From Schmidtea nova (lineage: Eukaryota): a stretch of 64,000 bases of DNA. A program made the translations under genes and the position numbers. Position 1 is the stretch's first letter. Each line of letters opens with the position of its first letter. This document shows positions 1 to 64,000 of the stretch, piece by piece. The stretch spans positions 135,284,001 to 135,348,000 of the forward strand of contig CM097884.1 of NCBI GenBank assembly GCA_044892505.1, given 5' to 3'. Under the pieces are notes generated by a model. The model ran no database searches. It was not told the DNA's origin and was given only the letters and a program-made list of their open reading frames with translations.

Positions 1-532
1 TGTGCGATTACTAGGGTTAACAACCAACAAAGAACAATCAATAACTCAGAAATATTTAGATATCGTAGATGCATATATTTTAGACAATTTTGACATCATT
101 TTATCTGATAATCACATACTTTTTTCATTTATAGAACCATCAAAGTGAACAAGGTGCTCAAAAAAAAATTGCGTACAGAAACATCGAAAAACAGTGAGGC
201 TTGCAGGAAACGGCAACACTGGTGTTATGAACGCGCACCAGCATCCCAAACAATTAAAAATTTGGTGAATTACTAAAAAAGCAAATATGTATTTCTATCA
301 ATACCAACAGCAATAACATCCGTTTAATTTAAATAATGAAGGAGTTTGACTGAGCAAGCGTTAAAAATTACCTATGGGCGTATTAAGGTTAGGATTGGAT
401 GATTTGAATAATTTTCAATTTATGGGAAATATATATTAAACATTGAAAAAATTACTTTAAAAAGCAGTAATTTCAAAAATATTGTTATTATGGTTGGGAT
501 AATTACAGTAATTAATAAAATACTGTTATTAT

Positions 533-935
533 CAGGCGTGGCCAACCCGCGGCCCGTGGCATGATTATTATTCGCGGTAAACTTTTTTTACAGAATCTAT
601 AAAAAAAAATATATTACAAAATCTACCCAAATTATTACCCAAAGCATTGAGCGATCGCAAAGAAAAGCAAACATCTCATTAATAAATATTATACTTAAGT
701 GTAGTGAAATAATAAAAATAAATGGTTCAATAAAAATGTTCTTGAAACAATAAAAAAAATCTAGTGTAAATATAAAAATAGATGTTTTTCTTGGAATGGT
801 TCAAATAAATCTATGTACTGAAATAATTCAAACAAATATTTCAATAAAAATTGGGGTTTTCGTATATTATATAGCCCGCATAAAATTTTGGATAAAAAAG
901 TTGGCCCGCAGAGCGATTTGGGTTGGCCAGGCCTG
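533..935. mobile_element. hAT-type MITE (non-autonomous)
   Basis: TIRs CAGGCGTGGCCAACCC / GGGTTGGCCAGGCCTG (one mismatch); perfect 8-bp TSD GTTATTAT at 525-532 and 936-943; no ORF. Confidence 0.9.
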
Positions 936-1380
936 GTTATTATAATGAAAATAATTAGAGTAATAAATAAATACTTAATTAATATTATAAATATTTAAAT
1001 TATATATAAAGGTCAATAGAGGAGATAATTATAACTAAATGATCAGAAAAACCAAAAGCAAAAGCTTTTCTTTTTTCGACTAGACAGCTTATTTTAATAA
1101 TCTCAAATAAACCAACTTAAATATTGAATTAAGTGAGAAGTAACAAATCAACCACGGATCTCCATTTGTTGGAACTTTTATTAGCTATCGTTGAAGTCTC
1201 ATTAGCTTAATTTTATAATCTATCCAAATATTATTAACTTTAAAAAATAATACAGCAAATCTTCTAGGAAAAGCATTATCACCAGTGAGTATAATTTTTA
1301 TTTTAAGATAAATTTTAAATTGTAAATCATTTTTTATTATAAATTTTTAATTAAACACAATTTTGTTAAAAATAAACAAT

Positions 1381-1540
1381 ATTGGTGGGTTATTGGTCAA
1401 ACGCGAAATAATTACCGTGACTCCCTACCAATAACAATATAAACATTGATTAATCATATTGTTACCCAATGCAATGTAACGTTGGTACTGCAAAAAATGG
1501 GAAAAAATAAAGAATTGTGCGGAAACGGTAGAAACGTTAT
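1381..1540 (-). repeat. Degenerate fragment of an LTR 3'-terminal module (family related to the giant element)
   Basis: Similar to 7720-7870; the reverse complement resembles the last ~150 nt of the LTRs (CAACGTTAC...AACCCACCAA). Boundaries approximate. Confidence 0.45.
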
Positions 1541-1772
1541 CAGTGGAGATAGGATATGTAAATAATATTGACGAAAAATTGGCAATGGTAAAATTGGAAC
1601 TGAAAATGTCCATAAGGTTGAGGGTATGTATCCAGGATAGTACAAGAGAATTAATGGTCGAAGAAATGTTTAAAAACAAAAACAAATATAAACCAAAGTG
1701 GAAAAATAAATTTAGGAATCTGAAGGTTGGCCCCCAGAGATTAACAGGTCGGTTGATCCGCTAGAAGGGATC

Positions 1773-2280
1773 AAGGTGGGGGGAAATGTTTCAGCCAAAG
1801 TTTGTCTGAACAAACTTTGGCTGTTTAATTGCTGCGCATGTCGCCTTTTTATTTGCCTGCTCGCGTCTGTGTGCGCAGAGCTGTGTTTTTTGGTCTTTAT
1901 CGCGTCTGTGTGTGCGTTATGTTCAGGATTAAAATATCTGTCAGCGTCTGTGTGCGCATAGTTTTAGCTTTAGAGCTTTATTAAGTGAATTGATTTTATG
2001 GTATTTGATTTTTAGATTGTATTTTTAATTTGAGTTAATTGATTGCTTAGATTGGGATTTGTTTAAATATTCCAATTTCCTTTTTTCTGGGACTTGGTTT
2101 GAAATTTAGTTTCGATATTCTAGAATTGTTTATTCGTTGGAAATTATGATGGTTTAAATATTCCAATTTAGTTGAAGTTTTGGGTGAAATTTGGTTTCGG
2201 TTTCTATGTTGTTGTTCTGGAAATTTGGATTTAGTTTTTAACATTCGCAAAGGTGTCTGTGGATTTTTTGTAATTCAACA
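1773..2280 (+). repeat. Possible polypurine tract followed by the start of an unrelated LTR
   Basis: AAGGTGGGGGGAAA (1773-1786) directly followed by TGTTTCAGCC at 1787; internal repeat GCGTCTGTGTG x4; 3' end not identified. Confidence 0.35.
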
Positions 2281-4536
2281 ACAATGTCAAATATTCTATT
2301 TCCAATGTTAAAAGGATTATTAGCCATATGATTAAAAGTTTCAAGTTTTGTAAGATAAGATCCTTTGATTCTTCTTTAATATTAAACCAGTCATAAAAAA
2401 ATTCATAAAATTAAAATTGAAGTGGAATATTTTAAAATATTCACCGGATTACTTAATACCCGTTGACATCACTTTTTACTAATATATGTAACTCCTTTCC
2501 TTTCCCAAATCGCATCGGGTTAGTTATAGAAATAGGATTTGCACTAGTAAACGGAATTTTTCTACAAAGGTAAGTTTTGTCACTATTTTATTCATTTACT
2601 AAATTATCACAGTTCTCATCGATCGACAAGATTCGGAGATTTTTATATTAGAAGGAGATTTCTTTCACTCTCATGCGCATATAACTTCATCGCCTTTCTG
2701 AATGTTCAAAACAATTTATCGTGTCAGAATTATCAAATTTTATTCAGATATTCTTTAACAAAATGGAGTTATATCAAAGCAAAAACAGATTACTCTTTCC
2801 GAATTACCAACTTAAATAGATGGAATTATTGCCATATCATTATTTTCTCAGACTTGAACCTTTTTGCTAATTTTGTAAGTTTATTGTAACATAAAATTTT
2901 CTTAGTTAAATAAAAATGTCTTAAAGAATATACTTTTATTATTTTTGTCATTTAAGTAAAATTAAAAAAAATTATAAGACGGTTTAAGTTTTCAAAAATT
3001 CGGTTAATTCAATTTCATCACTCTGTAAATTGATAAACAATATCTTATTACGAAATTTAAATTAAATCCGTACAGTAGAGATATTCCATTTTTAAATTAC
3101 AATCTTTCGGGTTTTATAAAAATATCTATTAGATGGAAATAGGAAGAGTCGATAGTGCTCATACTCAAGATATTTTGTCGGCTAGCAACACTAATTTCCT
3201 AAAAGAATATGTATTTCTCTAGATCTTCAGGAATGATAGTGATGTTATAAAGAGAAAATTACACTGCATTCCGGTACATAGATGGAAGATATATGGAAAC
3301 AGTTGATCTAAATAATATTTTCTAAATTCCAACAAGATTCCCATATCCATGTTTATTTCACAAATGAAAAAATTAGGTATCAAATTTAACTCTTAATACA
3401 TAACATGACAAATGAAATGTATTCAGCGGAATGTGGATATTCAATTAATGAACATGTCAAAGTAGCTTTTTGATTGTAGATTCATAGTTATGGTTTGTAG
3501 ATTGTAATTTAAATGACTGTAATGTAGATTAGGTGTGAGTTTCGGATCAGGTTGAATTTTACATAGTATACTTGAGAGCTTTTGTTGATTAAATATCATT
3601 TATTTATCAAGATGTCAGATGTGAAACGATTTAGGAATGAAAATTTCAATTATACAACCTTGATGAACGGAGTGAACATCGACTGATGATTTGTGCTACT
3701 TCAGTTAGATATTCGATTTTTTAATATGATTATGTTCGACTAATGCTGATGACAGTATATAATAATTTTAAAATACAATATTAGAAATAAATTCATTAAA
3801 TTTGAAAATTCCTTGCTTTAATTTAATTAGGAACTTAGTTAATGTGATATTGAAGTATACCGTTGTCTAGTCTGACTGGTCTAATTCATGACTTACACGA
3901 AACACACGTCATGTGATTATTGATTTACAGTGTAAACCTCAATTGCGAACGTATGAAACACCTATATTCAGGGAGTAATTGAGCCGGCTAGCACCGGCTT
4001 GTGCGAGCCGGTTGTTAAAATTTTGGAAAATTGCCGAGTCGGTTGTTAAATTATTTCGCAAAAATCGTTTTACGGATTTTTGTGCCGTCCCTTCCCGATT
4101 TGTGTCTGATAAATCTTAATGAATTCAGTTTTATACCAAATTAAGTTTTATTGCATTGTTAAAATTAATGCACACTTGATTGTTGCCTTTATTTTTCGTT
4201 AGATATAAAAAAATTTATTGTCATTTACTGAAAAATAATAAATTTATTTTAAATAAAGTGTGAATAATATAAAATTTTTAGTTCTGTGCGGCACTTTCGT
4301 TTGTTTCGATGTTAGATCATTTTATGAAATACAATGGAATAAAACGTGTAATAGTTTATAATAAAACTGATTAATACTCAAACAATAATTTGTGAGTTGG
4401 TGCTGTGACTCTGTTTTATGAAAAATTTTATCAGAGTTTTTGTTCTAATGGGGCTTACGTTTATTTATCAAAATAGCGTCAACATATTTGCCAAATTTCG
4501 ACCCTTTCTGGAAGTATTTAATAAAAATAATTAACT

Positions 4537-6480
4537 ATGACAGAAATTATTTTTTTTCGTGGAAAAATGAAAAGGGCTCAACAAGGAAAATTATTGTCAT
4601 TTGTTAATTTAAAGAAAGCCAAAGTTGACGAAACTAATGTAACGTCAATGAGTTCCCCAGTTGAATGTCTAAACTCGATTGACACACCAAAATCCAACAC
4701 AGAAGTTCAAGGACAATTTGATCCAATATCCCCAGACACGGTAAACATTACTATTGACAGTCAGCTACAGGTTGCTGGAATGAGAGACAACTAAGGATAT
4801 TTACAGAGCAATATACTTAGCTAGTAGTAAAGATGGAAAATTGGATTGTCAAGAGTGTTCACAAACAAAGAACTTGGGAATAGAAACCGAAAAACATATG
4901 CATGTTTCAAAGGAATAGATGTCTGGGTTGATTGTTCCTAACGGATCGAAAATAGAATCTAGACAAGCTTCTCTTCGCAAAAAAATAAAAGAAAATTCCT
5001 TATCTCAAGCGCATATTAAAATTCAGGAGATTATAAATCAATGTAAAAAACAAGTTTTGCTCACTATCATTGACGTTGTTAATACAAAAGCAATTAATAC
5101 TACTATAAAAAAATTTCACTCGTTGATGCTATAAATGAAATAAAACACGTCAACCACTTTAAAATTATTTTGGACAAAGTGTATTCTACATATCGTCAAT
5201 CCAACAAAAACCAAAATGAATTGGAAACCGTTGCCAAAGAAATGAACATCGAAATGATTAGTATTGGTCGCGTATTAGGTCCTCGTTGGGCAGCCTGCAG
5301 CTTAACTTTCCCTTTATATTTGGGTCAAAATTGTCCCAGACCGAATTTAGATTAAAATAATTAAAAAACTTGTTGATAGATTGAGCTGATATTTGTTGAC
5401 TTTTTAAATGCACATTCAAATAGTAAAATAACGGTCTTTTTGAAAGTTGTTATCCATCCATCATCTTTTAATTGCTAATCTTTCTAAATTTTGATTGATA
5501 AATTTTTTTTTAAATAGTTTTTATCAAGAAAATGACCGAAAGAGATTCAGGGGATAAAGTTTTTGATGATTTTAAGGACTTTACGACTATCGAAGATGAA
5601 GAATCAGCAGAAATCGAACAAAAATTAGAAGAAAATGATGAAATTTTGTAAGGAACACTGCAGCCGAAAAGTGTTGTGCAATTCTTGCTCAGGTGCAACT
5701 CATGATGATGAAGATGATGATTGTGATTATGAATAGCCTTAAAATTGATGTAATTTGCTTAAATTGATAACCTTCTCATTAAATACACAATGTTTCATGT
5801 TTTTGAAAAATGTTTTTTGAAAAATGTTTTCTATTTGGGACATTTTTGACCCCAGATATTATATAAGCAATTTTTTATCTGATATAAATGAAGAGTTAGG
5901 ATTTGCTACTGCGGTGTGGCGAGCATATCCTGCGCTATACAAACATTTTTCCAACTCTGCATCATACACTGGAATGGCTAAAAAATTAGCTAATATAAAT
6001 GTTATCAAAGATTTAGCACTGATGATAGACATTTTAGAAGAAATTTCTATTCTTTCAAATGCCTTGCAATCACGAACAATTAATATATCGAGAGCCGACA
6101 AATTAATTAGACGTTCAATAAGAGCAATAGAAATGCGAAAAACTGATTTTGGAAAGCATGACATACAAGTTCCAAGTTTAACTATTTCAGATGATTTCAA
6201 ATGTGTACCGTTCGAAAACAATAATGAATTTAAATCCATTCCAAGAGAATAATTATTGGATAGTGTTGCACAGAATATGAAGCTTAGACTGTTATGTGCT
6301 ACTCATATAAAGTTGAATAATAAACTTATTGATAATAATTATGAGAGGTTTATATAAATTTTTGACATTTTAGAACCTTGCACATGGTCATTTGATGAAA
6401 TACTTTCACCTTGACTGAAAGGGGAAGAAAAAGTTACTAAATTAGGCGAAATTCTAAAATTTAACATTGATATCAACGAA
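4537..6480 (+). pseudogene. Decayed hAT-superfamily transposase (KIAA1586/ZNF862-like)
   Basis: Fragments MKRAQQGKLLSF..., [25 protein letters not shown]...[20 protein letters not shown] match the pattern of this transposase family; many stops and frameshifts. Confidence 0.65.
5302..5900. mobile_element. Non-autonomous insertion splitting the hAT transposase
   Basis: Separates RWAACSL from ATAVW; inverted repeats TGGGTCAAAATTGTCCCA (5321) and TGGGACATTTTTGACCCCA (5836); TSD not resolved. Confidence 0.4.
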
Positions 6481-6739
6481 GTCGTTTACAGCAGCATTAT
6501 TCACAATCTCAGAGTGTCCTTGTTTTTTGTTTAATGCTTACTTATAATTTTATCTATTTTTAATGTATTTTACTAATTTTATATTTATCAGGCATTATTA
6601 ACTCTTTCCATATTCGCCGGTGATTTATCTGGTAATCTATTATTTTTCATTGGTTTTATTGTTATTTCTCTTTTATTCCAGATACAATTAGTAAAAATAA
6701 TTAATACAAGTGTATTTATTAGATAACTGTGTTGCAAGA

Positions 6740-7081
6740 AAATTGTCTTGTTTTTCTTAGATGAATAGAAATGAGTGATGAGAAATGCATGAGTGAGACG
6801 GATAGAGAAAGCATACGAAAAATAAACTGAAAGGGACCGAAAGAAATCCACGGAGGTCTTCTATCGACAGTGGTGGACCCGTAGAGTTAATAGGGGAATA
6901 GTAGCCACCCAGGTTTCTCACCTGTCCTATTAATCTACACCGCTTAGTAAAGTTCCAACATGATATGCAATTAGGGGTAAATCATGGGTACCAGCTTGGG
7001 TAATGTTTTTATGTTGGTAGGATAGCCCTAATAATAATACCAAATAAAATCCCATAATTAAGATCAACCAACAAACCAACA
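6740..7081 (+). repeat. 3' fragment of a diverged LTR of the giant-element family
   Basis: GGGACCGAAAGAAATCCAC...CTTCTATCGACAGTGGTGGACCCGT...AACCAACAAACCAACA is collinear with 24180-24423; 5' boundary approximate. Confidence 0.7.
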
Positions 7082-7719
7082 TTTTGGATAATGATAAAAG
7101 TTTTCATTACACCGCCATAACTGATTTAAATCGCTTCTTAAATTACAGAAATACATCAATAACTTCTGTACGTATTTGTTGTCAATGGTGTCCTCGATGT
7201 GTTGATGATTTTCGAACAGATAATTGTTTTATTCGTCATTGTTAAGGCTGTTTTTTGTTATCGTTATTATTATTCTTATAATTATTATTTTGAATTTTGG
7301 AAAGTGTTTGGTCATCGTGCTCGTCGTTGGGGTACTTGTGAACACAGGACGACCCCCTTTTTCTTTTAGTTGGTGATAAAAGTTTATTTTTCTGTTTTAT
7401 AATTTAAATATTAGGATGTTAATGTAATTATAAAAATAGTAAATTGAATAGATAACTATAGAAATTGTTTAGGAAACAAAGAAAATTTAAATACCCAAGA
7501 AAAATTGACAAGAAAAAAATTTCGAAAATAAAAAATTAATTTAAAGATGAGAAATTTAGATTCGCATTTGTGAAATTAAAAGAATAACGAAGAAAATCGA
7601 TTAACGAAAAATTAACAACAATAAAAACTGCAAATCCTTAAACAGTAGAAACTATTGGAAAAGATTATCAAGTGACTATTAAATTTCGTTCGAAAATAAT
7701 ACTGTGTACCATTCATACG

Positions 7720-7940
7720 TGTGGTGGGTTGTTGACCGTCAATATAACCGTAACGTTGCTATGGCTCACATCAACAACTCAACACATAGAAAACATTAGA
7801 TTAACCATCTTGTTGCCCGTCACAATGTAACGTTGGAAATGCAACAAATGGGTGGGTATTCACAATCAGTGAGTCGAAATATTCGAAACTATGATTGACC
7901 GAATATCTCCTGGGTCCAAGGGCTACCGATAGAAGGTTTA
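7720..7940 (-). repeat. Minus-strand 3' fragment of a diverged LTR of the same family
   Basis: Reverse complement reads CCTTCTATCGGTAGCCCTTGGACCC...CAACGTTAC...AACCCACCACA, matching the LTR terminal module and ending in CA. Confidence 0.6.
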
Positions 7941-9937
7941 ATGCCCATTTTGTCCCTTCTTCATCGGTTTAACTACGGTTACTCATTTTAAATCAGCACA
8001 ATAAAATAATTACACCAATAAAAATTAATTAATTTGTCCCAATTAATCATTATACACGGTATTATCCTAAGACACAAGAATTTTCGCGCATTCATTTTGT
8101 TTGCAAGCTCATACTCAAACATATCTTCGCAACTCAACTCGGGGGATAAGATATTCCTTCAAAAAAATGCATATAGTCGATGATATTCAATAGTCATTAT
8201 TTTTATCTAAACGGTTATTATTTTCTGAATTTTTCTCAATTACTATGCTTTTAATATTCCTTATTCAAGCTAACTTTATTCATACCCTAATCCTATTGTC
8301 TATCTTGCTTTATAATTATATTAAAGATTTTATTAAAAATTTAACCTTTAGATTTTTAAAATTTTACGGAGTAACGGCTTTGATTCAGTAAAACTTTCCC
8401 CTTATAATTTAGTCATCAAATTTTAGTTTTTTAACATGATATAATAATTTAATTCTAGTTTAAAATTCCCTGTAAATTTAAAGTGAATTTGGTAAAAGAA
8501 ATTTAATGAAAATATTTAATGAAAAAAATTTAATTAACCGTGTTTAAAATAACAATAAATTTTTTGACTCTTACAAATATATAAATAATCACAACCTGAT
8601 CGGTTGTTTTATTTTGCAGTCACATTTTATGCTTTATACTATCAAATATCGATCGTATTTTTCGATTAAAATTCACAATGGATAACCGTGGTTTAACTTT
8701 TCACCCAGTAAATTTTGTAATTTAAATCATTTTATTTTTGATGACTTTATTTAGTGTTGGGCCCGCTAAGTGGTCTAAACCACCAAAATAACAATACAAT
8801 AAAACAAAAAATAAAAATAATAAATACAAAAAACATAGAAAAATCAGAATTAAAAATCTGAATAAAATAATAAAAAATAAGAAATAAATTAACAGCGGAG
8901 AAAATTCAAAATTTACATTAGAACAAGCAGCAAGGGGGCCTGAAACAGGAAAATAAAGAATTAAATCAAAATTAAAGTGCAATTAATTGATTAATTACTT
9001 TGAAAATCAGTACCACCCAGCGAGAAACCTGAACCGGAAATAAAATAATATTTACAATAGAATAAAATAATAGACAGGCTTTGATGGACGGCCTGATCCT
9101 GATTGGTCAATCTGACCAACCGGATCAGTATAAATACCGATCCGAAAATCACAAATTAGAGCATATTTTTGAGACTTAGACTTTGTGTCAAAGCATTAAA
9201 TTTTACGAGTACTTAGTTTAGAGAAAGCCTTAGTATAGATTCAGAACTTCTGTTTAATATAGAAACCTTATCAGCAACAGTTATTAATTTTCATCGGTAT
9301 GGAGCAGTAAATTTTGTTTTTATTTTTATTATCATATATGTACCCATGATATTGTTGTTCATATAAATTTTAATTTCATGTTATTTTAAATCTTAATGCT
9401 TATCATTTATAATTTTATATTTCATGTGCATAGATATGCTTCCTCGACTGCTCACGCGGCGAGGGAGCCAGAGTCGTCATCGTGGAGCTTAACGGGGATA
9501 GATGAATTTATTAATAAAAAGTCAATAAATTTAAGATATGACAATGCGTACGGTCAAAGTCCGTTTTTCGATTTTCTCGGTTACGACGAACAATATATCG
9601 TCAACTTAACCAAATTCAACTTCATCGGCAAATGACATTTGTAATTGACACACAAACCGATTCAGATCAAATTCCTGATCGCTCTAGACAGCGTCGGAAT
9701 TCAATTAAAAAATATTATTTTTAAGTTATCCTAATCGCTGTAAATAGCGCAGGAATTTACCTAACGATTTATTGTTTGGTATCTACCCTGGTCGCCGTAT
9801 ATAGTGCAGGGATAAGTAAATAAATTAAACATATAAAGCTATTCCGATCGTGGTACATCACGACGGAGATACTCATAAATTTTGTTTTAAATCACATTTA
9901 AAAGGTAAATTATAAATTATATTTTGACATAACACAG

Positions 9938-10417
9938 ATGTCTGAGGAACCAATAACCCGAATGATAGTAGATTGTAGACGGTCGTTGGAGGCATGGAAA
10001 TTGGAAAACAAGGCCGGGAAGCTAAAGGACTTACCCTCGCCAATCATACGAACAATAAACGCACTCATGTATCGATGGCTTCGAAACTTCGGAAGGAGGT
10101 GCCCATTTTTTATTTGGGCTGATGACAACGATTTCATTCTATATCGGGATGGCCCTGGATGGCCAGAGTCTAATCAAACCTACTCTCCGAAGTTCGGACG
10201 ACTATTAATTATTATAAGAGATGCCGACGGGAAACCCAGTCAAGTGATATATTGGGGGCACATTCCCCGAGACGAGCTTCATAAATTAGGACTCCACGCA
10301 TTTGTCCCACCACGATCATTCGGGAAGGAATGCACTACCACTCAACCCAATTTCTCACTAGCGAGGCTACGTCAAGCGGCTATAAATCAGGAGATTCACA
10401 TTTTATTCCGAGTGTAG
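9938..10417 (+). CDS. LTR ORF1 homolog, unknown function (159 aa)
   Basis: DLPSPIIRTINALMYRWLRNF vs DVPTSIIQQARRHLRLWIRRY; RDADGKPSQVI vs NDAGQPRWIL; ELHKLG vs EFFKLG. Confidence 0.6.
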   Translation: MSEEPITRMIVDCRRSLEAWKLENKAGKLKDLPSPIIRTINALMYRWLRNFGRRCPFFIWADDNDFILYRDGPGWPESNQTYSPKFGRLLIIIRDADGKPSQVIYWGHIPRDELHKLGLHAFVPPRSFGKECTTTQPNFSLARLRQAAINQEIHILFRV

Positions 10418-10571
10418 AGAATAAACATTTCTATTTAATCAAATTGTGTTAATAATAAAAGTTCCATCAAATCTGACTTAATTACCGGGGTTGAATTTTC
10501 ATGTTGAATTAAATAACTATTCTTAAATCATAAGTACAATAAAGAAATTTCACTTCATCACGCTTGTAAAA

Positions 10572-11228
10572 ATGAGTTCGGAGTCGCTACAACACCAAAA
10601 AGAAATAAATAAATTGTGGAGGATTCGACGAGCTCAGGACAAGGAATTAGCTCAAACGAAAGAACAACTGGTCAAAGCGGAGGCCCAGATAGCTTACCTG
10701 CACAAGAGTTGGTTTGCTCCTGCGCGGATGAAGGATCAAATCTGTAAAACCGAGCGGGCTCAGAGGACAGCGGAGGATTACAAAATGGAGTGGGAGGCAA
10801 CCAAGATTGAGTTGCGAAAATGCCTCCACTCAGTAACGGCCTCATACATCGAGCGGTAACTCAAAGCGCAAATCAGGCCGGTGACCTATTAGGGGTGGAT
10901 CACCGAGAAAAAATCAGCAATCTCAATCGGTACTGATGTCGAAGATCTAACTGAAACTACGGAAAAAGAATCTCAACCAGTTATTGTGAGTGCTCCCTCA
11001 ATCGGCGCGCACCAAAAACGCAAACGGATCGGCGAGAAGCGAACTAGACAGAGGAAACTCTTCGCCCAAAGACTACAAGATCAGGTCGACGAGTTAACTA
11101 AGTTATTGGAAGGAGAAATGCTGAACGAGATTTTTCCTCCAGAGGGGATTTTCAGCCATGTTGTAATAATAAATGAGACTATCATTCGTGCTGACATTTT
11201 TGTTATGTCTCAGTGTAAAAGTTACTAA
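10572..11228 (+). pseudogene. LTR ORF2 homolog with two in-frame stops
   Basis: Track ORFs 10572-10859 and 10986-11228 are in one frame; WFAPARMKDQI vs WFSPERVKSIL; basic KRKRIGEKRTRQRK vs RRNRLGAKKRRERR. Confidence 0.7.
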
Positions 11229-11809
11229 TCGATAAAATAAATAAAAAATAATCCTCGTAAATCACATAAGTTTTCGAGTCAAATAATTCATTCATAAGGA
11301 TATTAGTATTCATAAATAAATAAATAGAACACAGCATAGCTTTGCGAAAGTAAATAATGAACATTAGAAATTCTAACAGATGACATCATTCACGAATGAA
11401 GCGTAAGCCCTTCTAACGGCAGCAATGAACCCGTAAACATAAATGGGGAGTAGTTCTAGAGATAGAGCTCACCTGCCCATCATTGTTTAACCACCTTGCG
11501 CATCACCAACTTGGTTATCAAGGGAAATAATCAAGGGCGCTGAATGTGAATTTACGAATATTTATGTATGATCATGGATGGGGAATCCCTAGCCACCATT
11601 AGAATTTTTCATCTAACCGCTCCATGAACCCAGCATTAGTTAGGATTTGTATAGCACTATGGTGTTCAATGACGAGAGTAGACACATTGAGGTATTCATA
11701 GTCAACAAATATTATCGAACGGGTGATAATAAAAACCGGGTCAACACATATTAAGAGAAAGGAAATTAACCTTTCTGGTATAAGTGTCGGTCAATCAAAA
11801 ACAAACATC

Positions 11810-12000
11810 TATAATCTCTCAATAAACATTTTAATTATCTGTGTGATCATTCTTCCTATGAAACTATCTGTCTGTTACCATCTGTGTGATCATTATGAAA
11901 AATTTTATTATCTCTCAATAAACATTTCAATTATGTGTGATCATTCTCCCTATGAAACTATCCGTCTGTTACCATCTGTGTGATCATTATGCAAAATCTG
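11810..12000. repeat. Short tandem duplication (~95-bp unit, 2 copies)
   Basis: CTCTCAATAAACATTT...TGTGTGATCATTCT..CTATGAAACTATC.GTCTGTTACCATCTGTGTGATCATTATG occurs twice. Confidence 0.75.
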
Positions 12001-12920
12001 TCAATCAAAATCAAATCCTTCAATATCAAACATTTCGGACTATATATGTTGAAGTCTCAAATATTTGTATTTGAAATCCCAACTAGGGGTGGTGATTCTT
12101 CTATAAATAAATAAGACATTAAGGCTTCTGTTTACAAAACTTTATTAAAAAACAAAAATTTACCAATTATAAGTTTACAAAATTTTAATATCCTCAACGT
12201 TCCAAAATGTACAAATAGAATGCCTCTGTTCAATTCAAATTTTTTCAAATAAAAATTATTCATAACTCAAAAAGTTCTTTACAAAAATTTTTTTAATCAA
12301 CTGATTTTATTTTAGATGCTCTACAGGATTTGTTCCTGAGAGATCTAACACCGCTAATTTTAGTGAGAAATTTTATGGCAATTTGGCTAAATTTCCCTTG
12401 TCTTATATACTGATTATTTGACATTTATAAAAAATTGATTTATTTATTTAATATTCCCGAATCGTTTTTTAAAGAAAATTTTGACTTGATTTATTTATTT
12501 AACATTCCAAAGAGAAATAATAAATTGATTAAATATAATTTCTAATTTCTACACTAAAATAAAATAAGTTAAACATATTTACAGATTAATAATAAAAATA
12601 AATTAAACAATAATAAAAATTGATAAAATAAATCAAGCACATTCACTAAAAAAATAGTTCAAGATGTTCATCAATGAGAATTAGTCTATTCACAGTTCGA
12701 AATGTTTGATTTGATTCGGATTTACAGACAATGGAGTTGTGATTTGGGTTTGGTTGATGATGATGTTGATGATGACAGTAGCAATAATTATATTGAAGGT
12801 TTTTCTCTACAGGGTGATTGTACAGATATTTATTTATGAAAGATTTTTTGTTCAATAGAATATATTTTGACTGACGATTTGATTGAGACGGACAATTGAC
12901 GATTTGATTAATTCTTTGAT

Positions 12921-13640
12921 TTATCTATTTTCCAAAAAGATGTTAATTCGGTATTTATTATTGCCTGTTTGATAGTACTTATTAATGTTGAATACTTTAA
13001 TGGGTCTTCCCTCGTCATCCAACATACCTCCCAAGGCCGTCAAGGTAATGTCCTGATTACCTTTATCTGATATGACGAGTTCGATTTCCTTTCCTTTTAC
13101 TTGAATAATTGCTCTTCTCTGTCCTTTTTCGAATGCTAAATTTAAAACATCTTCCCCGAATTGCTTTCCAACGCAGTTACCAAGATACTTTTTAGTGGCC
13201 ATGGGTTCTTCTGGCATTATTTCGATCTCGGGTTCTGACTCCATATCTTTTACTGTTCCCCTGGTTTCTTGATAGCTTGTACTTGGTATAAGATCCATCT
13301 CCACTTCTTCTTCAAACGAAAAATATTCGTCTTCTGGATATAGGTCGCATTCTTCCATTTTCTCTTGTCGAATGATAGGTTCTCTGTTTATTTCCCTTAT
13401 TTCCATATTGGTTGGTTTTGTTTCACTAATGAAAATCAGGTCGCTATCACTATCTGTTGATTCTTCCATAGATGTTGGTAGTATTTCTTCCTCCTCTCCT
13501 TCTGATTCACTTTCACAGTTGCTATCGTTGTTAATTTGTTGCTTATTTTCTATGGCTGCTCGATTTCTTGGACCAATCTCTTCTTGGAATCTTCTTTGAT
13601 TCCATTTAATTACTTCTTTACACTGGATTTCTGTTATCAT
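12921..13640 (-). CDS. Acidic unknown protein (239 aa, possibly 5'-truncated) of a second repeat family
   Basis: Open 239-codon frame in very AT-rich DNA; C-terminus MLDDEGRPIKVFNINKYYQTGNNKYRINIF is homologous to the ORF ending at 15318. Confidence 0.55.
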   Translation of the reverse strand: MITEIQCKEVIKWNQRRFQEEIGPRNRAAIENKQQINNDSNCESESEGEEEEILPTSMEESTDSDSDLIFISETKPTNMEIREINREPIIRQEKMEECDLYPEDEYFSFEEEVEMDLIPSTSYQETRGTVKDMESEPEIEIMPEEPMATKKYLGNCVGKQFGEDVLNLAFEKGQRRAIIQVKGKEIELVISDKGNQDITLTALGGMLDDEGRPIKVFNINKYYQTGNNKYRINIFLENR

Positions 13641-13643
13641 ATA

Positions 13644-14200
13644 TGTTGAGGTTCCAAGAATCTCAACTTGATGAACTTATATAAATAAATAAGTCAAAGA
13701 CTGGTTCTTTTCTAAACTTTATTTAAATTATAACAATTTACAATTTTGATAAAAATTTAACAATTACCTCACAAAATATATGTATCAATTTCAACTTATA
13801 TTTTATATATGTATAGATGCGTGTGTGTGAATATTTGCAGCTTCCTGAGCTCGGATGTGTAAATAGGTATGCTCAAATTATGTTGTAATATCAATTTATT
13901 GAATTTACAACTCTTCTTTAAAGCTTTTGATTTTTGGGTGATTTGACTGAGAAAAACGTTTGCTTATATAGTTAAATTCTGTGGTGCTTAACTTCAAGTG
14001 ACAAGAGTTGTTTTCTGTCAATAATATTTGTTTTTAATAAACAATTTTTCTATTTATAATAGTGCACACAACAATTACTATTTTTAGAGTCATCTTTATT
14101 CCCAGCATCCATGAAGTTAAAATACTTTAATCTATATCGAGTTGATTACCTATACATCATTTATAACATTAATTTTCTAATAATTTGTTTCTATCTATCT
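13644..14200 (-). repeat. LTR-like 3' end of a second repeat family (similar ends at 12047; paralogous block ~53280-53530)
   Basis: Minus strand shows AATAAA, then CTTATTTATTTATA, then ...TCAACA, at both 13644 and 12047; 13915-14160 is visibly similar to 53290-53525; the other end is not proven. Confidence 0.4.
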
Positions 14201-15317
14201 GTTTCTTTATAATTATTTTTTTTTGTTTTAATTGATGTAGAATAAATATTTACTATTACCTATTATAATGGATGTTTTTATCAAACTCTAAATTATTTTA
14301 TACAAGCAGATCTAATCTTTATCGTGGGGTTCATAAACGCAATTTTTTTAACTAAAACAAGATAATTGATATTACCTAATGCATCAATAAAGTGAAATAA
14401 ATCTGCAATGTTATATGAAGAAGGATTATTTATTTTTAAATGTTCTTTATATATAAATTTCTTCAAGGTAATGATTTTTATTTTTATAATTATTCCATTA
14501 TTTGGTATCAAATTTGTGACAGAGTCGTATGATGTTTATGAAACAAATATTTATAAAAAAAAATCTAAAATTTATAATTTTATTAATTATTAAATGTTAA
14601 TAATAATAATGATGATAATAATATGATATGATGATAATGCTTGATTATTTTTTTTTTGGGAAAATAAATCTTTATTTGTCTTTATTATTAAAAACACTTA
14701 ATGTGATTAAGCCGCAAATCAATCCAGGAAAATAAATGATCGACAAACAGGAATGAGACAGTTGTACAATATCCATTGAAATCAACAAAATTGATTGCAA
14801 CAAAAGAGCTATGCAAGATTTTAAAGTGCCTTATTCACTGACGCCTTGCGTCTAATAAAATTTTTAAAAACAATAAACAAAATTAATTTAAGCCCCTAGA
14901 GGGCATTTTAAGTTAATTTAATTAATTATTTATATATATTTGTATGGGGGGTCCTGACCCGGGATATATTTGGCGATGGCAGTGAGTTTGTCGAAATATA
15001 TACACAACAACAAAAAAATGAAATTATCCATTATCAAACCATATAATTCTCATTACACAATAAAATATAATTGTCATCAATAAAATTATCCCATAAAAAT
15101 AAAATTGCCAGATAGTCATCACATAAAATATTATCATATAAAATCACTAAAATCATAATGTCATTGAATTTGATATTTTCCTTGTCTATCTATTTTAAAA
15201 AAATACATCCACAAATAAAATCAATTATTCATATAACAATATCATCAATTATCAAAACCAAAAAAGTAAAAGAAAATGTTATCACAATCAAATGTAGTTC
15301 ATCAAGTCAAATTATTA

Positions 15318-16160
15318 TCATTGTTGGCCTGGGTTCTGATTGTTGTTATCCACATACACATTTAGTCTGTACTTATTTGCCCCTATTGTATAATTTTCAT
15401 CTATCTCGAAATTTTCGACTATTTTCCCTGTATCTAACATATATATTATTTTGACTAATTTGGTGGTTTCCGACCCTGAGAATGGTTCCGGTTTTCTTAA
15501 TAGTTTATTTACTCTCTCTTCCTTGAAACATCGTTTGTGATAACTTATAACTTGGTATGCCAAGTTAGATAGTTTTATTTTGTGTGGCTCTACATTCTTT
15601 ATGAATGTGCACATAAACTGGTCCTATTCCATTTCTCGAATACCCATGACGTAATTGATTTTTATCGCAAGCGTTTTGAGTTTTTCCATTATTCCGAACC
15701 CTATTATTATTTTTCCATATAATATGCTTCTGACGTCATTTAATGCCTGATATTCATCTTCATTTCCTAAGATATTTTCTCTGGTCGCTTTGGCTTTTTC
15801 GACTTTAAAATCTTTGACCCTTGATCTTAGGGTTATCTTTTTGTCGTATATTGTAATGCCTTGATCATCCCTTGTGTTGATTTCCATTAGCCTTTGATTT
15901 CAGTTGATGTCTGTGATTAATTTGACATCCAGGAACACTATTAATTCATGTCTTTCTGCTATAGACAGTTCTTGTTGGGTAAATGATATTCTTCTTTTTA
16001 TTAGGTCTTCTGTTAATTTGATCGATGACGGGATGCTTTTTAGTTGCCTGAACGGATTTGGCATTATGGGAATATAAATTATTTCGATTGCGATAACGCA
16101 GGGTAAGCTATTCATTTGTATCAATAACTCGTTAAAATCGTTACTCATGCTCCTGTCTTT
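15318..16160 (-). pseudogene. REXO4/ISG20-like DEDDh exonuclease-fold ORF, 3' part (5' part at 19241-19286)
   Basis: Three track ORFs lie in one frame, separated by TGA (15900) and TAG (15624); IVFLDVKLI / GITIYDKKI / SILYGKIIIGFGI..KLKTL / GIRE / IKLSNLA follow the REXO4 motif order. Confidence 0.6.
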
Positions 16161-17421
16161 TGTTGAGCCAGGCAAATCAACAATCATCTAAAAATAGCAT
16201 AGAATTAATAAAATAAATTTACATAAAAACAACAATAAAATAAATTACTGTCATCAAATAGTCGGCAATACGCGGCAGAATCTAAAAGTAACAAAAGAAT
16301 AAATCAACATAGATAACAATAAGAACTCACCCATGCGGAATACAAATAATCTGAAAATCTGACAGGGCGTGGGCAGACATCACCAAGAATCTAAAATAAA
16401 ACAAATATTAACAAAGGATTCACGCATGATTAAACAAACAACTTACTGAATTGAATTACACAGAAAAACCGACGATCATAAATGATTAGCAATAAATGCA
16501 CACATGCTCGATTCTGATTGGCCGGCCAGCAACACCATTTAGTATAAATACTGAAGCAAAATCAGTATGAGAGTCACTTTTTACCAAGTCATTTTTTACC
16601 GAGTAAAAATTTTGGTAGAGTTACTCTTACCAGAAGCATACTTGATCAGAATAACCTTGTAATCAAGAAGACGTTTACGAAATAAAGGTATGTCGGTTAT
16701 TGTTTTCATTATTATCTTTAATGTAAACCCTCATAATACTAAAATCCATAAGGTTCTGTCCCGAAGATCTAGCGATTTGGCGGGATTCTCGGCCTCTCGG
16801 CACAACATATTTTCATATGAGGTGCTGATGCGGCGAGACCCTAGGTTTGCTAAAATTGATTGTTGATCGGGAAAGGGGGTGCACCTGGGATGTCGAGAGT
16901 CGTCTGATGGATCGTACTTCAGCTAGAAGGGATACGACGGATAATACCTGATAAACACAAAAGAACTGAGGACAGTGAATTAATGTAACAGAATATACTA
17001 TTACATGGAGAACTAGGAGAACTATGGGTCACCGAGTCTCGAAATAACATCGCCCGATGGATCATGATCCTTGTTAGTATGTATACGAAAAATGATGACA
17101 TGAATCTGACAGAGATGTGTGTGAAACAAAATTGAATGTTGCTGTAAATGAAACTTTACTGTACGTATGTTAATAGTAACGAGCGATGAGCATCATCGAT
17201 CACTTATAAAATTATGAAGTATGATAAGGTTATGCTGAACTACCACGCTCGAGAGAGTGTCCAAAATTGCTAATATGGTTCATTGAATAAAATCAACGAA
17301 CAGCTGATCATTCAATAACACCGGCCTACTCAAGTTTGGACCAAAAATTAGCGTAGGAAAACCAATAATAAAACTACGTGCACTAAATCGTATTCTCACA
17401 TGCCAACTATTATTCAGAGAA

Positions 17422-18062
17422 TTGAAGCGAGAACCGACCACCAAATCCATATTGAAACAAACATCCACTAGCGATAAAAATCGGGATACGCAAAGAAAGA
17501 ACCAGGAGAGAACCGCGCGGAGATCGCGAGCTAGTGCCTCGAGGGTAAGGCTCCAAGGAATCGCAGATGTCCCCACGTCAATTATTCAACAGGCGCGTAG
17601 ACACCTTCGTCTATGGATCCGACGATACACCAACATCGCCTCCAAGGTGCCATCCTGTTCCTTTCCAATACAACTGCGGTGGGAAGGAGATTCGAAGTGG
17701 CCAATAGCCGCGGATCGATCGCACAGACGTCCCCGAACTGGTTCCTACAGATGACCAACGATGCGGGTCAACCCCGATGGATTTTATGTGATGCCACGAT
17801 AACAGGTCCAGAATTCTTCAAGCTTGGTTACCTACTCATGGATAGGCCTCAGTGTAGCGACACTGGGGAAATCCAACCCTACCGACATGCACCCAGAAGT
17901 ATGACATCGGAACAGAACCCGAAACCGGACGAGCTCAGACTATGGGAGGTATTCACCTACCAGGACAAACTCGTTTGGGATCCATGCCTGGAACTCTATT
18001 TACCAGATGGCAGAAGGCGAGCGGATCGACGTCTCGACCAAGAGATTCGACCATTCTTCTGA
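17422..18062 (+). pseudogene. LTR ORF1 homolog with one frameshift near 17730
   Basis: First frame gives ARRHLRLW...IQLRWEGD, second gives WFLQ...LRLWEVFTYQDKLVWDP; joined they are collinear with 22655-23290. Confidence 0.8.
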
Positions 18063-18282
18063 GAAGGAGTGATTGTGACCACGATCCGATGTAGATGAAA
18101 TTAACAATAAAAATGTTCATTAGTTCTTCTTATGATGACTTGACTGTATGTGAATGACTGAGTATGAAGGAATGATGTGAGAAAGTTAGGTAGTGTGTAG
18201 TAATCTAAATTTTCGAAGAGTGAAGGGAAGTGCGAATTCATAGTAGAATCATAATTCGAGTTACTGATATAATTTATTAGAG

Positions 18283-18843
18283 ATGAGCCTCAATAATATT
18301 TGCAACTACAAAAAAGAAGCCAAGGAGCATAGATCCCGTATTAAAGTGTTGGAAAGTAGATTGCGACAATTAACCGATGAACACCAGCGAGTAAAAACCA
18401 CCTGGTTCAATCCAGAACGGGTGAAGTCCATCTTACAAGCCCGATATAGAGCAGAAAGAATCGTCGAAGAACAGACGAGAGAAGTGGCAGCGGTAAAGTT
18501 AGAACTACACAACTACCTGAAAGCCACCACTCAGGAGTTCATCACCCAACAATTGCGCCCATTGATCCGGGTTAGCACGTTCAACCGATGGGTGGATACG
18601 GTTGCTACGACGACAAGTACCCAGACGGAAATTGAATCCGGTACTACGACAACCACTCCAGAGATTATATCGCCATCAGAAGGTTCAAAAAAAACCAAGC
18701 GCCGAAATCGCCTCGGGGCGAAAAGACGTCGCGAGCGTAAGGCTTACGCGGAAAGAATTGGTATTGAGGTAGATTTGCTGAGTGGTTTAACGGAACGACA
18801 ACTGTTAGAGGTGATAAATCCCTCAGTGTTGTTAAATGAATAA
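18283..18843 (+). CDS. LTR ORF2 homolog (186 aa; coiled coil, TSTQTE, Arg/Lys-rich motif)
   Basis: Intact and clearly homologous to 23440-24039 along its length. Confidence 0.8.
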   Translation: MSLNNICNYKKEAKEHRSRIKVLESRLRQLTDEHQRVKTTWFNPERVKSILQARYRAERIVEEQTREVAAVKLELHNYLKATTQEFITQQLRPLIRVSTFNRWVDTVATTTSTQTEIESGTTTTTPEIISPSEGSKKTKRRNRLGAKRRRERKAYAERIGIEVDLLSGLTERQLLEVINPSVLLNE

Positions 18844-19240
18844 TAAATGTATATTAGTCAGCTGAATTGATTTGATTGACTGTGGAATGATTGCGACAAC
18901 ATAAAAATAAATGAAATGAAACCGATTCATTTTATGCTACAGATACCCCGAAATCGAATTTACCGTAGAAAGAATAAATGGAGCGCATGAAATGGGGACC
19001 GAAATAAATCCACATAAACCTTCTATCGGTAGTGGTGGACCCGTGAATAAACAAGGGAATATTAGCCGCAAGGTTGCTCACCTGCCTTGTCATTTCATAA
19101 CGTTGACACAGTACCAACATGATGAGTAGTTAGGGATACATCATGGGTGTCAGCGGGGAGATTATTTTTATGTTGGCGAGATCACCCTAACGCATAAACT
19201 CAAAATGATCTCAGTTGAATGTCTAACCAACACACCAGCA

Positions 19241-19286
19241 CTTTTCTGATTAATTTGATGATGAGCGAGCAGTTACTTGTTGTCAT
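19241..19286 (-). pseudogene. 5' end of the exonuclease-like ORF, cut off by the solo LTR
   Basis: Removing the LTR and one TSD copy gives MTTSNCSLIIKLIRK-DRSMSNDF in frame with 15318-16156 (295 codons in total). Confidence 0.75.
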
Positions 19287-19786
19287 AAGCGGGATTTTGT
19301 TTTGACAAATCGATACTTCGGTTTTGTGATATGGAACGTTAGCTGGTGGAGTACTTTTTTACCTTCTGCCACCGCTTTATCTACATTTTTATACTGGTTG
19401 AAACTCCCAATGAGTTCTCTGAGTTTGACCCTTCGAGCATCATTTAATTTGATTATGCTCATTTCTCTTTCTTCGATGTCTGTCTTCATTTCGTTTGGTA
19501 TGCAGACTTGGTTGGGGAAAATTCTTATAGTGATGGGTTGTTCGCCTGTGCTGATTTTGTTCTGAATATTTTTATAAAAACTGTTTCCCAGTTTGTTTAA
19601 AAAACAGGTATATTTCTGATATGACGCGGGTAGTTCGTTTTGCTTAAACATTTGGTCGTATTTTTCGAAAGATTGATTATGAGATTGAATTTGTTTGTAT
19701 GGGTGTTGACGATTGGGTTGGTTGAGCTGGTTGAATTGTCTGTTTGATTGTTTGTATTGTCTGTCGGGTTGATTGTTATGGTACAT
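19283..19786 (-). CDS. Unknown Gln/Asn-rich protein (167 aa)
   Basis: Open frame; its TGA overlaps the next ATG (ATGA at 19286-19283). Confidence 0.5.
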   Translation of the reverse strand: MYHNNQPDRQYKQSNRQFNQLNQPNRQHPYKQIQSHNQSFEKYDQMFKQNELPASYQKYTCFLNKLGNSFYKNIQNKISTGEQPITIRIFPNQVCIPNEMKTDIEEREMSIIKLNDARRVKLRELIGSFNQYKNVDKAVAEGKKVLHQLTFHITKPKYRFVKTKSRL

Positions 19787-19975
19787 TTTCTGTTGGTTTT
19801 CCTTGTTCTATTTTGATAGGTTCTTGTTTTTGTTGTTTTTTGGAATCATTGTTTTTGGAATTTTGTTATTCTAGTGTTTGTTAGTATTTTGTCTATATGT
19901 GGTGTGGTATTTAATATATTATTTGATGTCGTTGTTTCTATATTTATTTCTTTTATTTTTGTGCTTTCTATTCTA

Positions 19976-20359
19976 TCAGGTGTTGTTGTTGTCGTTGTTG
20001 TTGTTATGCTTGGGCTTTTTATTAGATCTTTGGGTAATTGTTCTGTTCTTATTCTCTTGCATCTCCATATTGTTGTATGTGTTTCTCTGTATGCAAATTC
20101 TGTATATTGTATTAAGTGTTAGTTTTGTGAAGTTAACAAAGATTCCTCTTTCGATTTCGTTGGTTGTTCTGTCGTCTTTTCCTTTTATCATCTTTGGATT
20201 TTCTTCATCCGTTGTTTGCATGTAAATGTCAATTATTCCCTTGTTTATGATAAATACTCTAACTTCGTTTGTTGATATTTTTATTAATAATTTGTCAAAT
20301 TCTATTGTTTCGGTTGAACCAACGAATGTTATGATTGTTAAGAAGATAGCCGACATCAC
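19976..20359 (-). CDS. Unknown protein with hydrophobic N-terminus (127 aa)
   Basis: Open frame, co-oriented with the adjacent minus-strand ORF cluster; MMSAIFLTIITFVGS resembles a signal peptide. Confidence 0.4.
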   Translation of the reverse strand: MMSAIFLTIITFVGSTETIEFDKLLIKISTNEVRVFIINKGIIDIYMQTTDEENPKMIKGKDDRTTNEIERGIFVNFTKLTLNTIYRICIQRNTYNNMEMQENKNRTITQRSNKKPKHNNNNDNNNT

Positions 20360-20531
20360 CAGCTTGTTATGAGATCTTAGATTATATTTGTGAGGTTTAT
20401 CTATTGCGACCTCTGCTTCTGCTAACTTGCATCTGTTAACATGTACTACTATTGGGTAATTACTAATCTAATATTAGCAACAATAAATTACCAAAAATAA
20501 ACATTTTAAATTTATTAAAATTATTAATTAA

Positions 20532-20761
20532 CCCTTTGAACCCTTGCCTAATTTCTCCCAAGGAGACTGAAACTTTAGACTAGCAGCACCACGTGCCTGA
20601 GTACGCACTTGAACAGTTTCATTGTCCCTTTCGATGTCACTGTGCTCACTTTCAAATTCAACGTCACTATCATCACAGTACAAATCATGAATATTATCTT
20701 CTTCATCAGAATCAAGAAGTATTTGTTTAAGCCGGTTTTCCGGCTTGCCGGGCTTAAAGGG
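20532..20761 (-). mobile_element. Internally deleted piggyBac-like element (230 bp)
   Basis: TTAA flanks (20528-20531, 20762-20765); imperfect TIRs CCCTTTGAACCC / GGGCTTAAAGGG; minus strand retains an acidic transposase-like N-terminus (LLDSDEEDNIHDLYCDDSDVEFESE). Confidence 0.75.
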
Positions 20762-20916
20762 TTAATATTAACGTTGAGGCCTAGGGGCCTATCTCTAACC
20801 TAATGTTAGCACTGTTTGGCATTTTATAAAATTTTGCATACATACGTTTTCGGTAAATAAGATATAAAATGTCTTAATCTAACTTATTCTAAATATTTTA
20901 TATAGTTATTTAAGAA

Positions 20917-21140
20917 ATGGGCGACTATGAGCGAGAAGTAGCACCATTGCAAAAGTTATGGAATGAAATACAATCAGAGGAAAAAATATCTGAAAATCAA
21001 AGTGAAGCCGATAAAGATGATTTACATGTTAATAATCATGTCACTGATACTGAAAAATTAGGTGAATCTAATGAAGAATCTGATGATGAAATACCACTTA
21101 CTGATCTTCAAAAAAGCACGTCATAGAAGATGCTTTAGAT
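20917..21140 (+). pseudogene. piggyBac remnant, left part (target of the giant insertion)
   Basis: MGDYERE...LQKLWNEIQSEE acidic N-terminus, then AGA AGA TGC TTT AGA T, which joins across the TSD to give RRCFRCSSKKNRKTKTICKKCYKFICKQH. Confidence 0.7.
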
Positions 21141-21514
21141 TGTTGGGCTAGCCAGATCGAGCAGCATCTGGAAATAATATACAATCAATAAAATAAATTT
21201 ACAACAGAATAACAACAAAATAAATTACCAACACCAAAGCGTAACAAATAAGCGGCAACATCTAAAAGAAATAACATATTAACCAAAACAGCAAAAATCT
21301 TCAAAACTCACTCATGCGAAGCAGAAAAAATTGGAATATGACAGCGCGTGGGCGGATGTCACCAAAGACCTAAAAACAAAAATAAAATAAAATAAATTGA
21401 TGACTAAGAAAAACTTACCGCATGATTAACCAAACAAATCGGCAAGTTAAGTTAGGCAGCAAAAAGCCGACAACATGAAAAAATGAAGCAAACATACACA
21501 CATACTCGATGCTG

Positions 21515-21547
21515 ATTGGCTAACCAACAACACCGGTTCAGTATAAA
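21515..21547 (+). promoter_or_regulatory. Putative LTR promoter: inverted CCAAT (ATTGG) plus TATAAA
   Basis: Both motifs and their 26-27 nt spacing are conserved in three diverged LTRs (9102/9129, 16517/16543, 21515/21542). Confidence 0.7.
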
Positions 21548-22654
21548 TACTGAAGTCAAATCAGTATTTGACAATGCCATTTTTTACCAAGTGTAACTTG
21601 CAGTTGAGTACTGAGAACATTGTAAAACCAACTTGAAGGAAAATAAAAGGTAATTGTTGTGTGTTAGATTGTTTCTTTAAACCCTCATAATTATGATTGT
21701 TAACCATATTAAAATCAATAAGGTTTTCCGGAGGCCTAACAGCCTGACGGATTCTTGGGGCCTCTCAGCGCAACACAATCTTTCGGTTGTGAGGTGCTGA
21801 TGCGGCGGGACCATAGGTGTTCTAAATATTTAACAAGCGGAAGGGGGAAGGGCACATCGGATATCTCATGCCATCGTAACCTCAGTAGGGGTAGAAGCAA
21901 TTGAAGGACGTATCATCTGTCACGACAACATCGAGTACCTTGGTTTACGTAAAAGACGTGTTGATAGACACAAAGTGTCCAGCGTTCGTGAAGTCAAGTA
22001 GAGTAACGACAACTTTGTGCAGAGGGTAAGTATCATGATAAATTGAGCACTGACGATGATAGAGCTATACAACGCATGAGCCATGTGAGTCAGAGACCGA
22101 CAGTGCTAGGGTCAGAGGTAAACCATGAATCCACAGGATATCCCAACATATATGTACGCCTCTCGAAGGGTACGAAGGATAGACCCACGAAATGTAATGC
22201 AAGTACAATCTATACCCAATTAACCTGAATAAGGGGTCGATCGTGTTCCCCGGATGATGTGATTCTTGATAGTTGAACCTGAGGTATGGAGATAACACCT
22301 GAGGAGTGATTGAGCATGATTGTTGTAAAAAATAAACCAAAATGGTCTCTGAAATGATGATAGTCAAACATAATAAATGGTCAAGTAATCATCGTAGATA
22401 AAAACAGACTGTCATAAACGGCACTGAATTATGCGTGGCCAAATCATATAAGTAAATTGATATAGCGAATACACTCACCCGCAATGACAATAACATACAT
22501 CCTACATAATATCTTGAACGTCGGACCGGTTCAACACTGAACCACCAACTGCAACCTACAGAGTTTCACCCTTGAGTCGAGTAGGTCAACGGTTATAAAT
22601 AATTGCGCGCACCCGACAAATTCATCACAATAACATATTCTTGTCTTCAGCAAT

Positions 22655-23290
22655 ATGATAAAGACCGAAGAATACCAAAGAAGTCTGAGCACCTCTCGAC
22701 AGATGAAAGTGGAAGATTATGTCGTCCGGAAACCGCGACGCATCCGTTCCGTCGTCCGGCCAAGGAGGATCCCTACCATCGATGGAGAAATGGAAGCCCC
22801 ACGCAGAATTAGCGAAACTGCGCGTCGACATCTACGTCGGTGGACAAGACACCATATGAGTGCAGCCGCAGGTATTCCGGCTTGCACCTTCACGATACAA
22901 TTACGATGGGAAGGAGACCCCGATTGGATGTCCACCATGGACCCTGCCGAACCAAGGACCGATAGGTGGTTCTTCCAATTCCTCGACGGACAGAGACGAC
23001 CCCGCTGGGTGTTGAGCAATGAAATGATGACGGGAAGGGCTCTATTTCAATTAGGGTACATGCTGCTAGACAGGCCTCGGTGTCGCTACACTGAGGAAGT
23101 CTTCGCTTATTCCAACGCACCAGGAAGTGTTTCCGTGGAACAACACCCCGAGCCCAAGGAGCTTCGCCTCTGGGAGGTGTTTATCTACAAAGATAAGCTG
23201 AGTTGGGACCCAGCCCCAGAAATGTATTGGGAGAATGGAATTCGCCGCGACGAGCATCCTGCCGATCAGGAATTGAGGACATTCAGTTGA
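22655..23290 (+). CDS. LTR-encoded ORF1, unknown function (211 aa)
   Basis: Intact in both LTRs; protein-level homologs in both solo LTRs; preceded by acceptor-like TTCTTGTCTTCAG. Confidence 0.75.
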   Translation: MIKTEEYQRSLSTSRQMKVEDYVVRKPRRIRSVVRPRRIPTIDGEMEAPRRISETARRHLRRWTRHHMSAAAGIPACTFTIQLRWEGDPDWMSTMDPAEPRTDRWFFQFLDGQRRPRWVLSNEMMTGRALFQLGYMLLDRPRCRYTEEVFAYSNAPGSVSVEQHPEPKELRLWEVFIYKDKLSWDPAPEMYWENGIRRDEHPADQELRTFS

Positions 23291-23439
23291 TTGATGCAGC
23301 CGAGAAAGAATGATTGTCTTAGATATAGAAATATATGTATTGGAGTGCGACGGTCTTGTTTTGTTTTGAGTGCATGAGAACAACCTAAGGATAAGGTAGA
23401 GTTGTGTAATGACGATAGGATGACCGAAAGATCAGACAC

Positions 23440-24039
23440 ATGACATATACTGCCATTAATGATATATTTACAGACATGACGGAAACCAAGGGCAGAGATT
23501 TCAAGCAAGAGGCGCGAGAACACAAGGCGCGCTCACGAGTCCTGGAGAGTCGATTAAGGCAGCTGAATGAGGAGCATCAGCGGGTTAAAACGACATGGTT
23601 TAGCCCAGAGCGGGTTAAGTCCATCCTGCAGGCTAGATACAGGGCGGAACGAGTAGCTGAGGAACATGCCAGAGAGATTGCAGCCCTGAAGCTGGAGTTG
23701 GCGAATTATTTGAAGGTGTCGACTCGAGACTTCATCACCGAACAATTGCGCCCCGTGATCCGAGCGAGCACCTTTAATCGATGGATAGATACGATAGCGG
23801 TAACTACGAGTACCCAAACAGAAACCGATACCATCGCAACCACGACGATCGAATCAACAACGAAAACTCCAGCCGGTTCAAAACGAACGAAGAGGAGGAA
23901 TCGCTTAGGAGCGAAAAAGCGCAGGGAAAGACGCGCATATGCAGATCGCGTAGGAATAGAGGTAGACTTGCTCAGTGGTCTATCTGAGCAAGAACTACTA
24001 AATGTAATTCGACCCTCTGTATTGGTGAACTATAAATAA
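23440..24039 (+). CDS. LTR-encoded ORF2 (199 aa; coiled coil, TQT motif, Arg-rich basic patch); start may be Met13 at 23476
   Basis: Intact in both LTRs; homologs at 18283 and 10572; AATAAA at the stop. Confidence 0.8.
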   Translation: MTYTAINDIFTDMTETKGRDFKQEAREHKARSRVLESRLRQLNEEHQRVKTTWFSPERVKSILQARYRAERVAEEHAREIAALKLELANYLKVSTRDFITEQLRPVIRASTFNRWIDTIAVTTSTQTETDTIATTTIESTTKTPAGSKRTKRRNRLGAKKRRERRAYADRVGIEVDLLSGLSEQELLNVIRPSVLVNYK

Positions 24040-24429
24040 ATGTATATAAATGAATGACTTGATTTACCTTGTTTGTTTGATGCATGTATAAGAAGTAAAA
24101 GTAACAAAAACCCTGGTTCATTTAAATTGCAGATATCTAAAAAGTAAATTACCCTAGAGCAAAGTAAGGAGCATAAGTGGGACCGAAAGAAAGCCACAGA
24201 CACCTTCTATCGGTAGTGGTGGACCCGTGAATAAACAAGGGAATAGTAGCCGAAAGGTTGCTCACCTGCCTTGTCATTTCACAACGTTGACACAGCACCA
24301 ACATGATGAGTAGTTAGGGATACATCATGGGTGTCAGCGGGGGAATGTTTTTATGTTGGCGAGATCACCCTAACATATAAAATCATAATGATCTCAGTTG
24401 TCAATCTAACCAACACACCAGCATAAATT

Positions 24430-24448
24430 TGGGGGCTCAGTCGGGATT
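24430..24448 (+). other. Primer-binding site, tRNA-Pro-like
   Basis: TGGGGGCTCAGTCGGGATT begins after a 6-nt spacer from the LTR end; canonical Pro PBS is TGGGGGCTCGTCCGGGAT. Confidence 0.75.
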
Positions 24449-24981
24449 AAATCGATCTTTGTGGGAAAAAGTGAATTCGATATCTGCGGACAGTTTAGAG
24501 CGCCTGAACCGGGATGAATTGAATTTAGCGAGGAAAGGTAAAGTAAATAATAACAGAGGGTTTAAGTGTCCTGAAGCAAGAATGAATCGGGTTGAAAAAT
24601 AATAAATAAAAGTATGAGTGTAAAATAATGAGATTGATGAACGTGATGAAAGTATGCATGAGAATGAAAGTATGAATGATAATGGAATGGAAGTATGAGG
24701 ACGAATGAAGTATGATGAATAGTATGTGGAATAACAGTATGAAAAGTGATGAAAAGTATGCATGACGTAAGGTAAAAGTATGCTGAAAAGTGTGCATGAA
24801 AATGGTATGAGTGTGAGCAACTAACAATGATCATGTCGGGGCGACATTCAAGAACACGGGGGGATATACACGCAGTGACGCAAAACAGAACAACAGAAAG
24901 CGAACAGTAGGACTACCATAGAATAAAAATAAGAAATAATAAATAAAAATCGACAGAAATTAATGGTAATTCATTCAGGGG

Positions 24982-25440
24982 ATGGAGAACAAAATAAAAG
25001 AAATGCAAACGTTTTTCGAGACAAATAACGAGACAATGGAGATAATAATGAGAAAGTTAAGACGACTCGAGGTAGGAGGATATCACAAACCGACAAACAA
25101 CACAGAAAGAGCTGAAACAATGATGAGCATAAGCGAGAATAAGATAACAGTGGATACAGCAACACGATATCAGTGGTATAGAGAGCGCTTAAACAACCCT
25201 GAAATGAATATCGAGTGCCACAGGCTAGAACAACAGATTGCAACAAAACACGATGAGTGGAAAAGAACGACAACCGAATATACGAGACAGTATCTGACGT
25301 GTTACATCTGTGAAATAAACAAAATACAGATAATGTTGTTGCCGTGTGGGCATTTTCGATTCTGTAATGACTGTAAAATAAATGAACGATGTCCTATGTG
25401 CAACCTTCCCGTATCCGAGAAAATAACAGTGTACTTGTAA
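24982..25440 (+). CDS. IAP-type C3HC4 RING finger protein without BIR (152 aa)
   Basis: C-terminal CYICEINKIQIMLLPCGHFRFCNDC...CPMC...KITVYL; AATAAA just after the stop. Confidence 0.8.
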   Translation: MENKIKEMQTFFETNNETMEIIMRKLRRLEVGGYHKPTNNTERAETMMSISENKITVDTATRYQWYRERLNNPEMNIECHRLEQQIATKHDEWKRTTTEYTRQYLTCYICEINKIQIMLLPCGHFRFCNDCKINERCPMCNLPVSEKITVYL

Positions 25441-26140
25441 TAGAAATAAAGTTTTGAACAAGTGCAGTTGTTATTGAAATTATGAGGGTTTAATAGTGAT
25501 TTGGTAAAAATGACCTAAGTAATTATGAGCTACTTACGAGTAGTCCGTTAAGCACCCATTTGGGGGAACCAACTGATCAACTCACCCGAGATGTGTAGAA
25601 AGGGATCCAATCGCGGATATTGGAAAGCTCTTGTGATGTGACTGATCACCACATCGTGCATCAGTGGACCAATGCGATCTTTTTATATATTTTGCTTGGG
25701 GTGAAAGGTAGGGACAACTCAATGAGGTTAGGCGCGCGCAGAAAAACTATAAAAAAAATAGGATGATAAACTGATCAGTAAAGAGAGAGAGAAAGCAATG
25801 AAATGAGTAAGATGAATAGCGAAACGGAGTATATGATGAAAGGCACGTAATCAGCTCGCATAAGGTAAAATCAAGTAGAGAAGTCGATGAATAAATAACA
25901 GAATAAAGGGGTGTAGTAGATGAGCCGAGTAAAGGGAAAACTCGAGGTTAAATGAATTCCTTGAAAGAAAGGAAATGATAAGAGGGGTCCTAGAGAGAAA
26001 GGATTTGCCCATAGTTCTTGAAAAATAGAACTTAACGAAACACGACAATAGATTCTCCGAAGAAGCATAAGTGACCACTGGGAGGAACATCCCGAAGCAA
26101 CACATGCAACCACTGAGAGATGATATTTCGAGTTTTCGTT

Positions 26141-26739
26141 CGTGAGCATAGGTCTCATAGTGAGCATAGGTCTCGTCATAAAACATAACATCCTAGTGAG
26201 CGTAGGTCTCGTCATAAAACACAACACCATAGTGAGCATAGTTCTCGTAGTGAGCAGAGTTCTCATTAATAAACACAAGACCAGCGAACCTAGTCCTCAT
26301 CAGTGAGCGTAGTTCTCATCAATAAACATAGCCATCGTAGTGAGCGTAGTTCTCATCAGGAAACATAATTCCTGTAGTCACCATCAGTGAGCGTAGTTCT
26401 CATCGGGGAACATAGTCCCCAGGGCAAAGAGTTTCCATCAGTAAGCAAAACCCTCATAACAACCATGTTTTGCCAGTGAGCATAGTTCTCGTTAGTGAGC
26501 ATAGTTCTCGTCATTGAGCATAGTTCTCGTTAGTGAGCATAGTTCTCGTCAGTGAGCATAGTTCTCGTCAGTGAGCATAGTTCTCGTCAGTGAGCATAGT
26601 TCTCGTCAGTGAGCATAGTTCTCGTCAGTGAGCATAGTTCTCGTCATTGAGCATAGTTCTCGTCATTGAGCATAGTTCTCGTCATTGAGCATAGTTCTCG
26701 TCAGTGAGCATAGTTCTCAGCCGTGAGCATAGTTCTCGT
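26141..26739 (+). repeat. 19-bp tandem array (AGTGAGCATAGTTCTCGTC)
   Basis: About 14 near-perfect copies at 26475-26739, plus degenerate interspersed copies from ~26141. Confidence 0.9.
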
Positions 26740-27062
26740 TCGAAATAATATTGAGTAAAAGCCCACGAGAAAGACGACGAAGTGAGGCAGATGAGGACTA
26801 AATAAAGTATAAAACTATCCGGATAGTGAAGATCAATAAGCGGTAATGGAGATGAATAAATGATAATGAGGATAAATGATGAATAGTGAAAATGAATAGC
26901 GAATAATGAGGAATAAGGGTTGAAAGAAACCGAGGTAATAATGTGAGAGTTGAAGGTGCGCACCTGGGAATTGATAAATGCGAGTAAAGCTGATTATGTG
27001 GCCTAACGACGTCAAAGTATGCATACATAGGAGTAATAAAGTAAAGTGAGTAAGTGAAGGGT

Positions 27063-27528
27063 GCTGACTGGAAAACCCAGCAGACCATGAGATTCCATGG
27101 GAATAAAATGAAACCGGTTTGTTAAGACAGGTAAAAGTGGTAAAGACGCTAGCTGGAAAACCCAGCAGGTCAATGATAACGATCAGGAAAGATCGAGAGA
27201 ATAAAAGGGAGTAACAATAAAGTGGTGAAATTGGGGACGCTGACTGGAAGACCCAGCAGGTCAAAAGTGATGATCATCGGAGTAAAGAGCAGGTAAAAGT
27301 CGACAGTGAAGAGATAAAGGGTGAATAATAAGAGCGCTGACTGGAAAAACCCAGCAGGCTAATGAAACGACAATAGAGGTCGAGAATAATGAAGCAGAAA
27401 TAAAAGGTGAGATTAAAAGCGCTGACTGGAAAACCCAGCAGGCTAATGAGATAATGAGTGAAGTTGAGAGAAAACAAAGATCGAGATAAAAAGTGAGATT
27501 AAAGGCGCTGACTGGAAAGCCCAGCAGG
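27063..27528 (+). repeat. Six regularly interspaced hairpin repeats GCTGACTGGAAAACCCAGCAG
   Basis: Copies at 27063, 27148, 27239, 27336, 27421, 27507 (period 85-97 nt); CTGG/CCAG stem kept in all six. Confidence 0.85.
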
Positions 27529-28405
27529 CCAACGAGAGACGTCAGTTGAATTAAAGGTGAGTAGAGATGAGAATTGAAATGAAGTAGTAAACGTAGTGCG
27601 AATAGGAGATGAAGCGAATAGTTGGGAAATAGAGTAGTTGACAGATAAGGGGAGATTTGAACTCAGAGCCAGAGAAGCCTGAGAAAAGTAAAGGGGATAA
27701 TAAGAGCGCTGAGCGACAAAGTAATCGGGAAACTGGGGAAAAAGTAATTGGTGTATTTGATAAAGAATAGATAATTGATGCGACTGCATAGATAATTTAA
27801 ATAGACTTAAAATCAAGGGAAATGGGAAAAATGGGGATCTTCATGAATTATGACTACACCCGTGAGAGGGACGAGAAACACGATAACGGGGACGTATCGT
27901 GTAAGTGATTATTTGTTTTAAGGAAACAAATCAATCAAGCAATTCAAAGCAATCTAGCAGTCAGAGCAGTCAAAGGAAACAAAACGAAGAAGAAGCAAAG
28001 CAAAAGCGGAGTAGAAAATCAGTTGAGAATATAAGAAGTTGAGGAATAGACAAAATTGAGGGACGAGAAACAAGATCAGGTATAATACCAATCTTAACGG
28101 AAGCAGAAAGAAAAGCAGCAAAAAGGACAAGAACAGGTAACAAGCCTAAGCAGCAAAAGAACAAACAAGTAGAGATCAGCGATAATTCGAGTAATAAAGA
28201 GAACCAAGAAGAAACCCCAGAAGATCTAGAAGTACAAAACGAAGTAGAGACGATAGACAGTGAACTAGTCAGAGAAAACAGAACAAGAAGCGAATCAAGA
28301 GATAACGAAACAGAGAGTAGCAAAGAAGAAGAGTCGAATTCAGAAACAAGTGGTGAACTAGAAGTAAAGAAAACTAGTACAGTATTCCAAGATAGTGGAA
28401 TCGGG

Positions 28406-29551
28406 ATGAGTGATCACAGAGAGGATCTAAGAGAAAAATTCAAGGGCGAACCATTTAATGGAGACGCCAGTAGATTGGACACGTTTCTGAAGGAATTTGG
28501 CATATTCGTGGATATATGCGGATGGAGTGCAGAAACGTTAGCGAATCGAATCCCGCTATACTTGAAAGATAGCGCATTGGATCTGTATATTGAAAAGAGA
28601 TCTGGAAGTAATCCACCCAGAACGTGGGAAGCGATCAAGGAGTTCTTCCAACAGACGTTTGGGATAAACAAAGTGCTGAATGAAGCATTCGATGAGTTCT
28701 CAGCAAGAAAACAAAGGAGAAATGAGTCAAATGCGGTGTACGCAAGCGAATTAAGAAAGTTGGCGAAACTGGCATTCAACAGAGGAAGCCCAGTAGACGA
28801 AGAATTGATGACAGCGTTATTCGTACGAGGTCTCAGGAGACCTGACATCAGAGCACAAGTGGGATGCAAGGGATGTAAAACAGTAGATGAAGCGTTGGAA
28901 GCAGCCAACCTATTCGAATTGCATATGGCAATGAATGACATGAGAATTACGGCGGTAATGGGAAAAACGACAGAAGATGAAGAACAAGGAAAAAGAAACA
29001 TGAATCAGAGTATTCCCCATTCACAGAGATTGTTCAAAGAACCGCCAGCGAGGAAGAATAACGGATATATCACGGTGAACACGAATGGAGGAAATAGTTA
29101 CAATGACAGGCAGAATAGGCAATGTCAGACGTGTGGGAAAAACGGACATTGGCAACAAGAGTGTTTCCAGAATGTAGCCTGTAAACTGTGTGGACAAAAA
29201 GGTCACTCAGAAAATCGATGTTATGGGAAAACGTGTTACACATGTGGAAAAACCGGACACATGTCAAGAGACTGTAATCAACAGAGAAGTTGGTCAAACA
29301 GTGGAAATAGACCGAATTACGGGAATCGACCAAGCTATGGGAATCAAGGTCAACAACGGAACAACCCAAACAGCAGTGCAAACGAAGCTAGTATGAAAGA
29401 AGCTAAGTTGAGACAGGAGGTATCCAGATTACACGAGATAATCGAAAGCATGGCAAAGGGAAGCCAACAAGCTGCTCAACCAAAGATAAACATGATCCAG
29501 TTAATAGAAGCTGAGGCCGAAAGAGAAAACAGAGAGTCAACAGAAACATAA
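28406..29551 (+). CDS. gag: Gag (retrotransposon capsid domain plus three CCHC zinc knuckles)
   Basis: FNGD...LKDSAL..Y...W..IK..F..TFG capsid pattern; CQTCGKNGHWQQEC, CKLCGQKGHSENRC, CYTCGKTGHMSRDC. Confidence 0.93.
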   Translation: MSDHREDLREKFKGEPFNGDASRLDTFLKEFGIFVDICGWSAETLANRIPLYLKDSALDLYIEKRSGSNPPRTWEAIKEFFQQTFGINKVLNEAFDEFSARKQRRNESNAVYASELRKLAKLAFNRGSPVDEELMTALFVRGLRRPDIRAQVGCKGCKTVDEALEAANLFELHMAMNDMRITAVMGKTTEDEEQGKRNMNQSIPHSQRLFKEPPARKNNGYITVNTNGGNSYNDRQNRQCQTCGKNGHWQQECFQNVACKLCGQKGHSENRCYGKTCYTCGKTGHMSRDCNQQRSWSNSGNRPNYGNRPSYGNQGQQRNNPNSSANEASMKEAKLRQEVSRLHEIIESMAKGSQQAAQPKINMIQLIEAEAERENRESTET

Positions 29552-29639
29552 TCAAGAATGGGCTAGAGTACGACGAGAAGAAGAACAAGTCAGGCAACAA
29601 CGATTACAACAGTTAAAAAAGGGAAATCCAAGGATCAAC

Positions 29640-32600
29640 ATGATGCGAGCAATGATGGAAGAGAAGCAGCAGGATGAGTCAGACGAGTTAGAAGTTAAAG
29701 AGAAAAGAAACGAAGAGCAGAAACAAGAAGAAGTGAGTCAGGAAGTAGAAACTACAGAGCAGAATCAAAAAGTGGAAGAAGTAGAAAAAGAAACAGAAAC
29801 AGAAAAAGAAACAGGAAAAGAAACGAATCAAGAAGAGGGAGTGAGAATCAAACAAAGAGGAATGTTGGTGATCATGCCGAATGATCACGTATTTCGATTC
29901 AAATACGATGTAAAAGAAGAAGTAGGAAGATTGTTCAATAAAGTAAATGAGATGATTCCGGGAGTGACGAAACTGCCCAGAGAAGCATTCCTACAAACAG
30001 AGGATCTACCAGAAGTGAAGTTAAAGATGACTGATATATGGGAAGATATGGGAGTAACGGAGACGAAAATAAACGTGATGATCATCAGAGAGGTGGAACC
30101 GGAGAAAATCCCACCACCAGTGAAACATCAAACTCGGATCAGTCGAATATTCAAAGGAAAAATAAGACGAAGACGGTTGGAAGAAATAGAGGAGTTGGAG
30201 AAAAGAATGGGAAAAGCTGAAATAACGGGAAACGAGAATGAACTAATACAGGAAGTTAGCAAAAACGAAGCGAGACCAACCGCGCATATTGGGATGCTGA
30301 GACACCCAAGACAAGAGTTGTCAGATGAAGAAGATGACAGCGAAGTTAGCAGTCTGGCAGGAGACATGCTAAAGGAACCGGAAAACGAGGATAAAAAGAT
30401 GGAAGTAGTCGAGACGATAGAAATGATGTCAGTAAAGGAAGAGGAAATTCAGAAGCTGATGGATAACGCGTTGGAAGTAATCCATAACGAGGAGTTTATC
30501 GACGGGAAACGATATAGAAAGTTTATACGAGCAGTATGGCAGATGAAGTATAAAGAGTGGTTACAAGAAAGAGAAGTGAGGGTAATACAAGAATTCATAG
30601 AGAAGTTATTGAAAGAACCACTGAACGAATACGTAATACAAATATGGATAAACGAGTGTTCACCGAGAATCTGGATAAGGAACCCAATGACGGATGGAAT
30701 ATATCGATGGGTTGAGGACAGATTGGGAAGCTCGTACAAAGACAAGTTCATATACTCAGGAAACGGATTGGTGAGAAAAGGAACGCATATGATAGACACA
30801 GGCATATGGCCAGGAGAAATAACGACGTTATCAATATGCAACACCAAAAAGGAAGAGAACTTACAAGGAATCGTCAAAGAAGCGAATACGTGTTACGAGA
30901 TGAGAATAAAACCTCAGTTGGTAGAGGCAAAAGAAAGAATCTTGGCGGAGAATTTGAATACGATGATAGAACAGATCATCCAACAAATCAAGAAACATCG
31001 AAAGGAATTGACGAAAAACGAGTATGAGAATTTGAAACAGTGTATCGAGAACATACGAGATACAAGTCAAACGAGACATTCAAATTTCAAAACAGACAAG
31101 CTAATTGCAAAGATGGGAAAAGAAATGTTTAAAAGAGGAGAGGTATCAGACCTGAAGATTACCGTGAGATTGCCGAACGAGGAGACAAGACAAATTGAAG
31201 TAATACCAGATAGTAAAGTGGGAGAAATAGTAGAGGTCATCAATGAGACGATATTACAACGAGAACGAGAAGACGAATTCGAAGATGACATTGCGATAAA
31301 ATACAAAGAACATCTACTGAACGAACGTGACGAAAGACGAGCGTATAAAATCGGCATATGGGACAATTTCCAGACAATACACGTCATCAGAATGGATGAT
31401 GTGCCAAGAGCAACACCAAGAGATGAGGAAAGGAAAAAGAAACGACAAGAGGACGTTATGCGCAAGTTGAGGCAGATAGTAGAAATCTATCGGAACTGGC
31501 AGATGAAGCCAGAATGGGAGACAATATTGGGGGAATTGGATCTTAACCGACGACGATTGACGCCAGTAGAGAAGCAATGGGATAACAAAGAGAAACGTTG
31601 GAAAGTGAAAAGAGGCGTATATGAAGAAGATCCGGAGGGAGAAGACAGATACGAAACGAATACAAAACGGATATGTATGGTAACAAGGAGAATATTACCA
31701 ACGGACTTAGACGGACCAGAAACTGCAGTAATATGGGCAGAATTGGAGAAACAGAAAACGAGTGAATTGATCGAGCTGTTGAGAGGAAATACTCGGGGAA
31801 AAAGACAAACAAAAAAAGGCTTAGCACAATTCATAATCTCAAATGGAGAAGACATAACGAACTTGAGAAAAGTAGCTAAAGCGATAGCAGAATACAAGAG
31901 AGTTAACGAGTGGTGTCCAGAGCAACTAGACGAGGTAATAAAAAAGTGGAGAAACAAAGAGTTTACGGAGGAAACGCCACAGAAAATACATTTGAGGATA
32001 ATGTATCCGAATCAGAGAAAAGAAGAGTTTTGGGTGATGCTAACAGAAAAAGTGAAGAGTGTTAAAGAGAAGCTGATGTATGAACTACCATTCCACCTGC
32101 AACATCAAGGACGATCGTTGGATAACAATTTGGAAATCTGGCTGACACCAGTACAATTGGATCTAATGAATACGCTAACAGTGGCACAGATAGTGGGTCA
32201 ACCACTGAAGTTTAAAGAGGAAAAGAAAGCGAAAGGAAGCATGAGTACACCAAGTCCGATGAAGTCAACAACGACCCCAGGAACAAGTTCGGGACAAGCA
32301 AGGACAACACCAATCAAAACGAGAGAAAGAACACCGCCAGAAGCGTATGACGTCGATGAGATACTAACAGACAGTGACGAAGCGATAGAAGAATTAACGA
32401 AACTGACTCAAAAACCAACGGCGAACATTTTTGACAGAATAATAGAGATGCCAATAACGTCACCAGCAGAAATCGACGATCAAGGAGTGGAACAGGAGGT
32501 AGTCATAGAAATGGTAAACGATTCGGAAGACGAACAAGAACAACCACAGTTTACTCAAGAAATGGAAAGATGGTTAGAACAGCGAGCGAACGAAGGAAGA

Positions 32601-35600
32601 GATGTTACAGAAGAAACCGGAAGAGCAGCGAGATTTGTAGAAACCGGAACTGGAATGGAAAAACGACCAAGAGGGAGACCAAAGATAGATCTAGCAACAA
32701 CAATTCCAAAGACAAGAGAAGAAAGGAGACAAGAGCAATGGGAGATTTGCTTGAAGAAACTAGACAAAATCGCAGAAATCAGAGGAAAAGAGGAGAATCA
32801 AGTTTGTCAAGGAGAAGAATGGCTCACCAAAACGATAATGGATGTACTAGCAATAATTGACCCAGACTTAAAGAATTTGTGGCGAATAAACGAACCTAGT
32901 ACAAAGGCAAAAATGCTACACAATGCAATAGCACCGATTATGCCAGAATTGATAAAGGCAAAAACAAAATCGAATCATCTAGATTGGCAAGGAACCACGA
33001 TGTTGATAAAAGGGCTACTTAACGGAGCAGAGACGGATAGCAAATATCTAGTAGCAATCTCGTATACGATATACAATTTGTTAACGCTAAGCCGAGGGAG
33101 TCCGAAGTCAAGTCCGATGGGAAGACATATTAAAAATACGGCGATGATTATCGAGAAAGAAATTGAACCATATATCCTCAGAAAAGGAGGATGGGAGAAG
33201 TTCATAAAAGAGAACCAGACGAAAGAAGGCTCTAACGTGATGAGAAAGAAACTCGAAGGAGTATTGAGAGAAATGGAGAATAGACAAACGATGCAAGGAA
33301 ACGGAAGATCGACGTTGAATCTAAACTCGATAATCATGATGATGCTAGTATGGTTGTTAAGCACAGAAGGTGTAACAACGTTCGAAGTATTTGATTGTGA
33401 TCAAATGAAGTTAGGAGAAAAGTACTCATTGAGAGGTACGGAGCAATGCAAAGATGCAACTCCAGTAGAGTTAAAAGAGATTAAAAAAGAACAATGGTAC
33501 CACGTGTATCAAGAGGCAGAACTAATAAAGACAATGGTGAATGAATGCAAGGTACAGAAGACGAGATTCGCATTCTATTGTGGGAGAGGACATTATTCAG
33601 CAATTGTCATGCCAGGAACAGAAAGAGAACCAATCGTATTGCAAGGGGAAGACTGCGAAGCATTATTTAAACATGGAGAAGTAACAACGAGAGATAAAAT
33701 CAAGATAAAAGGAAAACCAGGAATGATGTTACAGCAGACATATTACGTAGCAGGACGAATTACGGGAGGAGAAGGATATTGTCAAGGAGAAACCTACCCA
33801 ATATTTGGAGTACCTGCAACCAACTTAGTGGTAATGGATACGTACATAGTCGAACTGAAAAGTTACGAAGCATTCTTCGAACCAACAACAGGAGAAATGA
33901 AAACGTTATCCATGTGTAAAATTGACAGGAGTATGTGTCAAACGGGAATGTCAACTTTGGTGTACAAACCGAAAGTGAACGAATGTCAATTACAACTGCT
34001 ACAAGGAGCAAAGTTCGACGAAATTCAAGGAAAAACGTTCCAAGAGGAGGACGATGACGACAAAGCTAGAGCAAAACATCTCAAAGAAGCTTTAGAAAAT
34101 AAAAGACAACTGAAATCAGAGCAGAGAGAGAAACGGATAGAGATGAGAACCACACCAACAGTGTTGATAACCACAAATCAGGATGTGGGCATGAGATTCA
34201 TAAAAGGGAAAGCAACCCTTAAGTGCAGTACAACAGTATACGAAACAAACTATCCAGGAATATATGTGTCAAAGCAAGAAGTACCGAATGCGAAACCCAA
34301 GATCGACACAATGGATATCAAGCTACACTTGTATGTGAATAATAAAATGGATTTCTTATTCCATAGAGGACAAGCCTCATTGCAAAAAGTGTACTATGAT
34401 CTGATAAACAACGATTGTATACTGAATCGAGAAATATTGAAGACAAAGTTGGCCGTAGCGATTACGAATCCAGATAGCGCGATGCCATTATTACCACTGA
34501 GAGAAGGACATTTCGGAAGAGTGGTCGGAGAAGCAATGTACGTATACATTTGCGAAAAGACACACGCATCGCTAGCAGCAACAACGCAGTTGAAACCTGG
34601 ACAATGTACAAACGAACTAGAAATCGATTATAAAGGAAAAGTACGATATGTTCAACCGGTGACGAGAATCATCAATCCACCAGGGTTTGAACCAAATCCA
34701 TTCAACTGTAGTAATGCGTACGGACCGCTTTATCAGAAGCCAGATGGCAAATGGGTTATGTTCCCAGGAAGAACCGAAGTATTAGCACCAAGAGAATTTG
34801 AACTGATGCAGTTGTCAAAAGATAGACAGTTCAGTGACGTAGATGTCTCAAACAACGGAATCTATAGTCCAAAGGATCTAGAAGCAGCAAGGCAGAATAT
34901 ACTATTTCCGGCAAGAAGAGAAGCATTACTGTCAAATATCGTAACGATAACGGGAGGAACGAATTATCGAGAAGGACCGAATTACGAACTGCTGTTGTCA
35001 CCGGCACATTTCAAGAAAGCCACAGAAAATATGATGAAGGCAATGTGGGGAAGATTCCTGATATTTGGACAAATGATGGCTGGAATACTGGGGGTTATAC
35101 TGATAATACAAATCGTCAGAGTGATAATAACGCAAATGTTAGCGTGTTTCGATATCTACAAGAGAGAAAAGAAAGTGAATTGGAAAATGGTAGTAGGGTT
35201 TTTACCATTCCTTGCGAAAACGATGGTGTTACACGGACACTCAAAAGACATACATCGAATAAAGAGGTTGTTGAAGATACTTGCAAAAATGAGAGGAACA
35301 AATGAAGATGTCGGAAGGAAATTCAAAAAGATAATGCAAGATGAACAAGCAAGACGACAACTGAAGAAGGAAAGGAAAGGATTATGGGAAAGAGTGAAGG
35401 GATATCGAACACAAGATGATTCAAGCAACGACGACGATGACGATGACGATCAAGGAGGACAAGCGAATATAAACCAGATTCCACAGTATAACGAAAAGAG
35501 TGCAGTTGAGAATTGGAGATACAGTGCTCCACCTCAGTCAATGTATAACGAACCGATATACAAAGCGAAGCCGAATATGATGCAGATGATGCCGATGACA

Positions 35601-38600
35601 AGTATATACCCGATAATTCCAGAAGACTGCAAAGTAAAACGAGGCGGAAGCGTAAACTCGTTAGAAGACACGCATACGATAGCGGTTATGTCCACAAATA
35701 TGGGACCGATTTTAACAACAACTGTAGAAATAAACGGAAGAGAAATTGAAGCTATGATCGATACAGGCGCGAATATTTCGGCGATCGACATTAATCATAT
35801 ACCAGAGAAAAATCAAGGAGAAATCGAGAAGACGAATGTTCATGTAATCGCGTGCAGTCAAGAGACAGTAGAAGTAGCCGGAAGATGGTTTGTAAAAATT
35901 AAGCATCGAGGTGCAGAAATCAACACGTACATCGCTGTAATACCATCGCTGAGTGTACCATGTATTATTGGAACTGACCTGATGCCAGACCTGTTCAAGG
36001 AAATCGTAATTGATCTAGGAGCAATGAAGCTGAAAGATAGAACAGGAAAAATCTGCAGAATGAAAGTTAAAGTGGCAAGTGCAGGACAAATAGTAGTGCC
36101 AGCGAGGCACGAAATGATGTGCTATGTCAAGATCGATTCGACAATAAAGGGAGACATGATATTCGAACCAAGTAAGAAGTTCGAAGCGAAGAAGGAATTA
36201 CAAATGGCAAGAGAATTGGTCACGATAAACCAAGAAGGAGAAATACCGATTAATCTGGTAAACTTCGACGAAGAGGACAAGATAATATACGAGAATGAGA
36301 ATTTGGGTAAATTAACACCCATGTCCGAAATCGAAATACCAGATAAGAATGAGAAAAGCAAAGACGAGTTACCATGGAAAATCGACAGTGTGTTGTTAGA
36401 CGAACGACAAAAAGAACAGTTACAGAAACTGTTGATGGAATATAAAGATATATTCGCAGCATCAGATTTAGATCTGGGAACATGTGATGTAACATTACAC
36501 ACGATACCGTTGACGGACGAAACGCCAATCGTATTACGACCATACAAACTGGCAGAAGCTCAAAAAGCAGTGGCAGAAGAAGAGGTACAAAAGATGTTAG
36601 ATGCAGAGGTCATCGAACCTAGTTGCTCACCCTGGCAATTCCCGGTGGTGATGGTGAAAAAGAAGGATGGAACTCAAAGATTCTGTATCGATTACAGACG
36701 ATTAAATGCCGTTACGAAAAGAGATACGTACCCACTGCCAGACATAAATGAAATGTTGTTGACGTTACAAGGAGCAGCCTATTTCACGTCACTGGATTTA
36801 AAGAGCGGATATTGGCAGATCAAAATGAAAGACGAGGATAAAGAGAAGACAGCATTTACAATCGGACGAGATCTGTACCAATTCAAGAAAATGCCGTTTG
36901 GGTTAACAAACGCGCCAGCATCATTCCAGAGATGCATGAATTTCGTAACACATGGCATAAAACAATGCATGGTGTATATCGACGATCTATTGATCTACTC
37001 CGCAACATTCGAAGACCACTTGCAAGACATCAGAAATGTGTTCGTGAAATTAAGGCAATGGAAGCTGAAATTGAAGCCGTCAAAGTGCGATTGGGCAAAA
37101 GATAAAGTGACATTCTTAGGTCACATTGTATCAGCAAAAGGAAAAGAACCAGATCCAAGAAATATCGAGAAAGTTAAAGAATGTCCACCACCCAAGACAG
37201 TAACTCAAATACAAGAATTTTTGGGATTGTGTGGATATTATCGAAAGTTTATCAAGGACTATGCAGGAATATCAAAGCCAATGCAAGAATTAGTAAGACA
37301 AGACGTGTCGTTTGTGTGGGGAGCAGAACAGCAAGCAGCATTTGAGACATTACGAGACAAGCTGATTACAGCGCCAATATTAGTCCATCCAGATTTTAAG
37401 AAGCCATTTCTGTTGGCAACAGACGCAAGTGGATACGCAGCAGGAGCAGTACTAGGCCAATTCGATGAAGAAGGCAAAGAGAGAGTAATTGGGTACTACA
37501 GTCGAACATTCAGGAAACATGAAAAGAATTACTCAGTCACGGAAAGAGAAGCCTATGCGATAATATTGGCAATCAAGCATTTCAAATACCTGTTGTGGGG
37601 TCATGAAATATATATCACGACGGATCATCAACCATTGGTATGGTTAGGTCAACATAAAGAATCATCAAGTAGATTGATGCGTTGGGCGATGCAGTTGCAA
37701 GAATACTCGCCATTCATAAAGTTTAAAGCAGGAAAAGCAAACGCAAACGCGGATTGCATGTCAAGGTTTACATTTCCGGAATTGGTGAACCTAAATGCTC
37801 TAAAAATATGTGCATTAATAGCGGAGGATCTGGATTTCAGCGAATTAAGGAAAGATCAACTCGAAGATGAGGAGTTGGGATTGATCAGCAAGTATCTGAA
37901 AGAAAGGGAAATGGAGATATTCGGCAAGAACCAAACGTTACGCGAACATATGCAGAAATATCAGCACCGATATGTGATGGAAAAAGGATGGTTATTGATA
38001 CAAGATGGAGAACGAAGATTAATGTGCTTACCTGCGAATAGGCGAAAGGAAATCATGACTCAATATCATGACGGAAAATTAGGCGGACATATGTCAGCGA
38101 AAAAGACAATCGGGAGATTGAGACAAAAGTATTTTTGGCCAACCATGGAAGATGATGTGAAAGAATGGATAAAGAACTGCTTAACCTGTGCGACAAGAAA
38201 GAACGTCGGAACAAAGTGGAAAACACCACTAAAACCAATGCCAATACCTGCAGAACCGATGGCAACGATAGCAATGGACGTAGTTGGACCATTGCCGGAA
38301 AGCTTAAAGGGGAATCAGTATATCTTAGTAGTTACGGACTATCTAACAAAGTTCCCAGAAGCATTCGCAATACCAGATCAAAAAGCAAAAACAGTCGCGA
38401 GAATATTGGTAGAAGAGATATGCTGCAGATACGGAACACCCAAGAAAATCCTAACGGACCAAGGAACGAACTTCATGAGTGAAATATTAGACGAAGTCAC
38501 GAATTACTTCCGAATTGCGAAATTACGAACATCCCCATACCATCCGCAAACGAACGGTCAAACAGAAAGGTTCAATGGAACATTGATACGCATGTTGTCA

Positions 38601-41600
38601 AATTACGTCAGTAAACATCAGACTGACTGGGACGAGTATATCAACTTGTGTTTAATGGCATATAGAATGTCAATACATGCGGCAACAAAGCTAAGTCCAT
38701 TTCAACTGATGTACGGAAGAGACTGCAACTTACCGATCGATTTAGAATACCAACCACCATTATCACAGTACATGGAGGTTGACGATTACGTGACGAAGTT
38801 CAAAGAAAGAATGCAAGAGATCTGGAAAACGGCGGAACTAAACATCAAGTTCTATCAAGAGAGTTACAAGGATCTGCATGACCAGAAAAAGAATGTGAAA
38901 GCACATGATTTAAAAGTTGGAGATTGGGTGATAATCGAAACACCAGAGATAATACCCGGTACGGTCAAGAAACTCCAACGACCAGGCAAAGGGCCATACG
39001 AAATAACAACAGTAAATGAAAACAATGTGCGAGTACGATTGGTGAACAATCCATTGGTAAGACCAATATACGTGAATGCATGTCGATGCAGGAAAATACC
39101 AAAGACAGCAACTCTATCACCAGAGAAACGGGTGATGACAAGATCACAGACGGCGAGAATTAGTATGTTACGAGTACAACAAAAGCCGCAAACAAGTCTA
39201 GAAGACAACCGAAGAGAAGTAATAGACATCAAAGAACTGGCAAAGAGGACCAGAGAAATTATACCAGAATGGAAATGGTGGTTCGATTTCAATATATTGA
39301 CAGAAGTTCGAAAGAATGTAATGGACTATGCTAAGGATAGAACAGCACATCCAATAACAAGGACGCTGCTAGAGGAGATCCCTCAGACATTGAATCTACA
39401 AGACAAAGATGGTAATACCGCGTTACATAATGCAATCAAGCACAGTGGAAACGAAAAAGTGAAAGAGATCGTGGAAATGATACTCGAAGGTGGAGGAGAA
39501 ATTGACAAAGTGAATTGGGAAGGAATCACTCCACTGATGATGATGACGATTCACGGAAGAAACGATGAAATAATCAAGCTATTCGGAAACACCAGATCGA
39601 ATTGGATGACAAAAGATAAAGAAGGGCGAACTTTCTTGAATCATGCAATTGATAGAGCAAATCACCGAATACTGAAGTATATCACGGAGAATGCCACGTG
39701 GGAAATCGACGAACTAACTAGAGGATCGATCATGAAACAAGCAATCGGGGTAAAGAACAGTAAAACCTGGAGGATATTGCTAAAATGGAAACGACCAGAA
39801 GGAGATTCGTGGATCATGGATTGTAATGAAGTGTTCATAAAGGGAGAAAATGCGCTACTGAAACATCTATTAGAAGTAACATACGATCCAAAAACACTTG
39901 CAGTGTTGATAGCGAGAGATACGCTACGGGTTAGTGAAAACCCAAGAGAATACAAGTTGGAAGACAGAAAGAAGGAACTATTCGGATTAATCAAGAAATG
40001 GTGCGATAAGCAATGGAATCCGGATATGAGCTTCGAACATTTCTATGACATCCAAAAGCAGCACAAAGAAATAAGCAAACGATATAAAGAGCTGGTGGAA
40101 GCATTGAAGTATGGACAATTCTTCAGACAAGCAGTGTATCAAGACCAACGAATGAAACAGATGCAAACGCGAATAAGAAGCAAAGCAGTGTTGTTCAATG
40201 CAAAAGCTGATTATCAAGAGAGATTAGACGCAATCGTAGCAAAAGCACAGGAGAAATTATCGGAATTCAAGGAGAATAAAAAATCGCTAGAAATACTAGG
40301 AGCAATTACAGAGAAAGTGCACAGATATGCACAAGGAGACTCTAACGAGAGTGACATGGAAACGATCAAAAATCAAATGCCTGTAGCATTCCTATTATCG
40401 AAGAATGGGAGATTGCCGATACATTGGGCATTACGTCGAAAGAAAGAAAACGAAGTGCTAGAAATAACGAAAGCAATGGTCAAGTGCGAAGCAGACATGA
40501 ATACGGTTGATGGTAATGGAGATACAATCATGATAATCGCAGCAAGGAAGAAGACGAAGTTGAAAGTGCTAAATGAATTATACGAAGCAGGAGCAAAAAT
40601 CGAAGGGAAAAATGGAAAGAATAATTCCATCATAGATATCGCAATACAGTGGAACAATTTCGAGATGATCAAGTTCATAAAGTCCATCAAGAGACAAGAG
40701 GACATAGAATACCTGGCAAATAACGTAAAGAATTTCAGTTTGACAGTAATGATACACGACATAGAGAAAACAAGAGCATTAATAACATGGGTGAATCCGA
40801 TCACCAAGGAACCGGCTTTCAAGATCAATGACCATATGGAACAGAATCAGAATTGGTGTATCAGAAGCGCGTTATTAAGACACAAAAAGCCAGAGATAGT
40901 AGAAGAATTCTTAAAGAGAAGAGATTTGAAGTTCACGAACAATCCAAAGGAACCCGAACGAACGGGAAGATGGAAAAACTTGTTCAGAAAATATGTGAAT
41001 GAATGGACAAATGCCAAAGGAGCAATCAAGCAAAGTAGACTAGAAGACAGGGAACCATCCAAGGAGATGGAAATACGTGAATTCGAGTCTAGCACACTCG
41101 CGGTTCAAACGTATGAAAGATTGATTGAAGAAATTAATGTCGAGGACGACATTTCGAAAGGACCAGGGGGTGGTTACAGAGATTTCGACGACAAAAGCAA
41201 CAACGAAGAGAACAACGAAGACAATGACAACAAAAGAACAGAGGATAATGAAAAAGAAAGACAAGAAGAACCGAAACCAACGAGAAACGACAAGAAAGGG
41301 GAAGCCGAAGAACGAGAAAACAGTGGAACAAAAGACGAACATGCGAACTATGGAAAACGAACAGGAAGTCTACTTTTGAGACCAGAAATGTTGTGTATTG
41401 CGATATTGATAACAATCATCGGACAAGGAGAAGCCAAGAAACAATACGTCACGCTAGAGATAATCAGAGGAAAGGAAGTATACGAAAGAATATGCTGGAA
41501 AGAAAACCTGAAGAAAAACGATACGCTGAAGTGTATATTGTCAGATCTAAAGCGAGACGTCATCCAAATCAAAGGATTGGAGAAAGAAAAGTCATACATA

Positions 41601-43313
41601 ATATGCGCAATAAAGCAGAGAGGAGAACCAAAAGCACCTCAGGTAACTGCATGTCAATTATATAAAGCAACAGAAGCGCTGAAAATACAGAAATGGATTG
41701 AGAAAAGAAGCGAAGAGACAACGAGAAGAACAGAAGTGGAATTGGAGAAAGGGAAGAATCAATCTGAAGCAGAAGAAGGAATCGGAAACCGAACGGAGAA
41801 AGAAAGAATAACCAAAAATTCAGCGGGAAAATTAACATTCCAACCGGAATTGATATGTGTAGCATTAATATTAATCCTCATTAAGAGAATCATGGAGGAC
41901 ATAGATATTAGCGTAATGACGTTAGTAAATATCCAAGACCAACGAACAACGAACGGAAGATGTTGGGGACGAAACAATGAGGTAATTGGAATCAGCGAAA
42001 CAAGAGAAAGTCGAGAGACAGAGACAAATGAGGAAATCGAGATAACCGAAATGGAAACAGAGAAAACATGTGAACTATGCCTCATGGAAAAAGCAGCAAA
42101 CGGAAACAGACCAGGAACAAGCGAGTGTAAAGTGTTCCAAGCAAAGGAGATAATTGAGTTCCCAAAAAGAAAGAAACAAGATCAAGAAACGATTGCGAAT
42201 GAAGTAGTAACAGTGGAGATAAAAAACATTGGTCGGAGAACAATTGGGATGTGTTGGAGAAAATACATCGGAGTACCGACCAACAACATAATACCGCAAT
42301 GCAGAACGAGAGAACGAGGAATCCCGTTTCAACTAAATGGATTCGAAGTCGGACAAACCTACGAAATTTGCGTAATTCGAAGAATAAGAGAAATAATACT
42401 AAGAAGCCTGGAGTGCAAACTGTACAAGACGCCAGAGCAAATTAACGGAACAAGAACGATCGAAATGGGAGGAAGTCGACAGAGGAAAAGAAAGTCAAGA
42501 AGAACCACGACAACAAACAGTCAAGGAGTTCAACAGGCAACAACGGAAAGAACGACAATAGAAAACGAACCGGAATCAACAACGCTGATAATATGGAAGA
42601 TCCATAAAAAGGTCCTAGAAATCTGTTGGACACTAATGCCGAACAGTATGGGAAAGTCCCCACGAAACTGTCAAAAGACATCAAATGATAAAGGAGAAAT
42701 AATCGAGGTAGAAATGAGGAAGTTGAAAACAAACGCAGAGTACGAAGTGTGTGCAATCGAAGAAGTAGATGCACAAGGAAATCCACAAGAAAGGTGCGAA
42801 ACCTATTACACGCCAAGGAACACGACGATAAAGAGGAGAATCAAAAAGTTAGAATTCCGAGAATTGAGTCAGAAGAGAGAACAAAACGAGAAGGAAGAAA
42901 CAATACCAAATCAACAAGAAAGATGGGAACCAGAGAAAGTGATTGAAGAAGTTAGACGGAGACAACAACAATATGAACAATGGGAAGCAGAATGGAAAGG
43001 TCAATATGGCGTGATGATAAACCAAAGTGAGACTCCAAGAATGAGCATTGGAAAAACAGTAATGGGATTAATCAGCATGGGAGTATTCATAGCGTGTATA
43101 CCGCTGATAACGATCATGATAGTATGTTGGAGATATGGCATGAGAAATAAGACCATAGCAGTAAAATGGCCGGACGTAAAGGTCACGAACTACAACATAA
43201 AACTACCAAAAGAAGTACGAGAAGAGCTGAAAAGACGATCGAAACACGAAGAGATGTGGGTACAGATCGAAGACGAGGAACTGTACGAAGGAAAACCAGT
43301 GATAGTCGTATAG
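29640..43313 (+). CDS. pol: 4,557-aa polyprotein: accessory domains, glycoprotein, PR, RT, RNase H, IN, ankyrins, FN3-like membrane domain
   Basis: Uninterrupted 13.7-kb ORF (frame open from 29508); DTGA 35760, YIDD 36975, TDAS RNase H, HHCC plus DDE integrase, GPY motif. Confidence 0.96.
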   Translation: MMRAMMEEKQQDESDELEVKEKRNEEQKQEEVSQEVETTEQNQKVEEVEKETETEKETGKETNQEEGVRIKQRGMLVIMPNDHVFRFKYDVKEEVGRLFNKVNEMIPGVTKLPREAFLQTEDLPEVKLKMTDIWEDMGVTETKINVMIIREVEPEKIPPPVKHQTRISRIFKGKIRRRRLEEIEELEKRMGKAEITGNENELIQEVSKNEARPTAHIGMLRHPRQELSDEEDDSEVSSLAGDMLKEPENEDKKMEVVETIEMMSVKEEEIQKLMDNALEVIHNEEFIDGKRYRKFIRAVWQMKYKEWLQEREVRVIQEFIEKLLKEPLNEYVIQIWINECSPRIWIRNPMTDGIYRWVEDRLGSSYKDKFIYSGNGLVRKGTHMIDTGIWPGEITTLSICNTKKEENLQGIVKEANTCYEMRIKPQLVEAKERILAENLNTMIEQIIQQIKKHRKELTKNEYENLKQCIENIRDTSQTRHSNFKTDKLIAKMGKEMFKRGEVSDLKITVRLPNEETRQIEVIPDSKVGEIVEVINETILQREREDEFEDDIAIKYKEHLLNERDERRAYKIGIWDNFQTIHVIRMDDVPRATPRDEERKKKRQEDVMRKLRQIVEIYRNWQMKPEWETILGELDLNRRRLTPVEKQWDNKEKRWKVKRGVYEEDPEGEDRYETNTKRICMVTRRILPTDLDGPETAVIWAELEKQKTSELIELLRGNTRGKRQTKKGLAQFIISNGEDITNLRKVAKAIAEYKRVNEWCPEQLDEVIKKWRNKEFTEETPQKIHLRIMYPNQRKEEFWVMLTEKVKSVKEKLMYELPFHLQHQGRSLDNNLEIWLTPVQLDLMNTLTVAQIVGQPLKFKEEKKAKGSMSTPSPMKSTTTPGTSSGQARTTPIKTRERTPPEAYDVDEILTDSDEAIEELTKLTQKPTANIFDRIIEMPITSPAEIDDQGVEQEVVIEMVNDSEDEQEQPQFTQEMERWLEQRANEGRDVTEETGRAARFVETGTGMEKRPRGRPKIDLATTIPKTREERRQEQWEICLKKLDKIAEIRGKEENQVCQGEEWLTKTIMDVLAIIDPDLKNLWRINEPSTKAKMLHNAIAPIMPELIKAKTKSNHLDWQGTTMLIKGLLNGAETDSKYLVAISYTIYNLLTLSRGSPKSSPMGRHIKNTAMIIEKEIEPYILRKGGWEKFIKENQTKEGSNVMRKKLEGVLREMENRQTMQGNGRSTLNLNSIIMMMLVWLLSTEGVTTFEVFDCDQMKLGEKYSLRGTEQCKDATPVELKEIKKEQWYHVYQEAELIKTMVNECKVQKTRFAFYCGRGHYSAIVMPGTEREPIVLQGEDCEALFKHGEVTTRDKIKIKGKPGMMLQQTYYVAGRITGGEGYCQGETYPIFGVPATNLVVMDTYIVELKSYEAFFEPTTGEMKTLSMCKIDRSMCQTGMSTLVYKPKVNECQLQLLQGAKFDEIQGKTFQEEDDDDKARAKHLKEALENKRQLKSEQREKRIEMRTTPTVLITTNQDVGMRFIKGKATLKCSTTVYETNYPGIYVSKQEVPNAKPKIDTMDIKLHLYVNNKMDFLFHRGQASLQKVYYDLINNDCILNREILKTKLAVAITNPDSAMPLLPLREGHFGRVVGEAMYVYICEKTHASLAATTQLKPGQCTNELEIDYKGKVRYVQPVTRIINPPGFEPNPFNCSNAYGPLYQKPDGKWVMFPGRTEVLAPREFELMQLSKDRQFSDVDVSNNGIYSPKDLEAARQNILFPARREALLSNIVTITGGTNYREGPNYELLLSPAHFKKATENMMKAMWGRFLIFGQMMAGILGVILIIQIVRVIITQMLACFDIYKREKKVNWKMVVGFLPFLAKTMVLHGHSKDIHRIKRLLKILAKMRGTNEDVGRKFKKIMQDEQARRQLKKERKGLWERVKGYRTQDDSSNDDDDDDDQGGQANINQIPQYNEKSAVENWRYSAPPQSMYNEPIYKAKPNMMQMMPMTSIYPIIPEDCKVKRGGSVNSLEDTHTIAVMSTNMGPILTTTVEINGREIEAMIDTGANISAIDINHIPEKNQGEIEKTNVHVIACSQETVEVAGRWFVKIKHRGAEINTYIAVIPSLSVPCIIGTDLMPDLFKEIVIDLGAMKLKDRTGKICRMKVKVASAGQIVVPARHEMMCYVKIDSTIKGDMIFEPSKKFEAKKELQMARELVTINQEGEIPINLVNFDEEDKIIYENENLGKLTPMSEIEIPDKNEKSKDELPWKIDSVLLDERQKEQLQKLLMEYKDIFAASDLDLGTCDVTLHTIPLTDETPIVLRPYKLAEAQKAVAEEEVQKMLDAEVIEPSCSPWQFPVVMVKKKDGTQRFCIDYRRLNAVTKRDTYPLPDINEMLLTLQGAAYFTSLDLKSGYWQIKMKDEDKEKTAFTIGRDLYQFKKMPFGLTNAPASFQRCMNFVTHGIKQCMVYIDDLLIYSATFEDHLQDIRNVFVKLRQWKLKLKPSKCDWAKDKVTFLGHIVSAKGKEPDPRNIEKVKECPPPKTVTQIQEFLGLCGYYRKFIKDYAGISKPMQELVRQDVSFVWGAEQQAAFETLRDKLITAPILVHPDFKKPFLLATDASGYAAGAVLGQFDEEGKERVIGYYSRTFRKHEKNYSVTEREAYAIILAIKHFKYLLWGHEIYITTDHQPLVWLGQHKESSSRLMRWAMQLQEYSPFIKFKAGKANANADCMSRFTFPELVNLNALKICALIAEDLDFSELRKDQLEDEELGLISKYLKEREMEIFGKNQTLREHMQKYQHRYVMEKGWLLIQDGERRLMCLPANRRKEIMTQYHDGKLGGHMSAKKTIGRLRQKYFWPTMEDDVKEWIKNCLTCATRKNVGTKWKTPLKPMPIPAEPMATIAMDVVGPLPESLKGNQYILVVTDYLTKFPEAFAIPDQKAKTVARILVEEICCRYGTPKKILTDQGTNFMSEILDEVTNYFRIAKLRTSPYHPQTNGQTERFNGTLIRMLSNYVSKHQTDWDEYINLCLMAYRMSIHAATKLSPFQLMYGRDCNLPIDLEYQPPLSQYMEVDDYVTKFKERMQEIWKTAELNIKFYQESYKDLHDQKKNVKAHDLKVGDWVIIETPEIIPGTVKKLQRPGKGPYEITTVNENNVRVRLVNNPLVRPIYVNACRCRKIPKTATLSPEKRVMTRSQTARISMLRVQQKPQTSLEDNRREVIDIKELAKRTREIIPEWKWWFDFNILTEVRKNVMDYAKDRTAHPITRTLLEEIPQTLNLQDKDGNTALHNAIKHSGNEKVKEIVEMILEGGGEIDKVNWEGITPLMMMTIHGRNDEIIKLFGNTRSNWMTKDKEGRTFLNHAIDRANHRILKYITENATWEIDELTRGSIMKQAIGVKNSKTWRILLKWKRPEGDSWIMDCNEVFIKGENALLKHLLEVTYDPKTLAVLIARDTLRVSENPREYKLEDRKKELFGLIKKWCDKQWNPDMSFEHFYDIQKQHKEISKRYKELVEALKYGQFFRQAVYQDQRMKQMQTRIRSKAVLFNAKADYQERLDAIVAKAQEKLSEFKENKKSLEILGAITEKVHRYAQGDSNESDMETIKNQMPVAFLLSKNGRLPIHWALRRKKENEVLEITKAMVKCEADMNTVDGNGDTIMIIAARKKTKLKVLNELYEAGAKIEGKNGKNNSIIDIAIQWNNFEMIKFIKSIKRQEDIEYLANNVKNFSLTVMIHDIEKTRALITWVNPITKEPAFKINDHMEQNQNWCIRSALLRHKKPEIVEEFLKRRDLKFTNNPKEPERTGRWKNLFRKYVNEWTNAKGAIKQSRLEDREPSKEMEIREFESSTLAVQTYERLIEEINVEDDISKGPGGGYRDFDDKSNNEENNEDNDNKRTEDNEKERQEEPKPTRNDKKGEAEERENSGTKDEHANYGKRTGSLLLRPEMLCIAILITIIGQGEAKKQYVTLEIIRGKEVYERICWKENLKKNDTLKCILSDLKRDVIQIKGLEKEKSYIICAIKQRGEPKAPQVTACQLYKATEALKIQKWIEKRSEETTRRTEVELEKGKNQSEAEEGIGNRTEKERITKNSAGKLTFQPELICVALILILIKRIMEDIDISVMTLVNIQDQRTTNGRCWGRNNEVIGISETRESRETETNEEIEITEMETEKTCELCLMEKAANGNRPGTSECKVFQAKEIIEFPKRKKQDQETIANEVVTVEIKNIGRRTIGMCWRKYIGVPTNNIIPQCRTRERGIPFQLNGFEVGQTYEICVIRRIREIILRSLECKLYKTPEQINGTRTIEMGGSRQRKRKSRRTTTTNSQGVQQATTERTTIENEPESTTLIIWKIHKKVLEICWTLMPNSMGKSPRNCQKTSNDKGEIIEVEMRKLKTNAEYEVCAIEEVDAQGNPQERCETYYTPRNTTIKRRIKKLEFRELSQKREQNEKEETIPNQQERWEPEKVIEEVRRRQQQYEQWEAEWKGQYGVMINQSETPRMSIGKTVMGLISMGVFIACIPLITIMIVCWRYGMRNKTIAVKWPDVKVTNYNIKLPKEVREELKRRSKHEEMWVQIEDEELYEGKPVIVV
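32738..33215 (+). other. Bcl-2-like domain within the polyprotein
   Basis: IEKEIEPYILRKGGWEKFI resembles BH2 (Bcl-xL LNDHLEPWIQENGGWDTFV); weaker BH3-like LKKLDKIAE and BH1-like ELI...LDWQGT in the expected order. Confidence 0.55.
33321..35250 (+). other. Chuvirus-like fusion glycoprotein domain
   Basis: Signal-like SIIMMMLVWLLSTEG; FDC...YSL...EQC, ECKV...R...YCG..H, YVNNK, NDCILNR, FGRVVGEAMYVYIC Cys pattern; C-terminal TM GILGVILIIQIVRVII. Confidence 0.8.
35700..36030 (+). other. Aspartic protease domain
   Basis: INGREIEAMIDTGANISAI ... CIIGTDLM. Confidence 0.9.
36550..37790 (+). other. Ty3/Gypsy-type reverse transcriptase plus RNase H
   Basis: SPW..PVVMVKKKDG..RFCIDYRRLN, LDLKSGYWQI, MPFGLTNAPASFQR, YIDD; LATDAS...ERE...TDHQPL...NADCMSR. 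Confidence 0.95.
38040..39080 (+). other. Integrase
   Basis: YHDGKLGGH...CLTC; AMDVVG, TDQGTNF, TERFNGTL; C-terminal GPY module. Confidence 0.95.
39390..40690 (+). other. Two ankyrin-repeat clusters (~39390-39700 and ~40400-40690)
   Basis: NLQDKDGNTALHNAI, NWEGITPLM, KDKEGRTFLNHAI; KNGRLPIHWAL, ADMNTVDGNGDTIMIIA, GAKIEGKNGKNNSIIDIA. Confidence 0.8.
41382..43313 (+). other. C-terminal membrane module: hydrophobic leader(s), four FN3-like Cys-containing repeats, TM, short tail
   Basis: Four repeats of [xCW ... I/L..L....Y.(I/V)C ... C..(Y/F)]; TM GLISMGVFIACIPLITIMIVCW at ~43060-43135. Confidence 0.55.
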
Positions 43314-43435
43314 AGGGTGGAATATGAGTGTAAATAGTAGTGTAAAAACCAATGCATAACCGTATACGTATGGGTATAAATATTATAAAACATAAAAACA
43401 GAAAAAGAGAATGATGTATATAATCTAGAAAAACG

Positions 43436-43786
43436 ATGAATCAAGGAACCACAGAGATGTCGATGATGACAAGATGGAAAGTACAATGTGACCTGCTAGC
43501 CAGAACAGTAAATGAATTACAGAGCCAGTTGACGGCAAAAACGCAATTATTAACCGAGAGTTATAACTGTAATTTCGAAGCAATGAACAAAATCGAGATT
43601 CAACAACTACAGATAAACGAATTACAGAACGAGAACCGAACATTGAATGAAGTGAACAACTGGCAAGCAGAAGAAATTGACAGATTAACGAGACATGAAG
43701 AGGAAGAGATACCAGATAGTTGGACGAGCTGGATTGTAAATGAGATAGACGTGTATCCAGAGCCAGATTCAACTGAGGATGTATAG
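43436..43786 (+). CDS. Small coiled-coil protein with acidic tail (116 aa)
   Basis: Co-oriented ORF with the element's A-rich codon style; heptad-like Q/L/E-rich segment. Confidence 0.6.
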   Translation: MNQGTTEMSMMTRWKVQCDLLARTVNELQSQLTAKTQLLTESYNCNFEAMNKIEIQQLQINELQNENRTLNEVNNWQAEEIDRLTRHEEEEIPDSWTSWIVNEIDVYPEPDSTEDV

Positions 43787-43876
43787 TGAATAAGCGGAAA
43801 ATTGTGTAAATACGTGTAAATAAAGAACCAGAAAAAATCAAAAATATGGGGCAATTGATGTAAATATTGTTGTAGA

Positions 43877-45289
43877 ATGAGAGCAGAAAGCGAAGCGGAT
43901 TACCAAACGATCGAGATTCTAAGAAGAGAAAATCGACAGTGGGGAGTAAATGTGACGTGTGTAAAGTGTAAAAATCTACTGTTAAAACCGAGGCAAACGG
44001 AATGTGGATGCAGGATGTGCACCAAATGTATATTGCAAATAATCAGTGAAAGTGAGACAAGAAAGTGTCCAGAGTGTGATGATAAACTACTGATCAACGA
44101 GACGAAACCAGACAAAGCAATACAAAAGGAGATCTGGAAGATAAAAACAGAGTGTATAAACCAACCATGTGAATGGAAAGGACCAATAATTGAGTTAAGA
44201 CAACATCTGGAGAAATGCGAAAACAAGAAAGCGATATGTGAAAAGTGTCAACAGACGATAACCATCAAGCAGTCGAAAAATCACAAAGATGAGTGCAAAG
44301 CAGAGATAATAGAGTGTCAATACTGCGAACAAAGAGAGACAAGAGAGATAATCGAAACAGAACATCTCAACGTAGCAGAAGAGAAAGTGTGTGGAAAATT
44401 CAGAGGAATTTGTCCAAGTAATTGTGGAACCGGAGAAGAAGTGATGTTGAGAGAACATTGGGAACAATGCGAATCAAGACCAAGAAAGTGCGTATGGAGT
44501 AAACAAGGATGTCTAGTAAAGAAAACGAGCAAAGAAATGAAAGAACATTTAGAAACAGAGACGGTACAACACGCAGAGATGCTAACAGAAAATTTAAACG
44601 GAATGGAACAAACCATACAGAAGCTGGGAAAAGAAATCGAATCTCAGAGGATAATGACGGAGTTATTACTAGAAACAAGAGAGCAATTCGAGGTCACCAG
44701 AGAGAAAATGATGGAGAAAATCAAAGTCATAGAGACGCTAGTAAGAGAAGTAAATGTACGACACCAAATGTGGGTGCGAGATGCAGAGGATATCGAGAAT
44801 TTACCTGTCGCACCATACGTATGGAAAATCAAGAACTTCAACGAAAAGTTCGCAGCAGCAAAAGCAGGAAGTCAAGTGTCGGTAACAAGTCCACCATTCT
44901 ATCTGTGGAAAAACGGATACAAAGTCCGGATGAGAATTTACCCAAATGGAGATGGATCAGGAAAGGAAACGCATGTGTCATTATTCTTTGCGTTGGGTAA
45001 AGGTGGTTACGACGACATATTAGAATGGCCACTAGAAACAAAGGCTATAATGAGAGTGAGAAACTCGAAAGAAACAATAGCGAGAGTATTCAAAATTGAT
45101 GGTAAGCACGAAGCTTACAAAAGACCAACCACAGAATGTTCATTAGCGACTGGAGAACCAAAATTCATACCACACCAAACAATGTGGGAGATGTTGTACG
45201 ACGACAACTTATATGTGGAGTTGGAGATCGAAAAGAAAACAAGTACAACAGTGATGAACACAAAGTCAACGAAAGGATGGTTAGAGTAG
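43877..45289 (+). CDS. Intronless TRAF-family protein (RING, TRAF zinc fingers, coiled coil, MATH; 470 aa)
   Basis: CVKC...PRQTECGCRMCTKC...CPEC; C...CEWKG...HLEKC; YVWKIKNF...SPPFY...GYK..MRIYPNGDGSGKETHVSLFF...YDDILEWP. Confidence 0.93.
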   Translation: MRAESEADYQTIEILRRENRQWGVNVTCVKCKNLLLKPRQTECGCRMCTKCILQIISESETRKCPECDDKLLINETKPDKAIQKEIWKIKTECINQPCEWKGPIIELRQHLEKCENKKAICEKCQQTITIKQSKNHKDECKAEIIECQYCEQRETREIIETEHLNVAEEKVCGKFRGICPSNCGTGEEVMLREHWEQCESRPRKCVWSKQGCLVKKTSKEMKEHLETETVQHAEMLTENLNGMEQTIQKLGKEIESQRIMTELLLETREQFEVTREKMMEKIKVIETLVREVNVRHQMWVRDAEDIENLPVAPYVWKIKNFNEKFAAAKAGSQVSVTSPPFYLWKNGYKVRMRIYPNGDGSGKETHVSLFFALGKGGYDDILEWPLETKAIMRVRNSKETIARVFKIDGKHEAYKRPTTECSLATGEPKFIPHQTMWEMLYDDNLYVELEIEKKTSTTVMNTKSTKGWLE

Positions 45290-45381
45290 TCAGAAGGAAC
45301 GACCCTGTAAATAAAGTGTAAAAAAAATCGACAACAACAATAAACGTATAGTATAACAAGTGTAAATTTGTAAATTACAGA

Positions 45382-46542
45382 ATGGAAAACGCAAATGAAC
45401 ATGTAATCGAAGATGAAACGAGAAACGAGATGGCGAACGAACGAGAAGCAATAGAAAGAGAAATCGAAAGTAGATGTAAAACGGAAGTGGAACAAAGAAC
45501 CAGAGAATTACACGAAGTGATGACAAACAATTTCTACGAGAAACTAAAATACGAGAGACGAATGGAGTTATATCAACTAGAACTCGAGGAAGTGAATAAA
45601 GAGATAGTACAACTGACAGCACAAAGAGAGAAGCTAAAAGGAACGAATTCACGAAGTCGACAGAAGATAGAAGAGACCTATCAGTTGATGAGGAAACAAG
45701 CAGAACATTATAAAAATATGATGAAAACGCGAAGAGAGGAGAGGGAGAAACAAGAGGAAAAGATGGAGGTAAAAATACTAGCAATCAAGGCTCAAGCGAG
45801 ACATTGGAAAATGGAGTCGAAACGAGTGTATAAAGAAGCCAAAGAGATAATCAGAAAGACAGCATACAGCGAAGATTGGAAATTGTATCAAGAGATAGAC
45901 GAATTGAAAGAGGAATTAGAACAGAGAAAGCGACAAGAACAGAGAAACAAAGAATGGAGTCGAAAACGGCAACGATTTATTCGAGAGCAAGCAAAGGAAC
46001 TAAAGAAAACGCAATGGCAAATGCAGATGATAAATGGAGAAATGCGAGGTATTAGACAGAAAGAGGAAGCGGAAAGACAAAAGTTGATCAGGGAAAAAGA
46101 AAGTCTGGAAAGAGATGTAAATGGTTATCAAGGGGTGGTGACCCAAAAGAAAATGGAGTTGAAAGCAGTGAAAGAAAGACATGCGGAATCAAACCGAGCT
46201 TACGAGGAAAACATAACGAACTTGACGAAAGAAAATGAAGAGCTGAAACAACAAATAATAACCCTGAAAGCAGAGAAAGAAACCATAGAAGTAGAAACCG
46301 AACCTACAGAAGTAGAAGCCCTGAAGAGAAAAGTGGAAGAGATGGAAAGACAAATTGAAACTCTGAGCGAACAATCAGATTACATGGAGTATCTGTTAGA
46401 TGAAGAGATACAAATCTCTCGAACGTATCAAGATGAAATTGCAATGTGGAGAAGCAGAGTGGTGTGGTTACCATTTATACCACCACCACCAATGGAGCTC
46501 CAAGATGAAGGGTTTCATGAACCAGAGGAGACGGATGTGTAA
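45382..46542 (+). CDS. Long charged coiled-coil protein (386 aa) with PPPP near the C-terminus
   Basis: E/K/R/Q-rich continuous heptads; co-oriented and intact. Confidence 0.7.
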   Translation: MENANEHVIEDETRNEMANEREAIEREIESRCKTEVEQRTRELHEVMTNNFYEKLKYERRMELYQLELEEVNKEIVQLTAQREKLKGTNSRSRQKIEETYQLMRKQAEHYKNMMKTRREEREKQEEKMEVKILAIKAQARHWKMESKRVYKEAKEIIRKTAYSEDWKLYQEIDELKEELEQRKRQEQRNKEWSRKRQRFIREQAKELKKTQWQMQMINGEMRGIRQKEEAERQKLIREKESLERDVNGYQGVVTQKKMELKAVKERHAESNRAYEENITNLTKENEELKQQIITLKAEKETIEVETEPTEVEALKRKVEEMERQIETLSEQSDYMEYLLDEEIQISRTYQDEIAMWRSRVVWLPFIPPPPMELQDEGFHEPEETDV

Positions 46543-46615
46543 AAAGAGGCGAAAAATCCGTGTGTAAAAATGTACAAATCGATGTAACAGGTATTAATCA
46601 GTAGAATAATCAGAA

Positions 46616-47140
46616 ATGAACTGGCTCAAAATCCTACCAATCCTAACGATTATGTTAACTACAACAACAATGAACTGTTCAACAACCGAAATCCAAAGAA
46701 CCCTGTCAAATGAGATATCCCAAGAGATTGAAAAACAACTAAACGAAGTCAGAGAAGACTTGAAACAATTAATACGACAAATGCGAATCAGTCATGATCA
46801 TCGCAAACCCTTGCAAACCCTATTCAATCAAATCGAGAAGATCCGAGAAATCCATAAAACCTTTCAAGATCACCTAAAGCCAATCAAAGGTCAAACCCAA
46901 ATCGAATCCGAAATCCGAAACAGATGGATCATCGTTGGAATAGTCACAATGACAATACTGACAATCATCTTGATCATAGGGATCACGTATACCCTGTACC
47001 GAATCAGAAGCCTCAAACAACAACAAATGATAATGTGTAGATGTGCCAAAAGAGAAGCGAAAACCCAACAGAGAATGAGAAGTCATCTACGACAAATTCA
47101 AGCCAGATACGAAATGCAGTCAACCAGTGAAAGGACCTGA
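46616..47140 (+). CDS. Small predicted type-I membrane protein (174 aa)
   Basis: Signal-like MNWLKILPILTIML; helical ectodomain; TM WIIVGIVTMTILTIILIIGITYTLY; basic tail with CRC. Confidence 0.7.
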   Translation: MNWLKILPILTIMLTTTTMNCSTTEIQRTLSNEISQEIEKQLNEVREDLKQLIRQMRISHDHRKPLQTLFNQIEKIREIHKTFQDHLKPIKGQTQIESEIRNRWIIVGIVTMTILTIILIIGITYTLYRIRSLKQQQMIMCRCAKREAKTQQRMRSHLRQIQARYEMQSTSERT

Positions 47141-47310
47141 AAATCGACCCCTATGAGCCAGAAACATTGAACTGTGTAACAATATAAACATGACAATGAC
47201 AACGTGTATGTGTAAAAATGTGTATAAAAGCTACCACCTTATGTGGTTTTGCATGTAAGTTCTGTCACGAACTTTTTATGTATGTTGATGTAGGTATATG
47301 CATGTAATTG

Positions 47311-47341
47311 CGGGACGCAATTTTAAGGGGACCCCGAGTGA
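47311..47341 (+). other. Atypical polypurine-tract region
   Basis: CGGGACGCAATTTTAAGGGGACCCCGAGTGA directly before the 3' LTR; the purine run is short (AAGGGGA). Confidence 0.4.
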
Positions 47342-48855
47342 TGTTGGGCTAGCAAGATCGAGCAGCATCTGGAAATAATATACAATCAATAAAATAAATT
47401 TACAACAGAATAACAACAAAATAAATTACCAACACCAAAGCGTAACAAATAAGCGGCAACATCTAAAAGAAATAACATATTAACCAAAACAGCAAAAATC
47501 TTCAAAACTCACTCATGCGAAGCAGAAAAAATTGGAATATGACAGCGCGTGGGCGGATGTCACCAAAGACCTAAAAACAAAAATAAAATAAAATAAATTG
47601 ATGACTAAGAAAAACTTACCGCATGATTAACCAAACAAATCGGCAAGTTAAGTTAGGCAGCAAAAAGCCGACAACATGAAAAAATGAAGCAAACATACAC
47701 ACATACTCGATGCTGATTGGCTAACCAACAACACCGGTTCAGTATAAATACTGAAGTCAAATCAGTATTTGACAATGCCATTTTTTACCAAGTGTAACTT
47801 GCAGTTGAGTACTGAGAACATTGTAAAACCAACTTGAAGGAAAATAAAAGGTAATTGTTGTGTGTTAGATTGTTTCTTTAAACCCTCATAATTATGATTG
47901 TTAACCATATTAAAATCAATAAGGTTTTCCGGAGGCCTAACAGCCTGACGGATTCTTGGGGCCTCTCAGCGCAACACAATCTTTCGGTTGTGAGGTGCTG
48001 ATGCGGCGGGACCATAGGTGTTCTAAATATTTAACAAGCGGAAGGGGGAAGGGCACATCGGATATCTCATGCCATCGTAACCTCAGTAGGGGTAGAAGCA
48101 ATTGAAGGACGTATCATCTGTCACGACAACATCGAGTACCTTGGTTTACGTAAAAGACGTGTTGATAGACACAAAGTGTCCAGCGTTCGTGAAGTCAAGT
48201 AGAGTAACGACAACTTTGTGCAGAGGGTAAGTATCATGATAAATTGAGCACTGACGATGATAGAGCTATACAACGCATGAGCCATGTGAGTCAGAGACCG
48301 ACAGTGCTAGGGTCAGAGGTAAACCATGAATCCACAGGATATCCCAACATATATGTACGCCTCTCGAAGGGTACGAAGGATAGACCCACGAAATGTAATG
48401 CAAGTACAATCTATACCCAATTAACCTGAATAAGGGGTCGATCGTGTTCCCCGGATGATGTGATTCTTGATAGTTGAACCTGAGGTATGGAGATAACACC
48501 TGAGGAGTGATTGAGCATGATTGTTGTAAAAAATAAACCAAAATGGTCTCTGAAATGATGATAGTCAAACATAATAAATGGTCAAGTAATCATCGTAGAT
48601 AAAAACAGACTGTCATAAACGGCACTGAATTATGCGTGGCCAAATCATATAAGTAAATTGATATAGCGAATACACTCACCCGCAATGACAATAACATACA
48701 TCCTACATAATATCTTGAACGTCGGACCGGTTCAACACTGAACCACCAACTGCAACCTACAGAGTTTCACCCTTGAGTCGAGTAGGTCAACGGTTATAAA
48801 TAATTGCGCGCACCCGACAAATTCATCACAATAACATATTCTTGTCTTCAGCAAT

Positions 48856-49491
48856 ATGATAAAGACCGAAGAATACCAAAGAAGTCTGAGCACCTCTCGA
48901 CAGATGAAAGTGGAAGATTATGTCGTCCGGAAACCGCGACGCATCCGTTCCGTCGTCCGGCCAAGGAGGATCCCTACCATCGATGGAGAAATGGAAGCCC
49001 CACGCAGAATTAGCGAAACTGCGCGTCGACATCTACGTCGGTGGACAAGACACCATATGAGTGCAGCCGCAGGTATTCCGGCTTGCACCTTCACGATACA
49101 ATTACGATGGGAAGGAGACCCCGATTGGATGTCCACCATGGACCCTGCCGAACCAAGGACCGATAGGTGGTTCTTCCAATTCCTCGACGGACAGAGACGA
49201 CCCCGCTGGGTGTTGAGCAATGAAATGATGACGGGAAGGGCTCTATTTCAATTAGGGTACATGCTGCTAGACAGGCCTCGGTGTCGCTACACTGAGGAAG
49301 TCTTCGCTTATTCCAACGCACCAGGAAGTGTTTCCGTGGAACAACACCCCGAGCCCAAGGAGCTTCGCCTCTGGGAGGTGTTTATCTACAAAGATAAGCT
49401 GAGTTGGGACCCAGCCCCAGAAATGTATTGGGAGAATGGAATTCGCCGCGACGAGCATCCTGCCGATCAGGAATTGAGGACATTCAGTTGA
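48856..49491 (+). CDS. LTR ORF1, 3' LTR copy
   Basis: Translation identical to 22655-23290. Confidence 0.75.
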   Translation: MIKTEEYQRSLSTSRQMKVEDYVVRKPRRIRSVVRPRRIPTIDGEMEAPRRISETARRHLRRWTRHHMSAAAGIPACTFTIQLRWEGDPDWMSTMDPAEPRTDRWFFQFLDGQRRPRWVLSNEMMTGRALFQLGYMLLDRPRCRYTEEVFAYSNAPGSVSVEQHPEPKELRLWEVFIYKDKLSWDPAPEMYWENGIRRDEHPADQELRTFS

Positions 49492-49640
49492 TTGATGCAG
49501 CCGAGAAAGAATGATTGTCTTAGATATAGAAATATATGTATTGGAGTGCGACGGTCTTGTTTTGTTTTGAGTGCATGAGAACAACCTAAGGATAAGGTAG
49601 AGTTGTGTAATGACGATAGGATGACCGAAAGATCAGACAC

Positions 49641-50240
49641 ATGACATATACTGCCATTAATGATATATTTACAGACATGACGGAAACCAAGGGCAGAGAT
49701 TTCAAGCAAGAGGCGCGAGAACACAAGGCGCGCTCACGAGTCCTGGAGAGTCGATTAAGGCAGCTGAATGAGGAGCATCAGCGGGTTAAAACGACATGGT
49801 TTAGCCCAGAGCGGGTTAAGTCCATCCTGCAGGCTAGATACAGGGCGGAACGAGTAGCTGAGGAACATGCCAGAGAGATTGCAGCCCTGAAGCTGGAGTT
49901 GGCGAATTATTTGAAGGTGTCGACTCGAGACTTCATCACCGAACAATTGCGCCCCGTGATCCGAGCGAGCACCTTTAATCGATGGATAGATACGATAGCG
50001 GTAACTACGAGTACCCAAACAGAAACCGATACCATCGCAACCACGACGATCGAATCAACAACGAAAACTCCAGCCGGTTCAAAACGAACGAAGAGGAGGA
50101 ATCGCTTAGGAGCGAAAAAGCGCAGGGAAAGACGCGCATATGCAGATCGCGTAGGAATAGAGGTAGACTTGCTCAGTGGTCTATCTGAGCAAGAACTACT
50201 AAATGTAATTCGACCCTCTGTATTGGTGAACTATAAATAA
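49641..50240 (+). CDS. LTR ORF2, 3' LTR copy
   Basis: Translation identical to 23440-24039. Confidence 0.8.
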   Translation: MTYTAINDIFTDMTETKGRDFKQEAREHKARSRVLESRLRQLNEEHQRVKTTWFSPERVKSILQARYRAERVAEEHAREIAALKLELANYLKVSTRDFITEQLRPVIRASTFNRWIDTIAVTTSTQTETDTIATTTIESTTKTPAGSKRTKRRNRLGAKKRRERRAYADRVGIEVDLLSGLSEQELLNVIRPSVLVNYK

Positions 50241-50624
50241 ATGTATATAAATGAATGACTTGATTTACCTTGTTTGTTTGATGCATGTATAAGAAGTAAA
50301 AGTAACAAAAACCCTGGTTCATTTAAATTGCAGATATCTAAAAAGTAAATTACCCTAGAGCAAAGTAAGGAGCATAAGTGGGACCGAAAGAAAGCCACAG
50401 ACACCTTCTATCGGTAGTGGTGGACCCGTGAATAAACAAGGGAATAGTAGCCGAAAGGTTGCTCACCTGCCTTGTCATTTCACAACGTTGACACAGCACC
50501 AACATGATGAGTAGTTAGGGATACATCATGGGTGTCAGCGGGGGAATGTTTTTATGTTGGCGAGATCACCCTAACATATAAAATCATAATGATCTCAGTT
50601 GTCAATCTAACCAACACACCAGCA

Positions 50625-51373
50625 AGATGCTCCTCTAAGAAAAACAGAAAAACGAAGACAATATGTAAAAAATGTTATAAATTTATTTGTAAACAACACA
50701 TTGCGATGTTTGTGAATCCAAAATATTCGAACTTTCTGATTAAATTTTTATGTTAGTTTTTCTGAACTAATAACTAAGGCACAGTAGAGTTTAATTTGTA
50801 ATAATGTGTTAATAAATATAAAAATTTTTAAAAAAAACTATAAGAAGCTGATATCGCAGCAGCTAATATACCAAGGTTAAGTATCGCACGTAAATGGTGT
50901 CAAACAGGACAGTGTAATAATAATAAGACCACGACTATTTGTAATATATGCAAAAAATATGTATGTGGAAAATGTACACAAAGCAAAATGTACGTATGTA
51001 AAAATTGTGTCAAATTCAATACTGCTACTCCTTTATAGGTTTCTGATTCAGAATTAAAATAAAATTTCGAATTGGTGTTTATGTTTCAGGATTATGTTAT
51101 AGGTACTCTTTATTATAATGTATAGTACAAAAAAAATTTGTTAGTTATGTTACATTGTGAATTAATTAATTTATGTTTGAGAATTTGAATATTATTAACT
51201 AATAAATGAATTTATAATTAATAAATAATATTACAATTTAACCTATAATTGAAATAATTTATCATTTTTTAAAAATATATAGACGGAAGTGACACAGTCC
51301 ATTTTTTCTAAGACCAGTCATTTTGACTGGTGTCGGTAAATATAGGTAAGTCAAATTGTCGGTATATCTAGTG
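50625..51373 (+). mobile_element. piggyBac remnant, right part with terminal repeat
   Basis: Cys-rich domain ...CSSKKNRKTKTICKKCYKFICKQH; second Cys-rich domain RKWCQTGQC..KTTTICNICKKYVCGKC near 50890; end ACCAGTCATTTTGACTGG...CTAGTG followed by TTAA (51374). Confidence 0.7.
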
Positions 51374-51632
51374 TTAAGCAAGTACTTAAGTCATTTTTAT
51401 CTAGATAACATCATTTTCTGCATTTGTAATAAGGCTTATATAATTTGGTCAAAATGACCGAACCGCGACCGCTCTCGTAAAATTTCAATGCGCGACCAAT
51501 CCGGGATAAGAATCATTACCACCCTTTTCTGATCTTAACCTTATCACAATCAAACTGTTCCTATATAGACAATCCCAATAAAAATTACCGAATATTATAA
51601 GATTTCAAAAAAAGAAAGAACCATTTATTTAA

Positions 51633-52474
51633 CTACACAAGCCATTTAGTCCACAAATCGTAATAATTTCTAACCGACTGACAATCGTCACAATATAAAA
51701 GACAACAATTGAACTGAGAATAAAACTGTTTTGCTAAAGAAATAAATTCGCTTTCTAAGTCTGTCAAAAGAAAGGAAAACTTCACAATCGGATAAATCAA
51801 ACTAACACGCCTCATTACCCATTTAAGACAAATGTGTTTGAATTTCAAACATCCAGGAATTGTTGCAAGTGCTTGATTAAAAGTTTGAAAAAATGAAAAT
51901 ATTCCTTCTGAATCTTTTAACGGTTCCAGTAAATTCAAAACCCAATCAAAGTAATTTAAAAAATCATATGTCACACAGAATCGAACGAATTCAATTTGAA
52001 TATGATTATTATTTCCCAGTATTAGCGCAATGCTACCGAAGCATTTTCCAGCTAGTTTAACAGGAAAATATTTCAGCTGTTCCCGGAAAACAACTGCTAC
52101 TAAGCTGATATTGAAATCAACCGGGAATCGAGAATAGACAAGAAATTCCTGACAATAGAAAACTATCAAATGGATATCAGAGGATGTGATGAAATCGAGA
52201 GGAATTATATCAAAAACTTTTTGCCATAATTCCAACCCAATCTTTTTTTTGATCGCTTGATCCGATGAGAGAGAAAGCAAGAATTTGAGAAACTTTTCCA
52301 AGAATTCTTTCCAATTGATAAACGTAGTCAAAATATCGCGGTTCGAAATTTTCATAGACATAAAGCTTTCAAAGAGTTTATCGACAATGTAAAATGAACA
52401 AGGTATTCTATTCTCATGGAAGATGACGATAAGTTCCAATAAACAGATCAACAAGCTGACATAATCACAATCCT
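51633..52474 (-). CDS. Possible terminal exon of a host gene (unknown, predicted helical protein)
   Basis: Over 270 open codons in very AT-rich DNA; acceptor-like CTTGTGTTCAG at ~52475; ends in TAG; no homology recognised. Confidence 0.45.
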
Positions 52475-53279
52475 GAACACAAGATTTTTGAAAGATCTAA
52501 ATGTTAGTGTCAATAATTTAGCGAGATATCTAATGAATCACATCAATTGTTTCGGAATAAAACAAATTCAAATCGACTTCTTGATTAACAACAAATATGA
52601 GCTTCTGAAAATGATAATTAGATAAGGTTCGGCCCCAAATAAATCAAACAAAATTATAAATCATTACTTTTATAAATATATTATCCAAATTAAGGGGAAT
52701 AAAAGAACATTTATTTCAACACTCAAAAAATCACGAAATTTCGTAAAAACCAAGACAAACTAAAATATGAGCAGATTGATATGTAAGACGATATAAAATA
52801 TTTATATTGTGAGAAGTTGTTTTAAGAAAATTTACTGATAAACGGAACAAAATTATTTTATATATGTATTATATGCATTTCTGGTGATGAAATTGATTAT
52901 TTAAATAAATTTAAAACTCTAACAGTACCAATGTGATCATTCAAATTACCGTTTTCTGAGGATTTATGTAAATTTTAGAAGATCTATTTTAAAAAATATT
53001 GTTAAAATAATTATTAAGTCTTGTAAAGTTCAGGAAATGTTCAGTAATAAATTTGTGACGACATTTGGTCTGTGTCCTAATCTCGTATATCGCTTAACTT
53101 GTAATGGGTGTAATGCCATATACATTGGAGACTGTCTGACATCTCTGAACATGATGTCAAGAGTATTCCAGAAATAGAGGAAAGTAATATTATTGAGCAA
53201 AATAAGCTCAATACATACAATATGCAATATCTACATGCATGCTGAGTTTTTAGTTAATTTTACTAGTGTAAATAAAAGT

Positions 53280-55960
53280 TTATTATTGCAATGATTTTAG
53301 GGGTGATTTGGCTGAAAATTTGCTCAGCTTACATAGTAAATTTTTATTGTTCTCCATTTAAAGTGTTAACACTTATCACCTGTCTACAATTTTTTGCTTT
53401 TAAATAACAACTTTTCAATTTTTAAAAATTCAAAATAACAATTACTATTTTTAAAATTATCCAGTTTCCCAGCATCTTTGAGGTTAAAAACGTATTAACC
53501 TATAGCAGGTTAATACCTATATAGTAATCTTAGTTTTATAAATATTTATAAATATTTATAAAATATTTATAATAATATTCTTAATACTAGTATTATTATA
53601 ATTATTATTATAATAATTGTCATGTTTTTAATATATATTATTACTAATTCATTATATTTACTATTATAAATAATTGTTATTATTCATCAAAAATGAATCT
53701 GGTAAAATATTGTGGTCAATTTTTGTGAATTTATTTATGTTATCAATTTGTTGTGTTGATTTCTTACATTTAAGATGACATTATAAAAATAATTGTTATA
53801 TGATTTTAACGAGAAAGATATATACTCATAGCAGTTAATTAATAAAAATAATGATTTTCAATACTGATAATATTATAACTAAAATATATTATTATAATAC
53901 TAATTCATTATGATTTATATTTACTGTTATAAATAATTGTTATTATTCATCAAAAATGAATCTGGTAAAATATTGTGGTCAATTTTTGTGAATTTATTTA
54001 TGTTATCAATTTGTTGTGTTGATTTCTTACATTTAAGATGACATTATAAAAATAATTGTTATATGATTTTAACGAGAAAGATATATACTCATAGCAGTTA
54101 ATTAATAAAAATAATGATTTTCAATACTGATAATATTATAACTAAAATATATTATTATAATACTAATTCATTATGATTTATATTTACTGTTATAAATAAT
54201 TGTTATTATTCATCAAAAATGAATCTGGTAAAATATTGTGGTCAATTTTTGTGAATTTATTTATGTTATCAATTTGTTCTGTTAATTTCTTAAATTTAAA
54301 ATGGCATTATAAAAATAATTGGTATATGATTTTAACGAGAAAAATATATATCCATAAAATAATGATTTTCAATACTGATAATATAATTACTAAAATATAT
54401 TATTATAACTATTATTATTATTAATGTTTATTATTGATATTAATATGTTTATGATATAAATTAATAAATAAATAACAAAATAAGTCTTTGCTGCAAAAAC
54501 AATTTTCTCACTTAATAAAACTGTTTTTGCAGAAAAGGCTTATTTTGTTACTTATTTATTAATTAATGTAATAATAATTGCTGCTAGCAAGGAATCACCA
54601 TTTTATATGTTTATTATTGCTATTATAATTAATAGCTTTTCCATTTGCATTCAAGGTACTTTTATGACGCCTAGCGTCAGTTAAAACATTTAAAGTGACA
54701 TTCAAATGGCAAAACAACAATCGACGCTTATCATCGAATTCAAAATTTAATCACTAGAGGGTTTTAATTAATTTAATTAGAAATAAATAAAATATTAATA
54801 TATCAAATATAAATAATATAATTACATTAAACATCGCATATAAATGATATAATTAAATTAAATTAAATCTACAAATTAAATCAAAAAAATAAAACCCCAT
54901 CAAAATTAAGTCAAATAATTTGAATAAGTCAAAATCAAAATTAGAACAATAAAATCAATAAATATAATATCAATTGACATAGATTCTCACCATCAGTAAA
55001 CTCAATAAAATCAATTAATAAAATCCATAAAGTTCATAAGATCGAAGTGACCAATTCCTTGCTATGTTTATATTGATCCTACACCTATTTGAACTTATTA
55101 TGTAATATTTCAATTTTATGTTTTTTACTATTCTCCCATCTTCCAACAATAGTATATTAGTCTTACATTTGTTGGGTTATTAATGAGTAGTCGGTAGTGG
55201 CTGACTCCTGTGTTCTCTTTATCACGACAAAAAAATTAGACCCAACACAATATTTTTTATTTTTTAATTCAATAATAACACTAAATCACAGAAAGTTAGA
55301 AATGTTCTGCAATCTGCGATAGGGTATATCTCCAATGGAATATCTCCCTTTCTGGTACGCAGGAAATTGATAGATCAATACTTTATAATTTTTAATTACC
55401 GTTTCAGCTTCCTATTCTACTTTCAGATTTCTCGCTCAACTCTTTTGAATTTTTCTTAGACCACCTGGCAATATCGGCAAATTGCCCTCAGTTTATATAC
55501 TATCTTTTCCCTTTCATCTTGTCGCCTTAATTGAATTTTGCTGACAATGGGTTTGCGGCTTATCCCTAGCATCATTTCCTCATCCAATTTATTTGGATAA
55601 TTAAATGAGTTTGTTGATGCCCCGGGTTTCCCATTAGATCGTGTTTTTCTATTAGCTCAAATTTCCCATTAGGCAATTAATTATTTTTAATTAATTTGTA
55701 CTTCCTTAATATTTCTTTCTGGGGGTCTCTTTTTAATTTTATATACCCATATTTGAATTCATCTCGTCATTTGGCATCCTCCAAACCAGTTTCCCCCTCT
55801 GAATCTTTATTTTTGATTTTCACTTTACTTATTATTTTTCCAATTTTGTATTGATTTTCACATAGCTTTTGTGCCTTTTAGTTTCATTTCCTGTTTATTT
55901 TAACAACCCCAAAACGTTTATGAATCCCTTCTCGATTTTATAAGCTTTAGTTTCCTTTTA
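53280..55960 (-). repeat. Decayed paralog of the 13644-16160 block (second repeat family)
   Basis: Shared DNA motifs (GGGTGATTTG.CTGA, CAATTACTATTTTTA, CCCAGCATC, TGACGCCT.GCGTC, CTAGAGGG); peptide ILLLEDGRIVKNIKLKYYIISSNRCRINI at ~55060-55165. Confidence 0.6.
53645..54420. repeat. Tandem repeat, 263-bp unit, ~3 copies
   Basis: AAATGAATCTGG recurs at 53691, 53954 and 54217. Confidence 0.9.
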
Positions 55961-56345
55961 TTTTTATTTCTAATTTTCTGTTCTTGCTTTATGAACTATG
56001 CATATTACAGGCAGCTAAAATGAGAAATATTGAAAATGCCATTTTAAGAATAAAATAGTCTTGCTAGGGGGTTTAAAATCGAAGTTCTCAAGGACTATTA
56101 ATTTCGATACTTATGAATTATTGTGAAATTCTAGCTCGGCAGATTAAAGTAAAATTGACAGAAAGTATGGATTAATAGAAAATAAAAAATCGGAAAGAAA
56201 TTAACTTGGTTTCAATAAGACTATTTTATATGAGAGCATCTTGAACTGATAATTTTATCCGAATCATTTTAGGAATTATTAGAACTAGCCCTCGCGCTGG
56301 TTTCCATAATGAGTAGCTATTTCCAAACAGCAAGGTTAACTAAAT

Positions 56346-56651
56346 CAGTGCTCCCCAACCTTTTTTGCAGCCACTGACCCTTTGGATGAAAATATTTGTC
56401 GCCGCGGACCGCTATTGTCGATTTTTAGAAAAAATTTAATTGGCGTCGGAAAAACATGATATGCCTTGATTAAAAATAGCTTGTATAATGTATACTTCTC
56501 TTCTATAATTTATGATTCTATTTCAAGGAAGGATTTTTATGCATTAAAAAAGCGGGAAATGTAGTTCTATTAAGAAATTTACATAAAACTTGTATCTTAA
56601 TTAATAAAATTTATCAAATGCCCCGCGGACTACAAGTTGGAGAACAAGGCA
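56346..56651. mobile_element. Degenerate hAT-like MITE
   Basis: Begins CAGTGCTCCCCAACC; degenerate end GTTGGAGAAC; GCGGAC subterminal motifs; TSD not clean. Confidence 0.4.
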
Positions 56652-57599
56652 CCAAATGACCCAGGACCACGGGTTTGAAATAATTCAGTACGGCAACAAT
56701 CATTGACACATCTAAGTGAAAAAGAATCAAACATATTGGAAAGAAAAATACTAGTCATCGAACGAGAACTGAAAGATAAAGTTTACTCATTATAACAAGT
56801 TTTCTTTAATAAATGGATCTTAAGACAAATTTCACGAAATTATTGCTGCGAATTCAAGTCCTCATAATTCTTGTAACACCAAACAACATAAATATCTATC
56901 TGAGTTCACCTTTTAATTATGCACATACGCAATCAGTGAGAGATAATTCTCTATTTGAGTTTCACTGAAACAATTATTATTATTATTTATTGATTACGTA
57001 GTATCCGTAGGACATGAAACCTACACTGAAAAAAAGAATAGATAAAATAACAGTAGATTCCAGGACAACATATTACAAGAGGAAAATGGTTTAAATTGAA
57101 GAACATTATGCTTGAACTATGTGGCGAAGAAACAAAAGTGGGAATATAAGACTGATGTACTGAAAAGTTAAAAACAAATTAATTGACAACATACAAATGC
57201 CAAAATATTCCCCGTTAAAAGACATTTATTGGGAGAATATAGAAAACCTTATATAATTCTTTCGAAATTAATAGAAACTGACGTTTTAATTCGTCTAAAA
57301 CAATTAACCAATAAGAGGTTATGTCTGCACTATGTGCTCATCTTAAATTCATATATTGCATAAACGCCAAAAAGACTCCAAAAAATGACAGAAATTGGAA
57401 GCAGTTGCTCCAAGGAAATTTTTCAAACTTCTGTCTGTCAAGTATGACAATGTCTAATTATCGCGAAAATTTGAAATTTAAATAGAGTAAAAACTTCTTT
57501 AAACTGATTGTCCAGCCAGAAATCTCAGTAAAATTATTTTTATATTTAATTATTTTATATAACCACCTATAATCTACCACTGGTATATTCTTGAAGAAA

Positions 57600-58490
57600 A
57601 ATGAATCTATTTTAGTTTGCTTAAGTTTCATGTTAAGATGAGAGAGAGGAAATTCATATCATGCTTTTTAGAATGTATATAATAAATTAATTTTCACTTG
57701 TGGTCACGCCAAGCTGCGGCCATAGTTAAATTAAAATAAATTTAAATTATAAGAGTTGCTGTGATTTTGATTGGTATAGAAGATTTAGAGTCGAACTTCA
57801 GATAACGATTGAAAATTGTAAAAAAATATAAATGAAATTTTATTTTAAAAATTTCAAATTAAAATATGGTTGACAATTAAGATTTGTTTGTTCAAATCAG
57901 TTGCTTTCGTATTGCTTTGTATTTAAAAAAAATATAAGTGGTATTGATCAACATAAAGAAAGCTACAACATCTGTATCTACAAGGTGCTACAATAAGTCC
58001 ATCTTACTATTTACGGAAAGCTATTTAAAAAAACCTTTCCTAAAAATATACTATTTTAATTTGCTAAAGTTTCTTGTTAAGGTGAGAGAGAGGAAATTCA
58101 TTTCATGAATTTTAGAGTGTATATAATAAATTAATTTTCACTTGTGGTCGCGCCAAGCTGCGGCCATAGTTAAATTAAAATAAATTTAAATTATAAAAAA
58201 GTTGCTGTGATTTTGATTGGTATGGAGCATTTAAAGGCGAACTTGAGAAAACGACTGAAAATTGTAAAAATATAAATGAAATTTTATTTAAGAAATTTGA
58301 AATTAAAAATTGTTGACAATTAAGATTTGTTTGGTTTCGATTTGCTTTGGATTTAAAAAAGTAGAAGTTGTATTGATCAACATAAAGAAAGCTACAACAT
58401 CTGTATCTACAAGGTGCTACAATAAGTCCATCTTACTATTTATAGAAAGCTCTTTAAAAAACTTTACTAAAAATATACTAAAATCTCTCA
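57600..58490. repeat. Tandem duplication, ~444-bp unit, 2 copies
   Basis: TTAAG.TGAGAGAGAGGAAATTCAT...CCAAGCTGCGGCCATAG...CTACAACATCTGTATCTACAAGG occurs from 57633 and from 58077. Confidence 0.85.
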
Positions 58491-59097
58491 ATTTTGGGAT
58501 AAATTAGTTTTATAACCACAAGATGGCCACTACCAAATAAACATGTGTTAACGTGTGCAATTAGACGTGAAATGTGTATCAAATATTTATGTATTGATCG
58601 CCATTAAATTGGAGTTAACGGGAAAAAATCAATTGAAATCGGACATAATTCTACTAACATTTATAAATTCGTTATAAATTTATATTTCTGTTTCAAATTA
58701 CGCATAAGGAATATTGTTAATTTTGTAAACTTGTTTCCACTAATTAAAAAACAAGTAGTGTTGTGTTGCATTTCTCGGCACTAAAGAAAACAGGCAAACT
58801 GTCTATTTTAAAATTTAAATAATTTTTTTATTTTAAATAAAAAAGACAAAAATCTATTTTTTCAGGATAAAATTTCAATTAACTAATCATATTCTAATTA
58901 AAAATTGATATGGACTCATTAAACATTATTTCGTCACTTAAAAAAGTATCCAAGCTTCTCAAGTGGGTACCGCATGAGCTATCTGAAACCAATTTGATAT
59001 GCGGCGTCATTTCTTAATTCCATTTTTATTTATTTAATTAATTAATTAATTAATTATTAATATTGTTTATATTTTTTTAATTATTCAAAAATGTTGT

Positions 59098-59462
59098 ATG
59101 ATATTCCCGAGTGGCAAAACGAAACAGGTTGTAGACAGAAGCGGTAAGTACCCCATCATCTTCTTCAGATCTGCAAAGTGTCGAGTAATGGGATGCAAAC
59201 AACCGTTAAAGCCGGGGGATTTGAAATCCAAAATTAAAAATTTAGAGATTCAATCAATTACCGTGACGGTCGATGTCGGCAAATTTATTAATTTATACGA
59301 ATTACAAAAGATATGTCGCTGTTGGTTCAAACCCGAAATATTCCCAGCATTACGCATACAGAAATTCGATCCAGTATGTGTCAATGTATGTTCAAGCGGC
59401 AAAGGTGTTATGCTTGGAATTAAAACTTTGGTTTTTAAAAATTATGTGGAAAATATAATTAA
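59098..59462 (+). pseudogene. Divergent TBP-like (TATA-binding protein fold) fragment
   Basis: IIFFRSAKCRVMG, ITVTVDVGKFINLYEL, FKPEIFPALRI, VNVCSSGKGVMLGIK parallel the TBP repeat motifs; intronless; cut by a piggyBac at TTAA. Confidence 0.55.
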
Positions 59463-61536
59463 CCCCTTTACCGTGTGTCACGAGTTAACTCGTCATCAGA
59501 TGTAAAAGTCTTCTTCGTGCTGTGCGTCCCTAGTAAACTCGTGTTAATACAAAAATAGCATAGGAAATGTATAGGGCGGCTAATCCAACAGCCAGTTCAA
59601 CAGTGGATGATAAAAGTAGGTCATCACGTGATGCCAAAAGTGGAAAGTAGACAAGAACAAAAATGTAAGAAATAACAAAAAACTTTTTATTATAGCGTTT
59701 CTCACATAAAAAAACTATTTTCACAAATAAAAAAACTATTAAAAATAAATTTATTCAATAAAATTTATTCTATATATTAAATCTTGAAATTTAATCTTAA
59801 TACCCATGACTACACGTAAAAAGCAAATGACTGACGAAATTCGCAAAAAGATCATTGATAAATTTGAATCTGGAGAATCACCTACAACAATTTCACAGGA
59901 TCTTGAATTAGAAGTGTAATACAACTTTACAAAACAGATGGTCGTATTAGCAAGAAAACTCAAAGAAGGTCTAAAATTACAAAAAATCACGCCGGACATT
60001 GAAAATTTAATAAATTCAAAAATTGAACAAGATGTTTTAATTACATTAAAATCATTAGAGGAATGTATTTTTTCTGAGAAAGAGTGTCTGTATCATTGCC
60101 AACTATTGAGAGGTCACTCAACGATATGAATTATTCTTTAAAAAGAGTAGTATTAGTTCCTGGGGCCCGCAATACCCCAGATAATATGGGAAAACGCTCT
60201 GAATATGCCAATAACTTCTTGCTACTTGATGAAGAAAAAACAATTTTTATTGACGAAATGGGTGTAAGTTGTTCACTTCGACTCGCTTATAGAAGAAGTA
60301 TTGTGGGAAGTCCAGCAAGAAAAAATATTAGAGCGATTCGTTCTAAAAATTATCCAATCTGTTCAGGCATTGCAAAAAAATGGTTTGATTGCTTATCACA
60401 CTCAAAATAGCGCTTTTAAAGGAAATAGTTTAAAGATTTATTTGTGAAGATGAGAGAAAAAAATATGAATAATTATACAATCATAATGGACAATGTGGCT
60501 TTCCATAAAATATCTGAAGTTCGAAATTGTATTGAGGAACATGGTGATTTTCTATTGTTTCTTCCACCTTACAGTCCTTCAGTTAAATCCAATTGAGGAG
60601 TTTTTTTAGTAAGTGGAAACATTATGTAAGGGTGGCAAACGCAAATACGATTAATGAACTTGAAAATGCAATTACATTAGGATGTTCAATAGTTACCGCT
60701 GATGATTGTTTAGGATTCTTTAGGAATGTATGATCATATTGTTTAAAAGCAATTCGAATGGAGGAATTTTAACTAAACTTTAATGTTTATTTAAACCTTT
60801 TTTAATATAATTTATTTGTAATACATTAAATATAGTTTAATTATGATTTAAATAAACCATTTTATTATTTAATTTTAATAGTTTTTTATGTGAGAAACGC
60901 TTTATGATTTTATTATGATTATAATTTATGCATAGTATCCAGATACATCAAAAGTTAGTCATTTACAATTTGTTGTCAACAAAGACCGAACGACTTCTCG
61001 AGAAATATCATGTTACTGATCAATAGCAACGCCAAGGTAGATCATCGAACAAAATCAGTAATCCCCTACGTCTAACTGTTCGACATTTTCATATGTTCAT
61101 TCCAGCCAATACTGTAAAACAAGCACCAACAAAGAGATGTAAAGTGTGTTGCAACAAACCTGGTCCCGACGGAAGAAAATTTCGTAAAGATAGACGATAC
61201 TACTGTCCGGAGCGTGATACAGCTCCATGTTTCGGTGTTTATCACACCAAATAAGATAACTAAAAACAATTGACATCGAATATTCGTATCAGATCAGTTC
61301 GTTATTGAACAGTACAATTTAGTATAGAACATTGGAAGCAGTGTTTAAAAAATTTTTTAATTTTTTTAAAAAAGTACGACAATTCCGGTTTTTCTTATTT
61401 TCCTCACAATTTCACAAGACAACCGATTTTCACTTAAAAAACATTTTATTTTGCTAGAATAACACAACATATTAAATTATGATAGAAGAAAATACACGGT
61501 TTGCATAAGAAAAAAAAAATTTCCACGGTAAAGGGG
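59463..61536 (+). mobile_element. Internally deleted piggyBac element
   Basis: Perfect 13-bp TIRs CCCCTTTACCGTG; TTAA on both sides; remnant PLRLTVRHF...KRCKVC...RYYC...PCFGVYHT at ~61065-61250. Confidence 0.88.
59693..60902 (+). mobile_element. Tc1/mariner (IS630-like) element with broken transposase, nested in the piggyBac
   Basis: ~26-bp TIRs (AGCGTTTCTCACATAAAAAA.CTATT); TA flanks; IFIDEMG, IIMDNVAFHK, FLPPYSP, NPIEEFF motifs across frames. Confidence 0.88.
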
Positions 61537-61589
61537 TTAATGAAAGAAATACATTAATTAATTAAATAAATTTTGTTTGTATTAATTGT

Positions 61590-62578
61590 TGTACTAATAT
61601 ACTAAAATTAAATCAGGCAGATAATATACTAATATTAAATTAGGGCATATAATGTATTAATATTAAATCAGGCAGATAATGTACTAATATTAAATTAGGG
61701 CAGATAATGTATTAATATTAAATCAGGCAGATAATATACTAATATTAAATTAGGGAAGATAATGTACTAACATTAAATCAGACAGATAATATACTAATAT
61801 TAAATTAGGGCAGATAATGTACTTATATTAAATTAGGGCAGATAATGTATTAATATTAAATCAGGCAGATAATATACTAATATTAAATTAGGGAAGATAA
61901 TGTACTAACATTAAATCAGACAGATAATATACTAATATTAAATTAGGGCAGATAATGTACTTATATTAAATTAGGGCAGAAAATGTATTAATATTAAATC
62001 AGGCAGATAATATACTAATATTAAATTAGGGCAGATAATGTACTAATATTAAATCAGGGCAGATAATGTACTTATATTAAATTTGAGCAGATAATGTACT
62101 AATATTAAATCAGGGCAGATAATGTACTAATATTAAATTAGGGCAGATAATGTACTAATATTAAATCAGGGCAGATAATGTACTTATATTAAATTTGAGC
62201 AGATAATGTACTAATATTAAATCAGGGCAGATAATGTACTAATATTAAATTAGGGCAGATAATGTACTAATATTAAATTAGGGCAGATAATGTATTAATA
62301 TTAAATCAGGCAGATAATATACTAATATTAAATTAGGGCAGATAATGTACTAATATTAAATCAGGGCAGATAATGTACTTATATTAAATTTGAGCAGATA
62401 ATGTACTAATATTAAATCAGGGCAGATAATGTACTAATATTAAATCAGGGCAGATAATGTACTAATATTAAATCAGGGCAGATAATGTACTAATATTAAA
62501 TCAGGGCAGATAATGTACTAATATTAAATCAGGGCAGATAAGGTACTAATATTAAATCAGGGCAGATAATGTACTTGA
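61590..62578. repeat. Minisatellite, 27-28 bp unit (AATATTAAATCAGGGCAGATAATGTACT), roughly 35 copies
   Basis: Visible tandem periodicity with variant units; flanked by a ~48-bp direct repeat (61542 and 62582). Confidence 0.92.
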
Positions 62579-62935
62579 TCCGAAATAAATACATTAATTA
62601 AATAAATAAATTTTGTTTGTATTAATTGTTCTTCATTGATTGCAAAAATTTGAAAATGTCTAAAAGTAAGATTGTAGTTAGTTTTTAATTATTATTTTTC
62701 TTTTTAGTTTATTTACTAGAAGTTCTCACAAATATCCAGGAGCTCTATCCAAACTCCAAACCAAATCTAGATTATTGTGCACCCGAGTAGTTGGTAAACA
62801 AAATATGTCAATACATGGGGATCAATATAGAAGAGTTATTGGAATTATACTATTACATGGTGCTTGGGAACAATGTCAAATGTGATGAAAATTGTATTGT
62901 TTGCAAGGATTCGCTGAGAGTTTCATGCACTAATG

Positions 62936-63108
62936 CAGGACTGTCTAACCGCGGCCCAACTTAAACTCATTATGTTTCAATTTCTTACTCCAAAAATGTT
63001 TATAGTGTATCTAAATCGAATATGAGGACATATAATTTCATTTGTGGCGGTGGAGTTATGATGTATATCCACAGCGGCCCGCAAAATCATTTGGGTTGGC
63101 CACCCCTG
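62936..63108. mobile_element. hAT-type MITE related to 533-935
   Basis: CAGGACTGTCTAACC / GGGTTGGCCACCCCTG ends; perfect 8-bp TSD CACTAATG (62928-62935, 63109-63116). Confidence 0.85.
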
Positions 63109-64000
63109 CACTAATGGATGCGCTTGTTGTCACGATTTCAAACGACAGCAATCCGTTCATATTATGACGATGTTTTTAATAACAAATGAATTTCAAGATG
63201 ATATTTTTAGTGAATAAAATTTTATTTAAAAAATTGTTGTTTTCATTGTTGTTTGTGAAAATTTAATGCGAAAAATATTTGAGATTGTTCAAAGTTTTTA
63301 TTTGGGGAAAATTTTTGGGAAACGTGGGAGTCATTTTTACATGTAAAAATTAGTCGGATGAGATTTGAAGAATATATTTTTGACCTTTTTTGTTCGGCAT
63401 TCGAATGGTAATAAAATTATTTAATTCTGATGAAATTTTTACTAATTGTGACTATCCGTGTTTTTGATTTGGGAAATGTGGAAGTCGAGGGTTTTTACGT
63501 GGTAAATTGCATATTTTCATGTGTTTTTATATGATTTGTCGGAAAAAATACACGTTTTTTTAAAGCTTGCATGCTTTTTATAAAAATTTGAAAAATTTCA
63601 ATGTTTTTTAAAAAAATTGCCGAAAAATTGAAAAATTTCATTGATTTCTGATAATTTTACAAAATAAATTTGGGAAAAAATTCATAAATATTGAAAAATC
63701 TTTAAAATTTCATTATTACATCATTAATTATATAATAAAAATTGATTATAAAATTGATTACATCATCGTTTGCGTAATGAAAATTAGTTTGTAGTATAAA
63801 AAGTGATTAACGTAATACTGCAGTATCACGTAGTTTTTTACGTATTATATTACGTAACTTTATACAATTTAGGGATAAATGACTTTTGCCAGATCGCTCA
63901 TTCTCCCCTACTCAAGAAATTTAATAAAATCAAATGCAGAAATATTTCCACTTCAAGCAATACAAATTTAGATTGCTTGGAGCAAGGAGAAAAGGAATCG

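Follow-up and report, generated by a model that had tools for sequence, protein, structure and literature searches.

A predicted second surface protein with FN3-like repeats at the polyprotein C-terminus of a young Burro-like LTR element in Schmidtea nova

Descriptions of LTR elements that carry an env gene usually assign them a single envelope protein, which serves both binding and fusion. A 64,000-nucleotide stretch of Schmidtea nova DNA (GCA_044892505.1, contig CM097884.1, positions 135,284,001 to 135,348,000 of the forward strand; hereafter the window) raises the question of whether such an element can encode a second surface protein. The initial annotation had read the end of a long open reading frame (ORF) in this window as a membrane protein with FN3-like repeats, acting either as a decoy receptor or as an attachment protein that partners a fusogen. 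Here we ask what this region encodes, how it might reach the membrane and whether it recurs in related elements. All features lie on the forward strand and are numbered from the first nucleotide of the window.

The element and its long open reading frame

The LTR element spans 21141-50624 (29,484 bp, ~29.5 kb), from a 5' LTR of 3,283 bp with TG...CA ends (21141..24423) to a 3' LTR at 47342..50624, and is flanked by a 4-bp target duplication, AGAT. The LTR pair is 99.97% identical, with one mismatch over 3,283 bp, which together with the TG...CA ends and the target duplication indicates a very recent insertion. Features inside the LTR, at 21542-21655 and 22655-24039 and again in the 3' LTR, are a TATA-like box followed by a donor-like AAG/GTAATT, and two ORFs (211 and 199 aa) that have no Pfam match. 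A primer-binding site directly after the 5' LTR (24429-24446) presumably resembles a tRNA-Pro complement; no tRNA gene was found. The 5' leader of the element contains a 19-bp tandem array and dispersed repeats of ~90 bp (26150-26750, 27060-27740). Older related LTR pieces, 70-76% identical, lie upstream of the element at 16160-19240 and 6833-7031, and host-side tandem repeats of 263, ~444 and 27-28 bp occur at 53630-54440, 57597-58480 and 61561-62639.

The long ORF (29508..43313; 4,601 codons stop to stop) encodes, in order, an unassigned N-terminal part, the fusogen, PR-RT-RH-IN, ankyrins and the second membrane protein. Pfam identified in it a Monjiviricetes-type fusogen, ankyrin repeats and the pol domains protease, RT, RNase H and integrase. 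The first membrane protein (33327..35129) consists of an internal signal, a Monjiviricetes-type fusion glycoprotein ectodomain and a transmembrane helix (TM), as assigned from hydropathy and from a PF24664 match (E 7.5e-74 in a Pfam search of the element ORFs); PF24664 precedes RVP within one ORF, that is, env is in frame and upstream of pol. According to Pfam, gag lies just upstream of the long ORF, with TRAF-like and RING ORFs alongside. The window gag is a separate ORF (28043-29551) that overlaps the long ORF in a different frame, whereas gag in Burro is in one ORF, an in-frame polyprotein in Burro1; the frame break may be a programmed shift, a mutation or an assembly error. The ~1,260 codons before the fusogen (29508-33299) gave no significant Pfam match; in the pre-fusogen stretch of Burro, BCL2- and SUMO-like domains were reported by HHpred (PMC6431247).

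Behind the long ORF, the interval 43314-47140 holds four ORFs of 116, 470 (TRAF-like), 386 (coiled-coil) and 174 aa (leader and TM). The spacers between them are 73-122 nt long and each carry three to four TGTA motifs, against a background of 4.2 per kb; AATAAA occurs in two of the spacers, and a YAG stands 1-7 nt ahead of the next ATG. To judge from the sequence, these spacers would fit an operon-like polyA/acceptor layout. A third, small membrane protein of type I is predicted at 46616-47140, with a leader, a helical ectodomain, a TM and a basic tail; it had no significant Pfam match.

Anatomy and fold of the C-terminal region

The second membrane protein occupies the last 645 codons of the 4,601-codon ORF, up to the stop at 43313, and the leaders, repeats, TM and tail were all located there, at the polyprotein C-terminus as initially proposed. 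The two leaders of the initial annotation are RPEMLCIAILITII at about 41379-41420 and QPELICVALILILI at about 41841-41882. Leader 1 (41388..41435) starts at a Met that is preceded, 2 nt upstream, by a splice-acceptor-like CAG (41383..41390). It is a predicted signal peptide with an 11-residue hydrophobic core and a small-residue, cleavage-like end, G-E-A, which we take to be a cleavage site from signal-peptide rules. Repeat 1 (R1, 41436..41681) is followed by leader 2 (41850..41882), a duplicated 11-residue hydrophobic core without a Met, AG acceptor or cleavage-like end, and then by repeat 2 (R2, 41898..42146), in which the Tyr is replaced by Cys, and repeat 3 (R3, 42195..42434). A polybasic stretch with a minimal R-x-x-R convertase-like site and a Thr-rich linker (43% S/T in 30 aa) come next (42474..42578), where convertase cleavage and O-glycosylation may take place. 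Repeat 4 (R4, 42570..42815) leads into a charged stalk (42816..43037), probably helical according to a low-confidence model, a 23-aa transmembrane helix called from hydropathy (43059..43127, KD19 2.65) and a cytoplasmic tail of 61 aa (43128..43310), so the TM and short tail of the initial annotation were recovered. The tail contains basic juxtamembrane residues, a W-P-x-V ten residues past the TM and an acidic Tyr site, and ends in V-I-V-V (43299-43310), which we take to be class II PDZ-binding-like rather than S/T-x-V. Six sequons precede the TM, three of them between leader 2 and the TM. No RGD motif was found, and tblastn gave no second copy of the region within the window. The parts of a type I layout (signal, sequon-bearing ectodomain, TM and tail) are all present, but leader 2 is an extra hydrophobic segment. 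The region very probably encodes a surface glycoprotein, predicted to be of type I, that belongs to a young Burro-like LTR element with an env gene.

Four repeats with a conserved CW had been noted, and both shuffling and a leave-one-out HMM bear them out. The 4,601-aa ORF contains five CW dipeptides, four of which open the four repeats while the fifth closes the TM. With hand-chosen boundaries, each of the six repeat pairs outscored 2,000 shuffles (z 3.5-7.7, p<=0.0065), and the held-out repeat ranked first in 4/4 leave-one-out runs against ~208 tiles of the whole ORF, at 23.2-31.3 bits versus 8.8-11.6 for the best tile elsewhere. Identity to R3 is only 23-25%; each repeat has exactly four Cys, the linkers between repeats have none, and the C-W and Cys positions are invariant across repeats despite DNA divergence. 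The Y.(I/V)C motif stands in three of the four, whereas R2 has C-E-L-C. As for FN3 landmark residues, Trp is found in 4/4 repeats, Tyr in 3/4 and Leu in 2/4 (Phe and Met in the others), and the Trp-to-Tyr spacing is 33-38 aa; it is about 46 aa in canonical FN3 domains. The suggested internal duplication is supported by whole units: leader 1 with R1 aligns to leader 2 with R2 at a score of 94, against 29.5+/-5.4 when shuffled. Similarity between the two leader units is gone at the DNA level (local score 22), and the leader-FN3 duplication is therefore old.

For R3, AlphaFold was run on an alignment of the four repeats. The best model has six strands (pLDDT 77.9, pTM 0.65), not the seven of the FN3 topology A-B-C-C'-E-F-G; pLDDT over the five models was 78, 64, 59, 57 and 43, with one above 70. 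The top 14 rows of a Foldseek search of R3 against PDB were all FN3 domains, with probability up to 0.99 and E>=0.12. VIA-align over 48,161 chains placed an sDscam FNIII domain first (Z 7.6, rmsd 3.1, 74 of 80 R3 residues aligned) and fibronectin next (Z 7.5), and 49/50 rows were FN3-bearing as judged from titles; IFNAR1 (Z 6.7) and growth hormone receptor (GHR, Z 6.5) were effectively tied with the top rows, within about 1 Z. The structural matches agree on one fold, though at Z < 8, a range that may reflect a common arrangement. Language-model searches returned fn3 for the whole region and for R4 (scores 0.80-0.83, lead level with low recognition), and the top named atlas leads were FNDC4/5/9 (0.80-0.82). 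These results support a reading of the repeats as reduced FN3 domains minus one strand, in which R3 is modelled and R1, R2 and R4 follow by their homology to R3. The beta-sandwich and FN3 parts of the initial annotation therefore stand directly for R3, from the model and two structure searches with middling scores (E>=0.12, Z under 8), and by homology for the other three.

Other searches returned little. A single-sequence AlphaFold model of the whole region reached a pLDDT of 38.7 and was uninformative in fold searches, and the BFVD structure search gave nothing significant (best E 0.11). The 645-aa region had no match in a PDB sequence search, nothing significant in Pfam (best E 0.17) and no homologues among 5,893 near-length and 5,869 longer candidates or in 1.84 billion representatives at E<=0.001. 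The gathering cutoff of Pfam fn3 (PF00041) was reached neither by the region nor by any of the four repeats. MIT_ATG1, returned for R4 at E 0.0035, was below the Pfam cutoff and was judged spurious, and Rpo6, the sole PDB match to the four-repeat profile, was rejected at E 0.24.

A conserved slot, its expression and topology

A fusogen-to-end query among proteins of 2,505-7,972 aa gave 57 matches, 12 of which combine the same fusogen with pol in a single ORF. A quick RT tree of 56 rows (55 of the 57 matches and the window) groups the window and these 12 relatives in one branch (SH-aLRT 99), and RT identity across the lineages of this clade is 51-57%. A post-integrase hydrophobic leader is present in 11/12 relatives, which have a single leader only. 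At KD19>=1.9 in the last 200 aa, a TM was found near the end of 10/13 clade proteins (9/12 relatives and the window) versus 4/45 others, with P0012 just below the cut (1.76). P0005 lacks the leader-ectodomain-TM module and P0021 a clear TM, so the module may be dispensable. As read from the protein sequences, a C-terminal Val closes 8/13 clade proteins versus 2/45 others (Fisher p 2.5e-5, for related rows) and occurs in 4/7 RT lineages (binomial 2.8e-4); five of the eight clade Val ends are S/T-x-V, and this Val is likely a PDZ-binding motif. Across the clade, the slot behind integrase is thus filled by a leader-ectodomain-TM-tail module, usually Val-ended, and this extends the proposed second membrane protein beyond the window. 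Extra aspartyl-protease-like domains occur in P0004, P0005, P0007, P0008, P0010, P0012, P0013 and P0016; in relatives, one such domain lies between integrase and leader, where the window has ankyrins. The tails of the window protein, P0012 and P0013 share an acidic Tyr-Glu-Gly motif near the C-terminus.

The ectodomains differ at the sequence level. The window C-terminus had no BLAST match in the 12 relatives, and the four-repeat profile had none among the 57 proteins (best clade E 0.77). The relatives' domain profile does not pick up the window ORF, hhalign gave a probability of 0.3% between the two sets of domains, and their Cys patterns differ; these alignments lend no support to a common origin of the window and relatives' FN3-like domains. 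MAFFT misaligned the two sets in 2/3 modes, and they were therefore not pooled for folding. An FN3-type L-x-x-x-T-x-Y motif occurs in 8/11 relatives' ectodomains (12 domains by pattern; one to three per relative when counted by eye, in the form C/A-x-x-L...Y). A profile of the FN3-like domains of these eight relatives matched 40 PDB sequences at E<=10, the best being integrin beta-4 (E 0.015), and we take 35/40 to be FN3-bearing; Pfam fn3 supported 0/8. The same slot holds Ig_3 in P0021 (E 1.5e-5, below Pfam's cutoff) and a small Cys-rich domain in P0016 and P0017. Ectodomains are interchangeable in the slot (one to four FN3-like domains, Ig, Cys-rich), so the slot and its architecture are conserved, whereas the ectodomain has been exchanged or has diverged beyond recognition. 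Degeneration in related elements, which the initial annotation had named as evidence against its reading, is not seen at the level of architecture.

Leader 1 would send the repeat domains into the ER lumen, and it may do so by two routes. Within the polyprotein, it would act as an internal signal in an alternating order of signals and stops (fusogen signal, fusogen TM, cytosolic pol-ankyrin part, leader 1, final TM) that would keep pol cytosolic and both ectodomains luminal. In three relatives there is no Met within 120 residues of the leader, and these must depend on this route. The other route would be a spliced mRNA that starts at Met 41388, and a separate subgenomic mRNA for the second membrane protein is possible. 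The strict CAG-before-ATG pattern, which was chosen post hoc, precedes 25/648 ATGs and 8/163 in-frame Mets, and an acceptor-like site also stands before the ORFs for the RING, TRAF-like, coiled-coil and small TM proteins. AG sites downstream of the long ORF precede 43436, 43877, 45382 and 46616.

In the lumen, Cys pairs within the repeats would form disulfides, and leader 2, a presumed relic of the leader-FN3 duplication, would be carried through. It is quite unlikely, in our judgement, that leader 2 instead stops transfer or that leader 1 is skipped, which would yield a hairpin with some repeats outside or two products, a secreted or anchored R1 and R2-R4 with the TM. Such a topology would suit the five hydrophobic segments, which break the signal/stop alternation, and leader 2 itself, which has the same 11-residue core length as leader 1, is as hydrophobic, has Lys-Arg on its C-side and a more favourable summed insertion energy (-4.9 versus -3.7, on a rough, position-independent scale). 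Over a 19-residue window, however, leader 2 is unfavourable (+5.4, as against -1.5 for the true TM). The final TM is also basic on its C-side, and relatives have one leader only. The even four Cys kept in each of R2-R4 and the three sequons between leader 2 and the TM further argue for luminal repeats.

Function and comparison with known systems

The retention of a second surface protein in one place suggests that these elements have a specialised means of adhering to host cells or of manipulating them. We tentatively favour an adhesion or attachment glycoprotein, anchored at junctions and serving the separate fusogen, because of the stalked FN3/Ig ectodomain, the PDZ-type end and the constant presence beside a conserved fusogen. 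It might hold the producing cell or a particle close to a neighbouring cell, where the fusogen could then act, with the tail docked on PDZ scaffolds at cell contacts, and the two proteins would then form a two-glycoprotein system for entry or cell-to-cell spread. A role as attachment partner of the fusogen is plausible and is favoured by two sequence features, the Val motif at the C-terminus and the co-occurrence of both proteins throughout the clade. A PDZ precedent on a retroviral surface protein is HTLV-1 Env, whose ESSL motif binds hDlg at T-cell contacts (PMC3185783).

The receptor mimic or decoy of the initial annotation gained no specific support, as adhesion and cytokine-receptor matches are tied within about 1 Z and WSXWS is absent. 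In such a role, the ectodomain of a decoy or dominant-negative receptor would bind a host cytokine, growth factor or receptor chain and the tail would mis-signal, as part of an apoptosis or immune toolkit of the element. The full TRAF-like ORF, the RING ORF and the ankyrins of the same element fit this, as do IFNAR1 and growth-hormone receptor near the top rows, the Tyr motifs in several relatives' tails and, in the window tail, the acidic Tyr site and the W-P-x-V ten residues after the TM, which we take to be half of the JAK-binding Box1. The second half of Box1, a Pro pair, is missing, however; WSXWS occurs in 0/12 post-leader segments, all four repeats have an adjacent CW and not C-x-W, and the protein is membrane-anchored rather than secreted. 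The swapping of unrelated folds across the clade also suits a general function at the surface more than the recognition of a single ligand. Burro1 is reported, as cited in PMC13465017, to protect stem cells from apoptosis, which would suit a decoy. With cytokine-receptor hallmarks missing, we regard a decoy as unlikely and as weaker than the adhesion or attachment reading.

Receptor interference or superinfection exclusion, in which the surface protein blocks or removes an entry receptor or the fusogen on cells already carrying the element, appears improbable. A fusogen is co-encoded in all clade members with the module, divergence is fast (homologue searches were empty) and trafficking-type tail motifs are present, PPxY in 2/12 segments (P0016 and P0017) and YxxPhi in 10/12; but YxxPhi is common by chance, and the PDZ-like end points to stable anchoring, not removal. 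Neutral carriage, in which a captured piece of host sequence simply drifts at the end of the ORF, is highly improbable. It would account for the very low repeat similarity (23-25% identity to R3), the empty homologue searches and the absence of the module in P0005, but 645 codons have stayed open, the C-W and Cys positions are invariant despite DNA divergence, and the slot and Val end are kept across lineages at 51-57% RT identity. Building on the adhesion or attachment reading, we raise as a doubtful possibility that Burro-like elements form a lineage of complex retroviruses of invertebrates whose envelope has two glycoproteins. Such an envelope would combine a conserved mononegavirus-derived fusogen with a modular, rapidly exchanged adhesion-receptor-like protein. 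With its stalked ectodomain (FN3, Ig or Cys-rich) and PDZ-anchored tail, the latter might set cell tropism and drive spread at cell junctions, for example into adult stem cells; like the other accessory genes, it would be expressed by operon-like splicing.

If true, a second host-like surface protein in one clade-wide slot makes these giants resemble complex viruses. It would also bear on how Burro elements, which are known from planarians, pass from cell to cell in animals that have adult stem cells, and it adds a minimal four-Cys variant of FN3. The second surface protein offers a handle on whether Burro elements are infectious proviruses, an open question in PMC6431247, and annotates a part of the Burro polyprotein without an assigned domain there.

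The element type is already known, and within the literature searched the second surface protein is the new part. The window element resembles Burro/GYPSM1 (PMC6431247) as a ~30 kb Gypsy element with multi-kb LTRs, a mononegavirus-like env between gag and pol, ankyrins, MATH/TRAF, RING, a coiled-coil ORF and tandem repeats. It differs in that TRAF is a downstream ORF and that BIR, BCL2, SUMO-like and dUTPase domains were undetected by Pfam, where PMC6431247 used HHpred. The section on Burro in PMC6431247 lists no FN3 domain or second membrane protein and lacks the word 'fibronectin', and the Burro passages of PMC13465017, PMC8532177 and PMC13238120 likewise mention neither. Our literature search found neither described for Burro-like elements; the primary Burro papers, which may annotate one, fell outside its scope. 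No named Burro sequence is among the 57 matches.

With FN3 adhesion and guidance receptors (Dscam, fibronectin, RPTPs, neogenin/DCC, integrin beta-4), the window protein shares the FN3 sandwich, a predicted type I layout, S/T stalk and PDZ-like end, and the small FN3-TM proteins FNDC4/5/9 are likewise similar. Its domains differ from theirs in being ~80 aa long with six strands and four Cys, in lacking a sequence-level match and in residing in a retroelement polyprotein. A Cys pair on the F and G strands occurs in LRR-FN3 receptors (LRFN, LRRN, ELFN). Class I/II cytokine receptors also have an FN3 ectodomain with disulfides, which in the window protein are presumed, and a single TM, and IFNAR1 and GHR are structurally tied with the top matches; the window protein differs in having neither WSXWS nor C-x-W and an incomplete Box1. 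We take C-x-W with the four-Cys first-domain pattern and the Box1 consensus to be marks of class I cytokine receptors. Viral decoy receptors are known from poxviruses and herpesviruses. Entry by two glycoproteins is known from paramyxoviruses, with an attachment protein and F, and from herpesviruses, with gB and receptor-binding proteins. The window protein has no homology to these systems or to HTLV-1 Env, and its co-operation with the fusogen is proposed by analogy. With two-glycoprotein viruses it would share the pairing of a fusogen with a separate, fast-evolving surface protein, and with HTLV-1 Env (PMC3185783) a PDZ-type end.
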